Numbered from the stretch's first letter, positions 1-64,000 are shown. The stretch: 64,000 nt of DNA from Candidatus Latescibacterota bacterium (GCA_965206595.1 OZ242214.1:672001-736000); one strand, 5' to 3'. Made by a program: numbers and translations. Notes: generated by a model from the letters alone, not told the origin.

Positions 1-50
1 TCGAGATCTCGCTGTTTGATTGCTTTCTCAAGGTCTTTATTTCTGTCCAT
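1..50 (-). CDS. 5' end of an unidentified gene continuing off the window (MDRNKDLEKAIKQRDL...)
   Basis: Minus-strand AGGAGG 7 nt before ATG at 50; frame open to the window edge; co-oriented with the BREX operon. Confidence 0.5.
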   Translation of the reverse strand, partial: MDRNKDLEKAIKQRDL

Positions 51-168
51 TGCATCGCCTCCTTTGCCTCAAAGCCTTTCGAAATAAGTCCTTTGGAAAT
101 CGCCCTATCCCTTAATCTGTTTCCGCTTAGTTTCCAGTCATAGGGCCGATGCTTTGTCCCGCAGAGTG

Positions 169-1359
169 TCAATCAGCCGCTTTGCATGCGGGGAGGTGGC
201 GGTCACCTTCCAACCCGCCCCTCATCCAAAGTTCCCCGAGACTGTATCGCTCAAGCCAGCAGGCGAGCTCCTCTTTATCAAGGCGTTTCAACCCAGTTTG
301 TCCTTCACGTTTTTTGCATACGACGATGCTTTCGGGCATCTCTCTGAGCGCATCGACGATTATTTCCGAATGGGTGGTGACGATCAACTGGCACCGCTCC
401 GATGTCTCGCGCAGGATGTCGGCGAGGCCCGGAAGGATGTCGGGATGGAGACCCAGTTCCGGTTGCTCGATACAAACGAGCGGCGGCGGGTTCGGGTGGC
501 AGAGAATGGCGAGCAGGCAGAGGTAGCGGATGGTACTGTCCGATAGCCGCATGGGGGGAACGATGATGTTGCCCTCCTGGAGAATCACCTGGACGGTGCC
601 GCCCTCTATGATCACGTCGAAGTCCACGATGTCTTCGTAGAGATCCCGCAAGGCATGCAGGAACTCTCCCCTGGCCTTTGGTTCTCGTCTCAGACGGTTC
701 AAGACCAAGCCGAGGTTATGGCCGCCCTCCATCAGGAAATCGTTAGGCAGGGCGGCGTCCTGGGGCCGTTGCGGCGGCGTGTTCCGGCCGAAGGACCATT
801 CACGATACAGCCGTATGCGGGAGTACATGTCCCCGAGCCGAGTAAGTTCCGGGTAAAAATCGGGATCCCGGCGCTGGGCAAGCACGGACTGCTGGGGGTT
901 GAGGTCGCCGGTGCGCAACTGTCTCTGGATTCCGTCCTTGCAATTCAGGACCGCGTGGCCACCGTGCCGCTCGAAGTAGATACAGGGCTTGTCGTGGCCG
1001 GGATATGCTCTCTCGGTTTCTATCTGTTCGTCAGTCAACTCGAAACGTTGCCCCTTCTCCGTAAAGGTGAGGCGGTGGCGCAGGGCCTGATTGCCATTCG
1101 GGTTGTCCAGAACCGCCTCGACGTGAGCAGACCGTGCCTGGGGTTCCCCTTTCCATATCCAATCGCCGACACCGCCGCCGTCAATGATGGGCGTCGTCAA
1201 CTCCTTCGGCGCGGCTTTCAACAGCCCAATTGCCTCTATGAGATTCGATTTGCCGGACCCGTTCGGACCGATCAGCACGTTGAGCGGCCCGAGATCCAGT
1301 TCCTGCTCGTTCGGGCCAAACGAGAGTATGTTCTTGAGCTTGATTCGGTGCATGAACAT
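169..1359 (-). CDS. ABC/SMC-like ATPase (AAA_21-type) with degenerate catalytic motifs
   Basis: Walker A GPNGSGKSN, signature LSDST, Walker B/D-loop LVCIEQPELGLHP, H-loop IVTTHS; start MFMHRIKLKN chosen. Confidence 0.85.
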   Translation of the reverse strand: MFMHRIKLKNILSFGPNEQELDLGPLNVLIGPNGSGKSNLIEAIGLLKAAPKELTTPIIDGGGVGDWIWKGEPQARSAHVEAVLDNPNGNQALRHRLTFTEKGQRFELTDEQIETERAYPGHDKPCIYFERHGGHAVLNCKDGIQRQLRTGDLNPQQSVLAQRRDPDFYPELTRLGDMYSRIRLYREWSFGRNTPPQRPQDAALPNDFLMEGGHNLGLVLNRLRREPKARGEFLHALRDLYEDIVDFDVIIEGGTVQVILQEGNIIVPPMRLSDSTIRYLCLLAILCHPNPPPLVCIEQPELGLHPDILPGLADILRETSERCQLIVTTHSEIIVDALREMPESIVVCKKREGQTGLKRLDKEELACWLERYSLGELWMRGGLEGDRHLPACKAAD

Positions 1360-1422
1360 CGTGCTTGCTACCTCAACCAATCAGAACGGTCCGCGTTGCA
1401 ACCGGGGAAGTGATCACCGTGC

Positions 1423-3150
1423 TCACCCGGGCTGCCGAATCAGCGCGATCAGCGCTGCCGTAAATCCTGCGATTTCTTCCGGGGTCCCTTCGTTCGCGAC
1501 TTTTCGTAGCGCCCTTCCTATTTCTTTGTCATTGTCCTTGTGCATTGCCACGTAATTCACCGCACTTTGCAGGTCCAGCGGTTTTGACCCTGATGGTGTC
1601 TCCGGCAACGGCTGCGAAACCGTTTGATTCGGCATACGGTTGCTGTCCGTTTTTTGGCCGCTTGTTTCTCCCGGTTGAGGATCGCGGGCCACAGACGACG
1701 CATGCGCCGTGGACTGTGTTTCCGGACCTGCGTCGATTTCCGTGGGATGGACCTCGAGACTTCCGCGACGTTTGATCAGCAACGTCTGCCCCGTTTCCAG
1801 CCTGATCCACTGCCATTTGAAACCGCCGCTCGGAGGCCCAATTGGTTCACTCATCCCTTTGGCGCCACCCAAGCCCCGGACGTGCAGTGCTCCATCCTTG
1901 GTGCAAGTCAATGCGTCGGCGCGTGCATTCGGTGCCGACCAGTGCAGCAGGTCCGGATACCGATGCCCCTTTGGTTGGCCGCCCTCCGCGATCTTCGCCA
2001 ACCGGTCCGCCTCGGATCGAAACAGATCGGCATCGAGGACCTCGATTGGTGGATCCGATTCCGAGGTTACACCAAGGATCGCGCCCGCCATTGTCGCAAT
2101 GGTGTCGGTATCCGTACCAATTGCGTTAGCGGCCACGCGCAGGGCTTCCTCCGGCCGCGTTTCACACCATGTCAAACCCACCGCCGCAACTGCCGTGAGC
2201 ATGCCGCTACCTCGCCGTTCCGGCTTGCGGAGCCCCAGGCGATCAATGATCAGGGAGTAGGAGGAAGGGTCGGCGCTCGCAGGGTTCATGCCTGCAACTT
2301 GAATTGCCTCCCTGCACTCGACAATCGCCTTGGACCACGCCTCATCGAAGGCACCCGACTCCCGCTCGAAGGCGGTTCGCCAATAGCTTCCAGTCTCAAT
2401 GTCGCTCTGCATGATGTCAGGCAGGTTCGCGGCAACTTCAGTGACCGCCAGCAGGTCTTCCGGCGACGGATGGCGCCCGGTGGCCATGGTATGCGCGAGC
2501 GACAAGGCGTGAAGAACCGCACCTAACAGCCCGGTCGGATGGGAGTGGGTACAGACCGTGTTGCGGACCACGTCCGGAAGGAATTCCTCCGCCTCGAGCG
2601 AGCGCGCCGCCCACACATGCGGTTGAATCCGCATCGCCGCGCCGTTGCCGCCCGACTCGGTCCAACCTTTGAAACTGTTGGCAAACCACGATGTCCTGGG
2701 TTTGGTCAGGTTGAGCGCTGCGGCGCTGGTGGACTTTCCTGCACCAAGCGCATAGCCAAGCCATACCGGAAGTTCGACCTTGGCGAATGCCTCGACGTCG
2801 AAACCGTCGGGACGAATGGCCCGACCTGTGGCAAGACGCAATTGGGTGTCGTCGGAATAGCAGCCCACGGGAAGCGAAGCCGTGATGCCTGCGCGACCGC
2901 CGATCCGCCGCTTCCATGCGACAGGCTTGCATAGGGGCGCGCCGCCGGTTCGTCTTCTGAGTCCGGCCTCGTTGGTCATTTCACTGATCCACCCCAGGGC
3001 ATCGCCGTACGCGGCCCACAACGATGATCGCCGGATTTGGCCGTCTCGGCCGGCGACCTTGGTTGCCACATCTCGCGGCTGGTCGGGGACGCGGCTCACC
3101 GCTGTCGTGGCTCGGGCGTGGGGGTGACGTTCTGTAACGTGCGCATCCAA
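1423..3150 (-). CDS. ADP-ribosylglycohydrolase (ARH/DraG family) with C-terminal extension
   Basis: Motifs AYGDALGW, YSDDTQL, GNGAAMRIQP, THSHP, GTDTDTIATMAGAILG. Confidence 0.88.
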   Translation of the reverse strand: MDAHVTERHPHARATTAVSRVPDQPRDVATKVAGRDGQIRRSSLWAAYGDALGWISEMTNEAGLRRRTGGAPLCKPVAWKRRIGGRAGITASLPVGCYSDDTQLRLATGRAIRPDGFDVEAFAKVELPVWLGYALGAGKSTSAAALNLTKPRTSWFANSFKGWTESGGNGAAMRIQPHVWAARSLEAEEFLPDVVRNTVCTHSHPTGLLGAVLHALSLAHTMATGRHPSPEDLLAVTEVAANLPDIMQSDIETGSYWRTAFERESGAFDEAWSKAIVECREAIQVAGMNPASADPSSYSLIIDRLGLRKPERRGSGMLTAVAAVGLTWCETRPEEALRVAANAIGTDTDTIATMAGAILGVTSESDPPIEVLDADLFRSEADRLAKIAEGGQPKGHRYPDLLHWSAPNARADALTCTKDGALHVRGLGGAKGMSEPIGPPSGGFKWQWIRLETGQTLLIKRRGSLEVHPTEIDAGPETQSTAHASSVARDPQPGETSGQKTDSNRMPNQTVSQPLPETPSGSKPLDLQSAVNYVAMHKDNDKEIGRALRKVANEGTPEEIAGFTAALIALIRQPG

Positions 3151-3159
3151 GTGCTCGCC

Positions 3160-6100
3160 TCAACTGATTACAATGGGCCCTTGCTTCACTTCCTGCAGCA
3201 GATCCTGCTCCGTCTTCCTGACCCATGCGTTGACCTCCTCCGCCGTGCGCAGGGTTGGGCTCTCCAGTTTCACGTGACGGATCTCCGGCTCGACGAGCTT
3301 GTCCGCTTCTGCCCGGGCTTCCGCGAACAAGTGCGGGAGGGCCGCCGTGCGCGTCCGCCAGCCGTCGAGGGAAATGCGTCCGAGAGACTCCAGCACTTCC
3401 TGCTCGCTTCCGGTCGCGCCTGTCGATGCCTTCGAAATGTGCAGTCGCGCGAAGATCTCTTCGCGATATTTCGGCTCGATCCGGCCCCAGCTCTCCGTCT
3501 CTTTCAGGCGTTTCTGCTCCACTTCATATGTCTCGGCGTAACGCTTCTGAGATTCTGCTAGCTCAGTCCGCAGCGCATTTGTCAGATTCGCCGCGAGCCC
3601 GGGCACCGGGTCCGATGCGTCGAGCAGGCGCCGGTCAGCGACGATCGCTTCGATCTGGAGCTTCGCCTCCTTCGCTGGGTCCAGACCTTCGGCGTGGCGG
3701 GCAAGGGCTCGCAAGCGTTCGAACCCTGGAAGACGCTCGCTTCTTACCCTGCCTGCCTTGGTCCAGTCCTTGAAGTTAGCCGCGAGCTGGTCGTGCTGGC
3801 CCAGAACGGCCAGGAGCTGCTCGTTGCCGGCAAGCGACTGAAGGTCCGACAGATGGCGGGTATCCGGGCGCTCTGGCAGCGGGGCATCACCGCCCGCGTT
3901 CCGGGCAAGCTCCTCCAGCTTTTGCAACAACCGGCCTGCGGCCTCGGACTCCTCGTTCGGCTTGCACTCGATTTCCGCTGTCTGGAAGAGACTGCGCAGC
4001 TTCAGGCGCTGCCGGGTATCGATGGTAGCGCTCTCGATCCGGAAGTCGGTGTTCGCCACTTTCCCCTGATCGAGGCCCCGTGACTTCAGCGCCACGCCGT
4101 TCGCGGATGCCCGCAAGTGCCCGGTTTCAAAGAGGCTGATGAGGGCGGCGTCGATGGCGTCGCGCGGCCAGCCAAAGGGCGGACCGGAGAAGTGCGAACG
4201 GACCTCCTTTCCCTTTTTTCCGGAACCCACCGACTCCATCACGCCTGAGCACACCGGGTGCTCCTCGGTCTTGCCGCTGTATTCCAGGGCTTCCAGCGGG
4301 TGCTCCGCGCCCCGGCGGGCGCGCTCGATCACGTTCGGCCACCGGTGGTCGTCGGCGTCCCCGAAGCGGTGGAAAAGCCGGTCAAGGGAGGCATTCGCAG
4401 CTTCCGTTGTTTTCTCAGACAGGCTCAACTCCAATCGTTCATTACCTCCGCCCTGGAAAACTTTTGCGCCGTTGATGATTTCGGCCACCAGCGCCTTCTG
4501 CGCGTTCTCCGCCTGGGCGTGGCGGGTCTCCATTCCCTGGCGCGCCTCGGTGCCTTCGTCCCCTGCAGGCACGCCCTTGAAATCAAGCGTCTCCCTTGCG
4601 GCACTGCTTTCGGCGATGCGGCGGGCGAGTTCATCGGCGCGGGTCCTGGGCACGAAAACGTGGAGCACGGGGCTGTCAGGTCCGGCCGCGCGCGCGTCGG
4701 CGATCACGCTGCTCTCATCGGCTCCCCATCCATCCCGTATCCACACCGGGATGTCGAGGGCGCCTTCCGGCGGGGGCTCGGCACCGAAGTGCAGCGAGAG
4801 CTTCCGAGGCTCCTTGGACCTTCCGTGAGGCAGCCGCACGGACTTCACGGCATCCTGCACCGCGGAGCCGAGGAGCTGGCTGCGCCTGCTGCTCATGCTC
4901 GCCAGATCGTTGGCAAGCCGGCTCTGCCTGTTGCGGAACTCGGCTTCCCATTCGCTGCTCTCCCGTGTCTGCAGGCTGTACTCGTCCTCGAGCTTCATCA
5001 GCGTGCCCGCTTCCACTAGCTCCTGGAGGAGCGCCGGGAGCCGTCCGCGCAGGGCGGCCCCGTCCCTGGCCAGGTCCTCCACCAACAGATCCGCCAGCGC
5101 CTCGGCAGTGGCACGCACTCCGATGTCGGCGCCGGCTTCGCGCGGGAGCCTGCGGATCAGGAACACCAGGGCGCAGAGCCGGGACTTGAGCTCGCCATCG
5201 GAGGTGCCGTCCCGCAGCTTGACGATGGTCTCGTGAAGCTCGCGCAGCAGCATGCCGGAGTTCAGCAGGTTGGTCTCCAGCTCCTCGAACAGGAAGTTCG
5301 CCGACACCACCGTACCGAGCGGTTTATCGGCCGTGCGGCGGATGGCTTCGTAGACGATGTGCAGCTGCGTGCGCAACTGACCCGCCATCCCCGCGCGGTC
5401 GACGGCGCGCAGGGTGTGTTCCCAGAAGCGCCGGCGAACGGGAAGCAACGGGTAATCTTCCACCAGGACCTGCTTGTCCTCGCCGCGGGGGCTGATGCGG
5501 CTGCCCACGAGGTGACGGTCGATCTCTCCGGCGCTCGCTTCCATGGCAGCCTCGATGTTGTTGACACGGTCCTGACGTTTCGCCAGGACGACCCGCCGGA
5601 TCACGGTCTCCACGTCCTGGTCGGACAACTCCACGTTGATCCTGAAACGGCCCTGGAGACGCTGCAGCGCCGCGGTGCCCGACAACGCCGTCTGTCCGGT
5701 GCCCACGAAGAGCAGGCGGTCGCCGAACCGCTTGCTGCAGGCTTCGACCAGATCCTGGACGATATAGGAGCGGTCGGTGCCCTCTCCGATGTACTGTTGC
5801 ACCTCGTCGAGGACGATGACGGTGCAGGGCATCCCGCCGTCGGGAGCCAAGGTGTCCTGCAATGCGGCGATGAATCCGTCCGTGGTGATGTCATTTGGCT
5901 TTGGAAACTGGGCGCGCAACGCCGCCCTGGCTTCCCTTTCGCTGTTGGCGAAGCCGGGGTCCGCGGCGAGCAGTGCCTTGGCGATGAGCGGGCTCACGTA
6001 GAGGTCGTTCAGCTCACGCCGAAACTCCCGGCCTTCCTTTTCGACAGCATCACGTACCTGCTGGAAGATGTCCTCCTTCTTGAGCCAGAGGCAGAACTGC

Positions 6101-6600
6101 GCCTGGGGGTAGCTCTCGGGGAGTTTCGCGGATTTGAACACGATCCCGAGCAACGCGAGCCGGACGCTATCCCCGGCGCCGTCGAGCGTTCCGGCCGCGG
6201 CGTGCAGTCCATTCCCCCGCCGGCCGAGGGTGGAGATCTCGGTCAACAGTTCCTGCACGTCGGCCGGCAACCGGGCGAGGCCCCGGGCGTTGGCGCCGTC
6301 CTCGGGGAAGGTGTGGTCCGTCCACAGGAAGCGCAGCATCTTCGCCAGGTGCGACTTGCCGCTGCCGAAGAAACCGCTGATCCAGGCAGCCGGCTGCTCC
6401 GGCTGACCTTGGTGGCTGATGTAGGATTCCAGGATGCGAACGAGCCCGCTGCGGTACTGTCCTTCGCAGACGAAATGCTCCAGCTCGAAGCGGAGCGTGC
6501 GGCGCTCCTCGTCGGTGGCCGCGTCGGTCACGGCCGCGACGCCGTTGTTCAGGAGCGTGATCTTGTCGGGATCTTTCTGGTAGACCGCCCGGTTCTTCAT
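3160..6600 (-). CDS. brxC: BREX system P-loop ATPase BrxC
   Basis: 1146 aa; ELEHFVCEGQY, WISGFFGSGKSHLAKML (Walker A), IVLDEVQQYIG (Walker B), PPFGWPRDAID; follows brxA/brxB. Confidence 0.92.
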   Translation of the reverse strand: MKNRAVYQKDPDKITLLNNGVAAVTDAATDEERRTLRFELEHFVCEGQYRSGLVRILESYISHQGQPEQPAAWISGFFGSGKSHLAKMLRFLWTDHTFPEDGANARGLARLPADVQELLTEISTLGRRGNGLHAAAGTLDGAGDSVRLALLGIVFKSAKLPESYPQAQFCLWLKKEDIFQQVRDAVEKEGREFRRELNDLYVSPLIAKALLAADPGFANSEREARAALRAQFPKPNDITTDGFIAALQDTLAPDGGMPCTVIVLDEVQQYIGEGTDRSYIVQDLVEACSKRFGDRLLFVGTGQTALSGTAALQRLQGRFRINVELSDQDVETVIRRVVLAKRQDRVNNIEAAMEASAGEIDRHLVGSRISPRGEDKQVLVEDYPLLPVRRRFWEHTLRAVDRAGMAGQLRTQLHIVYEAIRRTADKPLGTVVSANFLFEELETNLLNSGMLLRELHETIVKLRDGTSDGELKSRLCALVFLIRRLPREAGADIGVRATAEALADLLVEDLARDGAALRGRLPALLQELVEAGTLMKLEDEYSLQTRESSEWEAEFRNRQSRLANDLASMSSRRSQLLGSAVQDAVKSVRLPHGRSKEPRKLSLHFGAEPPPEGALDIPVWIRDGWGADESSVIADARAAGPDSPVLHVFVPRTRADELARRIAESSAARETLDFKGVPAGDEGTEARQGMETRHAQAENAQKALVAEIINGAKVFQGGGNERLELSLSEKTTEAANASLDRLFHRFGDADDHRWPNVIERARRGAEHPLEALEYSGKTEEHPVCSGVMESVGSGKKGKEVRSHFSGPPFGWPRDAIDAALISLFETGHLRASANGVALKSRGLDQGKVANTDFRIESATIDTRQRLKLRSLFQTAEIECKPNEESEAAGRLLQKLEELARNAGGDAPLPERPDTRHLSDLQSLAGNEQLLAVLGQHDQLAANFKDWTKAGRVRSERLPGFERLRALARHAEGLDPAKEAKLQIEAIVADRRLLDASDPVPGLAANLTNALRTELAESQKRYAETYEVEQKRLKETESWGRIEPKYREEIFARLHISKASTGATGSEQEVLESLGRISLDGWRTRTAALPHLFAEARAEADKLVEPEIRHVKLESPTLRTAEEVNAWVRKTEQDLLQEVKQGPIVIS

Positions 6601-6614
6601 TGCCGATATCCTTC

Positions 6615-7172
6615 TCAGTCTTCCTGCGCAGTAATCGGAACCGCGAGGTAGTTCCAGCCGTCCCGTGCGTCCAGCAGGCGATAGTTGCCGTCTTCATACT
6701 CGCCGGGGAAGAACACGGCGATCCGGCCTCTGACATTCCCCTCTACCGCCTTCATCAGCTCCGACACCCGGACGAAACCGAAAAGGGAAGCAATGCCGTA
6801 GACCCCGACGACCGTGTGGTCATCCGCTTCCGGCCCCGTCAGCTTCTGGCGTACAAGTCCGGCCACGTGCGCCAGGAATTCGTCGTCGAGCTTGAGCTCC
6901 AGGTCTTGAGGGGACTCGAAGTAGCTGTCCCGGTAATCCAGGGCAGCCATCCACTCGGCGAAGGCAGCGGTCAGGTCGCATTCGATCCAGCGGTGCCCCG
7001 CCTCCTTGGTCGCCAGCTCGAAGAGGGTCATGCGCGCCCGCAGCCGCCGCTCGTCCGTCCTGTCGTACTGGATGAATATGGTGCGCTGCGCCCCCGCCAG
7101 ATCCTTCTGCCATGGAAGGGCGATGTAGCGTTTGTAGCACTCGGCGAGTCTGTCGATGCGCCCCACGATCAA
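6615..7172 (-). CDS. brxB: BREX protein BrxB (DUF1788-like)
   Basis: 185 aa; GIASLFGF, VFFPGEYEDGNYRLLDARDGWNYLA; directly upstream of brxC. Confidence 0.85.
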   Translation of the reverse strand: MIVGRIDRLAECYKRYIALPWQKDLAGAQRTIFIQYDRTDERRLRARMTLFELATKEAGHRWIECDLTAAFAEWMAALDYRDSYFESPQDLELKLDDEFLAHVAGLVRQKLTGPEADDHTVVGVYGIASLFGFVRVSELMKAVEGNVRGRIAVFFPGEYEDGNYRLLDARDGWNYLAVPITAQED

Positions 7173-7981
7173 TGCTCCCTGATGGTCCCGGCGATTCCCG
7201 TCGGAAAAGATACGTCGACCATAGCCCCGGACTGCTTGAGGTCGAGCAGTCCCAGGCGTTTTGCCGCCCAGGCCAGTTCAACAAGCTCATCGGCTCCTGC
7301 GTCCAGGACCGCGCACCAGGGCGTCTCGAACAGGAGGCGGCCTCGACGGCCCGACCCGAATCCGATCAGGAGCGCGTACACGGTGGCGGCGGGAGTCGCC
7401 TGCACGCGTTGCCTGGCCTTTCTGCTTCGGCCTTGCAGATGGCCGGATTGAGTCCAGGACGAGGAGGCGTTGCGCACGACCTTGTCGAGGATGTCCTCGT
7501 TCAAACGCTCCTCCGCGATTTCGGACAGGGAGTCCTTCATGGGTTGCCGGGCAAACTCGTGACCGTGCGGGGTGCGAAGCACGGCTTCCGCAGTGGCTCG
7601 AAGCAGCGGGTCGCGCGCCAGGGCAAGGAGAAGTGCCAGGAGAGGGCGGCTGGATTCGTGACGCGCCCACAAGTCCCTGAGGGCTCGGAACAGAAGCAGC
7701 CGCGGGTCGAGGCCGTAGAGTTCGCTGAGTCGCTGAAGCGAGAGCTTGCGCGTGGCCGATGTGCGCTTGCCCAGGCAGTTCTCCTCCATGATGGCGTGCG
7801 CATAGTCCCGGCGGGAGGCCTCGACCGGAGCCGCATCCAGCAGATCCGACAGCTCATCGAGCATGATCGTCCGGCTCGTATGGGTCCCCCGCTCACCGCT
7901 GCGGAATCCCCAGAGATCCGTCTGATCGGGTGGGAGCTTGGCGATATCACGCTCGAAATCGAGGTCCGAAATCGAATTCAT
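7169..7981 (-). CDS. brxA: BREX protein BrxA-like (DUF1819-like)
   Basis: HTSRTIML, ENCLGKRT, LYGLD, RNASSSWTQSGHLQGR; 4-bp overlap with brxB. Confidence 0.78.
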   Translation of the reverse strand: MNSISDLDFERDIAKLPPDQTDLWGFRSGERGTHTSRTIMLDELSDLLDAAPVEASRRDYAHAIMEENCLGKRTSATRKLSLQRLSELYGLDPRLLLFRALRDLWARHESSRPLLALLLALARDPLLRATAEAVLRTPHGHEFARQPMKDSLSEIAEERLNEDILDKVVRNASSSWTQSGHLQGRSRKARQRVQATPAATVYALLIGFGSGRRGRLLFETPWCAVLDAGADELVELAWAAKRLGLLDLKQSGAMVDVSFPTGIAGTIREH

Positions 7982-8173
7982 GGGTGGGAAGGTATCGTTT
8001 GATTTGAGGGCGTCAACTTTCGCCGGCTGGTTTGCCGGCGAGTTCGATGCGTGTAGTTCGGCCGCGAATCGACGGTAGTCGACTGCTTACGCGGAGGGAG
8101 TCGCGGTATCTTGCGAAATCCGGCCTGTTTATTGTATTAGAAGAGATGATGCAACAAGAAAGGAGACATTTTC

Positions 8174-8581
8174 ATGGCAAACCAAAAACATATCGAATGG
8201 CTCCTCGAGGGCGTTAATGCTTGGAACACGAGGCGCGCGAAGGAAGATTTTCAGCCGGATTTCGAGGAGGCGGATATTTCCGGGGAGTTCGGAAGAAGGG
8301 AAAAGCTCGGGGATGATGGACGAGTTTGTCTCCGGGGAATCAATCTCCGGGGTGCCGACCTTCGCAAAGCGGACCTTCACAGGGCGGACCTTCACAGGGC
8401 GGACCTTCACAGGGCGGACCTATGCAAAGCGGACCTTCACAGGGCGGACCTTCGCAAGGCCGACCTTTCTTTTGCGAATCTCACAAACGCCAACCTGACC
8501 GAAACAATCCTCATCGAAGCTGATCTCGTCTGGGCCAATCTATCGTATTCCCGGGTATGGAAAGCGAAGCTGTATGGATGA
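8174..8581 (+). CDS. Pentapeptide-repeat protein (probable N-terminal part of a split pentapeptide-FRG fusion)
   Basis: MANQKHIEWLLEGVNAWN start, A(D/N)Lxx repeats, AAGGAG RBS. Confidence 0.75.
   Translation: MANQKHIEWLLEGVNAWNTRRAKEDFQPDFEEADISGEFGRREKLGDDGRVCLRGINLRGADLRKADLHRADLHRADLHRADLCKADLHRADLRKADLSFANLTNANLTETILIEADLVWANLSYSRVWKAKLYG
8354..8473 (+). repeat. 15-bp tandem repeat (GCGGACCTTCACAGG-like, about 8 units) encoding ADLHR/ADLRK pentapeptides
   Basis: Near-identical 15-mers read directly; four exact GCGGACCTTCACAGG copies. Confidence 0.9.
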
Positions 8582-8990
8582 ATCACAGAATGACGGAATA
8601 GATCAGGCTAACAGCGACAAGAAAATCAGAAGCATCGAGGACTTGCTGAATGAGTGCCGTAACCTCAAAAAACGCTGCTCTGATGATGTCCAGCTCTATT
8701 TCCGCGGACAACGCCGCGATTCGTGGGAGCTGCGTCCCTCCGTTATGCGGCGTTTCAGCTTTCGCGAAAATGAAAGCGAGATGCTGAACGAACTCATGAC
8801 ACGTCAGCCAGAGGCGTTCAGCGGTCTGACATCAGCTTTCTCACAGTGGGTACTTGCGCAGCATCACGGACTTAAAACGAGGCTTCTGGATATAACCCGT
8901 AATCCGTTGGTCGCTTTATTCAATGCCTGCGAAGATGATATTGACAAGGACGGCCGGTTGCATGTCTTCGCTGTTCCCCGGGCTCGATGA
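8574..8990 (+). pseudogene. FRG domain, C-terminally truncated
   Basis: LYFRGQ, WELRPSVMR, AQHHGLKTRLLDITRNPLVALFNAC; stops before the usual RIxAQxG segment. Confidence 0.75.
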
Positions 8991-9018
8991 AGCCGCCTCG
9001 GCAATCACACAGCTATTC

Positions 9019-10104
9019 ATGAAACCGGAAAAACCCCATACCGTAGCCACCGACCCGGGCATCGCCTGGATCAAGGACGAGGCCATCGCCATCGACGCCC
9101 CTCCGGACGACGACAGCGATCCCGCTCCCGAGACGCGCTGGTCCTCCGCAGCCGTCCGCACCGGGTTGTGCGGCGCCGTGTCGCCCAACGTCGTCCCCCT
9201 ACCCGGGGGCGGCTACCGCATGTACTACACCCAGATGACCCCGCGGCCCGGGCACCCGGCCGGCGCCAACGACTACGACAACTGCACGGCGCGTATCCTC
9301 AGCGCCGTCTCCGCGGACGGGTCTTCCTGGACGCCGGAACCGGGGGTGCGCCTGTCCCCGGGGGAGGGCGGGGCAGGGGAGTTCCGCGTGGTCAGCTCGG
9401 ACGTCGTTCCGATCCCCGGGGGCGGCGGCAGGCTGCGGATGTATTTCGAGTGTTGTCCGGGGACCCAGGGAGGGGGTAGCACCATTCGCAGCGCCGTCTC
9501 CGACGACGGCGAACCCGAGGGGTTCGCCTTGGGAACGGCGAAGCCGTTGCCCCGAGACGCTCAAAGAGCGTTCGGCCTCGACTGGAAGCTGGAGCCCGGG
9601 GAGCGCCTGGAGTCGGGAAGCTACAACGCCCCCCGCCTGCTCCACCTCGACGACGGCACCTGCCGGCTCTACTGCAGCGACCGCTCAGGCGGCATCGCCA
9701 GCGCCCTCTCCGGCGACGGCGGCCTCACCTTCCGCATGGAACCGGGCAAGCGGATTGAGCAGGAGCTGCCGTACGAAGCGGCCACCGCGTTCGCCCCGGA
9801 GGTTCTGCGCATCGAGAGCGGGGGCTACCGCATGTACTACGCCGGGTACAGCGACCGGACCAGGGCCTACGTCCTGACCGCGGCGTCGGAAGACGGCCTG
9901 GAATGGACCAAGGAGCCGGAGCCGGTCGTCGCGCCGGGCAGCCCGCTTGACCGGGCCAAGTGCTCGGAGATGTGCGTCGTTCAGCTGCCGGGGGTTGCCG
10001 GCGAGCCACCGCGCTACCGCCTGTTCTACGAGGCCTGCGACGGCACCGCCCCCGGGGAACGGGGCGTCTGGCGCATCCTCAGCGCCACTTCCACAACTGC
10101 CTGA
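9019..10104 (+). CDS. Beta-propeller (glycoside hydrolase-like) protein carrying an in-frame palindromic insert
   Basis: Repeated blades YRMYY...SAxSxDGxxWxxEPGxR. Confidence 0.7.
   Translation: MKPEKPHTVATDPGIAWIKDEAIAIDAPPDDDSDPAPETRWSSAAVRTGLCGAVSPNVVPLPGGGYRMYYTQMTPRPGHPAGANDYDNCTARILSAVSADGSSWTPEPGVRLSPGEGGAGEFRVVSSDVVPIPGGGGRLRMYFECCPGTQGGGSTIRSAVSDDGEPEGFALGTAKPLPRDAQRAFGLDWKLEPGERLESGSYNAPRLLHLDDGTCRLYCSDRSGGIASALSGDGGLTFRMEPGKRIEQELPYEAATAFAPEVLRIESGGYRMYYAGYSDRTRAYVLTAASEDGLEWTKEPEPVVAPGSPLDRAKCSEMCVVQLPGVAGEPPRYRLFYEACDGTAPGERGVWRILSATSTTA
9508..9573. repeat. Triple-hairpin palindromic element, 63 bp in frame
   Basis: GGCGAACCC-GAG-GGGTTCGCC; AACGGC-GAA-GCCGTT; ACGCTC-AAA-GAGCGT. 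Confidence 0.75.
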
Positions 10105-10117
10105 GGACCCGCCTGAC

Positions 10118-11218
10118 TCACGACCACGCCTCGCGAAAGAAGCGCAGCGCGTTCCCGTGCAGGATGCCGGCGATCTCCGCGCCCCCGATCCCGGCCTCGC
10201 CCAGCACCTCGGCAAACCCCTGCAGGTCGGCGATGGTGTCGACGCCGATCGGGGTCAGCTCGGCGCCGAAGCCCCCGTCCATGTCGGTGCCGATGGCGAC
10301 GTTGGCGAGCGAGCCCCCGGCCAGCTCCGAAATCCTCTCGATATGGGGCAGCAACCCCTCCATCCCGTATTCAGCCTCCCGCGGCACCTCGAACAGTTCC
10401 TCGGTCCATTCGAACTCCGGGTTCATGAAGTACTGGCAGAACACCAGCCCGATGATCCCCCCGCGCCTGGCGAGCTCGGCGATCATGTCGTCGGTGAGGT
10501 GCCGCTGACCGGGGACGACGGCGCGGCTGACGCAGTGCGATGCCATCACCGGGCCGTCCCAGAGGTCGAACGACTCCCACACCGCCCGGTCGGCCATGTG
10601 GGTGATGTCGAGGATGATCCCCGCCTCGCGCATCGCCCGGAAAAGCTCCTTCGCCGGCGGCTTCAGCCCCCCTTCGGTGAAGGTGCCGTGGATGTAGGTG
10701 TTGTGCCCGAAGTGGGCGGGGCCGACGACGCGCAGCCCGGCGTCCCACCAGAAGCCGACGTCCTCCGGGCCGGCGATCGGGTCGGCGCTCTCCATCGACA
10801 GGATGTGATACACCGGGGTGTTGGGCGCCGGGTTTTTCCAAGCCTCCACCGCGGCTTCGAGATCGCCGAGCGAGGTCACCGGGGCGATCTCCCCGCGGCG
10901 CGCCATGGCCCGGTAGTACTCGAGATGGCCGCGGCCCATGGCGATCGCCTGCTCCTGGGTGCGCATGCCGTCGCGGCGCTTGCGGTAGCGCGGCTCGGTG
11001 CGCGACATGACGGTGCTGAGCATGATGCCGACCGAGCCCCGCCGCATCTCGGGGAAGGTCACCGTGCAGGAACCGGTGTCGTAGTCGTCGGCGACCTGCG
11101 GGATCTCGTTCCTCTCCTGCTCGCGGACCTCGTGCGCCGTCAGGGTCAGGTCGCGGTTCCAGTAGAGGGCGTCCCACGCCAGGTCGAGATGCAGGTCGAT
11201 GATCAGTGGTTGTGACAT
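10118..11218 (-). CDS. Membrane/renal dipeptidase family (peptidase M19)
   Basis: DLHLD, SMESAD, LDITH, ASH, IGTDMDGG. Confidence 0.9.
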   Translation of the reverse strand: MSQPLIIDLHLDLAWDALYWNRDLTLTAHEVREQERNEIPQVADDYDTGSCTVTFPEMRRGSVGIMLSTVMSRTEPRYRKRRDGMRTQEQAIAMGRGHLEYYRAMARRGEIAPVTSLGDLEAAVEAWKNPAPNTPVYHILSMESADPIAGPEDVGFWWDAGLRVVGPAHFGHNTYIHGTFTEGGLKPPAKELFRAMREAGIILDITHMADRAVWESFDLWDGPVMASHCVSRAVVPGQRHLTDDMIAELARRGGIIGLVFCQYFMNPEFEWTEELFEVPREAEYGMEGLLPHIERISELAGGSLANVAIGTDMDGGFGAELTPIGVDTIADLQGFAEVLGEAGIGGAEIAGILHGNALRFFREAWS

Positions 11219-11358
11219 GCGCTGGCCTCCGTTAGTATGTGCGCTCCGTCAGTTGGAGCCGGCAATATATGAAGTCCCGCGGGCCGGGCGCTTCTTCCGC
11301 TCGAGCCGCCTTTTCCTTCCGACAGGAACCTCGCAATCCGCAGCGGAAAACTCCCCCC

Positions 11359-11667
11359 GTGAACCCAAAGTACCAGATCGTCATCTACTGGAGCGACAAC
11401 GACGGCAGCTTCGTCGCCGAGGTGCCGGAGCTCGACGGCCTCGATGTCCTCGGGGAGAGCTACGAGGAGGCCCTGGCAAAAGCCAGGACCGCGATGGCGG
11501 AATGGATCGACAGTGCCCGCGCCGACGGCGAGGAAATTCCCGAGCCGCTGGGCCGCGTCGAGGTCGCTCCGAAGACCGGCCGCGGCGGCAGGCGGCAGGA
11601 GCGCATCGACAAGCGCCGCCGCCGAAGGGAGAAGGGGCGCCGGGAGCGGCGCGACGCCGGGGAGTAG
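11359..11667 (+). CDS. HicB-like antitoxin domain with Arg-rich tail
   Basis: YQIVIYWS..FVAEVPEL..GESYEEAL..WI..A..GEEIPEP; GTG start at 11359. Confidence 0.8.
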   Translation: MNPKYQIVIYWSDNDGSFVAEVPELDGLDVLGESYEEALAKARTAMAEWIDSARADGEEIPEPLGRVEVAPKTGRGGRRQERIDKRRRRREKGRRERRDAGE

Positions 11668-11784
11668 TGCCTGCCCGCGCAGGCATCAGGTTGAATGCTG
11701 CTCTGCCCCGGGCCTCGCGGCTTTGCCGCGGTATCGCTGCCGAGGGCAAATGAATTCCCATGCCAATTACCGAAGGAGACCGCC

Positions 11785-12699
11785 ATGGCCAGCAGGCCGA
11801 TCCAGATACTCATCGTAGCCGCCCACCCGGCCGACAGCTTCGACCAGGCCGGGGGCACCGCCGCCCACCACGTCGCCCAGGGAGACAGGGTGACCGCCCT
11901 GGTCGCCACCACAGGGGTGCGCTCCCACCACTGGCAGCTCGCGGAGGAGAAACGCCGGAGGGGGAGCGACCTTAATATGGAGGAGCGCGTCCAGGCCGCT
12001 GTCGAGGAGAAGCTCGAGGAGACGCGCCGCGCCTGCCGCATCCTCGGGTTTGACGACCTGCGCGACCTCGGCTTCGAGGACGACGACATCCTCGTCACCC
12101 AGGACAAGGTCGAGGCGATCGCTTCGGCGATCCGCGAGATAAGGCCGGACGTCGTCATCACCCACCACCCGTACGAGACCGCCGGCCTCAAGATGCACGG
12201 CACCATCGGCCAGTGCACGGTCTACGCCTCGCAGCTGGCCAGCGGCACCGGCCGCGGCACCGAGCAGCGGCACGTGGTCCCGGCCATCTACTTCATGAAC
12301 CCGATCGCCTACGTCGGCAGCAACAGCCTCGAGTACGCAAGCACCTGCCGCGTCGACCTCTACGTCGACATCAGCGACGTCATCGAGCGCAAGGTCCGGG
12401 CCCTCGACCAGATCGGCAGCCAGTACTACGGCGGCCCGTACGCGCGCAAGCGCTCCGAGACCTCGGACGGGGCCTACGGGCAGAAGGCGTCGGTCGCCTA
12501 CGCCGAGCCGTTCCAGCGCTACACGCCGATGGTCCGCTACACCCTGCCGGTGACCGACGCCGAGCTCACCGCCAACGACACCGCCCCCGGGGAGACGATG
12601 GGCCGCCGCAGCGAAATCGTCGGCGGGCTGATGCCCCTGGAAGGCGGCGATGCGTACACCTCGGTGCACCGCTTTGCCAAAGAGCAGTACGATGACTGA
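11785..12699 (+). CDS. PIG-L/LmbE family deacetylase
   Basis: LIVAAHPAD, ACRILG, IREIRPDVVITH, YVDISDVIERK, YAEPF; AAGGAG RBS. Confidence 0.85.
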   Translation: MASRPIQILIVAAHPADSFDQAGGTAAHHVAQGDRVTALVATTGVRSHHWQLAEEKRRRGSDLNMEERVQAAVEEKLEETRRACRILGFDDLRDLGFEDDDILVTQDKVEAIASAIREIRPDVVITHHPYETAGLKMHGTIGQCTVYASQLASGTGRGTEQRHVVPAIYFMNPIAYVGSNSLEYASTCRVDLYVDISDVIERKVRALDQIGSQYYGGPYARKRSETSDGAYGQKASVAYAEPFQRYTPMVRYTLPVTDAELTANDTAPGETMGRRSEIVGGLMPLEGGDAYTSVHRFAKEQYDD

Positions 12700-14131
12700 C
12701 ACGCCATCGTCGTCCCTGCACTTCTTCGACGATTGGCGGCTGCGGCTGCGCGAGGGTTTCGACCGCGAGCAGGGGAGCCCCGAGCCGCTGCGCGAGATCC
12801 CGCTGGGCACCCGCCCGGAGCTCAAGATTCTGCGCGGCCTGGTCGGCACCCGGTACGATGAGCGCCGCGAGTGCTGGTTCAGTATCGTCGACTGCCACCC
12901 GGCCGACGGCAGCCCGCGGTTCGCGCTGCGCATGGAAACCGACGACCCCTGCCATTGGGAAGCGCCGAGGTGGTCCGAGGGCGGCGACCCGATCTGGCGG
13001 CGCACCGACAGCCTCATGGTAGATCAGTACGACGAACCGATAGCCTGCTTCAACATCCTGCCGCTGGCCGGCACCCCGCACGAAGAGCGCGGCTATTTCA
13101 TGAACATGTACCGCTACATCGCCGCCGACGGCACCCGAACTCCGGGCGCGGTCGCCTTCTCGCAGGATGGGTTTCGATTCGAAGTCGACGTGAACACCCG
13201 GTGGATCGACTACCTGAGCGACACGGGAAATCCGACGATCTACGACCCCGTCATCGGCCAGTACCGCATCTACTGCCGGCCCCATTTCGTCGATCGGCGC
13301 GCCGCCATGCTGCTTTCACCGGACCTGAACAGCTTTGGCGAGCCGACCGTCATCCTGCAGCCGGACGCATTGGACCCGCCCAACCGCGAGTTCTACGGCA
13401 TCGAGCCGATACCGCTGGACGACATGTACGTCGCCCACCTGGCTGTTTACGATACCGAGCCTTCCGAAATCGAGTCGCCGGGCAAGATGCAGGGCACCAC
13501 CCAGACCGAGCTCGCCTACAGTTACAACGGCCAGAACTGGTACCGCGCCCGCCGCGAGCCGTTCCTGGCGCGCACCGGGGCGGGCAGCTTCTTCGGAGGC
13601 TCGGTCTATCCCTCCGCGCCGATGCGCACGGCAGACGACCGCCTGCTTTTTCACTGTATGGGTCAGGGCGTCGAACACGGCGCCCACGACGAAGAGATCC
13701 CGGAAGAGCGCCGCACCGAAGCGACTGCCTGGAAGACGTTTCAGTACGAAATGCGCCTCGACGGCTGGAACTACCTGAGGACGCGGGCGAGGTACGGACG
13801 CATTCAAACGAAGGCCTTGATACCCGCGGGCGGCCGGTTGATCGCCAATGTCCGCACCGCGCCAACCGGCGAGGCAAGGGCCGCGTTGCTCGACTACCGG
13901 ACGCTGGAGCCGCTGCCCCACTATACCCTGGACGAATGCGTGCCGATCAACGGCGACGCGGTGGCCGGGGTGGTGCGCTGGCAGGAGCGGGAGGATCTGG
14001 AGGAGCTGAAGGGCCGGCCCGTAATACTGGAGGTGAAAGTTCGCGAGGGGGAGCTGTACTCGCTCCGCTTCGACTACCGCATGGCGGAGTTCACGTATAC
14101 AGCTGAAGGGCCGGCGCTGCTGGAGAAATAG
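12692..14131 (+). CDS. Hypothetical protein, five-bladed beta-propeller glycosidase-like
   Basis: LHFFDDW, FSQDGF, ELAYSYNGQNW, RLDGW, LYSLRF; start overlaps upstream gene end. Confidence 0.6.
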   Translation: MTDTPSSSLHFFDDWRLRLREGFDREQGSPEPLREIPLGTRPELKILRGLVGTRYDERRECWFSIVDCHPADGSPRFALRMETDDPCHWEAPRWSEGGDPIWRRTDSLMVDQYDEPIACFNILPLAGTPHEERGYFMNMYRYIAADGTRTPGAVAFSQDGFRFEVDVNTRWIDYLSDTGNPTIYDPVIGQYRIYCRPHFVDRRAAMLLSPDLNSFGEPTVILQPDALDPPNREFYGIEPIPLDDMYVAHLAVYDTEPSEIESPGKMQGTTQTELAYSYNGQNWYRARREPFLARTGAGSFFGGSVYPSAPMRTADDRLLFHCMGQGVEHGAHDEEIPEERRTEATAWKTFQYEMRLDGWNYLRTRARYGRIQTKALIPAGGRLIANVRTAPTGEARAALLDYRTLEPLPHYTLDECVPINGDAVAGVVRWQEREDLEELKGRPVILEVKVREGELYSLRFDYRMAEFTYTAEGPALLEK

Positions 14132-14500
14132 CAGCGCCGGGGCAGAGCAATTCCTGGTGCTGGGCGGGCCTGGGTTGCCTGCTTGCAAAGCAAGGACGGA
14201 AAAACTCCACGCCCCTGTCCGCAGAGCGGCTTTGGCGCCGCGCGACTTCGCGCCACGACCGCATCGAGGCCCTCGGCCGCCCCGGCGCCGCGGCCCGGCG
14301 AACCACCGGAGGCCGTAGCGCGGTCGCGGCAGCTGCCCGCGGAGCCCGTGCGTCGCGATGGCCGGGCGGAGATTCCGTCCGGGACGGTGCCGCGGGTGCG
14401 GCAGGGTGAGGCCCGGCTTCGCGCATAGCGAGAGCCCCTCGCCGCGGTTGCCCGGCCTCTCTTCGAACTGACTTCACCGGCGGCTGATTGACAGCGCCGT

Positions 14501-15307
14501 CTATGCGATCAGCCCCTTGAGATATCGAACCGCGTCCGCGGTGCTCTGCGGCCCCAGGTGCTCGGGGACGATCACCCCTTCGTACTGGTTGTCCTGCAGA
14601 GCGCGCATGCAGCGGGCCATGTCGACGTCGCCGCTTTCCAGCGGCACCTCGTCGTGGTCCATCAGCGCCGGACCCGTCCTGACCTGGTTGCGGGCGTGGG
14701 CGAAGAAGATCCGGTCCATACCCCAGGTCTCGGCCGGGGTGTGTGGCTCCTCGCCGATCAGCCACATCCCCTGGCAGTAGGTAACCCCGTTGTTGGGACT
14801 GGGCGCCGCCTCCCAGATCGAGTGCACGACGTCGACCGCCCACAGGTGATTCCCCAGCCTGAGGCCGGCCTCGTCCGCGGCGGCGACCACCTCTTTGAAG
14901 AAGTCGATCACGGCCCCCCAGTCCTCGTCTCCCGGCATCACCATCAGGGGCCGGCCCTCGTGGTATTCGTGGAAGTGGAGGAACCGGTCCAGCGGATAGA
15001 AGAGGGAGGCGTCGATGCTGGCCCGCCCCGCGGCGCGGATGGTTTCGCAGAGAGCCTTGCGCTCCTCGGGGGCGGTCCCCAGCACCACCTCCTGCGAGGG
15101 GGGCGCCAGTATCACCCCGGAGACGAGGACGTCCCTCGCCCGCAGCTCATCGATGACCCGGGTGAACTCCCCGGCCGTTGCATGGCCGCGCTCGTCGAAC
15201 CCCGGGACCGAGTTGGCGCTGAGGAATATCTCGTCGACGCCGCAGGCGCGGCACTCCGCCGCGACCTGGTCGGCGCTGCTGTAACCCATGTGAATCCCGA
15301 CCCTCAT
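14501..15307 (-). CDS. TIM-barrel sugar isomerase/dehydratase-like protein
   Basis: NNGVTYCQG, IFFAHARN, GDVDM, YEGVIVPEH. Confidence 0.75.
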   Translation of the reverse strand: MRVGIHMGYSSADQVAAECRACGVDEIFLSANSVPGFDERGHATAGEFTRVIDELRARDVLVSGVILAPPSQEVVLGTAPEERKALCETIRAAGRASIDASLFYPLDRFLHFHEYHEGRPLMVMPGDEDWGAVIDFFKEVVAAADEAGLRLGNHLWAVDVVHSIWEAAPSPNNGVTYCQGMWLIGEEPHTPAETWGMDRIFFAHARNQVRTGPALMDHDEVPLESGDVDMARCMRALQDNQYEGVIVPEHLGPQSTADAVRYLKGLIA

Positions 15308-15383
15308 CGATCATTCTCCTTCCGCGCCGGTCCGGCCGGCGTGGTATTCATTGTGATACGGGAAAGAGGTGTTTTGTCCAGGC

Positions 15384-15975
15384 TTATCGGTTCTTCAGAT
15401 CTCCCCAGGACACCGACTTTACCGGCGTCGGGATCACTCGCTTATAGACATCGCCGCCCAGAGTGAGAACTTCGTCTTCGATGCTCCAGTAAACAAAAGT
15501 TTCTTCCCCGAATTGAAAGGTTTCCCTTGCCGAAAACAAAGACTTCAGAAGCCCTCTGTAGGCGTCTACCAGGAAGTCTGTGTCATCTGATCCCTCCTGG
15601 CGGTTCTCGATAGCCGGAGCCGCAATTTCCATAATGTCGTTAACCAGCTCTTCCCACCCTGCTACTTCGGCGGCTTGATAGACAGACAGTCAAAAATCTG
15701 CTGCCTCTTGATTCCCAGGTCCCTGAAAGAGACACGTATACAATTCGCCCCTGTATAAGAGCCGCAAGGGCTTCCTTTATATCGGGGTCATCTTCGAATC
15801 CCAATTCTGAGGGAACCAGGATAGTCTCAACATCAATGCTGGTTTCCCGCGCAAGAGTCCCGTTATCTCGGATAGTCATAGAGTCAGTGCCGCCCTCAAG
15901 CATCCAGGCGCCGATCAGGGATTCATCGGCGGAGGCCAGAGAAGCGAGAAGCAGGATACCCGCATGTAATCGCAT
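15384..15975 (-). pseudogene. Secreted hypothetical protein with C-terminal SWGDLK tail, frameshifted
   Basis: Signal peptide MRLHAGILLLASLASA; removing one GACA copy at 15681-15688 joins the two ORFs (TVYQAAEVAGWEELVNDIMEIA). Confidence 0.65.
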
Positions 15976-16089
15976 GTTGTTTCCTCCCTTGCAGAAGTTC
16001 AGCAACGTCGTAATCGACACCGTTGTTTATGAATGGAAGGCCGGTAACCGCCGGTCCCGGCCCCGGGGCGATTCCCCGGCCGGCCCTGC

Positions 16090-17049
16090 TTACGTCTCCT
16101 TGGAAACCGCCTGGATCAGGGCGATGATGTACCCGAACTGGAACGCCCACCCCTGCCGCACGCGGCCTGAAACACCTTCCGGCGCGACGTCGTCCGGGTG
16201 CACGGGGGAGTGGTCGGGCATCAGCATGTACGGGTATCCCGTCCTGTGGAAGATCCTCGCCAGCTCGTGCATGTCGACGTCCCCTTCGTCCGGCCAGACC
16301 TCGACGAAGTCGCCGAGACCGCCGCGGATGTTACGGAAGTGGACGTTGAAGATCTTCCTTTTCGAGGAGAAGTACTCGACGATCGGCGGCAGCTCCTTCC
16401 CCGGGTCATCGAGACCTTCCGAGGCGACCCCGCAGCAGAAGTTGAATCCGTGGTACGGGCTGTCGACCAGCTCGCTGAAGCGCTTGAGGCCCTCGAAGAC
16501 CGGGTAGTTCCAGCGCTCCTCCCCGCGCAGCACCGGCGCCGGCGGGTCGGGAAGGTGGCAGGCCATCTGGACCCCGTACTCCTCGGCGACCGGAATCACC
16601 CCTTCCAGGAAGTACTGGATGCGGGCGAAGATTTCGTCGAGGTCGACGCGCCCGGCCTCGTGCGGCTCGTCGTTGTCGTACTTCGAGAACTCGAACGAGC
16701 TGTACCCCGACCCCCCGCGGCCGTAGCGCATCTCCGTCCTCTGGTACCCGACCGGGGTGAAGTTGTAGTTGAGGCCGCGCAGCCCGGCCTTTCCCGCGTT
16801 GGCGATCCAGCCGCGGATGGCGTCGATGTCGCGGTCCCGCTGCGGGTCGCGGGCAAACGGGATGCTTTCCGGCATCGGGATGTGGATCATCTCGAGCTCC
16901 ACCCCCTCGGCCGCGGCCTCCTCCCGCCGCCTGACGATCTCGTCGAGGTCGTCGGGATCGATCGAGGTGTCCATGTGGGTGACGCCGTGACGCCTGAGGA
17001 ACTCCAGCTCCTTCTTCGATGTCCCTATGCCCTGCACTCCTACGTACAT
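16090..17049 (-). CDS. Mannonate dehydratase (UxuA)-like protein
   Basis: LNYNF, PVAEEYGVQMACHLPDPP, GFNFCCG, VHFRNIRG, MPDH. Confidence 0.85.
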   Translation of the reverse strand: MYVGVQGIGTSKKELEFLRRHGVTHMDTSIDPDDLDEIVRRREEAAAEGVELEMIHIPMPESIPFARDPQRDRDIDAIRGWIANAGKAGLRGLNYNFTPVGYQRTEMRYGRGGSGYSSFEFSKYDNDEPHEAGRVDLDEIFARIQYFLEGVIPVAEEYGVQMACHLPDPPAPVLRGEERWNYPVFEGLKRFSELVDSPYHGFNFCCGVASEGLDDPGKELPPIVEYFSSKRKIFNVHFRNIRGGLGDFVEVWPDEGDVDMHELARIFHRTGYPYMLMPDHSPVHPDDVAPEGVSGRVRQGWAFQFGYIIALIQAVSKET

Positions 17050-17323
17050 GCCTGTTGTTCCCTTTCTATCTGAATGTGGTGTCGTGGCAAAGTTCCGATT
17101 TCAAGAGATGGTGCCGCCCGTCATGGCGAGAGGCTCGCCTTGATCAGCCCCCACGAGTCAGGTGCGGCCGCGGTGCCGCCATTGTCGCTGCCGTCCGCCG
17201 GAATCAGGATGCCATGGAGACCCGAAAATGCCACGAATGTCGTTCCGGGGAAATCCGAACTGCGCCCCCCGTCCATTACCTCGGGTGAAAGAACGGCCTG
17301 GTTCTCCTGGTGATCGAATCCCA

Positions 17324-18775
17324 TCAGACATTGTAGGAAGTCGACGCCGTAGTTCCCCCGCGGCCGGTCCAGTTGGTGTGGAAGAACTCGCCGCGGGGCC
17401 TGTCGACGCGCTCGTAGGTGTGGGCCCCAAAGTAATCCCGCTGCGCCTGCAGCAGGTTGGCCGGCAGGACCTCGCTGCGGTAGCCGTCGTAGTAGGCCAG
17501 GGCGCTGCCGAAGGCCGGCACCGGCACACCGAGCTGCACCGCGGCAGCGACCACCCGGCGCCAGGATTCCTGGCTCTCGGCGAGGGCCGCGGAGAAGTGG
17601 GGCGCCAGCAGAAGGTTGGCGAGGCCGGGGTCGGCGTCGAAGGCCTCCTTGATGCGCCCGAGGAAGCGCGCCCTGATGATGCAGCCGCCGCGCCACATGA
17701 AGGCGATGCTGCCGTAGTCGAGCGGCCATCCGTGCTCGGCCGCGGCCGCCCTGAGCAGCTGGAACCCCTGGGCGTAGGAGCAGATCTTGGAGGCGTACAG
17801 GGAGCGGCGCACGTCCTCGACGAAGGCGGCGGGGTCGCCGTCGAAGCCGCGGTCCGCGCCCTTGAGAACCGCGGCCGCCCCCACCCGTTCCTCCTTGAGA
17901 GCCGAGAGGCAGCGGGCGAAGACCGCCTCGGTGATGGTCGCCGCGGGCGCCCCGAGCTGCAGCGCCTCGATCCCCGTCCACTTGCCCGTCCCTTTCTGTC
18001 CGGCCGTGTCGAGGATGACGTCGACCATCGGCCGCCCGGTCTCCTCGTCGGTGCGCGCCAGGATGTCGCCGGTGATCTCGATCAGGTAGCTGTCGAGCTC
18101 GCCCTGGTTCCACTGGCGGAAGACGGCGCTCATCTCCTGCGGGCTCATCCCGCAGACCCGGCGCAGCAGCGAGTAGGCCTCGCAGATCAGCTGCATGTCG
18201 CCGTACTCGATGCCGTTGTGGATCATCTTGACGTAGTGGCCGGCCCCGTCCGGGCCGATCCAGTCGCAGCAGGGGGAGCCGTCGTCGACCTTGGCGGCGA
18301 TGGCGCGGAAGATCTCCCTGACGTGCGGCCACGCCTCCTCGTTTCCCCCCGGCATGATGCTCGGCCCCTTGAGAGCCCCCTCCTCGCCGCCGGACACCCC
18401 GGTGCCGATGTAGAGGATTCCCTTCCGCGCGAGGTCGCGGGTCCGCCGCGTCGTGTCCCCGAAGTTGGAGTTGCCGCCGTCGATCAGGATGTCCCCCTTG
18501 TCGAGCAGGGGAAGGAACTCGGCGATCACCCTGTCGACCGCGGCCCCGGCCTGCACCATCAGCATGACGCGGCGGGGGCGCGCGAGTCGGGAGACCAGTT
18601 CCGCGGGAAAGCGGGCGCCGAGGATCGGCAGGCCCTTCGCCCTGCCTTCGAGGAAGGCGTCGACCTTGGAGGTGGTGCGGTTGTACACGGCCACGGTGAA
18701 GCCGCGGCCGGCCATGTTCAGCACCAGGTTTTCCCCCATCACCGCCAGTCCTACGAGACCGATATCCGCCTGCAT
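17324..18775 (-). CDS. gnd: 6-phosphogluconate dehydrogenase (NADP, decarboxylating)
   Basis: [46 protein letters not shown]. Confidence 0.97.
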
Positions 18776-19068
18776 CCGCTTTCCTTTCTGTTCATCCATT
18801 CTGTCATCAATCCGGCTCTTCATTTTGTCTGGGCGCGTAAGTAAGCGTACGAACGAGGGCGAGGACCAACTATGTCCTTTCGCCTATGCGCCCGGCTGGC
18901 AAGGCGCCTGAGCGAGCCGTACCGGGGGTGTACGGGGAGCGAAGGCAACGCGGCGAAACGGGATACAGCGGCGACCGGATTCGCGCGGATTGCGCGCCCA
19001 GGCACCAGGTTGACGGGTTCCCCCTGGAGTTGCGCTAACCCGCCGCGGCTACCGGTCCTCCCGGCCCC

Positions 19069-20208
19069 TCACGGCTCGAGATGCCAGAACAACCCGTTGA
19101 CCGCCAGTTCATCCCCCCCGCCGGGATACCAGCCGTACGCGGTGAGAAAATGGCGCGGCTCGAACTCGATGGTCGGGGTCGTGAAGGAATGGCCCGGGGG
19201 ATCGGGCACGAGCACGAACTTCCGCGCGGCGAGCAGCTCGGCGGTGCCCTCGGCGCTGCCGTCCTGCCAGGTGCCGGCCCCGTCCAGGCTGACGCGGGCG
19301 ACGACGCTGCGGTCCCGGTACCCGCCCGAGTGCGTGATTACGACGGTACGGCTGGGAGCGAAACAAACATTCCCGCGGTGTCCATACCAGTTGGTCCACC
19401 CCGCCGCCGCGAAGGTGCGGCCGGCGTCGCTCGATTCGAAAAGGACGCCCTGTTTGATCGCCGGCCCGGGATTCCCCGTCCTCGCCAGGAACTCGTCCGG
19501 GTCCTCGTTGGGTACGGAGGCCCGCTGGCAGCGCGCCATCAGCAGGATGCGCTCCCCGTCGCCGGGATCGACGGCGAGGTTGGACTCGTGGGGGTTGAGA
19601 AAGGGATCGACCCGGGAGGCATCCCCCCAGGTACGGCCGCGGTCGCTGCTGCGCAGGATCAGATCCCCGAAGAGGTCTCCGGGCCGCCCGCCGTACGCCT
19701 CTTGGGAAGCAGAAGGGAAGCGGTCAGCGTAAGCGGGGGCGGGAACGACCGTCGTCGAAAACATCAGGGTGCCGTCGGGCAACTCGACGAAGGTGCGGTT
19801 TCCGTCTTCGTGAAAGCAGAGGTTGGGAATGCCGGGCGGGATTGTGCTGAAGTCGGTGGCCGACCGCTGCCAGGTGACCCCCCCGTCCGCCGAGTGCGAG
19901 ACGTGGAGGTCCTGGCCGTACAGCCCTCCGGGGTACTCACGGTCGGAGCTGTGGCTCAGCCACAGGCGGCCGTCCCGGCCGGTGCCGATGCCGTGCAGAA
20001 CCTGCGGGTGGGCGAGATCCGGCATCTCCACCGGGACCGGGGTCCACGAACGGCCCCGGTCCGCGCTCCGGTAAAGGGGGCCGGTCTGGGTGTTGAGGTA
20101 GACGGCGCCATCCGGGTGCCGGGCCATGCTCATCATCGACCGCTTCAGAACCCCGGGCGGGACTATCTCGACTTCGCCGTCGAGGACGACGGCAACCGGG
20201 CCGTTCAC
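19069..20208 (-). CDS. Sialidase/BNR (Asp-box) repeat protein
   Basis: Asp-boxes SADRGRSW, SADGGVTW, SSDRGRTW, SSDAGRTF, SLDGAGTW; GTG start after GAGGAG. Confidence 0.8.
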   Translation of the reverse strand: MNGPVAVVLDGEVEIVPPGVLKRSMMSMARHPDGAVYLNTQTGPLYRSADRGRSWTPVPVEMPDLAHPQVLHGIGTGRDGRLWLSHSSDREYPGGLYGQDLHVSHSADGGVTWQRSATDFSTIPPGIPNLCFHEDGNRTFVELPDGTLMFSTTVVPAPAYADRFPSASQEAYGGRPGDLFGDLILRSSDRGRTWGDASRVDPFLNPHESNLAVDPGDGERILLMARCQRASVPNEDPDEFLARTGNPGPAIKQGVLFESSDAGRTFAAAGWTNWYGHRGNVCFAPSRTVVITHSGGYRDRSVVARVSLDGAGTWQDGSAEGTAELLAARKFVLVPDPPGHSFTTPTIEFEPRHFLTAYGWYPGGGDELAVNGLFWHLEP

Positions 20209-20523
20209 TTCTCCTCTTCTCTCATTCGATGGCGCGGGTACGTCCCTCACCGTGCCGCTTGTTCGGGTTCGTTCCTGGAATGGGGAATCAAATCCCCCTG
20301 GCCCCAGCCCGTTTTCCGGGGCGGAACCGGTGCGGGTTAATACTTGGAAGGGGGATCAACCCCCCTTGGCTCCAGACCACTTTCCGGTGGGCCGGGAACG
20401 GAGGGAAAGGACGCTGTTTCACAGGGCGGGTGCGAGCCGCGGTCAGGGCGCAACCGGCTCTTCGGGCACCCCGGTAGCCATTCGGTTACCTTGCCGGGAA
20501 AGAGCGCGAAAGGACGCGACACG

Positions 20524-20950
20524 ATGAAGACGATCCTGTTTCTCGACGACTGGATGCTCGATTCCAAACGCAACATCGCGCGGCGGTTCTGCAACCCCGA
20601 ACTGCTCGCCGCCGAACTCACGCTCGAAGGCTCCGCCGCGGGCGCAGAGGAGCTGGCCGGGCAGACCTCGGTATATCCGAACTACCTCCGGGATCCGGCA
20701 GCCGCTCATACCGCGGCGGCCGCTGGGCGAGTTCGGCAGCGAGCAGCTCTACACCTCGTCGATGGTGGAGACGGCGGACGGCTCGCTGCGGTTCTACACC
20801 CTCGGGGACATCGGCGAGCACGGTGAGCTGGAAGGAAGGCCGGGGGCTGGAGGAGTTCACGGGAAAGCCGGTGCGCCTGGAGTTCCAGCTTTTCCAGGCG
20901 CAGGTGTACGCCCTGCACTGGGACTTCCGGATCCGCTACGGCGACCCGAT
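20524..20950 (+). pseudogene. Heavily deleted paralogue of the 12692..14131 gene
   Basis: MKTILFLDDW and MVETADGSLRFYTLGDIGEHG fragments in different frames resemble segments of that protein. Confidence 0.55.
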
Positions 20951-21059
20951 CATCGAGAAGATCTGATCCGGACGGGGGCGGCCGTCGGTTCATCCGAGAG
21001 GAAGAAGCAGCCCCCCCAAATCCCGGGCCCCGGGCGCGCAACCCTGGTCGGGGAAACGG

Positions 21060-21264
21060 CAGCCCAGTCGGCATCGACCTCGGGGTCGTCGAGCAGGTCG
21101 CGGTAGTCGGTGTACGACTTCGCCGCCCCCCATGGCGCGGCGCGCTCGCGGGCGCGTTCCCCGTCGACATCGCAGACGGCGCTAAGCTCGGCGTTGGCGT
21201 ACCCGAGGGCGTGAAGCCTGGCGATGTTGCCGGCCCCGATGATGCCGACGCGGACCTTGCTCAT
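21060..21264 (-). pseudogene. Truncated Gfo/Idh/MocA oxidoreductase (N-terminal Rossmann fragment)
   Basis: KVRVGIIGAGNIA...YTDYRDLLDDPEVDA, then similarity is lost. Confidence 0.75.
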
Positions 21265-21282
21265 GCCGGCGTCAGGGCGCCC

Positions 21283-22071
21283 TCAAACGAGGTACTCCCC
21301 CGGTATGCGCGAACCCTCGTACTCCGCCTCGGGACCCCGGTTCGCGATGACCTCGGGGATCTCCCCCTCCCAGTTCTCCGGCACGGTCAGCGGCCGGCGG
21401 TGCCAGGCCAGGATCAGGGTGCGGCGCACGTCGGTCAGGTTGCGGTGCGCCGAGTGCAGGAGGCGGGCGTCGGCTATGGTAAGCGACCCGGCCTTCACCA
21501 TCACGTCCAACTGGTCGGGGTGGTCGCTGAACATGACCGGGTGGTCCTCGTCGATGAAGCGGGCCCCCTTCTCGTGGGCCGGAACCAGCTGGTCGTGCAG
21601 CTCGTGGCGCCGCAGGTGCGACCCGGGGATCACCTTGAGGCAGCCGTTCTCGACCGAGGTGTCGGACAGGTAGTACGACAGGAACACGATCTGCGGCCAC
21701 GGGGAGCAGCTGAACGGGTCGTTCCACTGCATCCAGTCCTGGTGCCAGTAGAGGGCCGGCTCCCCGGGATCCTTGGTCAGGATGATGATTCCCCCGGTGC
21801 TCTCGAAGTCGCCGAAGCCGAGCTGCTCCAGCACCCGGCGCGAGGCCGGCCACTCGAGCAGCCGCCGTATCACCTCGTTGTCGCTGCCCTGGGCGACGAC
21901 GTGCTGCCCCTGGTAGCGGAACTCCTCGGCCATGACGTGGTGCTCCATCAGCCGGTCCGACTCGTCGCGCAGCTCCTGCAGGAATTCATCCGTCAGCACA
22001 TCGTCTACCACGCAGCAGCCATCGCGTATCATCTGCCGGCGCTTCGCCGCGGCCTCTTCCGGTGTCATCAT
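21283..22071 (-). CDS. Phytanoyl-CoA dioxygenase family (Fe/2OG)
   Basis: WHQD, NGCLKVIPGSH, LLHSA..N..R. Confidence 0.9.
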   Translation of the reverse strand: MMTPEEAAAKRRQMIRDGCCVVDDVLTDEFLQELRDESDRLMEHHVMAEEFRYQGQHVVAQGSDNEVIRRLLEWPASRRVLEQLGFGDFESTGGIIILTKDPGEPALYWHQDWMQWNDPFSCSPWPQIVFLSYYLSDTSVENGCLKVIPGSHLRRHELHDQLVPAHEKGARFIDEDHPVMFSDHPDQLDVMVKAGSLTIADARLLHSAHRNLTDVRRTLILAWHRRPLTVPENWEGEIPEVIANRGPEAEYEGSRIPGEYLV

Positions 22072-22195
22072 CAAGCTCTCCTTCCCGGTTCGGTTTCGGG
22101 GGCTCAAAATCGCCATTTGCAGCGGCGCAAACCAGCGGGGATATTTGCCGCATCAGACCCCCGAAAACCTCCACTCGACACCGGAGAAACCCGTC

Positions 22196-23833
22196 ATGCC
22201 CTCTTCCCGGACCGAGGCCGTCCTGCTCGACGACGAGCAGATGCGCGGCTACATCGCCAACGGCTACATCAAGATCGACCTCTCCGTGCCCGCGGAGGTG
22301 CACGAGGCGATCGCCGTCAAGCTCGACCGCATGCTCGAGCTGGGACCGAACCTCGGCAACAACCTGCTGCCCCATACCCCGGAGTTCCGCCACGTCCTCA
22401 ATTGCCCGGAGGTGCGCGGGGCGCTGAGCAGCCTGCTGGGACCCGACTACATCGAGCACCCGCACCGGTACTGCCACAACATGGCCCCCTTCGACGAGGC
22501 CCCCGAGGACATCGCCGCGGCGGTCGGCCAGCGCTGCCACCAGGATTCGTACACGCCGATGTCGCGGCCGCGGCAGCACTATCCCCGCTACGCCCGCATC
22601 ATCTACTACCCCCGGGCGACGCCGGAGAAGCACGGGCCGACGCACGTCACCCCGGGCTCGCAGTTCCACAAGACGGTCACCGGCGAGGACCGCGCCGCGG
22701 CCCTCCCGATGGCGGGGCCGGCCGGCTCCCTGTGGATCACCCACTTCGACGTCATCCACGGCGCCGGGATCAACCTGTCGGACCGGACGCGGAACATGAT
22801 CAAGTTCATCTACCTGCGCCGCGGCGGGCTGAAGGGTCCTGCCTGGAAGTGCCAGGACCTCCAGTGGAAGAGCCCCGAGAACCTCCAGGCGCCGTGGGAT
22901 CTCGAGGTCGCCTGGTCGCACATGTGGGACTGGATGTGCGGCAAGGAGGACCGCTGGGACAGCTTCCGGTCCGCCCACGGAAACGTGAACGGCAACGGCG
23001 AGGACCTGGCCGCGGCCCTGGAAGGGGACCGGCCCACCGCCGAGATGCTGGCCGTTATCCACCGGGCCGCGGCCCTGGGACCGCGCGCCGCCGGTGCGGT
23101 GCCGGCCCTGATCGGGCTCCTCAACGGGGGGCACCAGGCCGTGCGCGCCGCGGCCACCTACGCGCTGGGCGCCATCGGGGAGCCCGCGGTGCCCGGGCTG
23201 GTTTCGAGACTGGAAGAGGCCGGACGCCGCGGCTGGGTCGAGGGGGAACCGGCGACCTGGGGAGAGGGAACCGTGCAGATGATGGACGAGGCCCACGCCC
23301 TCGGGGCCGCCGGCAAGCCCGCGATCGCCGCGCTGACCGGGCTGCTCGAGTCCGCGGGGGAGTGGGGACGGATCAACGCCGCCTTCGCCCTCGGGGAGAT
23401 GGACTCGAGGGCGGCCGAGGCGGTGCCGGCCCTGAGCCGCTGCCTCGAGGACGACTCGCACCGCATCGTGCGCACCGCAATCGACGCCCTCGGAATGATC
23501 GGGGAGGACCCCGGCCGCTACCTGCCGCGCCTGCGCCGGTTCCTCGTCGAGACCCGCCCCGACTGGGGGGAGGTGCTGACCGGAAAGCGGGCCTGGATCG
23601 CCCGCGACCAGGTGCGCGTCAACGCCGCCACCGCCATGGCGCGCCTGGGGGCGCAGGCCGGCTCGGCCGAGGAGGAGCTGGTGCAGGCGCTCGACGACCC
23701 GTGCGGCTACGTCGGCCTGATGGCGACCGACGCCCTGCGCCAACTCGAATCGCCGAGCGCCAGCCAGGCGGTGACCGATCTCGTCATGGCCCAGCGCTGG
23801 GACTCGTCGCTGTACCCCGAGCGGCCCTGGTAG
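22196..23833 (+). CDS. PhyH-family dioxygenase fused to HEAT repeats
   Basis: CHQD, GPTHVTPGS, IHGA; C-terminal repeats AVPAL, AATYALGAIG, AAFALGEM. Confidence 0.85.
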   Translation: MPSSRTEAVLLDDEQMRGYIANGYIKIDLSVPAEVHEAIAVKLDRMLELGPNLGNNLLPHTPEFRHVLNCPEVRGALSSLLGPDYIEHPHRYCHNMAPFDEAPEDIAAAVGQRCHQDSYTPMSRPRQHYPRYARIIYYPRATPEKHGPTHVTPGSQFHKTVTGEDRAAALPMAGPAGSLWITHFDVIHGAGINLSDRTRNMIKFIYLRRGGLKGPAWKCQDLQWKSPENLQAPWDLEVAWSHMWDWMCGKEDRWDSFRSAHGNVNGNGEDLAAALEGDRPTAEMLAVIHRAAALGPRAAGAVPALIGLLNGGHQAVRAAATYALGAIGEPAVPGLVSRLEEAGRRGWVEGEPATWGEGTVQMMDEAHALGAAGKPAIAALTGLLESAGEWGRINAAFALGEMDSRAAEAVPALSRCLEDDSHRIVRTAIDALGMIGEDPGRYLPRLRRFLVETRPDWGEVLTGKRAWIARDQVRVNAATAMARLGAQAGSAEEELVQALDDPCGYVGLMATDALRQLESPSASQAVTDLVMAQRWDSSLYPERPW

Positions 23834-23849
23834 GCGGGCGGAGGCCGAA

Positions 23850-24668
23850 ATGCAGCTCGACGACAGCCACTACGAGGCCTTCATGGAGCAGGGGTACGTG
23901 GTGGTCGAGGGGTTCTACCCCGAGGAGATGCGGGCCCGCATAGCCGCCCTGCTCCGCCGCATCATGCCCCCGTGGGAGAAGATCAGACAGAACCCGCCCG
24001 AGGGGGGCATGCTCAGGGACGACTTCCCGTACGAGGAGCAGTACTTCAACCACCTCATCCTCGACCCCGACCTGATCGCCTTCGTGCGGCGGGTGCTCGA
24101 CGCGGAGAAGATCCACTTCCGCTACGCCCACAACTGGACCCGCTACCCCAACGGCCCGAAGGATCCCCGCCTGCACCGCGACAACGGCAACAACTCGCTG
24201 CTGCCGCCGTGCGGCGACGTCCGCTACGGGCAGATCAGCTCATGGTACTTCCCCGAGGACGTGCCGGAGGATCAGGCGCCGATGATGGTCATCCCCAAGC
24301 AGTTCGGGGACGACGCGGCCAAGGGAGTGCAGCTGGCGGTGCCGGGGGGGACGCAGATGATCTTCAACACCTACCTGTGGCACTCGGCCACCCCGTTCAT
24401 GGCGAGCGAGGGGCAGCGCTACTCGGTGACCCGGATCTACGGCCGCGCCGACCATTACTGGGAAGGGGTCCGCAGCTACACCAACCTGGGGTCGGCGGAG
24501 CATTTCCGGGAGTTCATCGGCTCGATCAGTGCCGAGCAGCGGGAGCTGTTCCGGTTTCCCCCGGTGGGGCATTCGTACTACAACGGGGAGACCCTGGCTG
24601 CGCTGGAGGAGCACTACCCGGGGTGGAACGCGGGCGGGGAGTACGCAGAAAGGGGCAACCAAAATTAG
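23850..24668 (+). CDS. Phytanoyl-CoA dioxygenase family
   Basis: FMEQGYVVVEG, LHRD, LWHSA..R. Confidence 0.8.
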   Translation: MQLDDSHYEAFMEQGYVVVEGFYPEEMRARIAALLRRIMPPWEKIRQNPPEGGMLRDDFPYEEQYFNHLILDPDLIAFVRRVLDAEKIHFRYAHNWTRYPNGPKDPRLHRDNGNNSLLPPCGDVRYGQISSWYFPEDVPEDQAPMMVIPKQFGDDAAKGVQLAVPGGTQMIFNTYLWHSATPFMASEGQRYSVTRIYGRADHYWEGVRSYTNLGSAEHFREFIGSISAEQRELFRFPPVGHSYYNGETLAALEEHYPGWNAGGEYAERGNQN

Positions 24669-24733
24669 AATTGGCAATTTGGGAAAGTGGAAATTTGTGG
24701 AGTGATCGATCATGAAATTGAGAAAAGTCAGTT

Positions 24734-25774
24734 ATGAAATATTGGTGGACTACAGGCGAGTACGCTCAACGGCAGATACGCCGTCGGGTTAAATTTGACC
24801 GTCGCGCGCGGCATGCACGAAAAAAGAAAACCAGGTTACTTCACCGACCGCCCCGATCACGACCCAGACGGTCAGGCCAAAAGGAGCTATCGCTGCCTGC
24901 ACCCAAAGAGCTTAGCCTAACAAAGAAACCCAGCGAAACTCTTGAGTACTGCGAGGTATTGCGCAAAAACCTTAACGGACGGGGGAATAGGATTTTCTTG
25001 GATCTTGGCAACGTCGAATATTTCACCAGTGATGCACTCCTTCTAATTCGAGCCATCCTTTTGAGTCCCCGTGCTCAAAACCGGTATGTCGGGGGAAATT
25101 TACCGGGTGATCCGATCGTTGCTTCGGAATTCAAGGCATCTGGTTTTTTCCATGGGTTTGAGCAGCCACCAAGTGGTCTTCCACCGGCGAGAGGACTAAT
25201 GTTGAACAAATCAGAAGACACCGTGATCGCAAGAATGGCTGGGGAATTAGTAGACTTCGCAAAGGAACACGTGGTTATGACTAGGGAATGCAAAAATGCT
25301 TGTTTTCAGACCTTGGTGGAGGTTATGACAAACACTCACGACCACGCTGGGAACAGGACATTCATAAAAAAAATGCAACTGGGTAAACGCCTAAAATGGT
25401 TTGTCTGTGTTTACTGCTTAGAAGGAACTGCCTACTTTACCTTTGCCGACCTTGGCATTGGGATTCTAAATAGCGCTCCAGCAAGGACGTTTTTACAGAG
25501 ATCAGGTGCTTCGATTTCTTCGTATGGTCGAATCAGATTATTAAAAGAAGCCTTTGAGGGAAGAATCGGCTCTGTCACGGGCAATCCAGGCAGGGGACTT
25601 GGACTTCCCAGAATGAAACAGGATGCAGAGAAAGGTAGGTTATCCGATCTAATTGTATTAACGTCTGACGTAGTCGGCTCTGTTTCTGACCTTAATTTCA
25701 GGGCCATTTCTCAACCTCTACGCGGCACATTGTTTCATTGGTGTTCCAGACCGAAGGAGTTGAATTATGAGTGA
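24734..25774 (+). CDS. STAS-like + HATPase_c (GHKL) ATP-binding protein
   Basis: IFLDLGNVEYFTSDALLL; N-box EVMTNTHDHA, G1 ADLGIGI, G2 GRGLGL, GTLF; low GC. Confidence 0.75.
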   Translation: MKYWWTTGEYAQRQIRRRVKFDRRARHARKKKTRLLHRPPRSRPRRSGQKELSLPAPKELSLTKKPSETLEYCEVLRKNLNGRGNRIFLDLGNVEYFTSDALLLIRAILLSPRAQNRYVGGNLPGDPIVASEFKASGFFHGFEQPPSGLPPARGLMLNKSEDTVIARMAGELVDFAKEHVVMTRECKNACFQTLVEVMTNTHDHAGNRTFIKKMQLGKRLKWFVCVYCLEGTAYFTFADLGIGILNSAPARTFLQRSGASISSYGRIRLLKEAFEGRIGSVTGNPGRGLGLPRMKQDAEKGRLSDLIVLTSDVVGSVSDLNFRAISQPLRGTLFHWCSRPKELNYE

Positions 25775-26129
25775 AATAATTGAAATCGAGATAGCCAAAG
25801 AGTTCACGGAATTTCCAGGCCCGCGTTACAAGCATCAGGGCAAGGGTTCTGGCCAGGAGTTTCTTGAAAATTTTTTACTTCCTGCTTTCGAGAAGGCAAA
25901 AAAAACCGGGAAACAGGTGACCATAAAACTTGATGGTGTTAAGTACGGTTACCCGACTTCGTTTCTAGAAGAAGCGTTTGGGGGGCTTGCCAGAAAATAC
26001 GAGATAGGGAAAGTTCTGGAAATTCTAATCTTTGAATCAACAGCTGAACCCATGCTCGATTTCGAAATTCGCCATTACATCAAGCATGCAAGGAAAACGC
26101 CAGGGACAAGTTTCAGGAGTGAAAAATGA
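25767..26129 (+). CDS. STAS-like domain protein (DUF4325)
   Basis: FPGPRY..G..SGQEF, IKLDGVKYGYPTSFLEEAFGGL; overlaps upstream stop. Confidence 0.85.
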   Translation: MSEIIEIEIAKEFTEFPGPRYKHQGKGSGQEFLENFLLPAFEKAKKTGKQVTIKLDGVKYGYPTSFLEEAFGGLARKYEIGKVLEILIFESTAEPMLDFEIRHYIKHARKTPGTSFRSEK

Positions 26130-26659
26130 AAAACCCTAAAAATATCCTTTTCATAGTTTGCGTGGTTATCATCTGTGCAATTTCCATGTCGTTAGTTCCG
26201 CGGCCCCATAAATTTTTGCCGGCATTTTTAAATGCGGGCACAACCGTTGTGGTTGGATGGTGGATTCATAGCGCCGTGCGCCGCAGGGGTGAACTTGAGC
26301 GAGTTCCGATCGACTACTTGGCTAATCTATATCGACGAATTGACGAGTTAACTACAGTGTGTCTAGAAGCTACAGAACAGGACTCGGAACGCTTAGTTGA
26401 ATTTCGTCGGCTTTCAAATGAGATCCATTGGTTGTGCATTATTGCGGGAAGGATGCAACCCAACTTGGGACGAGTGGGGGATAAACTTGGTTCGCATTAT
26501 GTGGATTTCAAGAGGTACCTGACCGAGAGTGATTCGCCCGATTTAGTATGGGCCTCGAAAGCAAGTCAGGAATTACGTTTAACCGCCTTAAACCTTCAAT
26601 GGAAAATGTGCCAGCATATCCTAGATCGGAAAACAGCTACCGACCTTTTTGAACATTAA
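26126..26659 (+). CDS. Hypothetical membrane protein (two N-terminal hydrophobic segments, helical C-terminus)
   Basis: ATGA overlap with DUF4325 gene; ILFIVCVVIICAISM and FLNAGTTVVVGWWI. Confidence 0.7.
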   Translation: MKNPKNILFIVCVVIICAISMSLVPRPHKFLPAFLNAGTTVVVGWWIHSAVRRRGELERVPIDYLANLYRRIDELTTVCLEATEQDSERLVEFRRLSNEIHWLCIIAGRMQPNLGRVGDKLGSHYVDFKRYLTESDSPDLVWASKASQELRLTALNLQWKMCQHILDRKTATDLFEH

Positions 26660-26831
26660 CAATGCTTTGAAGCTTAATTAAATTATCCAAGTTTAATACA
26701 TGGAGAAATCGTTACTTAATATGGAAAGATCTGTTGGATTTCTTGGAGGAATATATGCTGTATAAACAAGGATATGTGGATATGTACCACACATCGCCGG
26801 CCGACCAGTCGATCCGGTTTTGTAGTGTCAT

Positions 26832-27610
26832 ATGAACCAGAAGATTTTGCTGGAACAATTGCAGGCAGCGGCTGTTGAGTCCAATTCCGATCTAGGGGAA
26901 GTCCTTCGAAAATGCAAGCTCCTCGCTGCTAGGCTGAAAAGTCCGGAATTAGAAAATTGGTTATTGTGGGAGTCGAACGGATACCCAGATGACGCCGATC
27001 TACCGGACTACCGGGTTTGGCCTGTGGAAGTGAAGGGTCACTTTGTCGGACCCTTTGGCACTGGAATTCCCAACGCAACTGTTCCAGAAATCACCATTCC
27101 AGAAGTGCACCGAGAGGCTGCAACTAGATATGAATGTCGTCAAAGCGTAGCAACAATTTCCTCGCTTCTGGCAGATCTCGAGGGCGGTACGTTTCATAGT
27201 AGGAAAAGGAAATCTGGCAGTCATTTTAGGGGACAAGGTTTTTAATGGGCAGAACTGCATCAAAGCCCGGGGCGAATTTGGGAAGTCCCATTTCACCGAG
27301 ATTTTAAACAGTGTACGAAACCGTATTCTGGATTTTGTTTTAGCCATCGAGAGAGAATATGGTGTCGGGGCAAACATGGAAAATTCGGCAACAATAGACC
27401 CACACAAGGTTACTCAGATATTTAATGCCACTGTTTACGGAGGTGCAGCGAATATTGTTGGAATTTCCCGTGGTACAGGTGTATTTCAGGGACTGGGTTC
27501 CGGAGACCTGGACGCGCTCAGTGAAGTGCTGGCATCATCTGGAGTACCAACACAGGACCTCGCGGAATTACGCAAAGCCATTGAGGCTGATCCGGCGCCG
27601 GAGGACGCTA
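26832..27610 (+). pseudogene. AbiTii-domain protein, +1 frameshift and 3' truncation
   Basis: LRKCKLLAARL..LENW..ESNGY..LPDYR; removing one T at 27192-27194 continues as FIVGKGNL..ILNSVRNRILDF..TVYGG. Confidence 0.75.
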
Positions 27611-30263
27611 ACGGGGCCCGACGCCGGGGCGATCTCGTCGCTCGACAAGGCCGTGTAGGTCAGCGCCCCGCCCTCCGGGTCGCGGAAGCGGCCGGCCAGG
27701 TACAGATTCGCCGCCTCCCCCTCCACCTTGAGGATCTGCGCCGGCAGGCCGGCACCCAGGGTCAAGCCGTACGGTTCCTTCAGGCCGGAGGTGATCAGGT
27801 CTTCCACATCGCTGCCGTCCAGGTTGGCGCGCTGGATCTTGTCGGTGCCGTAGTCGGTCCAGTACATCTTGCCGCCTCCCAGGTCGAGGGCGATCGCCTG
27901 AGAGGTTCGCAGGCCTTCGGTGACCAGATCCTCCACCTCAGTGCCATCGAGATTGGCTCGCTGGATTTTATCGGTACCCCAGTCGGGCCAGTACATCTTG
28001 CCGGCTGCCAAGTCGAGAGTGATGCCCCGGGGTTGATTGAGGCCGGTCACCAAGTCCTCGACCTCGGAGCCGTCGAGATTGGCTCGCTGGATTTTGTCGG
28101 CGCCCCAGTCGGTTCAGTACATCTTGCCGCCGGCCACGTCGAGGGCGATGCCGTAGGGCTCGTTCAAACCGTCGGTGACCAGGTCCTCGATTCCGGTGCC
28201 GTCCAGGTTGGCGCGCTGGATTTTGTCGATGCCCCAGTCGGTCCAGTACATCTTGCCTCTGGCCAGATCGAGGGCGATGCCGAACGGCTCCTTCAAGCCT
28301 TCGACGACCAGGTCCTCTGCGTGGCTGCCGTCCAAGTTGGCGCGCCGGATCTTGTCGACGACGCTGTCGGTCCAGTACATGCGGCCGGCGTCCCGGTCGA
28401 GAGCGATGTCCCGGGGCTGCTTAAGCCCGGTTACTAGGGTGCGGATGTCACTGCCGTCGAGGTTGGACCGCTGGATCCGGTCGCTGCCGGCGTCGGTCCA
28501 GTAGACCAGGGACACGGCTACCGGGGCCTGGTTGTCCGCAACGGACGGAGTCCGGGTCAGGGCCAGGCCCCGCGGACTCTGCAAGCCCTCGGTCACGAGG
28601 TCTTCCACCTCGGAACCGTCGAGATTGGCGCGCTGGATCTTGTCGGTGCCGCTGTCCGCCCAGTAGAGCTTGCCCTCGGCCACATCCAGGATGAGACCCC
28701 GGGGGGTTTCCAGGCCGATGGTGACCAGGTCTTCCACCTCAGTGCCGTCGAGGTTGGCGCGCTGGATCTTGTCGGTGCCGCTGTCGGTCCAGTAGAGCTT
28801 GCCGCCGGCTACATCGAGAGCCAGGCTCAACGGCGACTGCAGGCCGGTGACGAGGTCTTCCACTTCGGAGCCGTCGAGGTTGGCACGCTGAATCTTGTCG
28901 GTACCGTTGTCGGACCAATAGAGCTTGCCCGCAACCGCGTCGAGGGCCAGGGCCAAGGGGGTCTGCAACCCGGTTGTCACCAAGTCTTCCAACTCGCTAC
29001 CGTCGAGATTGGCTCGTTGGATTTTGTCGGTGCCGTAGTCGGTCCAGTACAGCTTGGAGGCCGCCGCGCCACGACCAAGCCGCGCGGATAGACCAGGCCG
29101 CTGTCGACGACGTCCTCGACCCCGGAGCCATCGAGGCGGGACCGCTGGATCTTGTCGCTGCCCGCGTCCGTCCAGTAGAGCCGCGGTCCTTCGTCATCTG
29201 CCCCCACCGGGGCGCCGATCCCATCCGGAAGCGACAGGTCGGACGGGTCCGCATGGTACGCCACGATGAGGCGGGCGTCGGCCAGATCGACCTGACCGTC
29301 CCGGTTGACGTCCCCAAGGGTGATATCCCCGTTGGGAATGGAAAGGGAGGGGTCCTCGCTGTACGAGGCGACCAGCAGGGCGTCGGAGAGGTCGACTTGG
29401 CCGTTGCCGTCGACGTCTCCCAGGAGGCCGCCTGCGGCCACCTTTCCTCGAGGGAGATTGACCAGCGTTTCGACCTGGATATCGACCGGACCGTCCCCCA
29501 CCCGGAACGCCGGGTCGACGTAGGGGATGAGTCCCGGACCCGTGACCGTCAACCCGTAGACCTGCCCTTGGCCGCCGGGGGGGACCCACGACCCTGATGC
29601 TATCGCTCCCGCAGTCCTACCTGATGGATCCGCTGCACCGTCGGTGCCCGGGCTGGCTGAGGTCCCGCCACCGGAGGGAGCTATTCCCGCCGGGCCCACC
29701 GGCCCGTCCAGCAGCACCATCGACCGGGTCAGGCGCTCCCCGCCGGCCAGCAGACGGTACAGGTACACCCCCGTTGCCACACCCCGCCCTGAAGCATCAG
29801 TGGCGTTCCATGTCGCGGTGTGAAAACCGGCCGCCTGTTTCCCGTCGACCAGGGTGGCAACCCGCTGCCCCAGAATGTTGAACACCTCCAGCCGCACCCG
29901 AGTCGGGGCGGGCAGCTGGTACGGGATGATCGTCGAGGGATTGAACGGGTTGGGGTAGTTCTGCCCCAGATGCATGTGCGCCGGCAGAGTGGCGGCCTGG
30001 CGCAGGGCCGCCAGCGGCAGCGCGAAGTAGCCGCTCTCATCGGTGGTGGCGTGCAGCGAGCGGCCCAGCTCGGCGCTGTGGAACAGCCTGACCTGGACCC
30101 CCGCTGCAGGCGACCCCGTGGCAAGAAGCACCCGCCCCTCCAGCAGCGGTTCCGCACCGGCGCCGGATACCAGAACCACTACCACGAGACCGCCCAGGAC
30201 AAGCCTCGTAGGATGGGCGATTTTTTGCGCAAGCTGAGAAATGATCCTTCGATGTTTATCCAT
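27600..30263 (-). pseudogene. Secreted YWTD (LDL-receptor class B) repeat protein with FlgD/T9SS-CTD-like and dockerin-like domains, disrupted
   Basis: LGQNYPNPFNPST domain, GDVDGNGQVD/GDVNRDGQVD, many (L/M)YWTDxGTDKIQRANLDG repeats; 1-bp deletion near 29068, TGG-to-TGA at 28114-28116, truncated after FRDPEGGALTY. Confidence 0.85.
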
Positions 30264-30790
30264 GGCGATTCCCTCGTGGGTTGGTCCTGATGGAACGCGG
30301 TTCAACTTACAACAAAACCGAAGACTTCCCAGCCAGACTGCTGTCTAACCTGGCCATTTTGGTTTTACGTGTTGGCAGAGTCGGTTCGGGGCGGAAAGGC
30401 TCCCTCCATACCCATTCACAACACCGATCGCCACAGTCAGTACATAGCCCTGGCCTTCGGGATGCGCTGCCCGCCAAGCTGGGGTGCGCCCGTCCATGGG
30501 ATCGGTCGGTACCGAGGATGTTTTCCAAAATTGTGGTGTCCTTTAGGTCCCTTGGGAGGGGACTTGCTTCGGCTTCCCGGAAGCCGGGAAGGCCGGGCCT
30601 GGACACCGTTGCCGCACAGAGTGCGCGGGACAGTCTGACCTATTCGCCGTGGCCCCAGGGAGCGACCCTTCGCCCCCTCCGGCTCATTTTATAGGTAATA
30701 GGGGCCAACAGCTCGGAAAAGGACCCTGCAAGTAGGGGAAGAAACCAGCCCAATTGCAGCCGGCCAACAAGAAATCAGAGGGGAGGCGCT

Positions 30791-31275
30791 TCAGTTCTTC
30801 TGCAGGGCCAGCCAGCGTTCCCACCAGAGCCGCACCCGGTCGGGCAGGGCCGGTCCGATGTTCTCGGCCACGCGCCACTGGAAGCGCTTGTCCGGCTCCA
30901 GCTGGGGCTCGTCCGGGTCGTACTTGCACAGCCCCCCCCGTCAGCACGAGCCGCTGGTTCACCCCCGGGGGCAGCTTGCCGCGGTGGATGGGGTTACCGT
31001 CCCGGAACAGGGTCTGGCCCCGCTTGAGGACGATGTTCTCCATGCCGGGGAGATCCCTGTGCCTGTCGGAGACGAGGGCGTCCCGCTCCTCGTCGGTGCG
31101 GTAGCGGCTCTGGCTCCAGGGGACCAGCCACAGGCAGGGGTCGTCGATCAGGGCCAGCTGCCAGCGGAAGTTCGTCCACCTCTCCGGACCGCACCTTCTT
31201 CCAGACGTTCCAGGGGGCGGTCTCCAGGCGTTCCAGCAGATCGGGGCCGAAGACGTCGTCGACGATGAAAATACC
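30791..31275 (-). pseudogene. Fragmented PhyH-family gene
   Basis: IVDDVF, WQLALIDDPCLWLVP, LKRGQTLF..IHRG spread over different frames. Confidence 0.6.
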
Positions 31276-31764
31276 CGCGGCCCCGCCGCAGTTCGAGAGG
31301 GAGTGGAATGGTATCCGTAGGCTCCCCTTGCCGCCGATGGCACCGGAGTGTGTGGTCCAGGACACAGAACCGTGTGCTGGAGCACCCAGGGAGCATCCCC
31401 GGGGGGCAGGCCCATGCACCAAGGCCGGTCATTTTTTTCCTGCAAACTTGGTATGGGTCAGGCACGGCCGTAGGAATAGTATCGCGTCGGGCCAGTGGCG
31501 AAACGAATGCGGACCAGTTTTGCCAGAGGGAGTGGACCGAGGGTCGTTACTAGGGATTTGTGTGAGAAGGGGCACAGCGTCACCCTGGCTAGAGGCGTCC
31601 GTTGGGCCATCGAGGCTCCTGGCCCAGATTTTGCGTCCGAGCAAGAGTAAATCCAGCGTACACCCAATGGGAAGAAAATCCGGGGAGTGCGGAGTCACAC
31701 TACAGGAGTGGGGCCGGAGTGGATGGGGTGGTCAAAATCCGGATCGGTTGGTTGGTACCCTGAC

Positions 31765-33231
31765 ATGACAGAAATGAAAAATCACAGGTCTGAAAGGAGA
31801 AGACTAACCGGTAGAAAACCCGGGCCTATTTGGTCGGGATCATTTGCCGGTTTCGATTTGGTATATCTGCCTGATGATGGACAGAGGCTACTCAAGCCGT
31901 CAGCAAGTACCCTGGTAGGGGAAATGGGAGACCAGGCCGGGCTGCGAGGGAGTCGGGCAATTCATCATTATAACCAGGGGGAAAAGGCGTTCAAGGAACG
32001 GAAATTTCTCGATGCGGCCGGGCACTATATTGCTTCTCAAAAAAGCATGGAGAGTATGTGCGCCGTTTCAGCGCATGCAGCGGCGTTAATGATGGTTTCG
32101 GATCTGAGAGAAGCCGCCAATGGATTCGAAACAGCCAGGGCCCTGTCGCAAAAGCAAAAAGAGATTCCGTTCGAAATTGCGTCTGGGATCAACCTGGGCC
32201 AGGTTTACTCAGATCTGGGCGAGACAGACAACTCGGAAGAGGTATTTGACCGGGCTATCAAAACGGCGAAAGAAAATGGTGTTGGGTCTTTGCTTGCAAT
32301 GGCCATCCATCAAAAAGGACTTCTCCAACTCAGGATCGGAGAATACGAAAAGGCGATGTCCTGCTGCGAGATGGCCCTTACGGTGTTCGAAACGATCCAG
32401 GCAGGAAGGGGGCTCGTAGCCGTGCGTTGTACCATGGGTATAGTTTATCTGTCCCGGGGGCAAATTCGGGAGGCGGAAAAAATATTCGGCGAAAACATGA
32501 GATCGGTCGCAAATCGGCAGATGTCCCAGGATCATGTCCGCATTCTGACGAATTATGCAATTTTACATTTAATGAATAATCGGTTGAACGAGGCAGCGGA
32601 GCTGTTGGCCAAGGTTTTGGAAACGAATACCAGGTTGGGGGATGACCATCACAAGGCAAAAATTTTGGTTTTATCAGGTGAGATATCAGGTACAGACGAG
32701 CCAACATCTGGCCTCTTGTGGATTCAAAAGGGATTGGCCTTAATTAGGGAACTGGAATACAAGAAAGGAGAAGTGGATATTCTCGTCCGTTTAAGCATGC
32801 AACAAGTTGCCATGGGGGATTACAAGGCAGGGAAAATTTCATTGGAGAAGGCCCGTGCGGTGGCGACTGCGATTGGGTATGCCAATGGTAAATTTCGAAG
32901 TGGAAATTCCCTGGCCGAAGTTTATTCGATGGAAGGGCATGGGGAGCGCGCCATGCATATCACGAAAAATATCGTTGAAGCGGCTCGAAAAACCCGGAAT
33001 ATTTTCGAGGAGATAAGGGCGTACGAAAGGATTGGTATCATACTGGTCGGGCAAAACGATGTGTTCCAGGGATTGTCCTATTTTGAAAGGGCCGTGGAAA
33101 TGGCAAACAATGTCGGTTGCCACGTGCTGAAAAGTGAAATGTCGACGAGAATAGGAATGATTTTTGAACTAAAAGGATTGGTTGAGTTGGCTGATGAATT
33201 TAAAGCACGAAGGGTGGTCCTGATGAGCTGA
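31765..33231 (+). CDS. Tetratricopeptide-repeat protein
   Basis: Repeated ~40-aa helical units (NLGQVYSDLGE, GEYEKA, MGIVYLSRGQIREA, SLAEVYSMEG); low GC. Confidence 0.8.
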   Translation: MTEMKNHRSERRRLTGRKPGPIWSGSFAGFDLVYLPDDGQRLLKPSASTLVGEMGDQAGLRGSRAIHHYNQGEKAFKERKFLDAAGHYIASQKSMESMCAVSAHAAALMMVSDLREAANGFETARALSQKQKEIPFEIASGINLGQVYSDLGETDNSEEVFDRAIKTAKENGVGSLLAMAIHQKGLLQLRIGEYEKAMSCCEMALTVFETIQAGRGLVAVRCTMGIVYLSRGQIREAEKIFGENMRSVANRQMSQDHVRILTNYAILHLMNNRLNEAAELLAKVLETNTRLGDDHHKAKILVLSGEISGTDEPTSGLLWIQKGLALIRELEYKKGEVDILVRLSMQQVAMGDYKAGKISLEKARAVATAIGYANGKFRSGNSLAEVYSMEGHGERAMHITKNIVEAARKTRNIFEEIRAYERIGIILVGQNDVFQGLSYFERAVEMANNVGCHVLKSEMSTRIGMIFELKGLVELADEFKARRVVLMS

Positions 33232-33388
33232 ATGAATTAACATGACACTAGTTGAGACGGGCGTCAGATTGGGGGCGCAGGGTGATCGAGGACAAGATGA
33301 AATTTCGCGGAAACGAACCCGAATTTCAGGCCCTTGTTGAGGGAGGCCACTCCTTTACCAAATTCATAACCTTGAAAGGGCTAGACTT

Positions 33389-33613
33389 ATGAAACCATTG
33401 AAGAAACCTTCATACAGGGACTACGATGCATCGGGCAACGTCGATGCCTATCACGATGAGTTGACAGGTTTGAAGTTCTTTGTTTGCGGTTTAGCAACTG
33501 TTGCTGCATTAGCTTCTTCAGTGATTACTGGGCCGCTCGGCGGGGCACTGGCGGTTTCGTCAGCCTTGCACTGTGGCTTTATCACCGCTGTAAGCTACGG
33601 CTGGTTTGGTTGA
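33389..33613 (+). CDS. Putative secreted peptide/bacteriocin-like precursor (74 aa, two Cys)
   Basis: GAAAGGG RBS; charged ~24-aa N-terminus and hydrophobic Gly/Ala/Ser-rich core; directly upstream of export genes. Confidence 0.7.
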   Translation: MKPLKKPSYRDYDASGNVDAYHDELTGLKFFVCGLATVAALASSVITGPLGGALAVSSALHCGFITAVSYGWFG

Positions 33614-33624
33614 TGAAAACGAAC

Positions 33625-33685
33625 GAGGCTTGAATTTGAGCCTCCAGATTTAATCTGAAGGAGATGGCCTCCCTCACTTTTATTT
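33625..33685 (+). terminator. Hairpin series plus T-tract after the peptide gene
   Basis: GAGGCT..AGCCTC, CAGAT-TTA-ATCTG, GGAG..CTCC, then CACTTTTTATTT. Confidence 0.4.
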
Positions 33686-33821
33686 GTGGCGAATATGAAG
33701 GAACATGTAACTGTCTGAAAGAATGGAAGAGAGTCCAGGGTAAGCATGGGGTGTAACTCATAAATGAGAAAAAGAGTCTGAGTTTGGTCCCTACCCCCTC
33801 GAATCGGAAATTCAGATAAAA

Positions 33822-35447
33822 ATGCTAAAAGTTTGGTGGTACATGACATGGCTCCGTTTAAAGGTCGAGCGAACTGAATCAAAATCGGGTCCTGGAAGTT
33901 ATGCCGTTAAAATATCGGGGGAGATAGCGATCCTGGTCCTCTCGCTCTGGGCCTCGGCAGGCGTACACCACGCGTTGCTTCATGCTATGGGTAACGAGGG
34001 CTTGATGGTTCGGGAATTGCTTCACGCATTGTTTGCCGGTTTGTCGGTGGTATGGGTGGTTCTAGGGCTCAAGAGTATCCTGAGTACTTCTGTTTGTAAG
34101 GACCTTCGCGAAACCGTCAAGTATCCATGGACCTACAAACAGGTTTACGCTGCCGGAGTGGTTAGAACCCTTTCTGACCGATGGCTGATTATGTTTGCAC
34201 CTGTTTTGGTCTCTTCGGCGATGGCATGTGGATTGTTGAAATCAATAAAAACCGGACTTATCTGCGGTTTTTCAATGATTGCGTTTGCTGTGCTGATGGT
34301 AAGCTGGATTCAGGCGTTGCGTTCGTGGATAGATATTTCCCTTAGTTGGTGGATATCCAAATACGGTTTGGTCATACTTACAAGCTTAGCTTTCCTCATG
34401 GTAAATCTGATGTTGGCTTTGCTTCTTTTGAAGGATGGGTACATGCAGGAAATGATAACTCAATTAGGAAAACTTCGTTTGTCTTCCTATCTCAGATTTA
34501 CACCACCGGGCATGCTCGGTGATATTTTCTATTTTCTGAGTCGGGGAAGAACTTATGATTCGATAGTCTGTTTCCTTGGGCTTATGGGATACCTCTCATT
34601 GGGGTATCTCGTGTCACGCAGAAGCACCATGAGTCTGATCTTCAACGAACCCTCGGTTAGTAGAGGAAGTCAGGGGCTACCAGGCAATATTTATTTTAAA
34701 ATGTGTGGCATTGCGGAGCGCTTTCTTCCCATGAAGTATATCCCTTTTTTTACCCACGAGCTATTATATCTTTGTAGATGGAATCAGTTCCGGGTAATGG
34801 CCGTTTTCCAAGTAGTTATTGCCTGGTGCATGTCTGTAGTAGTCCTTTCGGCACGGTTTGAGTACTATTGGGCCTTCTTGGTTTTCTATTTCGGGGGAAT
34901 GAGTGGTTTCATGCACTCCCTCTTCAATAAAGAGTCTAAAGGTGTTGTTCACCACTTTCTTTTGCCGATTCATTTACGAGATGTGCTTATCAGTAAAAAT
35001 TTGGCATTGGTATGTCTTCAGATTTTCATTAACTGGATGTATCTTCCAGGGATCCTTTTCTGGATCTGGCAAGGGAAGGAAACAGACCTGACACTGGCCC
35101 TTGCATTGATTCCATTCACCGTTTGCGTTCCCATTTACGTTGCCGCGACAGGAAATTTTTCATCCGTTTTTTTTCCAAAGAAACTCAAATCCTTTGGTTC
35201 GATGAGTCAGAGATCCTGGTCGATTCAAAGTGTTTGGTTGATTTTAATTGCCTGGCTGCCCGCGGTTATTTTTATCGGAATCAACGTTTACGTTTTCCAT
35301 TTTGTCTTACGTTCCCCACAATTGACGATTTTCAGCTTTTTCCTAGTTTTTCTAGTGAGTCTGGGTACCTACTTTTTTGCCATCAAAAAATCATCAGCTC
35401 TTATGAAATCCAGACAAGAAAAACTGCTGCAAGTGCTTTTCAAATAG
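33822..35447 (+). CDS. Polytopic membrane protein, ABC exporter permease
   Basis: Many TM segments; LLPIHLRDVLISKNL ABC-2-like motif; adjacent to ATPase. Confidence 0.75.
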   Translation: MLKVWWYMTWLRLKVERTESKSGPGSYAVKISGEIAILVLSLWASAGVHHALLHAMGNEGLMVRELLHALFAGLSVVWVVLGLKSILSTSVCKDLRETVKYPWTYKQVYAAGVVRTLSDRWLIMFAPVLVSSAMACGLLKSIKTGLICGFSMIAFAVLMVSWIQALRSWIDISLSWWISKYGLVILTSLAFLMVNLMLALLLLKDGYMQEMITQLGKLRLSSYLRFTPPGMLGDIFYFLSRGRTYDSIVCFLGLMGYLSLGYLVSRRSTMSLIFNEPSVSRGSQGLPGNIYFKMCGIAERFLPMKYIPFFTHELLYLCRWNQFRVMAVFQVVIAWCMSVVVLSARFEYYWAFLVFYFGGMSGFMHSLFNKESKGVVHHFLLPIHLRDVLISKNLALVCLQIFINWMYLPGILFWIWQGKETDLTLALALIPFTVCVPIYVAATGNFSSVFFPKKLKSFGSMSQRSWSIQSVWLILIAWLPAVIFIGINVYVFHFVLRSPQLTIFSFFLVFLVSLGTYFFAIKKSSALMKSRQEKLLQVLFK

Positions 35448-35460
35448 GGAAGGCCCAGAA

Positions 35461-36240
35461 ATGAACGTAGCCATATCCGCACAAAACCTGATCAAGGAAT
35501 TCGGGCCTGTCACTGCTGTGAAAAATCTTTCCCTTTCCATAAACGAAGGAACCTTTTTCGGTCTCCTTGGAACCAACGGGGCGGGAAAGACAACAGCCGT
35601 TGGGATGCTTTCCGGGTTGCTCCAACCCACGTCAGGTATCGTCCAGATCCTTGGTAAGAACTTTCACCTCCATGGGATCGAAATTAAACGCCAACTCGGT
35701 GTTATGACAGACACCCTTGGCCTGTACGAACAATTGACTGGAGCGGAGTACCTCGCATTTATCGGCAAAGTTTTCTCCATCCCCGACCGGGTTATCTTCG
35801 CCAGGTGTGAAGAATTATTTGAATTGATGGGTTTGGCAGCTGCGCGCAACGGGTTCATTTATAGATATTCCTCGGGGATGAAGAAAAAGCTTTACCTGGC
35901 CTCCTTATTCATCAGGTCTCCCCGCGTTTTAATTATGGACGAACCTTTCGAGGGAATTGATCCGGCCTCCGCAATAGTCATACAGGAGGTCCTCCTCTCC
36001 ATGCAGGATCGGGGAATCACCATTTTTCTCACCTCTCATAATCTGGAACTGGTTGAAAAGCTTTGTTCGAAGGTTGCCATAATGCATGAGGGAGAGATCA
36101 TTCACACGGCCAAACGGGACCGTTATCCGCCCGCCGCAGGGAGAGTTTCCGGCCTGGAGAAAGTTTTCCTGGAGCTCGTGCGTCACCCCGGTCAAGGCGG
36201 GAACCTCTCCTGGCTGAATGCAGGGCCGTCTCCGGTATAG
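35461..36240 (+). CDS. ABC transporter ATP-binding protein
   Basis: GTNGAGKTT, YSSGMKKK, LIMDEP, TSH. Confidence 0.95.
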   Translation: MNVAISAQNLIKEFGPVTAVKNLSLSINEGTFFGLLGTNGAGKTTAVGMLSGLLQPTSGIVQILGKNFHLHGIEIKRQLGVMTDTLGLYEQLTGAEYLAFIGKVFSIPDRVIFARCEELFELMGLAAARNGFIYRYSSGMKKKLYLASLFIRSPRVLIMDEPFEGIDPASAIVIQEVLLSMQDRGITIFLTSHNLELVEKLCSKVAIMHEGEIIHTAKRDRYPPAAGRVSGLEKVFLELVRHPGQGGNLSWLNAGPSPV

Positions 36241-36348
36241 TGTCCTGTCCACAAATACCCAAACCGTCGCTTCCGCTTCCTCCGCCAATCCGTCCTGTCT
36301 TCACGCTTTCGCGGCTTTCCCCCACCTGATGGATGCAGCTGATGCAAG

Positions 36349-38163
36349 ATGGGCTTCTTTCGACAACTTGAGCTAGCGCGGCAAAGGGGCTTTACCCTCC
36401 GCCAGGTTTTTACCTCCAGCCCGTCACCGGGTGTGGGACGATTCCTTTTTTTGCGGCTGCTTTTCTTTTTTCAGCCCTACTGGATTCGGGTAATCGAAGC
36501 CGCCGCCTGCATGGTCTTCTCCACTGTATTGGCCCTTCCCATGCCCTTGTTCTCCATTTACATAATCGACCATATTATCGTGAACCATCAGGAGGATATT
36601 CTCCATTTGGTCTGCGCTGTGCTAGGGACCATTGTCCTTTTGGGAATGGTTTTGAGTTTTTTACAGCACTATTTGCTGCTGATATTTACCAGACGGGTGT
36701 TTTTCGATATAGAACTGAAATTGTTTCAAAAGATTCATTCGGTACCACTCTCCTATTTGAAAGCCCACGCTAGCGGCTACATTGCCACAAGAATCAGCGA
36801 CGATGTCAGGCAGCTTGGGTCCATGATGGCCGGAGCCTATATCGAAGGACTCAGCAGCATCACCGTTTTAGTCGCCGCGACCTGCATCATGTTCACCATT
36901 AACGCGGAATTGGGCTTTGCCGTCCTTGTTGTGTTACCGGGGATTGTTGCCGTCAATTTTTTGTTTGGGCGCAAAGTCCAGGTGCTGAGTGACCGGGTGC
37001 AGGAGCGAAAGGGCATCACGAATGCTGTCCGGTTGGAGTCCCTGGAATCGGCGCACGTAGTCAGGGCGTTCGACCGGGAAAAATTGGAAGCACGTCGGCT
37101 TGTGTCCGCCTTGCACTCCGAATTCGACGCCGATCTGTCCAGAAATGTCACCATGACCTGCGGCCATCTGGTGCAGGTTTTTCTCTATGCTCTCGGCGGA
37201 ATTCTCCTGCTGTGGTACGGGACCTACGCAATCATGCGCGACGAGCTGACCCTCGGTGAATTCATGGCCTTCAATATGCTGGTTTCCTATATATACGGAC
37301 CGATAGGGCAGCTCACTGGAATTTACCTGAACTTCAAGCGAGGAGTAGGAGTCTTGAAACGGGTTTTTGGGGTTCTGGATGTTCCGGAAGAAAAAGGACG
37401 AGGCGGAAGCTTTCGGAGCCCAGCAAAGACTGGAAAAGTTGTCATTGAGGATTTGCATTTTGGGTACATTCCCCAGCTTCCGGTATTGAAGGGAGTAAAC
37501 CTCGTCCTTGAACCTGGAAAAATATCTGTCGTAGTGGGGCCCAGCGGGTCCGGAAAAACCACCTTGGTTCATCTTCTGTTACGGCTGTACGAGCCGATTT
37601 CGGGTCGAATGCTGCTCGACGGGTACGATTTTCTATCATATGACGTACGCGTGCTTCGCCGGAACGTCGCGCTTGTCGAACAGAACCTCCGGTTGTTTCC
37701 CGGGACCATTTGGGAGAATATCGCCTACGGCAAGCCGGGGGCTACCAAGGAGGAGGTTCTGGCTGCGGCGGAATCCACCAATTGCATGGAGTTCATCAAC
37801 CGGTTTCCAGCCCGCTTGGAGACGCGGCTTAGTGGCGACGGCGTCCAACTTTCCGCCGGGCAGAAGCAGCGCGTTGCGTTAGCCCGCGCCCTGATCCGGG
37901 ATCCCAGACTTCTCGTGCTGGACGAGGGCACCGCCTCACTTGATCCACGGGCGGAAAATCTCGTTGGGGACTCGTTGCGCCGCGCCGCGCAGGGCCGTAC
38001 GACGCTACTGGTCGCCCACCGTCTTTCCACGGTGTTGTTCGCAGATCGAATTTTCGTGCTGGTGGGGGGCCGGATCGTTGAGGAGGGTACGTTACAGGAG
38101 CTTCTTCGAACGGGGGGGCATTTCACCACCATATACGAGCAGAACTTGAAGAGGGCAGGATGA
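36349..38163 (+). CDS. ABC exporter (TMD+NBD), HlyB/SunT-like but lacking a C39 peptidase domain
   Basis: PLFSIYIIDHII, LTLGEFMAF, GPSGSGKT, LSAGQKQR, LVLDEGT, VAHR. Confidence 0.9.
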   Translation: MGFFRQLELARQRGFTLRQVFTSSPSPGVGRFLFLRLLFFFQPYWIRVIEAAACMVFSTVLALPMPLFSIYIIDHIIVNHQEDILHLVCAVLGTIVLLGMVLSFLQHYLLLIFTRRVFFDIELKLFQKIHSVPLSYLKAHASGYIATRISDDVRQLGSMMAGAYIEGLSSITVLVAATCIMFTINAELGFAVLVVLPGIVAVNFLFGRKVQVLSDRVQERKGITNAVRLESLESAHVVRAFDREKLEARRLVSALHSEFDADLSRNVTMTCGHLVQVFLYALGGILLLWYGTYAIMRDELTLGEFMAFNMLVSYIYGPIGQLTGIYLNFKRGVGVLKRVFGVLDVPEEKGRGGSFRSPAKTGKVVIEDLHFGYIPQLPVLKGVNLVLEPGKISVVVGPSGSGKTTLVHLLLRLYEPISGRMLLDGYDFLSYDVRVLRRNVALVEQNLRLFPGTIWENIAYGKPGATKEEVLAAAESTNCMEFINRFPARLETRLSGDGVQLSAGQKQRVALARALIRDPRLLVLDEGTASLDPRAENLVGDSLRRAAQGRTTLLVAHRLSTVLFADRIFVLVGGRIVEEGTLQELLRTGGHFTTIYEQNLKRAG

Positions 38164-38603
38164 GAATCCCGGCAACAATCGAATGGCGCGCGGGTGCCAT
38201 GCTCGTCGGGGCGGCCGCGGTTTTCCTCCTTCTGCTGATTGTCCTTACGGTGACGCGCATGGATGTGGGGATGGAAGTCGAGGGGAAGATCATGCTCACA
38301 GAGACGGGTTGGGTAATGACCACCAAGGTTCCTGGGGACCGGGTCGCTTTTTTGCACAGGTGCAGGCAACTCAAAATCCGGAGCCGTGGAAATGAGGTCA
38401 GGTACGTGGAGGTCGGAAAGGTAAGTGGATGCCTAGCGGACGGGGAGCCCTCGGTTGCAGTGCGGATCGAAATCGACGGGACAGGGGGCGATGCAGCCGG
38501 GACGGACTCCTTTCAGGTGGTAGAAGCTACGCTCGTGCAAGAGCAAGGGGTGTCCATCCTGAGAGCCCTGTTCTCCAGTATCCTGGATCGCCCCGGAGTT
38601 TAG
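38160..38603 (+). CDS. Minimal HlyD-like membrane-fusion/adaptor protein
   Basis: ATGA overlap with exporter; TM anchor, VEGKI, beta-rich body, SILRALF tail; only 147 aa. Confidence 0.55.
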   Translation: MRIPATIEWRAGAMLVGAAAVFLLLLIVLTVTRMDVGMEVEGKIMLTETGWVMTTKVPGDRVAFLHRCRQLKIRSRGNEVRYVEVGKVSGCLADGEPSVAVRIEIDGTGGDAAGTDSFQVVEATLVQEQGVSILRALFSSILDRPGV

Positions 38604-38756
38604 GGCTTGCCACTATCAACTTAGCTGCCGGGGCCATGTTTCCACGGCGCAGAATTTCCATGGTTTTTCGGGTCACCATTCCCCGTGAATCCTTACGGGA
38701 GGCACTTCGTGGTTTACGCTTTCCACAATAGTGGATTCAAGCTGAGACTGAGACTT

Positions 38757-39383
38757 ATGAGAAGTCGCCGCAGACTCATTGCAACGTCAATTTTGTCAGG
38801 CATCCTGGGAATCGCAGCTTTCGGGCTCCTGTGGTTTCACAACCGGTACGGCGTCGAAAACATCATCCTCACAGGGCACACCTTTCCGCGCCTTGAGCTC
38901 ACGGATCTTGCGGGAGAGACCGTTGACCTCGACAGCTTTCGCGGCAAGAAGATAATCGCCGTGTTCCTCGATCTGGGTTGCGGTTATTGCCAAGAACAGC
39001 TCAAAGTCCTGGACGCAATACACCACCAGCATGGGCAGGACGGCAAATTCTCCATAGTAGCTGTTGCTACCTACGGCTCCGTTGTGCCTCGAAACTTCCA
39101 GTCCGGTGATGCTTTTTCCTTTCCGCTCTGGATGGAATCCAAGCTTCAACTACGAGAAAAACTCGGAACCTCAGCTGTCCCGGCACTGTTTCTCATCGAC
39201 GAGGAAGGCATCCTGTTGCATAAGCACGTAGGTTATAAGGCCTTTCGGCAAGTCCGAGGAATCATTGATTCCATGGTTCAGGATCACAAGTCCCGGTGTC
39301 CTCTCTCATCAATCCCTCGCTATTCCACCGGCGGTCCGTCCGGGCTGTCGGCGTTGCCTTCAGTCGCCCGTTCTCCCCGGTAA
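38757..39383 (+). CDS. TlpA/ResA-like membrane-anchored thioredoxin
   Basis: N-terminal TM, LTDLAGETVDLDSFRGK, CGYC, VPALFLIDEEG. Confidence 0.88.
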   Translation: MRSRRRLIATSILSGILGIAAFGLLWFHNRYGVENIILTGHTFPRLELTDLAGETVDLDSFRGKKIIAVFLDLGCGYCQEQLKVLDAIHHQHGQDGKFSIVAVATYGSVVPRNFQSGDAFSFPLWMESKLQLREKLGTSAVPALFLIDEEGILLHKHVGYKAFRQVRGIIDSMVQDHKSRCPLSSIPRYSTGGPSGLSALPSVARSPR

Positions 39384-39431
39384 GACTCGCCCCTCCGGTT
39401 TGCGCAAACCGATTGCCTGAACTGCGGATAC

Positions 39432-40118
39432 ATGGCTTTTCTTCCTTCCCTGCGACGCCTGGCCCTGGTGATTTTCTCGCCTTTCCTCGCATTCGACGAA
39501 ATTTCCGAACAGCCGACCTGGATATGCGCATATTTCACAATCGCTTTTGCAACTGCCATTTCGGCCTGGTATACTACCACGGTTTTTCAGCAGACCTTGT
39601 TCCTTGTTCCTGGTACTCTTCCGGATTCCCAGGCAGCTGGCGTATCATCGATCGAACAGGCAGTAAGGTATGCATCTACGGCGGTTTCCTTTTTCGTAAC
39701 TTTGCTTTCCTGGTCCGTTTCCGCGTTTCTACTCTGGTTGATTATTCAAATCTTCGAGGGATTGGCCAGCATCAAATCGATCTTGTCGGTGGTTGCGCAC
39801 GCAAGCGTCGCTACCCTGCTCCACGTTGTAACGGGATCGATCATCCTTTTCATCCGAACCCAAAACGGCGAGCTTGCCCCTGAGATTCTGCAGATAAGAA
39901 TGGGGCTCGATCTCTTTTGGAAAGAGACGACCCACCCTGTCCTGAATGTGATCCTTGCGGACGTCAATCCGTTCAAGGTGTGGTATAACTTTCTTCTGAC
40001 TCTCGGTATTCAAAGGGCCTGTCGATTCAGCTGGCTGCGCGCCGGCGGCATCGTTGGCGTGTTTTGGCTGGTAACACTCGCCTTGTGGGCCGGTTTCACC
40101 TTCGTGCTGCCGTCATAA
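39432..40118 (+). CDS. Yip1-family membrane protein
   Basis: IFSPFLAFDEISEQPTW start, about 5 TM, NPFKVW. Confidence 0.75.
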   Translation: MAFLPSLRRLALVIFSPFLAFDEISEQPTWICAYFTIAFATAISAWYTTTVFQQTLFLVPGTLPDSQAAGVSSIEQAVRYASTAVSFFVTLLSWSVSAFLLWLIIQIFEGLASIKSILSVVAHASVATLLHVVTGSIILFIRTQNGELAPEILQIRMGLDLFWKETTHPVLNVILADVNPFKVWYNFLLTLGIQRACRFSWLRAGGIVGVFWLVTLALWAGFTFVLPS

Positions 40119-40248
40119 CCCTCATCGGCTTACAGCGCCCGTGGAAGCTCCATCCGAGCAGCCTCCCCGGCGCCCGGGAACCCGGTGTTGCGCTTGCCTC
40201 CTCGGCAGCCCTGTGGTAGACTCCAGCGCCATCTGCCCCTCCAACCTT

Positions 40249-41049
40249 GTGCTTTTAACCACCATCCTGGCCGTGACCCTCCTGTCCGGCCTTTACACCT
40301 CTCTCTGGGGCGCCTTCAAGGACTCTCCCTTCGAGGGGTTCAAGCCGCGAACCTTCCCTCGCAGCATCTGGTTCAGCCTCGCCATTTTCCTGGTGCTGTA
40401 TACCCTTCCCCCGTTCAGCCATCGCCTGGCCGGAGTCGGGATGTTCCAGCTCTTCTTCCTGGTCATGGGGATCGAGCGGTTCCTCGCCGAGATCTACAAG
40501 GGCTTCTTCCGCACCGAAGACCAGGAGAAGTACTTCGTCCCCTCCCAAATCACCTTTTTCGGGCGGCACGTCGAGAGCGATCTCCTGCGCTACAGCGCCG
40601 GCACCGTGATCGTCGCCGCGGTGTTCGCCGTGACCCTCATAGAGATCCCCGTCGAGCGCTTCCTCTGGTTCGTCCTCATTGCCTACGCCACCGGGTTGGT
40701 TGTGTCCCTCGGAGGTGCCTACAAGGACGCCCCGTTCGAGGGGTTCAAGCCCCTGAAATTCCAGCGCTCCGGTCTCGTGCTGGCCCTTCTCAGCCCGCTG
40801 TTCTACTTCCTTAACGATCCCACCGCCCCGGTTTCGGCCGGGTTCCTCATCTACATGAACGGCGGCCTCGAGCGCTTTTCCGTCGAGTACTACAAGACCT
40901 ACGTGCAACGCAACATGTCCGGGAAGTTCCGCCCGGATCTCGTGCGTCTCGAGCAGTTCGTGCAGACCCGGGAGAAATTTCACTATCTCGCCCTGGTGAT
41001 CGTCGCCGCCCTTGCGGTGCTCTACGTCGTCGAGGTGCGCGCCTTGTAA
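40249..41049 (+). CDS. Hypothetical membrane protein with internal duplication
   Basis: GAFKDSPFEGFKPRTFPRS and GAYKDAPFEGFKPLKFQRS; GIERF..EIYK and GLERF..EYYK. Confidence 0.7.
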   Translation: MLLTTILAVTLLSGLYTSLWGAFKDSPFEGFKPRTFPRSIWFSLAIFLVLYTLPPFSHRLAGVGMFQLFFLVMGIERFLAEIYKGFFRTEDQEKYFVPSQITFFGRHVESDLLRYSAGTVIVAAVFAVTLIEIPVERFLWFVLIAYATGLVVSLGGAYKDAPFEGFKPLKFQRSGLVLALLSPLFYFLNDPTAPVSAGFLIYMNGGLERFSVEYYKTYVQRNMSGKFRPDLVRLEQFVQTREKFHYLALVIVAALAVLYVVEVRAL

Positions 41050-41090
41050 TTCCCCCCCGTTTCCGCCTGATTCCTCGGCGGAGACATTCC

Positions 41091-42578
41091 GTGAAATACG
41101 ATGCCGTCATCGTCGGTTCCGGGTTCGGCGGGGCCTGCGCCGCCTACCGCCTGGTCCGTGCCGGCCTGAAGACCCTCCTGGTCGAGCGCGGGGGCTGGCC
41201 GCACCGGGACGAGTGGGACTGGAACCAGCGGCAGATTCTGATCGAGAAGCGATACCGGTCCGCCTCGCCGGTGTCGGTGCGTCAGTACGGCGCCAAAGAA
41301 GCGGAGCCGCTCTATCCGAACGAGGTGGTCGGCGGCAACTCGGTCTTTTTTGGTGGAGCTTCCCTGCGCCTGCGGGAAACCGATTTCGAGAAGTGGCCGA
41401 TCGCCTACGACGAGCTGGAGCCGTACTACGCCGAGGCCGAAAACCTGTTGGCCGTTCACGGCGAGACCGGAACCGACCCCTGCGAGCCGCGGCGCTCCGC
41501 TCCCTATCCGCGGGCCCCGGTCGACCTCGCCCCCCCTGCCCGACGCATCCGGTCGGCCGCGGAACGGCTCGGCCTCAAACCGTTTCCCCTGCCGATGGCG
41601 ATCAACTTCGACGATCCGCAACGGCCCCTCTGCATCCGCTGCTCGACCTGCGACGGGTTCCCGTGCCGGATCGAGGCCAAGAACGACATGACGGCGACGG
41701 CGCTGCGCCTGGGGCAGGAGGCCGGCCTCGAGATCGTCGCCGGCCTGGCGGCGACGCACCTGGAGGTATCGGGGGGCCGCGTCGAGGCCCTGCATGGGGT
41801 GGCCGTCACAGGCGAGCCGAAAACCCTCGTCCTGGAAGGGGAGCGTTTCTTCATCGCCGCCGGAGCGCTGCAGACCCCCGCCCTGCTGCTGCGGTCGCGC
41901 CTCGACTCGCCCGGGGCCCGGTGGATCGGCCGCTGCCTGATGAGGCACTGCAATGGGGTGGTCGCCGGGGTCTTTCCGTTTCGCACCAACCCCGGGAATC
42001 TCTTCCACAAGCAGCTCTGCTTCACCGAGTTCTACGAGCGCTTCCGCGCCCGGCACGGCACCGCCGCCGGGGTCATCCAGGATATCTACACTCCGTCGAG
42101 CGAGGTGATCTCCCACTTCGCTCCTTTCGGGCTCAAGCGGATCGCCGGGGCGTTCGGACCCTTCATGCAGAACCTGCTCTGCATCGCCGAGGACGAGCCG
42201 CGCTTCGAAAACGCCGTGCGCCTCGGCGGCGGCAGGGACGGCTGGGGGGTGGAGATTCCCCGCGTCGACCACCAGTACAGCGCGGCCGACCTAGAGCGCC
42301 GTGATTTCCTCGCGGCCCAGGCCCGCCGGGTGCTCAGGGCGGCCGGGGCGTGGAAGACGCGGATGTACGAGATCGACACCTTCTCCCATGCGGTCGGCAC
42401 GGTGCGCTGCGGCGACTCCCCGGAGCGCGGAGCCCTCGACCGCGACTGCCGCGTCTGGGGACTGGAAAATCTCTACGTCGTCGACGGCAGCTGCTTCCCT
42501 GCCTCGGGGGGCGTCAACCCGAGTCTCACCATCGCCGCCAACGCCCTGCGCGTGGCCGACGTGGGGGGCGCGGCGTGA
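41091..42578 (+). CDS. GMC family oxidoreductase
   Basis: IVGSGFGG, VGGNS, HAVGTVR, NLYVVDGS, NPSLTIAANALR. Confidence 0.92.
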   Translation: MKYDAVIVGSGFGGACAAYRLVRAGLKTLLVERGGWPHRDEWDWNQRQILIEKRYRSASPVSVRQYGAKEAEPLYPNEVVGGNSVFFGGASLRLRETDFEKWPIAYDELEPYYAEAENLLAVHGETGTDPCEPRRSAPYPRAPVDLAPPARRIRSAAERLGLKPFPLPMAINFDDPQRPLCIRCSTCDGFPCRIEAKNDMTATALRLGQEAGLEIVAGLAATHLEVSGGRVEALHGVAVTGEPKTLVLEGERFFIAAGALQTPALLLRSRLDSPGARWIGRCLMRHCNGVVAGVFPFRTNPGNLFHKQLCFTEFYERFRARHGTAAGVIQDIYTPSSEVISHFAPFGLKRIAGAFGPFMQNLLCIAEDEPRFENAVRLGGGRDGWGVEIPRVDHQYSAADLERRDFLAAQARRVLRAAGAWKTRMYEIDTFSHAVGTVRCGDSPERGALDRDCRVWGLENLYVVDGSCFPASGGVNPSLTIAANALRVADVGGAA

Positions 42579-43534
42579 TGCGGGTCGGCCTCGCCGGCTG
42601 CGGCGCCATCGGCAGGAAGCACGCCGGCACCCTGCGGGGCCGGGCGGGCCTGCTGTTTTTCAGCCGAACCCGGGCCCGAGCCGAGGAGTTCGCCCGGGAG
42701 TTCGGCGGCGAGGTGTGTGCCTCCTTCGAGGAGCTTCTCGAAAGGGCGGACGGGGTGGTCATCGCCACGCCCCCGGAGCGGCACGAGACCGAGACGGTCG
42801 CCGCCCTCGCTTCCGGGGCCGCCGCGGTTCTCGTCGAGAAACCGCTCTGCCACGAGCCGGACCAGCTCCCCCGCATCGAGGCGGCCGCGGCCCGGCATCC
42901 CGGAACCACCCTGATGGTCGCCGAGAACTACTACTACAAACCCTCCCTGCTGAAGCTGAAGCAGCACATAAGATCGGGGGACCTCGGCGAGATCGAGCGC
43001 ATCGAGGTGAAGAAGCTGAAGGAGCAAAAGGCCTCCGGGTGGCGGGCCGCCCACGGGTCGCTGCTGGAGGGGGGCATCCATTTCGTCGCCCTGGTCGCCG
43101 ATCTGCTCGACGCTGCAACCGGAAGCGAATGCGGCAGGCCGCAGCTGGTAAATGCGGAATTCCCCGGCCGGCAAAGCAGCGAGGCGGAGCGCCACGCCGT
43201 CGTCGCGCTCGGGGCGCCTGGCGGGCCGGAGGCGGAGATCCGCTACGCTTGGAACGTGCCGTCGCCGACCGGGGGGGTGTTCCAGCATTCCCGCATCGCC
43301 GGCAGCGAGGGCGGGGTGCTGTTCGAGAGCAACGGGATATACCACTGGGTGCGCTCGCAGCGGCGCCGGGCCCTGGAGTTCCCCGGCTTCGGCGACATGA
43401 TGGGCTACCGGGGGATGATGGAGGATTTCCTCGCCTGCCTGGAAGACCGGGGCCGTTCACCGTACTCGAACCTGGCGCGCGCGCGCCGCGACCTGCAGAT
43501 CGTATTCGATGCCTACCGCCGGCTGGAAGGGTAG
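42578..43534 (+). CDS. Gfo/Idh/MocA oxidoreductase
   Basis: GLAGCGAIG, IATP, VEKP, EGGIH; TGATG coupling. Confidence 0.88.
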   Translation: MRVGLAGCGAIGRKHAGTLRGRAGLLFFSRTRARAEEFAREFGGEVCASFEELLERADGVVIATPPERHETETVAALASGAAAVLVEKPLCHEPDQLPRIEAAAARHPGTTLMVAENYYYKPSLLKLKQHIRSGDLGEIERIEVKKLKEQKASGWRAAHGSLLEGGIHFVALVADLLDAATGSECGRPQLVNAEFPGRQSSEAERHAVVALGAPGGPEAEIRYAWNVPSPTGGVFQHSRIAGSEGGVLFESNGIYHWVRSQRRRALEFPGFGDMMGYRGMMEDFLACLEDRGRSPYSNLARARRDLQIVFDAYRRLEG

Positions 43535-43741
43535 CGCCGGTTTACCGCAAGTCGCCGCAGGCGAGGTCCGCAAACCCCACAAAACGAGGCGGGACGGTCG
43601 GATCGGACGGAGACCGCAGTGCTCGGAACCGCCGGACCGGCTGCCGGGGGGCGAGGATGGACCGGCGGAAGAAGGACGGGGTACCTTTCTGGGACGAAAC
43701 TGAATTCCGAACGAAATCGTATTTCCGCGACAGGAGATTTC

Positions 43742-44146
43742 ATGACCCTGCACAAGGAACACACCGAGCGGTTCAAACAACTCGCCGAGGACGCGAGGAG
43801 CCGCATCCGCGAGACGACCGCCGACGCGATCAAGGAGCGGATCGATTCGGGGGAGGAGTTCCATCTCGTCGACGTCCGCGAAGAGAGCGAGTGGGCGGAA
43901 GGTCACCTGCCCGGGGCCTTCCACCTCGGCCGCGGCATCATCGAGCGGGACATCGAGGAGCACTTCCCCGACTACGGGGAGGAGATCGTCCTGTACTGCG
44001 GGGGCGGCTACCGCTCGGCCCTGGCCGCGGACAGCTTGCGGAAGATGGGGTACGCCAACGTGATTTCCATGGACGGGGGCTACCGCGGCTGGACAGACGC
44101 GGGGTATCCGGTAGATGGGATCGGCAGCCCGGGGAATGCCGGGTAG
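43742..44146 (+). CDS. Rhodanese-like sulfurtransferase
   Basis: VDVREESEW, GHLPGA, LYCGGGYRS, SMDGG; AGGAG RBS. Confidence 0.92.
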   Translation: MTLHKEHTERFKQLAEDARSRIRETTADAIKERIDSGEEFHLVDVREESEWAEGHLPGAFHLGRGIIERDIEEHFPDYGEEIVLYCGGGYRSALAADSLRKMGYANVISMDGGYRGWTDAGYPVDGIGSPGNAG

Positions 44147-44171
44147 GCCCATTCAGAAAGGGGAGGGAGTT

Positions 44172-45095
44172 ATGACTGTTACCACCGCGACAGGGCAAAC
44201 CCCCGGGGTCCGGAGCATTCCGCAGCGCCTGCTGGGGAAGACGGGAGAGCTGGTCCCGGTGCTGGGTCTGGGGACCGGCCCGGGCGGCCTGGGCATGAAG
44301 GACGACGACGCCATCGCCCTTTACCTGGGCGCCATCGAGCTGGGGATCACCTATTTCGATACCGCTCCCTCGTACGACCGCGCCCACCGCCAGCTCGGCG
44401 AGATCCTGCCGCAGCACCGCGAGGGGCTGTTCCTCGCCAGCAAGGCGCACACCGCGGAGTACGACGAGGCCCTGCGCATCGTCGAGCAGAGCCTGAAGGA
44501 TCTGCGCATCGACCAGCTCGATCTCGTCTACGTCCACAGCGTCGGCAACCTCGACCCGGAAGCGGTGCTGTCCGCCAGCGGGTCGCTTGCAGGGTTGCGT
44601 CAGGCGCAGAGGCGGGGCATGACCCGCTTCGTCGGCATCACCGCGCACCACATGCCGGACCACTCCGTGCGGATCCTGAACAGCGCCGACGTCGACGTCG
44701 GCATGTTCGCGCTGAATCCGGGGGACCGCCACACCTACAACTTCGAGGAGAAGGTGCTGCCTCTGGCGCGCGCGCAGAACACCGGGATCGCGGCGATGAA
44801 GGTGTACGGCGGCGCCTCGGGGATGAAGTACCAGCTCGACGGGGAGGAGCGCTTTCGCCCGACGGCCATGGCCGTCCACGGCTTTACGGATTACGAGCGC
44901 GCCTTCCGCTACTGCCTCGACCTGCCCGGAGTGGCGGTCAACGTCATCGGGATGTACCGGGAAGAGGAGATCGAGCAGAACATCGAGCTGGCCTGCAGGT
45001 ACGAGCCGCTGGCGGATACCGAGCTGGCGATGCTGGAGAGGGCCGGCGCCGATCTCGGGAAAAGCTGGGGGGAGCACTTCGGTCCGGGGGGCTGA
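44172..45095 (+). CDS. Aldo/keto reductase
   Basis: LGLGT, GITYFDTAPSY, FLASK, LDLVYVH, AMK. Confidence 0.9.
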   Translation: MTVTTATGQTPGVRSIPQRLLGKTGELVPVLGLGTGPGGLGMKDDDAIALYLGAIELGITYFDTAPSYDRAHRQLGEILPQHREGLFLASKAHTAEYDEALRIVEQSLKDLRIDQLDLVYVHSVGNLDPEAVLSASGSLAGLRQAQRRGMTRFVGITAHHMPDHSVRILNSADVDVGMFALNPGDRHTYNFEEKVLPLARAQNTGIAAMKVYGGASGMKYQLDGEERFRPTAMAVHGFTDYERAFRYCLDLPGVAVNVIGMYREEEIEQNIELACRYEPLADTELAMLERAGADLGKSWGEHFGPGG

Positions 45096-45420
45096 GTCCC
45101 GGGGCCGCGGGCTGGGGGCGAGCCGCTGGAGGGCCGCGTTTCAGGGGAAGGTCATTGTAAAGGGCAGGCGGCAAGGCGGGCTGAGTCTCCGGGGCCGCCG
45201 GCTGGCGAACACCGAGGCCCGGGTGTGGTTTCAGCTTGAGGGGAGGCCATGCCGATCATGCGGACTCCGCACCAACACAGACCCCGCGAGCAACAGTAGC
45301 CCTCTCCCCCTTCCCGGACCTACTGCCCGAACTCTGGACCCGGTGTTTCCGCAGCGGTTGCAGCTCTCCGGCTCGGGCACCTTCGGCCTGGCTGCCGCCT
45401 AATCCCTGCGGGACTATCCG

Positions 45421-46497
45421 CTAATCGGAGTACAGCTCCTCCACGTCGACCGGCCGCCCCCCTTCCGCGGCGGAACGGTAAGCCGAGTCGAGCAGCTCGA
45501 CGGTCCGCCACCCCACCTCCGCGGGCGAGCCGTTTCCGGCCGCCCCCGTGATCACGTCCACGAGGTTCGAGGCCGTGGCCTGCATCGGATAGATCGCGTC
45601 ATCCCCGACCAGCGGCTCGAGCGTTTCCACGCTGTGGTCCGGGTGGGTGATTCTCCCCGTGCCCGCGAGGGAATCGAGCGAGACCTGTCCCTGCTCGCAG
45701 ATGATGTCGGTGCGCAGCCACTCCGGGTCTCCGTGGCGGATGGCGCCGGTGCTGGCGATCGAAGCGAGGGCTCCGCTGTCCAGGCGGACCGATATGGCGT
45801 CGACGACGTCGGTGGCGACATCGAGGTTCTCCATCAGGGCGGTGGTCCGCACCGGCCGCGCCCCGGTGACGAACAGCGCCAGCCCCGCGGAGTGGGTTAC
45901 CTGCAGGTGGCCCTGGCCGCCCCCGGACCGCTCGATGTCGGCGTAGACGTCCCCCGGACCGACGACGGGATAGTCGAAGTGCGGCCGGTAGGTCCGGTCC
46001 TCTCCGCGCAGGAACTGCAGCACCATCGAGGCGAAGACGGAGTTTACGAGCAGGACGGGGCCGAGCCGCCCGGACTGCACGACCTCCCTGGCGCGCAGCG
46101 TCTGCGGCGTGAAGTGCCAGGGGTAGCCGATGATCAGCTCGCGGTTCTTCTCCCCGGAGAGCGCGACCAGCTCCCGCGCGTGGGCGGCGCGCAGCACCAT
46201 CGGCTTTTCCAGCATGACGTGCAGGCCGGCCTCCAGGCAGGTGCGGGCGACCTCGAAATGCTCCGCGTGCCAGACGGCGACGACGGCGCCGTCGAGCCGC
46301 TCCTTCTCCAGCATTTCGCGGTAGTCGGTGTAGGTGCGCTCGACGCCGTACGCTTCCGCTGCTTTCGCCAGGATTTCGGGACGGAGGTCCGCGGCGGCCA
46401 CGAGCTCCGCCTCGGGATGGGCGAGGACGGCGGGGAAGTGGGCGGTCGTCGCCCACCACCCGGTGCCGATAATGCCGATTCTTGCCTTGTCAGCCAT
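45421..46497 (-). CDS. Gfo/Idh/MocA oxidoreductase
   Basis: IGIIGTGW, HVMLEKPM, SAYRSA. Confidence 0.9.
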   Translation of the reverse strand: MADKARIGIIGTGWWATTAHFPAVLAHPEAELVAAADLRPEILAKAAEAYGVERTYTDYREMLEKERLDGAVVAVWHAEHFEVARTCLEAGLHVMLEKPMVLRAAHARELVALSGEKNRELIIGYPWHFTPQTLRAREVVQSGRLGPVLLVNSVFASMVLQFLRGEDRTYRPHFDYPVVGPGDVYADIERSGGGQGHLQVTHSAGLALFVTGARPVRTTALMENLDVATDVVDAISVRLDSGALASIASTGAIRHGDPEWLRTDIICEQGQVSLDSLAGTGRITHPDHSVETLEPLVGDDAIYPMQATASNLVDVITGAAGNGSPAEVGWRTVELLDSAYRSAAEGGRPVDVEELYSD

Positions 46498-47109
46498 GGG
46501 GACCTCGGTTTCGGGAAGAAGGGGTAGGTACTTTGAAAAGAGAATTACATCGAATTGGACGAAAAGTCAGTGAGATGAATAGAATGTGGTGAAGGCCATC
46601 AGATCCTGACTGTTTAGCCCGGAAATCGGGATGTCGACTGGCTGACAAAATCACCGGGGAGGTGTGGGTTGTGGGTGGCCGCCATCGGTGTGAAGCTGCT
46701 CAAACAGGGGAAGAAATAGCATCCCGGCCGTGATCATTGACCTCGAAGATTTTTCTTCTTGGCCTATGTTGAAGCTCTGGCGAGGGGAGTGATTTTTTCG
46801 GTGCAACCTCCCTTATCTGAAACGCTACCACAGGCTGGTCACCCTGACCAACTGCGACGGCGCCAGCTACCGGGGCAGCGCCGCCCGGCGCGGCGGCCGC
46901 GGCGCAGGTGGAGGTTATCCCAACTTCCGGTTCACCAGCATGGGGAACTTATTGCCCGGCACCGGGCGGAGCGAGGCTGAACCGGGCCGTCACCGCCGCG
47001 GGAGAACATCCGCGGATTCCGGCGGCCATCTGGTTAGGCTCAAAAATCAGTGAGCCGTCGAGCCTGACCGTTCTGTGGGTGGGCATCCGCTTGAGCGCGG
47101 AGAAGAGGC

Positions 47110-47997
47110 TTACTCCAAAGAGGCCTTGATCCGCCCCCAGGTAACGGACTCGACTGCTGTATCCTGAGCGGGAAGCAACAACCCATCGAGGAAGATATCG
47201 GCCATGGAATGGAACAGCCACATAAAGGCTTCCTCATCGTCAATGGCTTCGGGATTCCAGGGAATGGGAAAACCCAAGCCTGAGGGATCGAAGTCGTAGA
47301 TCACAGGGGCGAAACCCACAATTTGATGCGCGGACAGCTCGCTGAAAGGGGTCTCGTCGATGTTGTCGCCCCATCCGTCCTGTGGCGTGACATACATCTC
47401 GACAACCCAGACAACGGGGATTTCTCCAGCTACACCTCCACCGGCGTCTCCGTAGGGCGGGGAAGTATGCCAGGGTTGGAGGTAGCTGTGTCCGTTGGCC
47501 AAGGTTGGGCCGCTTACTGTTTTTGAAATGGCCTCGTATTTCTGCGTTTCTCCATAAATCGGCATCTTCTCCTCAAGTGCACCAGGGTATCCATCAGCGA
47601 ATCCTCTGCCGCCACTGTGATCTGCATCGAGATAAAGAACAATGCTGTCGTTAAGATCTATCGTGTCTGATTCCTCTCCAGACCAATCATGGGTATTCTT
47701 GTATTCATCGTCGATGACGATGAAGGCTGCATATATCCGGTTCAGCTCGTCATGCCAAGCCAGCCAAATGCGAAAGTCGAGGTTGGAGGGATCAGGAGGG
47801 ATAAGGTTCCGATTGGTCTTGAAATCCAGCAGCGTCATATTGGGTTCCCCGATCTCATACCACTCGTCGATAAATCCATCGTGTATATCGATTTTTTCCA
47901 GCATATCATCAGTAAGCTCGTAAATGGGATATACGAGCTTACCGCTGTGGGCTTCAACCAACCCTGAAAAAATCAAAACAATCAGCAATGCATTCAC
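47110..47997 (-). CDS. Secreted hypothetical protein (CBM9/DOMON-like) with C-terminal TWGRIK tail
   Basis: GTG start after AAGGA, signal peptide, DGFIDEW, RIYAAF..DD, DSIVLYLDAD, TAVESVTWGRIKASLE. Confidence 0.65.
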   Translation of the reverse strand: MNALLIVLIFSGLVEAHSGKLVYPIYELTDDMLEKIDIHDGFIDEWYEIGEPNMTLLDFKTNRNLIPPDPSNLDFRIWLAWHDELNRIYAAFIVIDDEYKNTHDWSGEESDTIDLNDSIVLYLDADHSGGRGFADGYPGALEEKMPIYGETQKYEAISKTVSGPTLANGHSYLQPWHTSPPYGDAGGGVAGEIPVVWVVEMYVTPQDGWGDNIDETPFSELSAHQIVGFAPVIYDFDPSGLGFPIPWNPEAIDDEEAFMWLFHSMADIFLDGLLLPAQDTAVESVTWGRIKASLE

Positions 47998-48241
47998 GAG
48001 GGTGGTTCCTTCGTTCTTGAAATTGGCGTAGGGTCTATCCAGGGAACCACAGGAAGGAAGACAATCGACGGGGAAAGCCAAACCATCGAGTTGCTGGCCT
48101 AACCTCAGCCGCCGGTTGGCCCCCTCAGATTTGTTAGAAATCGCTTGGTTTCGCTGGAGAGAGTCGACCGAGTAAGCCCGCAAGATACTAAAAAAGCGAT
48201 ATTCCGCCATTTCCCAGACACCTACGGGTCCAAATATCACT

Positions 48242-48634
48242 ATGGATTCCGGGCGTTCCTCCGGTTGGATTTTTTTGCCTCCTTATGCGGATGGAGGAGG
48301 AGGTGTCTTCAGTGAGGCTCCCGTCATCAGCGTGATCGAACTGTACGTTACCCCGTTCGACAGCTGGGAAGGCTGGGACTACCCGGGACAAATGGAAGTC
48401 AGCGAGTTGGCCGCCGGCAAAGTCATCGGCTTTGGAATTATAGTGTACGACCACGACCCCGGTGAACGGGAATGGTGGACCCCCGGACGGATGCAGTGGC
48501 AACGCGCCTGGCGGAGAGACGCAGATGGATTACTCGACGGTCTCCTGCTGGGTCCCGATTTGCCGGGTCCCGGAGACAGCGCGGTGGAGTCGGTCTCCTG
48601 GGGCCGGATCAAGGCCGCCTTGGAAGTGAAATAA
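48242..48634 (+). pseudogene. C-terminal fragment of a paralogue of the 47110..47997 gene
   Basis: PPYADGGGGV..E.YVTP.D, LLDGLLL, SAVESVSWGRIKAALE; N-terminal half absent. Confidence 0.65.
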
Positions 48635-48635
48635 T

Positions 48636-49535
48636 ATGGTCCGTTTTCACAAACCAATCGCCTTGTTGGGGTTATGCTGCTGCCTTTGGCAGCAACCGGT
48701 CTCAGCCCATGACCGCGAGGGAAGCGTGTTCCTCACATCCGGGCAAGGGGGTTCCGTCAAGCGCATATCGGTCGTAGACAGCACCGATACCCCGTGTTGG
48801 ATGCCGGACGGCCGGAGCATCCTGTACGTTGCCCACACCAGCAGCGAAAACACCTTTCATCTGGTTTCCACGTCCGGGGAGAAACTGAGGACTGTTCCGA
48901 TCCCTCCCCCCATCGTCACCGTGGGGGGAATCTCCATTGCGCCCGACGGTACGGAGCTGCTCTTGTCGGGCAGAACCGCAGATCCGGAAGGGACGTTCGA
49001 CATCTACCGAATGAAACTGGGAGCCGAAGATCCGGAGTTGGAATTAATCGTTCAGGATGGAATCTTTCCGCTCTGGTCGCCCGATGGCGGGCACTTCATT
49101 ATTACCACGTTTCGTAACGGAAACATGGAACTGTTCGTCGCCGACCGGAACGGGCAAAATCTGCGCAACTTGACCCAGCACGAGAAGTACGACGGGCGCG
49201 GAACGTGGTCTCCGGATGGGGATCGCATTGCTTACGAGAGCGACCGTTTTGGCAATATCGACCTCTGCGTCGTAGATGTGGCAAGCGAAGACGTGGTCCG
49301 GCTCACCGATTATTCCGGGGAAGATCGAGAACCGTCCTGGTCCCGTAACGGAGAGATCGCCTTCGCCTCCGACCGGAATGGCTAGTTCTGCATCTACAGC
49401 ATGGCTTCGGATGGAACGGAGATAGTAAAACTGACTTCGGGGAATTACGACCGGCAGCCGGTCTGGTCCCCGGACGGCGACAGCCTCTGTTTCATCTCCC
49501 GGCTGCCCCCGCTTCCCGATACCCTGGGTAGGTAG
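48636..49535 (+). pseudogene. TolB-like PD40 beta-propeller interrupted by an in-frame TAG at 49383-49385
   Basis: WSPDG repeats; frame continues after the TAG as FCIYSMASDG...PVWSPDG to a stop at 49535. Confidence 0.8.
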
Positions 49536-49580
49536 CCCCGCGGCAGGCGGCACAGCGCCATCGGCAAGGATCAAACGAAG

Positions 49581-49622
49581 AAGCGCCTTCCGGCAGCACC
49601 TGGAAGGCGCTTTTCCTGTTTT
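49581..49622 (+). terminator. Intrinsic terminator
   Basis: AAGCGCCTTCC...GGAAGGCGCTT 11-bp stem followed by T-rich tract. Confidence 0.65.
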
Positions 49623-49883
49623 CCCCGGAGTGCTAATTGCAGGAATGTGTAATTGGTTTCGGCCCGTTTCAGGGGTTGATCTGGTACTGCACTCCTCCGT
49701 ACGGCTCACCGGTGCCGGGAGCACCAACATCGAGACCGACCACGGTGCACTGGTGCGCCGGCTGCGGACATGGAGATATAGTGGATTTTCTCGCGGCGCT
49801 GGGCGCACCCATGACGATCAGCGTCGCACTGACTCGAGCGCGGCCTGAAGGGGTTGGCCATGGGGATTCCCAGGCCGGCAGCT

Positions 49884-50738
49884 TCACGGAGAATCCGGAG
49901 CCGCAACGAACGGAAGGACCGCGTCCCTCATTCGGATCGTCTCCTTCATGGTGTCGGCCTTGTCCATGTCCCACACCTCCTCGTGCTCGTATTCGAGGGT
50001 GGCGTAGCCGTCGTACCCCTGCTCGGCGAGCCGCCGCATCAGTCCGGGGAAATCGATCTTCCCGTCGTCCCAGCGCGCCTGGATGCGGCCGGCGGCGCCC
50101 TGGCGCAGGTGCACGTGGCCGGCATACGGCAACAGCGGGTGCAGTTCCTCTTCCCTGTAGCCGATCGACACGCAGTGCGAGTAGTCGACGCAGATCCTGA
50201 GATCCGGGTTCTCGCGCAGGAAGGCGAGGGTCTCGGCGGGGCTCTCCAGCACCGACTCGCGGTGCGGCTCGAAGACCACGTCGACCCCTGTCCGGGTCCC
50301 GGTTTCCGCGGCCGCCCGCAGCGCTTTGGCGGAGAGCGCCTGGGCATCCTCGCGGGACATCCCCGGCTGCTCGACACCGGGAACCAGGGTGATCGACTTC
50401 AAGCCCGCGGCGGCGGCGAACTCGCAAAGCGCCGCCACCGAATCGGCATTGCGCCGGCGCATCGACTCGTCGGGTGAGTTGAGGGCCCGGTCCTCGAAGT
50501 CAGCCCCGATCAGGGTCATGAGGTTGACGAGATCGACCTCGACGCCGGCGAGCTCCTCTGCGACACGCCGGGCAACTGCCTGCGGGTCGGCCTCTATTTT
50601 CCGGACGTCCAGCAGCATGCCGGGCGCGGTGATGAGGTCCATGGCGCCGATGCCGAGGGCCCTGTAGATGCCGGCCGACTCCCGCAGGCTCGCCCCGACC
50701 CAGCTCCACTGGGCCCCGGCCAGCTTGATTCCACTCAT
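49884..50738 (-). CDS. Sugar phosphate isomerase/epimerase (AP endonuclease 2 TIM barrel)
   Basis: FEPH, DYSH, HVHLRQ, GYDGYATLEY. Confidence 0.85.
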   Translation of the reverse strand: MSGIKLAGAQWSWVGASLRESAGIYRALGIGAMDLITAPGMLLDVRKIEADPQAVARRVAEELAGVEVDLVNLMTLIGADFEDRALNSPDESMRRRNADSVAALCEFAAAAGLKSITLVPGVEQPGMSREDAQALSAKALRAAAETGTRTGVDVVFEPHRESVLESPAETLAFLRENPDLRICVDYSHCVSIGYREEELHPLLPYAGHVHLRQGAAGRIQARWDDGKIDFPGLMRRLAEQGYDGYATLEYEHEEVWDMDKADTMKETIRMRDAVLPFVAAPDSP

Positions 50739-50824
50739 TCGTGCTCCCTCTGGAGAATTCCTGCGACCGGTCCCCCGGGCCGGCAAGGCGCCCGGTTCCG
50801 ACCCGCATCGCGAATCAGCTTCCC

Positions 50825-50863
50825 AAAGAAAAAGGGCAGGCGCTCAAAACTCGGCGCCTGCCC
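50825..50863 (-). terminator. Intrinsic terminator of the cox-like operon
   Basis: GGGCAGGCGC/GCGCCTGCCC stem followed by TTTTTCTTT on the minus strand. Confidence 0.75.
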
Positions 50864-50910
50864 CCTCTGTCATGCCGGCGCTTACTGTCGGGCGCCAGCC
50901 AAATCAGACC

Positions 50911-51771
50911 CTATGCCGCCCGCACCGCCTCGCCGAGAGCTTTCATCGCCAGCACTGATGCGAGGTGCCGACGGTACTCCTCCCCGGCGAACGAATCGCT
51001 CAGCAGCTCGACCCCCTGGGCCGCATGTGCCGCGGCCGCCGAGATCGCCTCGGAATCGCCGGAGCTGCCGTTCATCGCCTCTTCCACCCCGAGGTCCCTG
51101 AAGGCGGCGTTGGCGATGCCGGTGAAACCGACGCGGACGTCGCTGCAGGTACCGCCGTTCTTCGTTACCGAGGCGGCGCAGCCGCAGACCGCGAACCGCG
51201 AAGCCGGGTGGGGGAACTTGGCATACGAGGATCCGGTGCCTGCCCCCTGCGACGGCACCCGCACGTCGAGGATGATCTCGTCCGGGGCCAAGTTGGTCAT
51301 GTAGAGCTCGACGAAGAAGAAGGAGGCGGCGATCTCGCGTTCTCCCCCGGGTCCCCTGACGCGGATCCGCGCATTGGCGGCCAGCACCGCGGCCGGATAG
51401 TCCGCGGCCGGGTCGGCATGGGCGAGGCTGCCGCCGATGGTGCCCATGTTGCGGACCTGGACGTCGCCGATTGAGGAAGCCGCCTGCGCGAGCAGCGGAG
51501 CTTTCTCGTTGACGATGTCGGAGGACTCGATGTCGTGATGCGTGGCTCCGGCGCCGATGACGACGTCGTCGCCGGCGGTCGAGATCTGCTGCAGCTCGTC
51601 GATCTGGCCGATGTCGATGAGGTGGCCCGGCGCCGAGAGGCGCAGCTTCATCGCCGGCAGCAGGCTGTGGCCTCCGGCCAGAATCCTGGCGTCGGCACCG
51701 TGCTCGTCGAGCAGGGAAAGCGCTTCGTCGACGGTGGCGGGACGATGGTATTCGAATGCTTCCGGTATCAT
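50911..51771 (-). CDS. coxM: Molybdenum hydroxylase FAD subunit (CoxM-like)
   Basis: LAGGHSL, QVRNMGTIGGSLAHADPAAD. Confidence 0.9.
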   Translation of the reverse strand: MIPEAFEYHRPATVDEALSLLDEHGADARILAGGHSLLPAMKLRLSAPGHLIDIGQIDELQQISTAGDDVVIGAGATHHDIESSDIVNEKAPLLAQAASSIGDVQVRNMGTIGGSLAHADPAADYPAAVLAANARIRVRGPGGEREIAASFFFVELYMTNLAPDEIILDVRVPSQGAGTGSSYAKFPHPASRFAVCGCAASVTKNGGTCSDVRVGFTGIANAAFRDLGVEEAMNGSSGDSEAISAAAAHAAQGVELLSDSFAGEEYRRHLASVLAMKALGEAVRAA

Positions 51772-51788
51772 TTCCTGTCTCCTCTATG

Positions 51789-54155
51789 CTAGGCCGCGTC
51801 CTGCATGGCCTTCCACACGGTCTGCGGGGTAAGGGGCATCTGCAGGTCGCGGACGCCGAGATGCCAGAGGGCGTCGATCACCGCGTTGACCACCGCCGGC
51901 GTCGAACCGATGGTGCCGGTCTCTCCCGCTCCCTTGACGCCGAGGGTGTTGTGGGGGCACGGGGTGACGGTGCGGTCGGTCTCGAACCTCGGCACGTCGT
52001 CGGCGCGCGGCATCGCGTAGTCCATGTAGGAGCCGTTGGTGAGCTGGCCGTTGTCGTCGTACACCGCGCCTTCGAGCAGGGCTTGTCCGACGCCGTGGGT
52101 GATGCCGCCGTGGACCTGCCCGTCGACGATCATCGGGTTGACGACGTTGCCGACGTCGTCAACGGCGATGTAGCGCCTCAGCTGCACCATGCCGGTGTAG
52201 GGACAGACCTCGACGACGGCGATGTGGGCGCCGTACGGGAAGGTGAAGTTGGCCGGGTCGTAGAAGCTGGTGAACTCGAGACCGGGCTCGAGCCCCTCGG
52301 GGTAGTTGTGGGGCACGTACGCGGTCAGGGCGACGTCGGCGAAACCGACCGACTGGTCGGTCCCCTTCACCTTCCAGGAGGCGTCGACGTACTCGAGGTC
52401 CTCCTCCGAGGCCTCGAGCAGGTGGGCGGCGATCTTCGCCCCCTTCTCCTTGACCTTCTCCAGGCTCCTGGTGATGGCCATGCCTCCCACCGCCAGGGAA
52501 CGGGACCCGTAGGTGCCCATGCCGAAAGGCACCTGCTCGGTGTCGCCGTGGACGATCTCGACGTCCTCCATGGGGATGCCGAGGCTGTCGGAGACGAGCT
52601 GCGAGAAGGTGGTTTCGTGCCCTTGGCCGTGCGAGTGGCTGCCGGTGTAGACCGACACCTTGCCGGTGGGCTGCACCCGCACCGTGCCGCTCTCGTAGAG
52701 TCCGGCGCGCGCGCCCAGGGCGCCGACGACGGCGGAGGGGGCGATGCCGCAGGCCTCGACGTAGGTCGAGAACCCGATGCCGATCAGGCGCCCTTCGGCG
52801 CGGGCTTCTTCCTGCTCCTTGCGCAGGGCGGCGTAGCCGGCGTTCTCGAGCGCCTTGTCGAGGACGGCTTCGTAGTTGCCGCTGTCGTAGACGAGCGCCA
52901 CCTGGGTCTCGTACCCGGGCTGTTCGACGCCGTCGAAAGCGGGGATGAAGTTCTGGCGGCGCAGCTCCGCCGGGTCCCTGCCGGTCTCGTGCGCCGCCTG
53001 GTCGAGCAGGCGCTCGAGCAGGTAGGTCGCCTCGGGCCGCCCGGCGCCGCGCAGGGCGTCGACGGGAACCGTGTTGGTGAAGGCGGCGGTGACGTCGACG
53101 TGGATCGCCGGCGTCCTGTAGAGCCCCTGCAGCAGGGTGCCGTAGAGGTAGGTCGGAATGCAGGGGGCGAAGGTCGAGAAGTAGGCCCCCATGTTGGCGT
53201 GGGTCTTGACCCGCAGGCCGACGATGTTGCCGTCGCCGTCGAAGCCCATCTCCGCCTTGGTGGCGTGGTCGCGGCCGTGGGCGTCGGTCAGGAAGCTCTC
53301 GCTGCGCTCGGCCGTCCATTTCACCGGCCGCCCGAGGCGCTTCGAGGCCCACATGGCGATCACCTCTTCGGCGTAGTGAAAGATCTTGCTGCCGAATCCG
53401 CCGCCGACATCGGGGGACACCACCCGCACCTTGTGCTCCGGGAGGCTCATCACGAAGGCCGACATCAACAGCCGGATGACGTGAGGGTTCTGGGAGGAGG
53501 TGTAGAGGGTGTAGTGGTCGCGGGCGTCGTCGTAGTCGCCGATGGCGCAGCGCGGCTCGATGGCGTTGGGGATGAGGCGCTGGTTGGCGTATTCGAGGGT
53601 GGTGACGCGGGCGGCGCCGGCGATGGCGGCGTCGGTCGCCTCCTTGTCGCCGAGCTCCCAGTCGAAGGGGACGTTGTTGGGGACGTCCTCGTGCAGCTGC
53701 GGGGCCCCCTCTTCCTGGGCCGCGACGACGTCGACGACCGCGTCGAGAACCTCGTAGTCGACCTTGACGAGCTCGGCCGCGTCCCTGGCCTGCTCGCGGG
53801 TTTCGGCGACGACGACAGCAACCGAGTCTCCGACGTGGCGCACCTTGCCGACCGCCAGCGGCGGATGCGGCGGCTCCTTCATGGTGTCGCCGTTCTTGAA
53901 GTCGACCTGCCAGCCGGCGGGCAGCCCGCCGATGCCGTCGGCGGCCATCTCGTCGCCGTTGAGGACGGCGACGACCCCGTCAGCCGCGGCCGCTTCCGAG
54001 GAGTCGATCCCCTTGATGTTCGCGTGCGCGTGCGGAGACCGCACCACCGCGGCGAAGGTCATGCGCGGAAGGACGATGTCGTCGGTGTAGCGCCCCTTCC
54101 CGGTGAGGAACTTGTAGTCTTCCACGCGCTTTACGGATTGTCCGAGTACGCTCAT
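51789..54155 (-). CDS. coxL: Molybdenum hydroxylase large subunit (form II CoxL-like)
   Basis: [37 protein letters not shown]. Confidence 0.9.
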
Positions 54156-54216
54156 GGCTATCTCCGTGCCGGTTGCACCGGCGAGGTGTTGAAGGTGAAA
54201 GTCATCCGTGTCGAAA

Positions 54217-55329
54217 TCATGAGACGATTATCCGCTCGACTTCTTCAATAGAGTATTGTGGTTTCCGGGCGTGAATCATGGCGTGACAGTTGGGGCAAAC
54301 CGGACGCAAGTCTTCAATCGGGTCCAGTTCATACCCCTCTCCGATTTCCGAAAGCGGAACGAGGTGATGCACGTGAATGAGGCCATCGCCGGCGGGGCCG
54401 TACTTTTCGGCGAAGGCGAACCCGCAGACAAAGCAACGAGCACCATGGCGAGCGATACATTCGGTTCGTGCACGTGAACTTCGCTCGTACCGGTTGATCG
54501 TAACTGGCTGTCGTGCACCCTCGAAGAAAGTGTCCGGGATTTCTTCCGGAAGACTGAATCCGTTTTCGCCCTTTCCTTGCTCGGGGCGTTCCTCGGCCGG
54601 CCTTGACTCTCTTTGGGCCTCTTTCAATTGGCCGCCGGCGTCCCGCTCTTCGGTCTTCTGGCGAGGCCGCCACGTCCAGCCTTCCCACTCTTCCTGATCG
54701 AGGTCGTAGCCGAGATGGTCGGCGTAGCCGTCCAGTATCCCCTCTTCCGCTGCTGTCGGGTGGGTGTCCAGTTCTGCGCGGATGCGCTCTTCCTCGGCGG
54801 CCGGAACGGTAATTGTGTAACTGCCGGCCACATCGCCACTAGGGGTTACGAGGTCGAGGTCGATTGCTGCAAGAAGCCGTGATGTTGCAATCAGCCGTAA
54901 CCACTCCTGATGGAGCTCGTTCGCAACATCATCGGGAATGAGGATTCCGGAGCGTTGCGTTTCCCAGTGCATCGAAGCAAACGGCGGATCATCCAACCGT
55001 GCGCGCGGAATGATCTGATTGGGATCGGTCCCCGGATTCACGATCCAGTCGATCTGGTATTCGATGTATTGAGAGGTCCTGGTTGGATCTCCCCAGTGCT
55101 CTTCTTCCCAGGGCGGAGTGACGACAGTTCCCCAGGCGAAGAGCCCGCGCGGTTCTTTCCCTTGTCGGAGGTGCCAGACGCGGTCCCCTTCCTCGATGCG
55201 TTTGGTGTTCCCACAACTCCAGTCCGTGATAGGCCGCTCGCCGGCATGGAAATCATCGACCAGTTCGGGAAGGTCGGAAGGGCCAAATAAAGCCTTTTCC
55301 GGATTCCACGTGAGAAGATACGTGGCCAT
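54217..55329 (-). CDS. EVE/PUA-like domain + HNH endonuclease (putative type IV restriction enzyme)
   Basis: YLLTWNP, WSCG, GDRVW..RQG; [31 protein letters not shown]. Confidence 0.8.
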
Positions 55330-55349
55330 GTGCAAGTTCCGATCCGGCC

Positions 55350-55811
55350 CTAGCTCGCGGCGGCGTGCTGCACCGCGCGGACGATGTTGTCGTACCCCGT
55401 GCAGCGGCAGAAGTTGCCCTCGAGGCCGTGCCGGATCTCCTCGTCGGAGGGGCTCGGGTTGTCCTCGAGGATCTGCCAGGCGGTCATGATCATGCCGGGG
55501 GTGCAGAAGCCGCACTGCAGGCCGTGCTCCTCGTGGAACCCCTGCTGGATCGGGTGCAGCTCGCCATTCGTGGCGAGCCCTTCGATCGTCGTGATCTCCC
55601 TGCCGTCGGCTTGCACGGCGAGCATGGTGCAGGACTTCACGGCCTGGTCGTCGACGACGATGGTGCAGGCGCCGCAGCTGCTCGTGTCGCAGCCGACGTG
55701 TGTTCCGGTGAGCGCGAGGGTCTCGCGCAGGTAGCTGACGAGCAGGGTGCGCGGCTCGACCTCGTGCTGGTGAGTCTGCCCGTTTACGGTTACCTCTATC
55801 GGTACCGCCAT
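55350..55811 (-). CDS. coxS: [2Fe-2S] small subunit (CoxS-like)
   Basis: [25 protein letters not shown]. Confidence 0.93.
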
Positions 55812-55860
55812 AGGTGAACCTCCTGTCGGCGCTCCGGAGCCAACCGGAGCGGTGTGAGTA

Positions 55861-56295
55861 TCAGGCTATTTCCTTTTCGAGAGCCTGGAAGAACTGCGCC
55901 GTGAACAACCTCGCGACACCGGACATGACGCGCTGTCCAAGGCGCGCGAGAACGCCGGTCATGCGGCCCTTCCCGACGAACGATACGACCGAGGCGTCGC
56001 CTTCCGGCTTGACGTCGAAGGAGCCCTCGGCAGTTACGGTGCCGATCCTTCCTTCGACCTCGACGATCAGGCGGTAGCTCTGCGGGGGCACCTTGTCGGT
56101 GACCTCGATGGTGCCTTTGAAGCCGCTGTTGATCGGGCCGAGCTTGATGTCGAAGACGGCCTCGTATTTTTCCCCTTCAATCGGTATCAGCTTCACCACC
56201 CCGGGGGTGCAGCGGCTCAGCACTTCGGGATCGTTGAGCAGGTTCCAGGCCGATTCGGCGTCGGTTTGGAGCTTGTGGGTGCCTTCGAAATGCAA
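55861..56295 (-). CDS. coxG: CoxG (SRPBCC) accessory protein
   Basis: [30 protein letters not shown]; TTG start. Confidence 0.85.
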
Positions 56296-56469
56296 TTCGT
56301 TTTCTCGCTTGAAATGCCGCCGGGACCGGTCCGCGGCGGCGAGGGGGGGTTACTATATAGCGGCGAGGGGGGCTACTAAATAAAGGTTGTCCGGGGCTGT
56401 CAATCAATGCTGCGGGGCGTATATTCCCAGCCCTTCCGGACATGGCATAAACCAAGGTGGGAACACAGG

Positions 56470-57543
56470 ATGCGGGATATCTGGAACGACCTGGTCGAGT
56501 GGGACGAGAGCGCGAGACCTTTTGCCCTGGCGCGCGTGGTGGAGACCTGGGGATCCTCTCCCCGCGGCGTGGGTTCGGCGATGATCGTCGACGCGGCGAT
56601 GAAGGTGGCCGGCTCGGTCAGCGGGGGGTGCATCGAGGGGGCCGTCATGGAAGAGGCGGAACAGGTCCTGGCCACGGGAATCCCGAAAAAGCTGACCTAC
56701 GGCGTCGACGACGAGACCGCCTGGTCGGTCGGGCTGTCCTGCGGCGGCGAGGTGTCGGTGCTGGTCGAACGGCACCTGCCCCAGGCAGATGGGGAGGGCA
56801 GCGCCGCGGTCTGGAGTAAGCTTCGGGAACGAGTGGAGGGGAACCGGCCCGCGGTCCTGCTGACCCGTCTGGGGCCGGGGGGGTCTCCCCCTCACCTGCT
56901 GGTCACCCCCGAAGAGGAGGCGACCGGGTCATGGGGCGCGGCAACCCAAACAGCGGTGGCGGCCGGGCTCGAGGCGTACTCCGCCCGCGAGAGCGCCGTC
57001 GTCGAAGTGGCGGGCAAGGCGGTCTTCGCCCAGGTGTTTCCGCGGCGCGATCAGCTGCTCGTCATCGGCGCCGGACATATCACGCTCCCCCTGGTTCAGT
57101 ATGCGGCGCTGCTCGATTTCGAGACCGTGGTCATCGACCCGCGCCAGGTATTCGCGACGCCGGAACGGTTTCCCGTGCAGCCGTCTCTGCTGCTGGCGAA
57201 ATGGCCCGGAGATCTGCTGGACGGCTGGGACCTCAACGAGGACTGCTACTGCGCGGTGCTGACCCACGATCCCAGGATCGACGACGAGGCCCTGCACCGT
57301 TTCCTCAAGGCGCCGGTGGCCTACATCGGTGCGCTGGGGGGCCGCAAGTCCCACGCCAAACGCAGGGCGCGATTGCAGGAAGCGGGGTTTTCCGAGGCGG
57401 AGATCGACCGCATCAAGGGGCCGATCGGGCTCGACATCGGCGCCGAGACCCCGGCGGAGATCGCCCTCAGCATCCTCGCCGAGGTCGTGGCCGTTAAGCG
57501 GTCGCGGACCAGGGGCAAACAGGGGCCCGGTCCCGGCCGCTGA
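56470..57543 (+). CDS. xdhC: XdhC/CoxI family Moco chaperone
   Basis: WGSSPR, GSVSGGCIEG, GLSCGG, LTHD, YIGALG, PIGLDIGAETPAEIA. Confidence 0.92.
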   Translation: MRDIWNDLVEWDESARPFALARVVETWGSSPRGVGSAMIVDAAMKVAGSVSGGCIEGAVMEEAEQVLATGIPKKLTYGVDDETAWSVGLSCGGEVSVLVERHLPQADGEGSAAVWSKLRERVEGNRPAVLLTRLGPGGSPPHLLVTPEEEATGSWGAATQTAVAAGLEAYSARESAVVEVAGKAVFAQVFPRRDQLLVIGAGHITLPLVQYAALLDFETVVIDPRQVFATPERFPVQPSLLLAKWPGDLLDGWDLNEDCYCAVLTHDPRIDDEALHRFLKAPVAYIGALGGRKSHAKRRARLQEAGFSEAEIDRIKGPIGLDIGAETPAEIALSILAEVVAVKRSRTRGKQGPGPGR

Positions 57544-57557
57544 AACACCCACTTCTC

Positions 57558-58166
57558 TTGCAGGACAGATACCCAGTTTCAGCCGTGGTCCTGGCGGCCG
57601 GCACCTCGAGCCGCATGGGAGCGGAGAACAAGCTGCTGCTGCCGTGGGGCGACAAACCGGTTCTCGAAGTCGTGGTGAACGCCCTGGTCGGCGCCGCGCT
57701 CCATGAAGTCGTCGTCGTGGTCGGTCACGAGGCCGAAACCGTCGCCGCCGTGCTGGAGCCGTACCCCGTCCGCGTCGTCACGAACCCCGGCTTCGCCGCC
57801 GGCATGTCCGCTTCGCTGCGGGCCGGGATCGGGGCAGTGGACGCCATGGCGAGGGGGTTTCTCGTCGCCCTGGGGGACATGCCCGGAATCAGCACCGGCC
57901 TCGTCGATCTGCTGTGCCGGAGATTCAACGAGGCAGAAAAGTCCGCCATCCTCCTTCCGGTCAACGAAGGGCGCAGGGGCCACCCGGTGATCTTCGCCAG
58001 CGATTACAGACAGGAGCTGCTGGGGTTATCGGGTGACCGGGGCGCTCGCAGCGTAGTCGAGAGACACCCCGAATGTGTGGTGGCAGTGCCGGTCTCCGCC
58101 TCGGGAGTTTTGGCAGACGTCGATACACCTGAGGAGTACCGGAATCTCCGGGAACGCAGCCAGTGA
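57558..58166 (+). CDS. mocA: Molybdenum cofactor cytidylyltransferase (MocA-like)
   Basis: VLAAGTSSRMG, NKLLL, GDMP, GHPV, GDRGAR, DVDTPEEY. Confidence 0.88.
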   Translation: MQDRYPVSAVVLAAGTSSRMGAENKLLLPWGDKPVLEVVVNALVGAALHEVVVVVGHEAETVAAVLEPYPVRVVTNPGFAAGMSASLRAGIGAVDAMARGFLVALGDMPGISTGLVDLLCRRFNEAEKSAILLPVNEGRRGHPVIFASDYRQELLGLSGDRGARSVVERHPECVVAVPVSASGVLADVDTPEEYRNLRERSQ

Positions 58167-58210
58167 TGCTGGATGCGTTCGCACACGGGGGGTGAACCCA
58201 CTCGCGAATC

Positions 58211-59074
58211 ATGGCCGCTCTGTATCTGATCGACGGAAGCTTCGAGCTGTTCCGCTGCTATTACGGCGCCCCCAGGGCGCAACTCGACTCCGGCGCAGAG
58301 GTCGCTGCCGTACGGGCGCTTTTTCGCACCCTGGCCGCATTGCTGCAGGAGCCGGAACTGACGCACGCGGCAATTGCCTTCGATGATGTCGACATGCTGG
58401 AGGCGCGCGAAGAGAGCGACACGGTTCTCATCCACAGCCAGTACGATGCGGCGCTCGAAACGGCGCGTGCGCTGGGAATTACACTCTGGCAGATGTCGGA
58501 GTACCAGGCGGATGACGCCATAGCGACGGCTGCCCATCGGTTCCGTTCCGATCCCGTTCTCGATGGGATCGTGATTTGCTCCTCCGACAACGATTTCGCG
58601 CAATGCGTTCGCGGTGAAAGGGTGGTCCTGCTGAACCGGATCAAGCGGGAGAGGACCGACGAGGCGGGCGTGATTGCCAGGTTCGGGGTCGGTCCCGAGC
58701 GCATCCCGGAATTCCTGAGCCTGGTGGGCGACCCGTCCGACGGGATACCCGGGATTGCGGGGTTCGGCCGCAAGTCAGCCGCCGCCGCCATCAGCCGGTT
58801 CGGACGCCTGGAGGATTTCCCGGAGGACCCGGCGGAGTGGGAGAGCCTGGAGGTGCGCGGCAGGCAGAAGCTGGCACAGACGTTTACCGCCAGACGCGCC
58901 GAGGCCCTGGACTACCGCGACCAATCGATTAAGAGCATCGACGTGCCGCTGTCCGAGAGTCTCGACGATTTGCGCTGGCGGGGGGCGGACCGCCGCAAAG
59001 TCAACGAGCTGGCCGAGGCGCTCGCGGATCCGGCCCTGAAGGAGCGGCCGCCGATGTTTCGGAAACGGGAATGA
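58211..59074 (+). CDS. 5'-3' exonuclease/flap endonuclease (Xni-like)
   Basis: LIDGS, AFD, ADD, SSDND, LVGDPSDGIPGIAGFGRKSA. Confidence 0.85.
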   Translation: MAALYLIDGSFELFRCYYGAPRAQLDSGAEVAAVRALFRTLAALLQEPELTHAAIAFDDVDMLEAREESDTVLIHSQYDAALETARALGITLWQMSEYQADDAIATAAHRFRSDPVLDGIVICSSDNDFAQCVRGERVVLLNRIKRERTDEAGVIARFGVGPERIPEFLSLVGDPSDGIPGIAGFGRKSAAAAISRFGRLEDFPEDPAEWESLEVRGRQKLAQTFTARRAEALDYRDQSIKSIDVPLSESLDDLRWRGADRRKVNELAEALADPALKERPPMFRKRE

Positions 59075-59102
59075 GAAGCCGGGACAGGGGCAGGATTCCC
59101 TT

Positions 59103-60149
59103 TCAGACCGCCGGCACCTCGACCCCGAGCTCGGCCGCGGTGGCGACAATCTGCTTCCAGGTCGGCTGCGGGACCTCGATGCCGTCCCGCAGGCGCTTCT
59201 GCCTGACCTCCTCCTCGATCTCCCCGGGGGCGTAGATCCGTTCGATGCCGGGAAGGGGCCGCGCCGAGCAGACCCAGTCCCGCAGCCCTTCCACCTCCTC
59301 CTTGTAGGTGTCGAGGTCGGTGAAGGCCTCGATGTCGATCGCCAGCACCATCACCCCCTGGCCCCCCTTGCCCGGCCCCTTGGTGCAGCCGGCATGGGAG
59401 AGCGGGCCGACCATCATCTCGATCATCATCGCCAGGCCGGCCCCCTTGTGGCCGAACTGCGGCCATCCCAGGGGAGGCACCCCGGTTTCCTCGGGGTGGT
59501 TGTGGTATTGCCGGGGGTCGCTGACGGAGCTGCCGGTCCGGTCGATCACCCAGTTGTCGGGGAGCGGGTCTCCGCGCACGGCCTTCTGCTCGATCTTGCC
59601 GCCGGCCACCGTCGTCATCGTCATGTCGAGCATGAACGGGGCCCCGTTCCGGCGCGGGGCCGCAAACGAGATCGGCTCGGGGCAAAGGCGCCTGTCCGAG
59701 CTGCCGTTGGGAGTCATGAACAGCCCGCCGCCGTTGAGCCAGACCAGCCCGATCATACCCTGCGCGGCGATCCGGGGCGTGTAGTCGCCGAGGCGGCAGA
59801 TGTGCGTGGTTTTGCGCAGGCCGACGAAACCGAAGGTGGTCAGCCGCGCTTTTTCCACGGCGATGTCGAGGGCCCGCGTCGTCGCCACGATGCCGTTGCC
59901 CCCCTTGCAGTCGATGACCGCCAGGCACGGGTTCTCGCGCAGGACCTCGCGCTCCTCCCAGGTCACGTACTTCTCCCGCATCCCCGGGACGTAGCGGGGC
60001 AGGCACCAGACCCCGTGCGAGTCGTGGCCGGCGAGGTTGCTGTCGACGAGGTGCTCGCTGACGATGCCGGCGTCCTCTGCGGGGAGACCGGCGGCGCGGA
60101 AGATCTCGAAGGCGAGCTTGCGGAGGGGCTGGTGCTGGATTACGGGCAT
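59103..60149 (-). CDS. Ldh2 family (malate/L-lactate dehydrogenase-like) oxidoreductase
   Basis: GHDSHG, HICRLG, LDM, HKGAGL, PGEIE. Confidence 0.9.
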   Translation of the reverse strand: MPVIQHQPLRKLAFEIFRAAGLPAEDAGIVSEHLVDSNLAGHDSHGVWCLPRYVPGMREKYVTWEEREVLRENPCLAVIDCKGGNGIVATTRALDIAVEKARLTTFGFVGLRKTTHICRLGDYTPRIAAQGMIGLVWLNGGGLFMTPNGSSDRRLCPEPISFAAPRRNGAPFMLDMTMTTVAGGKIEQKAVRGDPLPDNWVIDRTGSSVSDPRQYHNHPEETGVPPLGWPQFGHKGAGLAMMIEMMVGPLSHAGCTKGPGKGGQGVMVLAIDIEAFTDLDTYKEEVEGLRDWVCSARPLPGIERIYAPGEIEEEVRQKRLRDGIEVPQPTWKQIVATAAELGVEVPAV

Positions 60150-60153
60150 GAGT

Positions 60154-60340
60154 CTACCATTTCATGTTGAGCGCGAAGCGCGGGCGATCGCCGGCGTTGC
60201 AGCTGCCGGCGTGGGCAAGGAGATGATGCAGGAAGAGGGCGTCTCCCCGCGAGATCGTCGGGCTCAGGGGGCTCAGCCCGTGGGTCAGCTCCTCTTTCTC
60301 CTGCTGTCCGTGCCGCGGCGGCATGGGTGCCGGCCGGCAC
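60154..60340 (-). pseudogene. C-terminal fragment of a PhyH-family gene
   Basis: GDALFLHHLLAHAGSCNAGDRPRFALN with no N-terminal part. Confidence 0.55.
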
Positions 60341-60376
60341 AAATCTGGGCACAGCACGCGGGGCATCGTCAGGAAC

Positions 60377-61417
60377 TCATCCTTCCGGGTAGCGGACTTC
60401 CCTGCCGGTCCGGGCGCTGCGGTAGATTCCCTCGATGATCTTCATCGCCTTGAGCCCGTGGTCCCCGGTGGCCAGCGGCGGGCGGTTTTCGAGGATGCTG
60501 TCGACGAAATCGCTGTAGGCGGACGGGGTCGGCCCCGTTCTGCGGTCGAGCTTTCGGGTGTAGAGGTCTCCCTCCTCGTCGCTGTAGATCTCGGCCACCC
60601 AGCCTCCGGGGGCGTGGCGGTAGGACAGGCCGCCCTTGTCGCCGCACAGGTTGACGGCAATCGTCTCGGGCGGCTCCAGGTTGACGGCCCAGCTCGACTC
60701 GACGATCAGGGTGGCCCCGCCGGCGAACTTCACCAGACCGCAGGCGAGGTCCTCGACGTCGAACTGCTTCCCCTCCCGGCGCGCCAGGGCAGGGGCGATC
60801 TCGCTGTAGATCGAACCGGAGACCGCCACCGGCTCGGGGTAGTCCAGGAACCACATGGCGAGATCGAGCATGTGGACGCCGAGGTCGACCAGGGGCCCGC
60901 CGCCGGACAGCTCTTCGATACCGAACCAGCCGCCGAAACCGGGAACCCCGCGGCGCCGGTGCCAGGTAGTGCGCCCGAAATAGATGCCGCCGACCGCGCC
61001 GGCTTCCACCTGCCGCTTGAGGGCCATCGCCGACTCGGTGAAGCGGTGGGAGTAATCGATCATCAGGTTGCGCCCCGCCCGGGCGGCGGCGGCGTTCATG
61101 CTTTCCGCCTCGGCCACCGACATCGCCATCGGCTTCTCGCACAGGACGTGCAGCCCCTGCTCGAGGGCGGCTATCGTCAGGGGGGCGTGAAACTTGTTCG
61201 GCACGGCGATACCGACCGCATCGAGCCCGGCATGGCGGAACATCTCGCCGGCGTCGGTGTAGCGCTCGTGCACCCCCAACTCGTCGGCCGCGAGGCGCAG
61301 CCGGTCTTCGTCGAGGTCGCACAGCGCCGCGAGCTCGGCCCCGGGATGAGCCTGGAAGCCGAGGGCGTGGCCCTTGCCCATGCCCATGCCGACGACCCCC
61401 ATTCGCAGCTTCGTCAT
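60377..61417 (-). CDS. Gfo/Idh/MocA oxidoreductase
   Basis: GVVGMGMG, HVLCEKPM, GGGPLVDLGVH. Confidence 0.92.
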   Translation of the reverse strand: MTKLRMGVVGMGMGKGHALGFQAHPGAELAALCDLDEDRLRLAADELGVHERYTDAGEMFRHAGLDAVGIAVPNKFHAPLTIAALEQGLHVLCEKPMAMSVAEAESMNAAAARAGRNLMIDYSHRFTESAMALKRQVEAGAVGGIYFGRTTWHRRRGVPGFGGWFGIEELSGGGPLVDLGVHMLDLAMWFLDYPEPVAVSGSIYSEIAPALARREGKQFDVEDLACGLVKFAGGATLIVESSWAVNLEPPETIAVNLCGDKGGLSYRHAPGGWVAEIYSDEEGDLYTRKLDRRTGPTPSAYSDFVDSILENRPPLATGDHGLKAMKIIEGIYRSARTGREVRYPEG

Positions 61418-61429
61418 ATGCAGTTTCTT

Positions 61430-62263
61430 CTATCCGTAGGCGCCGTGCGGCAGGAAGCCGAGCAGTCGACTGAGGCGCTCCCCGGCGCCGGCGTACACGT
61501 GCTCCGGCATCTGGTAGTTCATGAAAGGGAAATACTTGTGGCCGATCACCCGGCGCGCGTAGCTGATCTGGGTGATGTAGCGGGTGCGGCTGCTGGCGTT
61601 CGGCGCGCCCCGGTGCCAGACCTGGTTGTTGAACATGATGACGCTGCCGGCGGGACCGAGATTGGAGACCACCCGCTCTTCGTAGCCGCTGCCCTCGAAC
61701 GGGTTCGGCGGAGCGGCGCCCAACAGGTGCGAGCGCGGCACGGCCTGGGTCGGGCCGTGCTCGACGGTGTCGACGTCGGTGAGGTAGTAGTTGCAGGTGA
61801 ACAGCAGCACCGGCAGCCGCACGTTGGCCGGCGGCTCCCCGTGGGTCACCTCGAAGTGGGGAGGGTCGTCCTGGTGCCAGCCGCTGATGCCGCCCCCGGG
61901 AGGGGTGCGAAAGCCGTTGTTGTGGATGACGTGGCAGTTGGCGGCCACCAGGCGCTCGGCGAAAGAGACGATCGGCTCGAGGTCGAACAGCCGCAGGTTG
62001 GCGGCGCTGGTCTCGAACATGCGGTGATGGAGCTCGATTCTGGATCCGGACTTCTTCTTCCCCTTGCCAGGTGTATCCCGCCCGTCGAGGGCGCGGTCGA
62101 GGTCGCGGCGCAGCTCGGCGCACCAGTCCGGCGGCAGCACGTTGCGCAGGAAGAGGCAGCCGTCGCGGTCGAACTGCTCGACCCAGCCGTCGATCAGCCC
62201 GTCGTCGGGGGCCTGTTCTGCGAGAAAGACAGGCGAATTCTCGATTGCTGCGGTCGGGGTCAT
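61430..62263 (-). CDS. Phytanoyl-CoA dioxygenase family
   Basis: FDRDG, WHQD, GPTQAVPRSH, VWHRG..N..R. Confidence 0.88.
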   Translation of the reverse strand: MTPTAAIENSPVFLAEQAPDDGLIDGWVEQFDRDGCLFLRNVLPPDWCAELRRDLDRALDGRDTPGKGKKKSGSRIELHHRMFETSAANLRLFDLEPIVSFAERLVAANCHVIHNNGFRTPPGGGISGWHQDDPPHFEVTHGEPPANVRLPVLLFTCNYYLTDVDTVEHGPTQAVPRSHLLGAAPPNPFEGSGYEERVVSNLGPAGSVIMFNNQVWHRGAPNASSRTRYITQISYARRVIGHKYFPFMNYQMPEHVYAGAGERLSRLLGFLPHGAYG

Positions 62264-62633
62264 GGTCTTGGCGTGCGGTTGCGGTGGGCTTCTAAGGAAC
62301 GGGAGGCGCCGGCCGGACGCCAGCCCGGATATGCAGGCGGCGCGCCGGAGTTTCTCATGCTCCGCAAGCAGGGCCGCGGCAGATCCCGCCCTCGCCGTTC
62401 GGCGGCATGGAAACGGAAAGCCCCGAAGAGGGAGAAGGGGATATTGCCTTGCCGGAGTCCGTTCCTTACCCTGCCTGAAACCTGCAGGGTATGCCGGGCC
62501 CGCCATTCTGACAGGCGCACGGCCGACCCGGATTCGCCTCCGGGGAGACCTGCCGGTGGACCCCGGATTGTCACCACATGATATCCATTCGACAGGCTGC
62601 TGCCGGCGAGGCATCAAAGAAGGTGAACTGACC

Positions 62634-63491
62634 ATGTCACGCGATTGGGTCGACGCCGGCGAGCAGGACGAGTACCTGATCGACTACCTGTTCGATCTCC
62701 ACGGCTACATCGTCCTCAAGGGGGGGATCGCCAGGCGGGACCTCGACGAAATGAACCAGTGGGTCGACGACCACTGGAGCTACGTCGAGGGCAGGCGCCG
62801 CCAGGGGAACGCGCAGGGGGAATGGATCGGCCACGTCGAGACCCACACCTACAGCGACGCCGACGGCTGCAATTTCCAGAACATCGTCGAGGGCGCGCCG
62901 GTGTTCCGGCGCCTCATCGACTATTCGGCCTGGGTCGGCCACTGCCGCCGCTGGATCAACCCCGTCAACGGCATCTCCATCCACGAGAACCTGCTCAACG
63001 TGCGCGGCCGCGGCGGCTACATCGGCATCCACTGCGGCGGCGCCCTGCCGATCTGCTACCTGACCTTCCGCCAGGAGAACACCGGCGAGTGGATGGTCGG
63101 GCAGATCAACGTCATCGGCGCCCTGCAGGACATCGGGCCGGGGGACGGGGCCACCACCCTGATTCCCGGCAGCCACAAGTCGGCGATGCGCCACCCCAAG
63201 CTCCTCGAACAGACCTACCGCAGCGACGATGCCGCCGGCAACCAGTTCGGCATGAAGGAGCTATACCTCGAGGCCGGGGACGTGCTGATGCTGACCGACG
63301 CCATCACCCACGGCTCGGCGGCGCGCACCAACGACGGCTACCGGCGCATCACCTTGTACCGCTACTCGCCGCGATACCTGCGCAGCCGCTTCCACTACGT
63401 GCCGAGCGTGGAGCTGCTGGAAAGCCTGAGCGAAGAGCAGGGCGCCATCATCCAGCCGATCCCCCCGCGCTTCGCCCCGGGCAAACCGTAG
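62634..63491 (+). CDS. PhyH-family Fe/2OG enzyme with HxG motif
   Basis: YLFDLHGY, IHCGG, DGATTLIPGSHK, AGDVL..ITHGS..RR. Confidence 0.85.
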   Translation: MSRDWVDAGEQDEYLIDYLFDLHGYIVLKGGIARRDLDEMNQWVDDHWSYVEGRRRQGNAQGEWIGHVETHTYSDADGCNFQNIVEGAPVFRRLIDYSAWVGHCRRWINPVNGISIHENLLNVRGRGGYIGIHCGGALPICYLTFRQENTGEWMVGQINVIGALQDIGPGDGATTLIPGSHKSAMRHPKLLEQTYRSDDAAGNQFGMKELYLEAGDVLMLTDAITHGSAARTNDGYRRITLYRYSPRYLRSRFHYVPSVELLESLSEEQGAIIQPIPPRFAPGKP

Positions 63492-63849
63492 CGGCACCGG
63501 CACCCGCTGCAGCCGTTCCCTGCAGAGGTGCCGGGCTTTTACATGCAGCGTCACCGGCAATCTCGCCGCAGGCGTCCGGCTTCTACACAACCAGCGGGCT
63601 CATCCATCCTGCGCGGTACCCGCGCAGCCCCCGGTCCCCCGAGTAAATCCGCAAACTTCTCCTGTCGTTTTTTCCGATTGTCCGTCGCCCCGGGCAGGTT
63701 CCCACTCCCTGGCGGGGCCGGCAGCTCCGGGTTTCCCGCCTCATCCTGAAAGCGGCGGGCCAGGCGACAGGCGCGACGCCGGCGTCATTCCGTCGCCGCT
63801 TCCTGTCTGAAGGCCACACCAGTCCCCCCATCGCCTTCGGGGAGCAGCG

Positions 63850-64000
63850 TCACCGGCGCCACGGCCACCGGAATCCCGGCGCCGAGATCCTCCGTTCGAG
63901 GAACTCCTCGGTCTGCCTGTGCCAGAGGACGAAGGTGTCCCCCACGCTCGAGGTGTCGTCGTACAGGAAGTCGGGAATCTCGTTCCTGATCGAGGTGCGG
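63850..64000 (-). CDS. 3' end of an unidentified gene entering from the right edge
   Basis: Open frame RTSIRNEIPDFLYDDTSSVGDTFVLWHRQ...WRR* with host-like codon use. Confidence 0.45.
   Translation of the reverse strand, partial: RTSIRNEIPDFLYDDTSSVGDTFVLWHRQTEEFLERRISAPGFRWPWRR

Follow-up and report, generated by a model that had tools for sequence, protein, structure and literature searches.

Introduction

Class II bacteriocins of Gram-positive bacteria are exported by a dedicated ABC exporter together with a single-TM accessory protein, as in LcnC/LcnD and ComA/ComB, and the thioredoxin-like PedC serves their disulfides. Glycocins (sublancin 168, glycocin F) have two disulfide-stapled helices and are accompanied by thiol-disulfide oxidoreductase genes and an ABC exporter. 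The class II chaperones of type III secretion (SycD/LcrH) are cytoplasmic all-TPR proteins, each encoded beside a hydrophobic helical-hairpin secretion substrate.

Described systems with related parts are also known from other bacteria. For the bacteroidetocins (proposed class IIf, Bacteroidota), the published account reports that secreted toxin activity depends on an ABC exporter, a thiol oxidoreductase, and a protein with five TM segments, that the 15-residue leader is of the double-glycine type and the exporter has a peptidase domain, and that the disulfides were inferred (PMC6671954). In Bacillus, YknWXYZ is described as giving protection against SDP, a peptide toxin (PMC4887032), and a CLI_3235-type bacteriocin cluster is described in which a subtilase occurs together with TIGR04066 and an ACP-related protein (PMC10731318).

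Here, we analyze a locus in the genome of an uncultured Candidatus Latescibacterota bacterium (GCA_965206595.1, hereafter G000). The window, i.e., the whole stretch of DNA that was analyzed, comprises 64,000 nucleotides (OZ242214.1:672001-736000), and positions are counted from its first letter. On balance, we favor the reading that this locus is a self-contained island that encodes a bacteriocin-like, disulfide-stapled hairpin peptide together with genes devoted to its export and to immunity. Observed directly were the genes and their synteny, the conserved leader joined to divergent cores, the tandem copies, the even cysteine counts, and the behavior of the locus as an island; the labels "membrane-active" and "bacteriocin" are ones that we infer.

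Results

The eight genes form a horizontally acquired island

A first-pass annotation had claimed a low-GC block of eight co-oriented intact genes, and all eight were indeed found intact on the + strand (31765-40118). The GC profile in 1-kb windows agreed with it as well, with values of 0.44-0.57 in 32001-40000 and 0.60-0.70 outside (flanks about 67%). GC falls relative to the flanks at the locus in G000, G001, and G035. When 27000-45000 was compared by blastn with the corresponding locus of the same-genus genome G002, homology stopped at 31282 and restarted at 40282; the flanks are shared, and the slot is filled in G002 by a different low-GC cassette of ~5 kb. Because a different cassette lies between common flanks, the low-GC segment that G000 shares with G001 (31283..40281, +) is a swappable island, and the eight-gene block it contains is horizontally acquired. 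The G002 slot encodes HlyD, an ABC exporter, an Rce1-like CPBP protease, and a 125-aa protein whose leader is of the type found in the island peptide; L017 and another locus of G035 have this layout too. The CPBP family is known for bacteriocin self-immunity.

A peptide gene family with a previously unnamed conserved leader

The second gene of the island (33389..33613, +) has a GAAAGG ribosome-binding site 8-9 nt upstream and encodes a 74-aa precursor, in which a hydrophilic leader of ~24 residues (about residues 1-24) precedes a Gly/Ala/Ser-rich hydrophobic core of ~50 residues with Cys33 and Cys62. The leader consensus of the peptide family is M-x-x-L-x-K-P...Y...V-x-A-Y-x-[D/E]. Positions M1, L4, K6, P7, Y12, V18, A20, and Y21 are conserved (alignments A3 and A7), and all of them except V18 are invariant in 10/10 aligned sequences, while the cores diverge. 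The G001 orthologue is 92% identical, and its codon differences comprise 7 synonymous and 6 non-synonymous changes.

Eight further Latescibacterota genomes or contigs were compared with G000. Their syntenic loci carry 1-4 peptides each, just 3' of the TPR gene, and some contain tandem arrays with 3-4 peptide paralogues. A peptide gene with a canonical ribosome-binding site occupies the same position in G000, G001, G035, G019, G160, G167, G003, and the metagenome contigs L018 and L019. The first-pass annotation had named the lack of a comparable small ORF in syntenic loci as an argument against peptide export, and we found the ORF in 9/9 loci with TPR-adjacent DNA. It had also suggested looking for two conserved cysteines in this ORF; the cores carry two or four. 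The 74-aa gene is the sole leader match in G000 (39.9 bits; next best 12 bits among 101,996 six-frame segments), and the leader was found in 9/168 Latescibacterota genomes. The peptide matched no Pfam or NCBIfam family, bacteriocin-precursor models included, and our search found no source name and no paper describing leader-bearing peptides of this kind. These small ORFs make up a genuine gene family.

The cysteine count is even in 21/21 aligned peptide cores (11 with two and 10 with four), although these peptides are related to one another and the counts are therefore not independent. Losses are pairwise, with only 35+60 kept in two peptides and only 26+76 in P0007. P0006 retains Cys26+Cys35 only, which does not match nested pairing and counts against the reading we favor. 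The AF2 model of the 74-aa peptide is a helical hairpin (H19-43/H49-69) of moderate confidence (mean pLDDT 66), and we consider that the core may form a disulfide-stapled helical hairpin.

TPR protein, self-protection proteins, exporter, adaptor, and redoxin

The cytoplasmic TPR protein (488 aa; 31765..33231, +; alternative GTG start at 31687) matched TPR_12 (1.2e-22) and other Pfam models, has no TM segment, and gave no HTH match at E<=0.01 in Pfam or NCBIfam. Its N-terminus carries a conserved L-P-D-D-G...P motif (alignment A5), and its gene lies directly 5' of the peptide gene(s) in 9/9 loci with the region available. We propose that it is a precursor-binding chaperone or regulator.

The 541-aa polytopic membrane protein (33822..35447, +; 11-13 hydrophobic segments) is an ABC-2/12-TM exporter-like permease. 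It had no match in Pfam or NCBIfam, adjoins 12TM_1/ABC_tran_2/ABC_export clusters in ESM-Atlas features (0.96-0.98), and is 23-27% identical to its syntenic homologues. It is followed by an ABC ATPase of the DrrA/lantibiotic-protection type (259 aa; 35461..36240, +; Pfam ABC_tran 3.9e-24), whose NCBIfam matches to TIGR01188 drrA (6e-58) and TIGR03740 (1.7e-41) are both below cutoff. The two are proposed to act as a self-protection pump. The Yip1-family polytopic membrane protein at the end of the block (228 aa; 39432..40118, +; PF04893 7.2e-11, 42.7 bits, above cutoff) is kept in all related loci extending that far.

The exporter is a 604-aa ABCB-type half-transporter (36349..38163, +), in which Pfam found ABC_membrane (50-318) and ABC_tran (380-529) only. 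It was rightly annotated at first pass as having no C39 peptidase domain, because its membrane domain begins after just 49 residues. Its sequence matches in the PDB include ABCB1, TM288, Sav1866, MsbA, and BmrA, as well as PCAT (9e-76) and HlyB (2e-75). The exporters of type-A loci group as a 100/100 clade; those of type-A and type-B loci form separate clades that are non-sister among the G000 paralogues, and one exporter lineage therefore does not explain the common leader.

Overlapping the exporter gene by 4 nt, and to judge from this overlap probably translationally coupled to it, is the gene of a 147-aa single-TM beta-domain protein (38160..38603, +; TM 13-31) with no Pfam or NCBIfam family match. 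Its AF2 model shows one helix and beta strands with moderate confidence (pLDDT 67.5), and the best Foldseek matches are the beta-barrels of MexA, ZneB, BesA, and MacA, all weak (E 0.011-0.07). In ESM-Atlas it adjoins unnamed clusters, the nearest named one being the LcnD_C/AprE beta-barrel (0.92). As modeled, the protein resembles a reduced MFP/LcnD-like adaptor with an extracytoplasmic beta domain. Full MFPs use an alpha-hairpin to reach the outer-membrane channel, and the AF2 model has none; release of the peptide from a diderm cell would not be accounted for by such an adaptor, which counts against the reading we favor.

The membrane-anchored TlpA/ResA-like thiol-disulfide oxidoreductase (232 aa; 38685..39383, +) matched AhpC-TSA (1.5e-12), Redoxin (2.6e-11), and, in NCBIfam, ResA (4.6e-15). 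Its intact CxxC (99/102) aligns with the ResA active site and sits behind one TM anchor (TM 31-49). Two points bear against its role in a disulfide-stapled peptide system. The redoxin is encoded in the G000, G001, and G035 loci and is missing from the loci of genus g18, where most peptides carry four cysteines, a distribution that would speak against this role; furthermore, ResA/TlpA-type redoxins are typically reductants, not oxidants.

A candidate maturation module in the related loci

The statement of the first-pass annotation that no protease is visible holds in cis, as Pfam found none in the eight proteins, but it does not hold for the relatives, where the operon includes an S8/TIGR04066-like fusion that lacks a signal peptide. 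In five loci the fusion is located 3' of Yip1, the two genes either overlapping by ATGA or lying 13 nt apart, and it was found in the type-A loci of G035, G019, G160, L013, and G167 and in the type-B loci of L017 and G035 (second locus). In G000, the homologue lies 113 kb from the island, beside an ACP-like gene. Its gene is in two reading frames in G000 and in one open frame of 693/707 aa in G001 and G002. With neither a protease nor C39 in cis, and with the S8/TIGR04066 gene of G000 split over two frames, leader removal is therefore uncertain here.

Discussion

Proposed mechanism and alternatives

If the island makes a bacteriocin-like hairpin peptide, the precursor would consist of a ~24-residue leader and a ~50-residue hydrophobic core that folds as a helical hairpin, and the cytoplasmic TPR protein may hold this hydrophobic precursor as a chaperone or gatekeeper. 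The leader would be recognized, and probably removed, by the cytoplasmic subtilase/TIGR04066-like module, encoded in cis in relatives and at a distance in G000. The ABCB-type exporter and its coupled single-TM adaptor would then carry the peptide out of the cytoplasm, where the membrane-anchored CxxC redoxin could make or proofread the Cys33-Cys62 disulfide, stapling the open end of the hairpin. The producer would be protected by the ABC-2 permease/ATPase pair and Yip1.

The alternative that survives best, although we consider it unlikely, is a further-modified RiPP, in which the leader would mainly serve to bring the precursor to the S8/TIGR04066-like/ACP/391-aa module. There, the leader would be cut off and the core, or the N-terminus so exposed, chemically altered by the module (e.g., by acylation from the carrier protein). 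The product, just as improbably, would be a modified peptide or lipopeptide and not a plain disulfide peptide. This would fit a leader that is common to two non-sister exporter clades and co-occurs with the fusion in both locus types of the relatives, a PP-binding protein and a conserved 368/391-aa protein that accompany the module in L017 and G000, and the presence of exactly one leader-bearing gene in G000 for the module. The fusion also matches the TIGR04066 "peptide maturation system protein" over 357/361 positions (138.7 bits) and QhpE-like S8 (157 bits), but both matches are below the NCBIfam cutoffs of 200 and 165, respectively. Moreover, the module occurs in 88/168 Latescibacterota genomes vs 9/168 for the leader and is therefore not specific to it, it is unlinked and in two frames in G000, and TIGR04066, to which the published account assigns a role in silico only (PMC10731318), has no known chemistry.

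Somewhat less probable still is a non-toxin function, with the peptide as a producer-side small membrane protein or signaling peptide, the TPR protein as an RNPP-like receptor or regulator, and the transporters handling insertion, turnover, or signal export. The weak RNPP_C match of the TPR protein (24.5 bits) points in this direction, but it lies below the cutoff of 26.5 and no HTH or other DNA-binding domain was found, and we rejected the protein as an RNPP peptide-sensing regulator. An adaptor without an alpha-hairpin toward the outer membrane would suit this function, and the hydrophobic hairpin could remain embedded in the inner membrane, its open end and the two cysteines exposed to the periplasm. 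However, the leader is kept and the membrane part is divergent and tandemly amplified, contrary to expectation for a partner-packing subunit; a 50-residue hydrophobic core is atypical of pheromones; and the low-GC island is exchangeable, its allelic alternative carrying an immunity-type CPBP gene. Already disfavored, and very improbable, is a generic efflux/detoxification operon in which the small ORF arose by chance, because, although the exporter is equally close to the multidrug/lipid exporters MsbA, BmrA, and Sav1866 and the ATPase is DrrA-like, the small ORF, its ribosome-binding site, and its leader are kept in place where the other locus proteins are only 23-56% identical, and the peptide profile matches only 13 clusters at E<=1e-3 among 1.84 billion proteins.

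Comparison with known systems

Returning to the bacteriocin-like hairpin peptide, the first-pass annotation had judged that the gene set fits neither the glycocin nor the circular bacteriocin template, and it also stands apart from lanthipeptides, sactipeptides, and double-glycine class II. As that annotation had noted, no glycosyltransferase, SpoIIM/DUF95, LanM, YcaO, or radical SAM enzyme was found among the eight operon proteins (Pfam, NCBIfam). Glycocin membership was rejected on the glycosyltransferase result (the GT28/GT4-type genes in the neighborhood of the G035 and G019 loci lack conservation from locus to locus) and circular bacteriocin membership on that for DUF95 (Pfam). Lanthipeptide, sactipeptide, and YcaO RiPP membership was rejected likewise, as neither the eight proteins nor the scanned flanks of related loci contain LanB/C/M/KC/L, radical SAM, or YcaO proteins. 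Double-glycine class II, with IIa, IIb, and the bacteroidetocin class IIf included, does not apply either, because V-x-A-Y-x-[D/E] forms the end of the leader, no Gly-Gly is conserved there (A3, A6, A7), and the exporter has no C39.

The TPR protein gave a weak NCBIfam match to the type III secretion chaperone SycD/LcrH (1.4e-4); it is three times longer, and the likeness is an analogy only. With YknWXYZ, as published, the island would share a Yip1-family protein that acts alongside an ABC pump and a protein of MFP type to counter a toxin that is a hydrophobic peptide. Membership was rejected, since the NCBIfam match of Yip1 to the YknW family (NF052650) reached 57.2 bits against a cutoff of 110, and the operon pumps are ABC-2-like and ABCB-type, not FtsX/MacB; YknYZ is described as MacB/FtsX-type with a full MFP, YknX, whereas the proposed protective pump of the island is ABC-2/12-TM. 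The SacP23/CLI_3235 cluster, in its published description, resembles the loci of the relatives in having a subtilase, a TIGR04066-like protein, and an ACP-related protein near a Cys-rich precursor and an ABC exporter (PMC10731318). In Latescibacterota, however, the subtilase and TIGR04066 parts are fused and the loci examined have no radical SAM maturase, and a CLI_3235-family precursor with its TIGR04068 radical SAM maturase was rejected because the precursor had no NCBIfam match and the proteins scanned included no radical SAM enzyme.

Glycocins share with the island a hairpin (predicted here) with disulfides (inferred here), an oxidoreductase gene, and an ABC exporter; the peptide cores of the island are far more hydrophobic, and it has no glycosyltransferase, GG leader, or C39 exporter. 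The Gram-positive class II systems likewise combine a leader-bearing hydrophobic/Cys peptide with an ABC exporter, a single-TM accessory, and a redox accessory, but the island would do so without a GG leader or C39, with a much shorter candidate accessory, and in another phylum and cell envelope. Compared at the domain level and as far as the published account describes them, the bacteroidetocins would resemble the island in that a diderm producer encodes a small Cys peptide beside an ABC exporter, a thiol oxidoreductase, and a protein with several TM segments, whereas the island has a leader of the K-P...A-Y type and an exporter without C39, and its additional parts are the TPR protein, the mini-adaptor, and the ABC-2 pair.

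Operon genes and base composition

The first-pass annotation had described a co-oriented low-GC block of eight intact genes, and its gene-by-gene description proved accurate in every item by Pfam, NCBIfam, the GC profile, ESM-Atlas and AF2. The eight open reading frames lie within window positions 31765-40118 with spacers of -4 to 208 nt, and the GC content is 0.44-0.57 over 32001-40000 against 0.60-0.70 in the flanks. The first gene (31765-33231) encodes a 488-aa protein with TPR repeats throughout and with neither HTH nor TM segment by Pfam and NCBIfam. An alignment of TPR proteins (A5) shows an invariant N-terminal L-P-D-D-G ... P motif at residues 35-45, before the repeats. The 74-aa ORF that follows matches no family in Pfam or NCBIfam, and neither does the permease, a 541-aa polytopic membrane protein whose ESM-Atlas neighbours are 12TM_1/ABC_tran_2/ABC_export clusters (0.96-0.98). 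The ATPase is a DrrA-like ABC ATPase (Pfam, NCBIfam). For the 604-aa exporter, Pfam and NCBIfam give ABC_membrane and ABC_tran only, and the claim that it lacks a C39 peptidase holds because just 49 residues precede its membrane domain. The redoxin is a ResA/TlpA-like protein with one TM anchor, whose CxxC (99/102) aligns to the ResA active site, and the last protein matches Yip1 (PF04893) above the cutoff and the YknW model at 57 bits against a cutoff of 110.

The 147-aa adaptor has no family match in Pfam or NCBIfam; its ESM-Atlas neighbours are unnamed clusters, the nearest named one being the LcnD_C/AprE beta-barrel (0.92). Its AF2 model (6-sequence alignment, pLDDT 67.5) shows a TM helix at the N-terminus and then a beta domain, and the best Foldseek matches in the PDB are the beta-barrel domains of MexA, ZneB, BesA and MacA, which are weak (E 0.011-0.07), none reaching E <=0.001. 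A metagenome scan with its alignment (A4) gave five pattern matches, none of them confirmed. Promoter-like sites (8 vs 6.7 expected) and terminator-like sites (14 vs 15.2 expected) gave no signal over 30300-41200, the RNA fold of the peptide-permease spacer has z = -0.75, and among the 20 rows listed for sequencing runs with matching DNA, from 7 studies, none is RNA.

A family of leader-bearing precursor genes

In a word search of 5.8 billion proteins the 74-aa peptide found itself only (1 match among 3 candidates) and the permease only its 93% orthologue. Among 41 related genomes the permease had four matches, in the window genome (G000), the same-genus genome G001, G035 (27%, 8e-44) and G019 (26%, 3e-16), and by tblastn these loci have the common order TPR, gap, permease, ATPase, exporter, 147-aa protein, (redoxin), Yip1. 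The first-pass annotation had proposed looking for a comparable small ORF at syntenic loci, and one is present in each gap, singly or as an array, with one in G035 and three in G019. A scan of 185,579 species genomes confirmed five loci out of 38 pattern matches; two of the contigs were new, one of which carries four tandem peptide copies. Every peptide copy has a ribosome-binding site, GAAAGG/GGAAGGAG, 7-9 nt 5' of the ATG. In a 10-peptide alignment M1, L4, K6, P7, Y12, A20 and Y21 are invariant and V18 is almost so; all conserved positions fall within residues 1-21, in the leader, whereas identity across the hydrophobic remainder is no more than 18-38%.

Run against 1.84 billion representatives, the 10-peptide profile recovered 13 proteins at E<=1e-3, 8 of which reach E<=1e-10, and of 30 members read across nine clusters (eight of the peptide clusters and permease cluster P0002) none bears a source name. 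A 26-position leader-only model matched nine of 168 Latescibacterota genomes (G000, G001, G002, G003, G019, G035, G160, G166 and G167), with 3-4 copies in each of the four genomes of genus g18. Across the window genome the leader HMM singled out the 74-aa gene alone among 101,996 six-frame segments (39.9 bits, next best 12). A metagenome scan with the TPR alignment confirmed at least three further contigs among at least 594 pattern matches. On two metagenomic contigs, L018 and L019, a TPR gene is followed by a leader-bearing ORF, and the exporter comes directly after it in L018, L019 being too short to show this. The leader and the hydrophobic core of these precursors (L018 6999-7228, L019 9927-10107) lie in different frames, with a break point that differs between the contigs; the uninterrupted form of this subtype is a 77-aa ORF in G003.

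Spread to Gemmatimonadota was considered and rejected: two contigs with 'Gemmatimonadaceae' titles coincide with genus-g18 Latescibacterota genomes, the peptides being identical and the coordinates matching in the case of G160, and we therefore make no claim of cross-phylum spread. The public titles of these contigs (L012/L013) conflict with the GTDB placement of G160 in the window's own Latescibacterota family.

Cysteine pattern and predicted hairpin

The type-A cargo, to which the window peptide belongs, is a hydrophobic hairpin of 66-98 aa. Its core has an even number of cysteines in 21 of 21 aligned sequences (two in 11, four in 10), a parity count that overstates independence because the 21 sequences are related, and in 19 of the 21 the first Cys comes directly after the leader. 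In the four-Cys subtype, positions 26, 35, 60 and 71 sum pairwise to about 96, which fits nested staples in an antiparallel hairpin with its turn at about residue 48. Cysteines have been lost in pairs: two peptides retain just 35 and 60, and P0007 just 26 and 76, although P0006 retains 26 and 35, contrary to nested pairing; judged by position, the losses are thus mostly in line with nested staples. In the window peptide, Cys33 and Cys62 sum to 95 and are centred on a T-G-P-L-G-G turn. AF2 (21-sequence alignment) predicts helices at 19-43 and 49-69 with a mean pLDDT of 66, a model consistent with the hairpin but not proof of it.

Two cargo types at exchangeable loci

A second cargo, type B, comprises hydrophilic proteins, 117-137 aa in length, which start, as type A does, with M-x-x-h-x-K-P ... 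V-x-A-Y-x-x-E. It was found in the same-genus genome G002, on the metagenome contig L017 and at a second locus of G035; at every site its neighbours include a full-length HlyD and an ABC exporter, with between one and three CPBP proteases. The second G035 locus (L057, G035:C1:3893000-3910000) is a large low-GC island with three CPBP paralogues, each with a signal-peptide TPR protein, and at least two hydrophilic proteins that carry the leader (137 and 134 aa). A further S8/TIGR04066 fusion lies there too, as do a GNAT-like gene, a transposase-like ORF and a fragment of an exporter. In an exporter tree of 15 rows (nine locus exporters and six window-genome paralogues; no outgroup, midpoint root for drawing only), type A and type B each form a 100/100 clade. 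Since these clades are not sister groups among the six paralogues, a single exporter lineage specific to the leader was rejected, and the common leader is not accounted for by one exporter lineage.

The entire block is present in G001 with protein identities of 92-99%. It is absent from G002, whose DNA departs from the window after 31282 and rejoins it at 40282 (89-94% identity), with 4,991 bp of different low-GC DNA (0.40-0.55) between the matching flanks. This alternative low-GC occupant of the same chromosomal slot (L034, G002:C3:3830500-3840500, 1994-6332, minus strand) encodes four proteins, namely a 401-aa full-length HlyD-type protein, a 579-aa ABC exporter 31% identical to that of the window, a 125-aa hydrophilic protein whose leader is of the window peptide's type, and an Rce1-like CPBP membrane protease. 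Judged from these genome comparisons, the window block is an exchangeable island. Its boundaries show no repeats beyond short chance matches, no integrase and no tRNA. The 302-aa membrane protein mem302 (40141-41049) was rejected as a member of the system; it is native flank, its DNA being 89% identical in the island-free G002. To the left, a second low-GC block (24734-27245, GC 0.44-0.46) holds four co-oriented ORFs of 346, 120, 177 and 137 aa. The genes at 27400-30300, including a 442-aa ORF at 28977-30305 (minus strand), belong to a large paralogous family, and the DNA there has matches of 65-87% identity at 101 places in G001 and at 58 in G002.

The S8/TIGR04066 module

As the first-pass annotation had noted, no protease is visible in the window operon, and the S8/TIGR04066 module is absent from it. 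At loci of G035, G019, G160 (L012), L013 and G167, the gene after Yip1 encodes a 641-652-aa protein, the two genes either overlapping at ATGA or lying 13 nt apart. The protein lacks a signal peptide, and its subtilase catalytic Asp is among residues 1-25. Its S8 part is QhpE-like (157 bits, below the NCBIfam cutoff of 165), and its second part matches TIGR04066, 'peptide maturation system protein', over 357 of 361 positions (138.7 bits, below the cutoff of 200). The same fusion adjoins the type-B locus of G035 and stands beside the type-B cargo of L017, where the genes after it encode a PP-binding protein and a 368-aa protein without a family match.

The window genome is a single contig of 7.05 Mb, in which the window occupies C1:672001-736000, and it has its homologue, 58-60% identical, at C1:588.2-590.1 kb, 113 kb from the island. 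That region (C1:587924-591628, L014/L015), outside the window, holds, besides the subtilase and the TIGR04066-like part, a MacB-like pump, an ACP-like gene and a 391-aa protein without a family match, which is homologous to the L017 368-aa protein (34%, 8e-53). Here the S8 and TIGR04066 parts do not share a reading frame, either through a frameshift or through an assembly error, and G001 and G002 have single open frames of 693 and 707 aa. The TIGR04066-like part is far commoner than the detectable leader (88 vs 9 of 168 Latescibacterota genomes), often in several copies, up to 7 per genome. A divergent TIGR04066-like subgroup (e.g. G113, G031, G034, G116, G033, G115, G004, G137, G152 and G107) has a recurrent single in-frame TGA, which may be selenocysteine or the mark of a pseudogene. 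The published SacP23 cluster (PMC10731318), which is of CLI_3235 type, lists a radical SAM maturase and an ABC transporter together with a subtilase, a TIGR04066 protein and an ACP-related protein (TIGR04069), with roles assigned in silico.

Proposed mechanism and significance

We propose that the translated precursor is bound by the cytoplasmic TPR protein. The TPR gene is directly 5' of the peptides in all nine type-A loci for which that DNA is available; it is missing from the G002 cassette and truncated in L017, and thus tracks the hydrophobic cargo and not the leader. The S8/TIGR04066 module, which would work in trans in the window genome, would then recognise the leader and might cleave it, although the copy there may be broken, which is a weak point for leader cleavage. 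Export would proceed through the ABCB exporter and the translationally coupled single-TM adaptor; because the adaptor lacks an alpha-hairpin, passage across the outer membrane is unexplained. The anchored redoxin might act on Cys33 and Cys62, but ResA/TlpA proteins are usually reductants, which weakens the case for a disulfide former, as does its absence from the genus-g18 loci, though most of their peptides have four Cys. Self-protection could fall to the ABC-2 pair and Yip1, by analogy with LanFEG, the lantibiotic pumps, and with YknWXYZ (PMC4887032).

The comparative genomics supports the interpretation of the first-pass annotation, and the locus may be read as a peptide-export or bacteriocin-like system. 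Beyond this, we offer with considerable doubt a joint reading, in which an undescribed leader-guided secretion and maturation system of Latescibacterota would serve two unrelated cargo types through one 'K-P...A-Y' leader. One cargo would be hydrophobic hairpin peptides stapled by disulfides, the other soluble proteins about 100 aa long. Both might pass through a cytoplasmic subtilase/TIGR04066/ACP module, possibly with a new modification; for the hairpin class, a dedicated TPR chaperone in the cytosol and a minimal adaptor of one domain would be required as well. If this tentative reading were true, it would represent a new bacteriocin class carried by exchangeable cassettes at fixed chromosomal slots. 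Latescibacterota are uncultured, and the locus is a compact, testable candidate, a 9-kb island with a single 74-aa product. It defines a leader motif and a neighbourhood signature (TPR, peptide, ABC-2, ABCB, mini-adaptor and Yip1) matched by none of the Pfam or NCBIfam models tested, and comparable loci may therefore go unnoticed. A TPR protein that chaperones a hydrophobic secretion substrate, or a TIGR04066/ACP module that modifies a peptide, would, if true, give a function to protein families currently without one.

Comparison with known systems

The literature searched, which excluded subscription journals, held no description of the combination of Yip1, bacteriocin, thioredoxin and ABC transporter, no paper linking Latescibacterota with peptide toxins, and no description of the locus. 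The defining enzymes of lanthipeptides, sactipeptides and YcaO RiPPs are missing at the window locus. It fits neither of the templates named in the first-pass annotation, there being no glycosyltransferase as in glycocins and no DUF95 as in circular bacteriocins, and it differs from double-glycine bacteriocins in lacking both their defining GG leader and C39. The closest characterised system is the bacteroidetocin locus (PMC6671954), where secreted activity requires each of four components, namely a 5-TM protein, a four-Cys GG-leader peptide, a thiol oxidoreductase and an ABC exporter with a peptidase, and which has its overall logic in common with the window locus.
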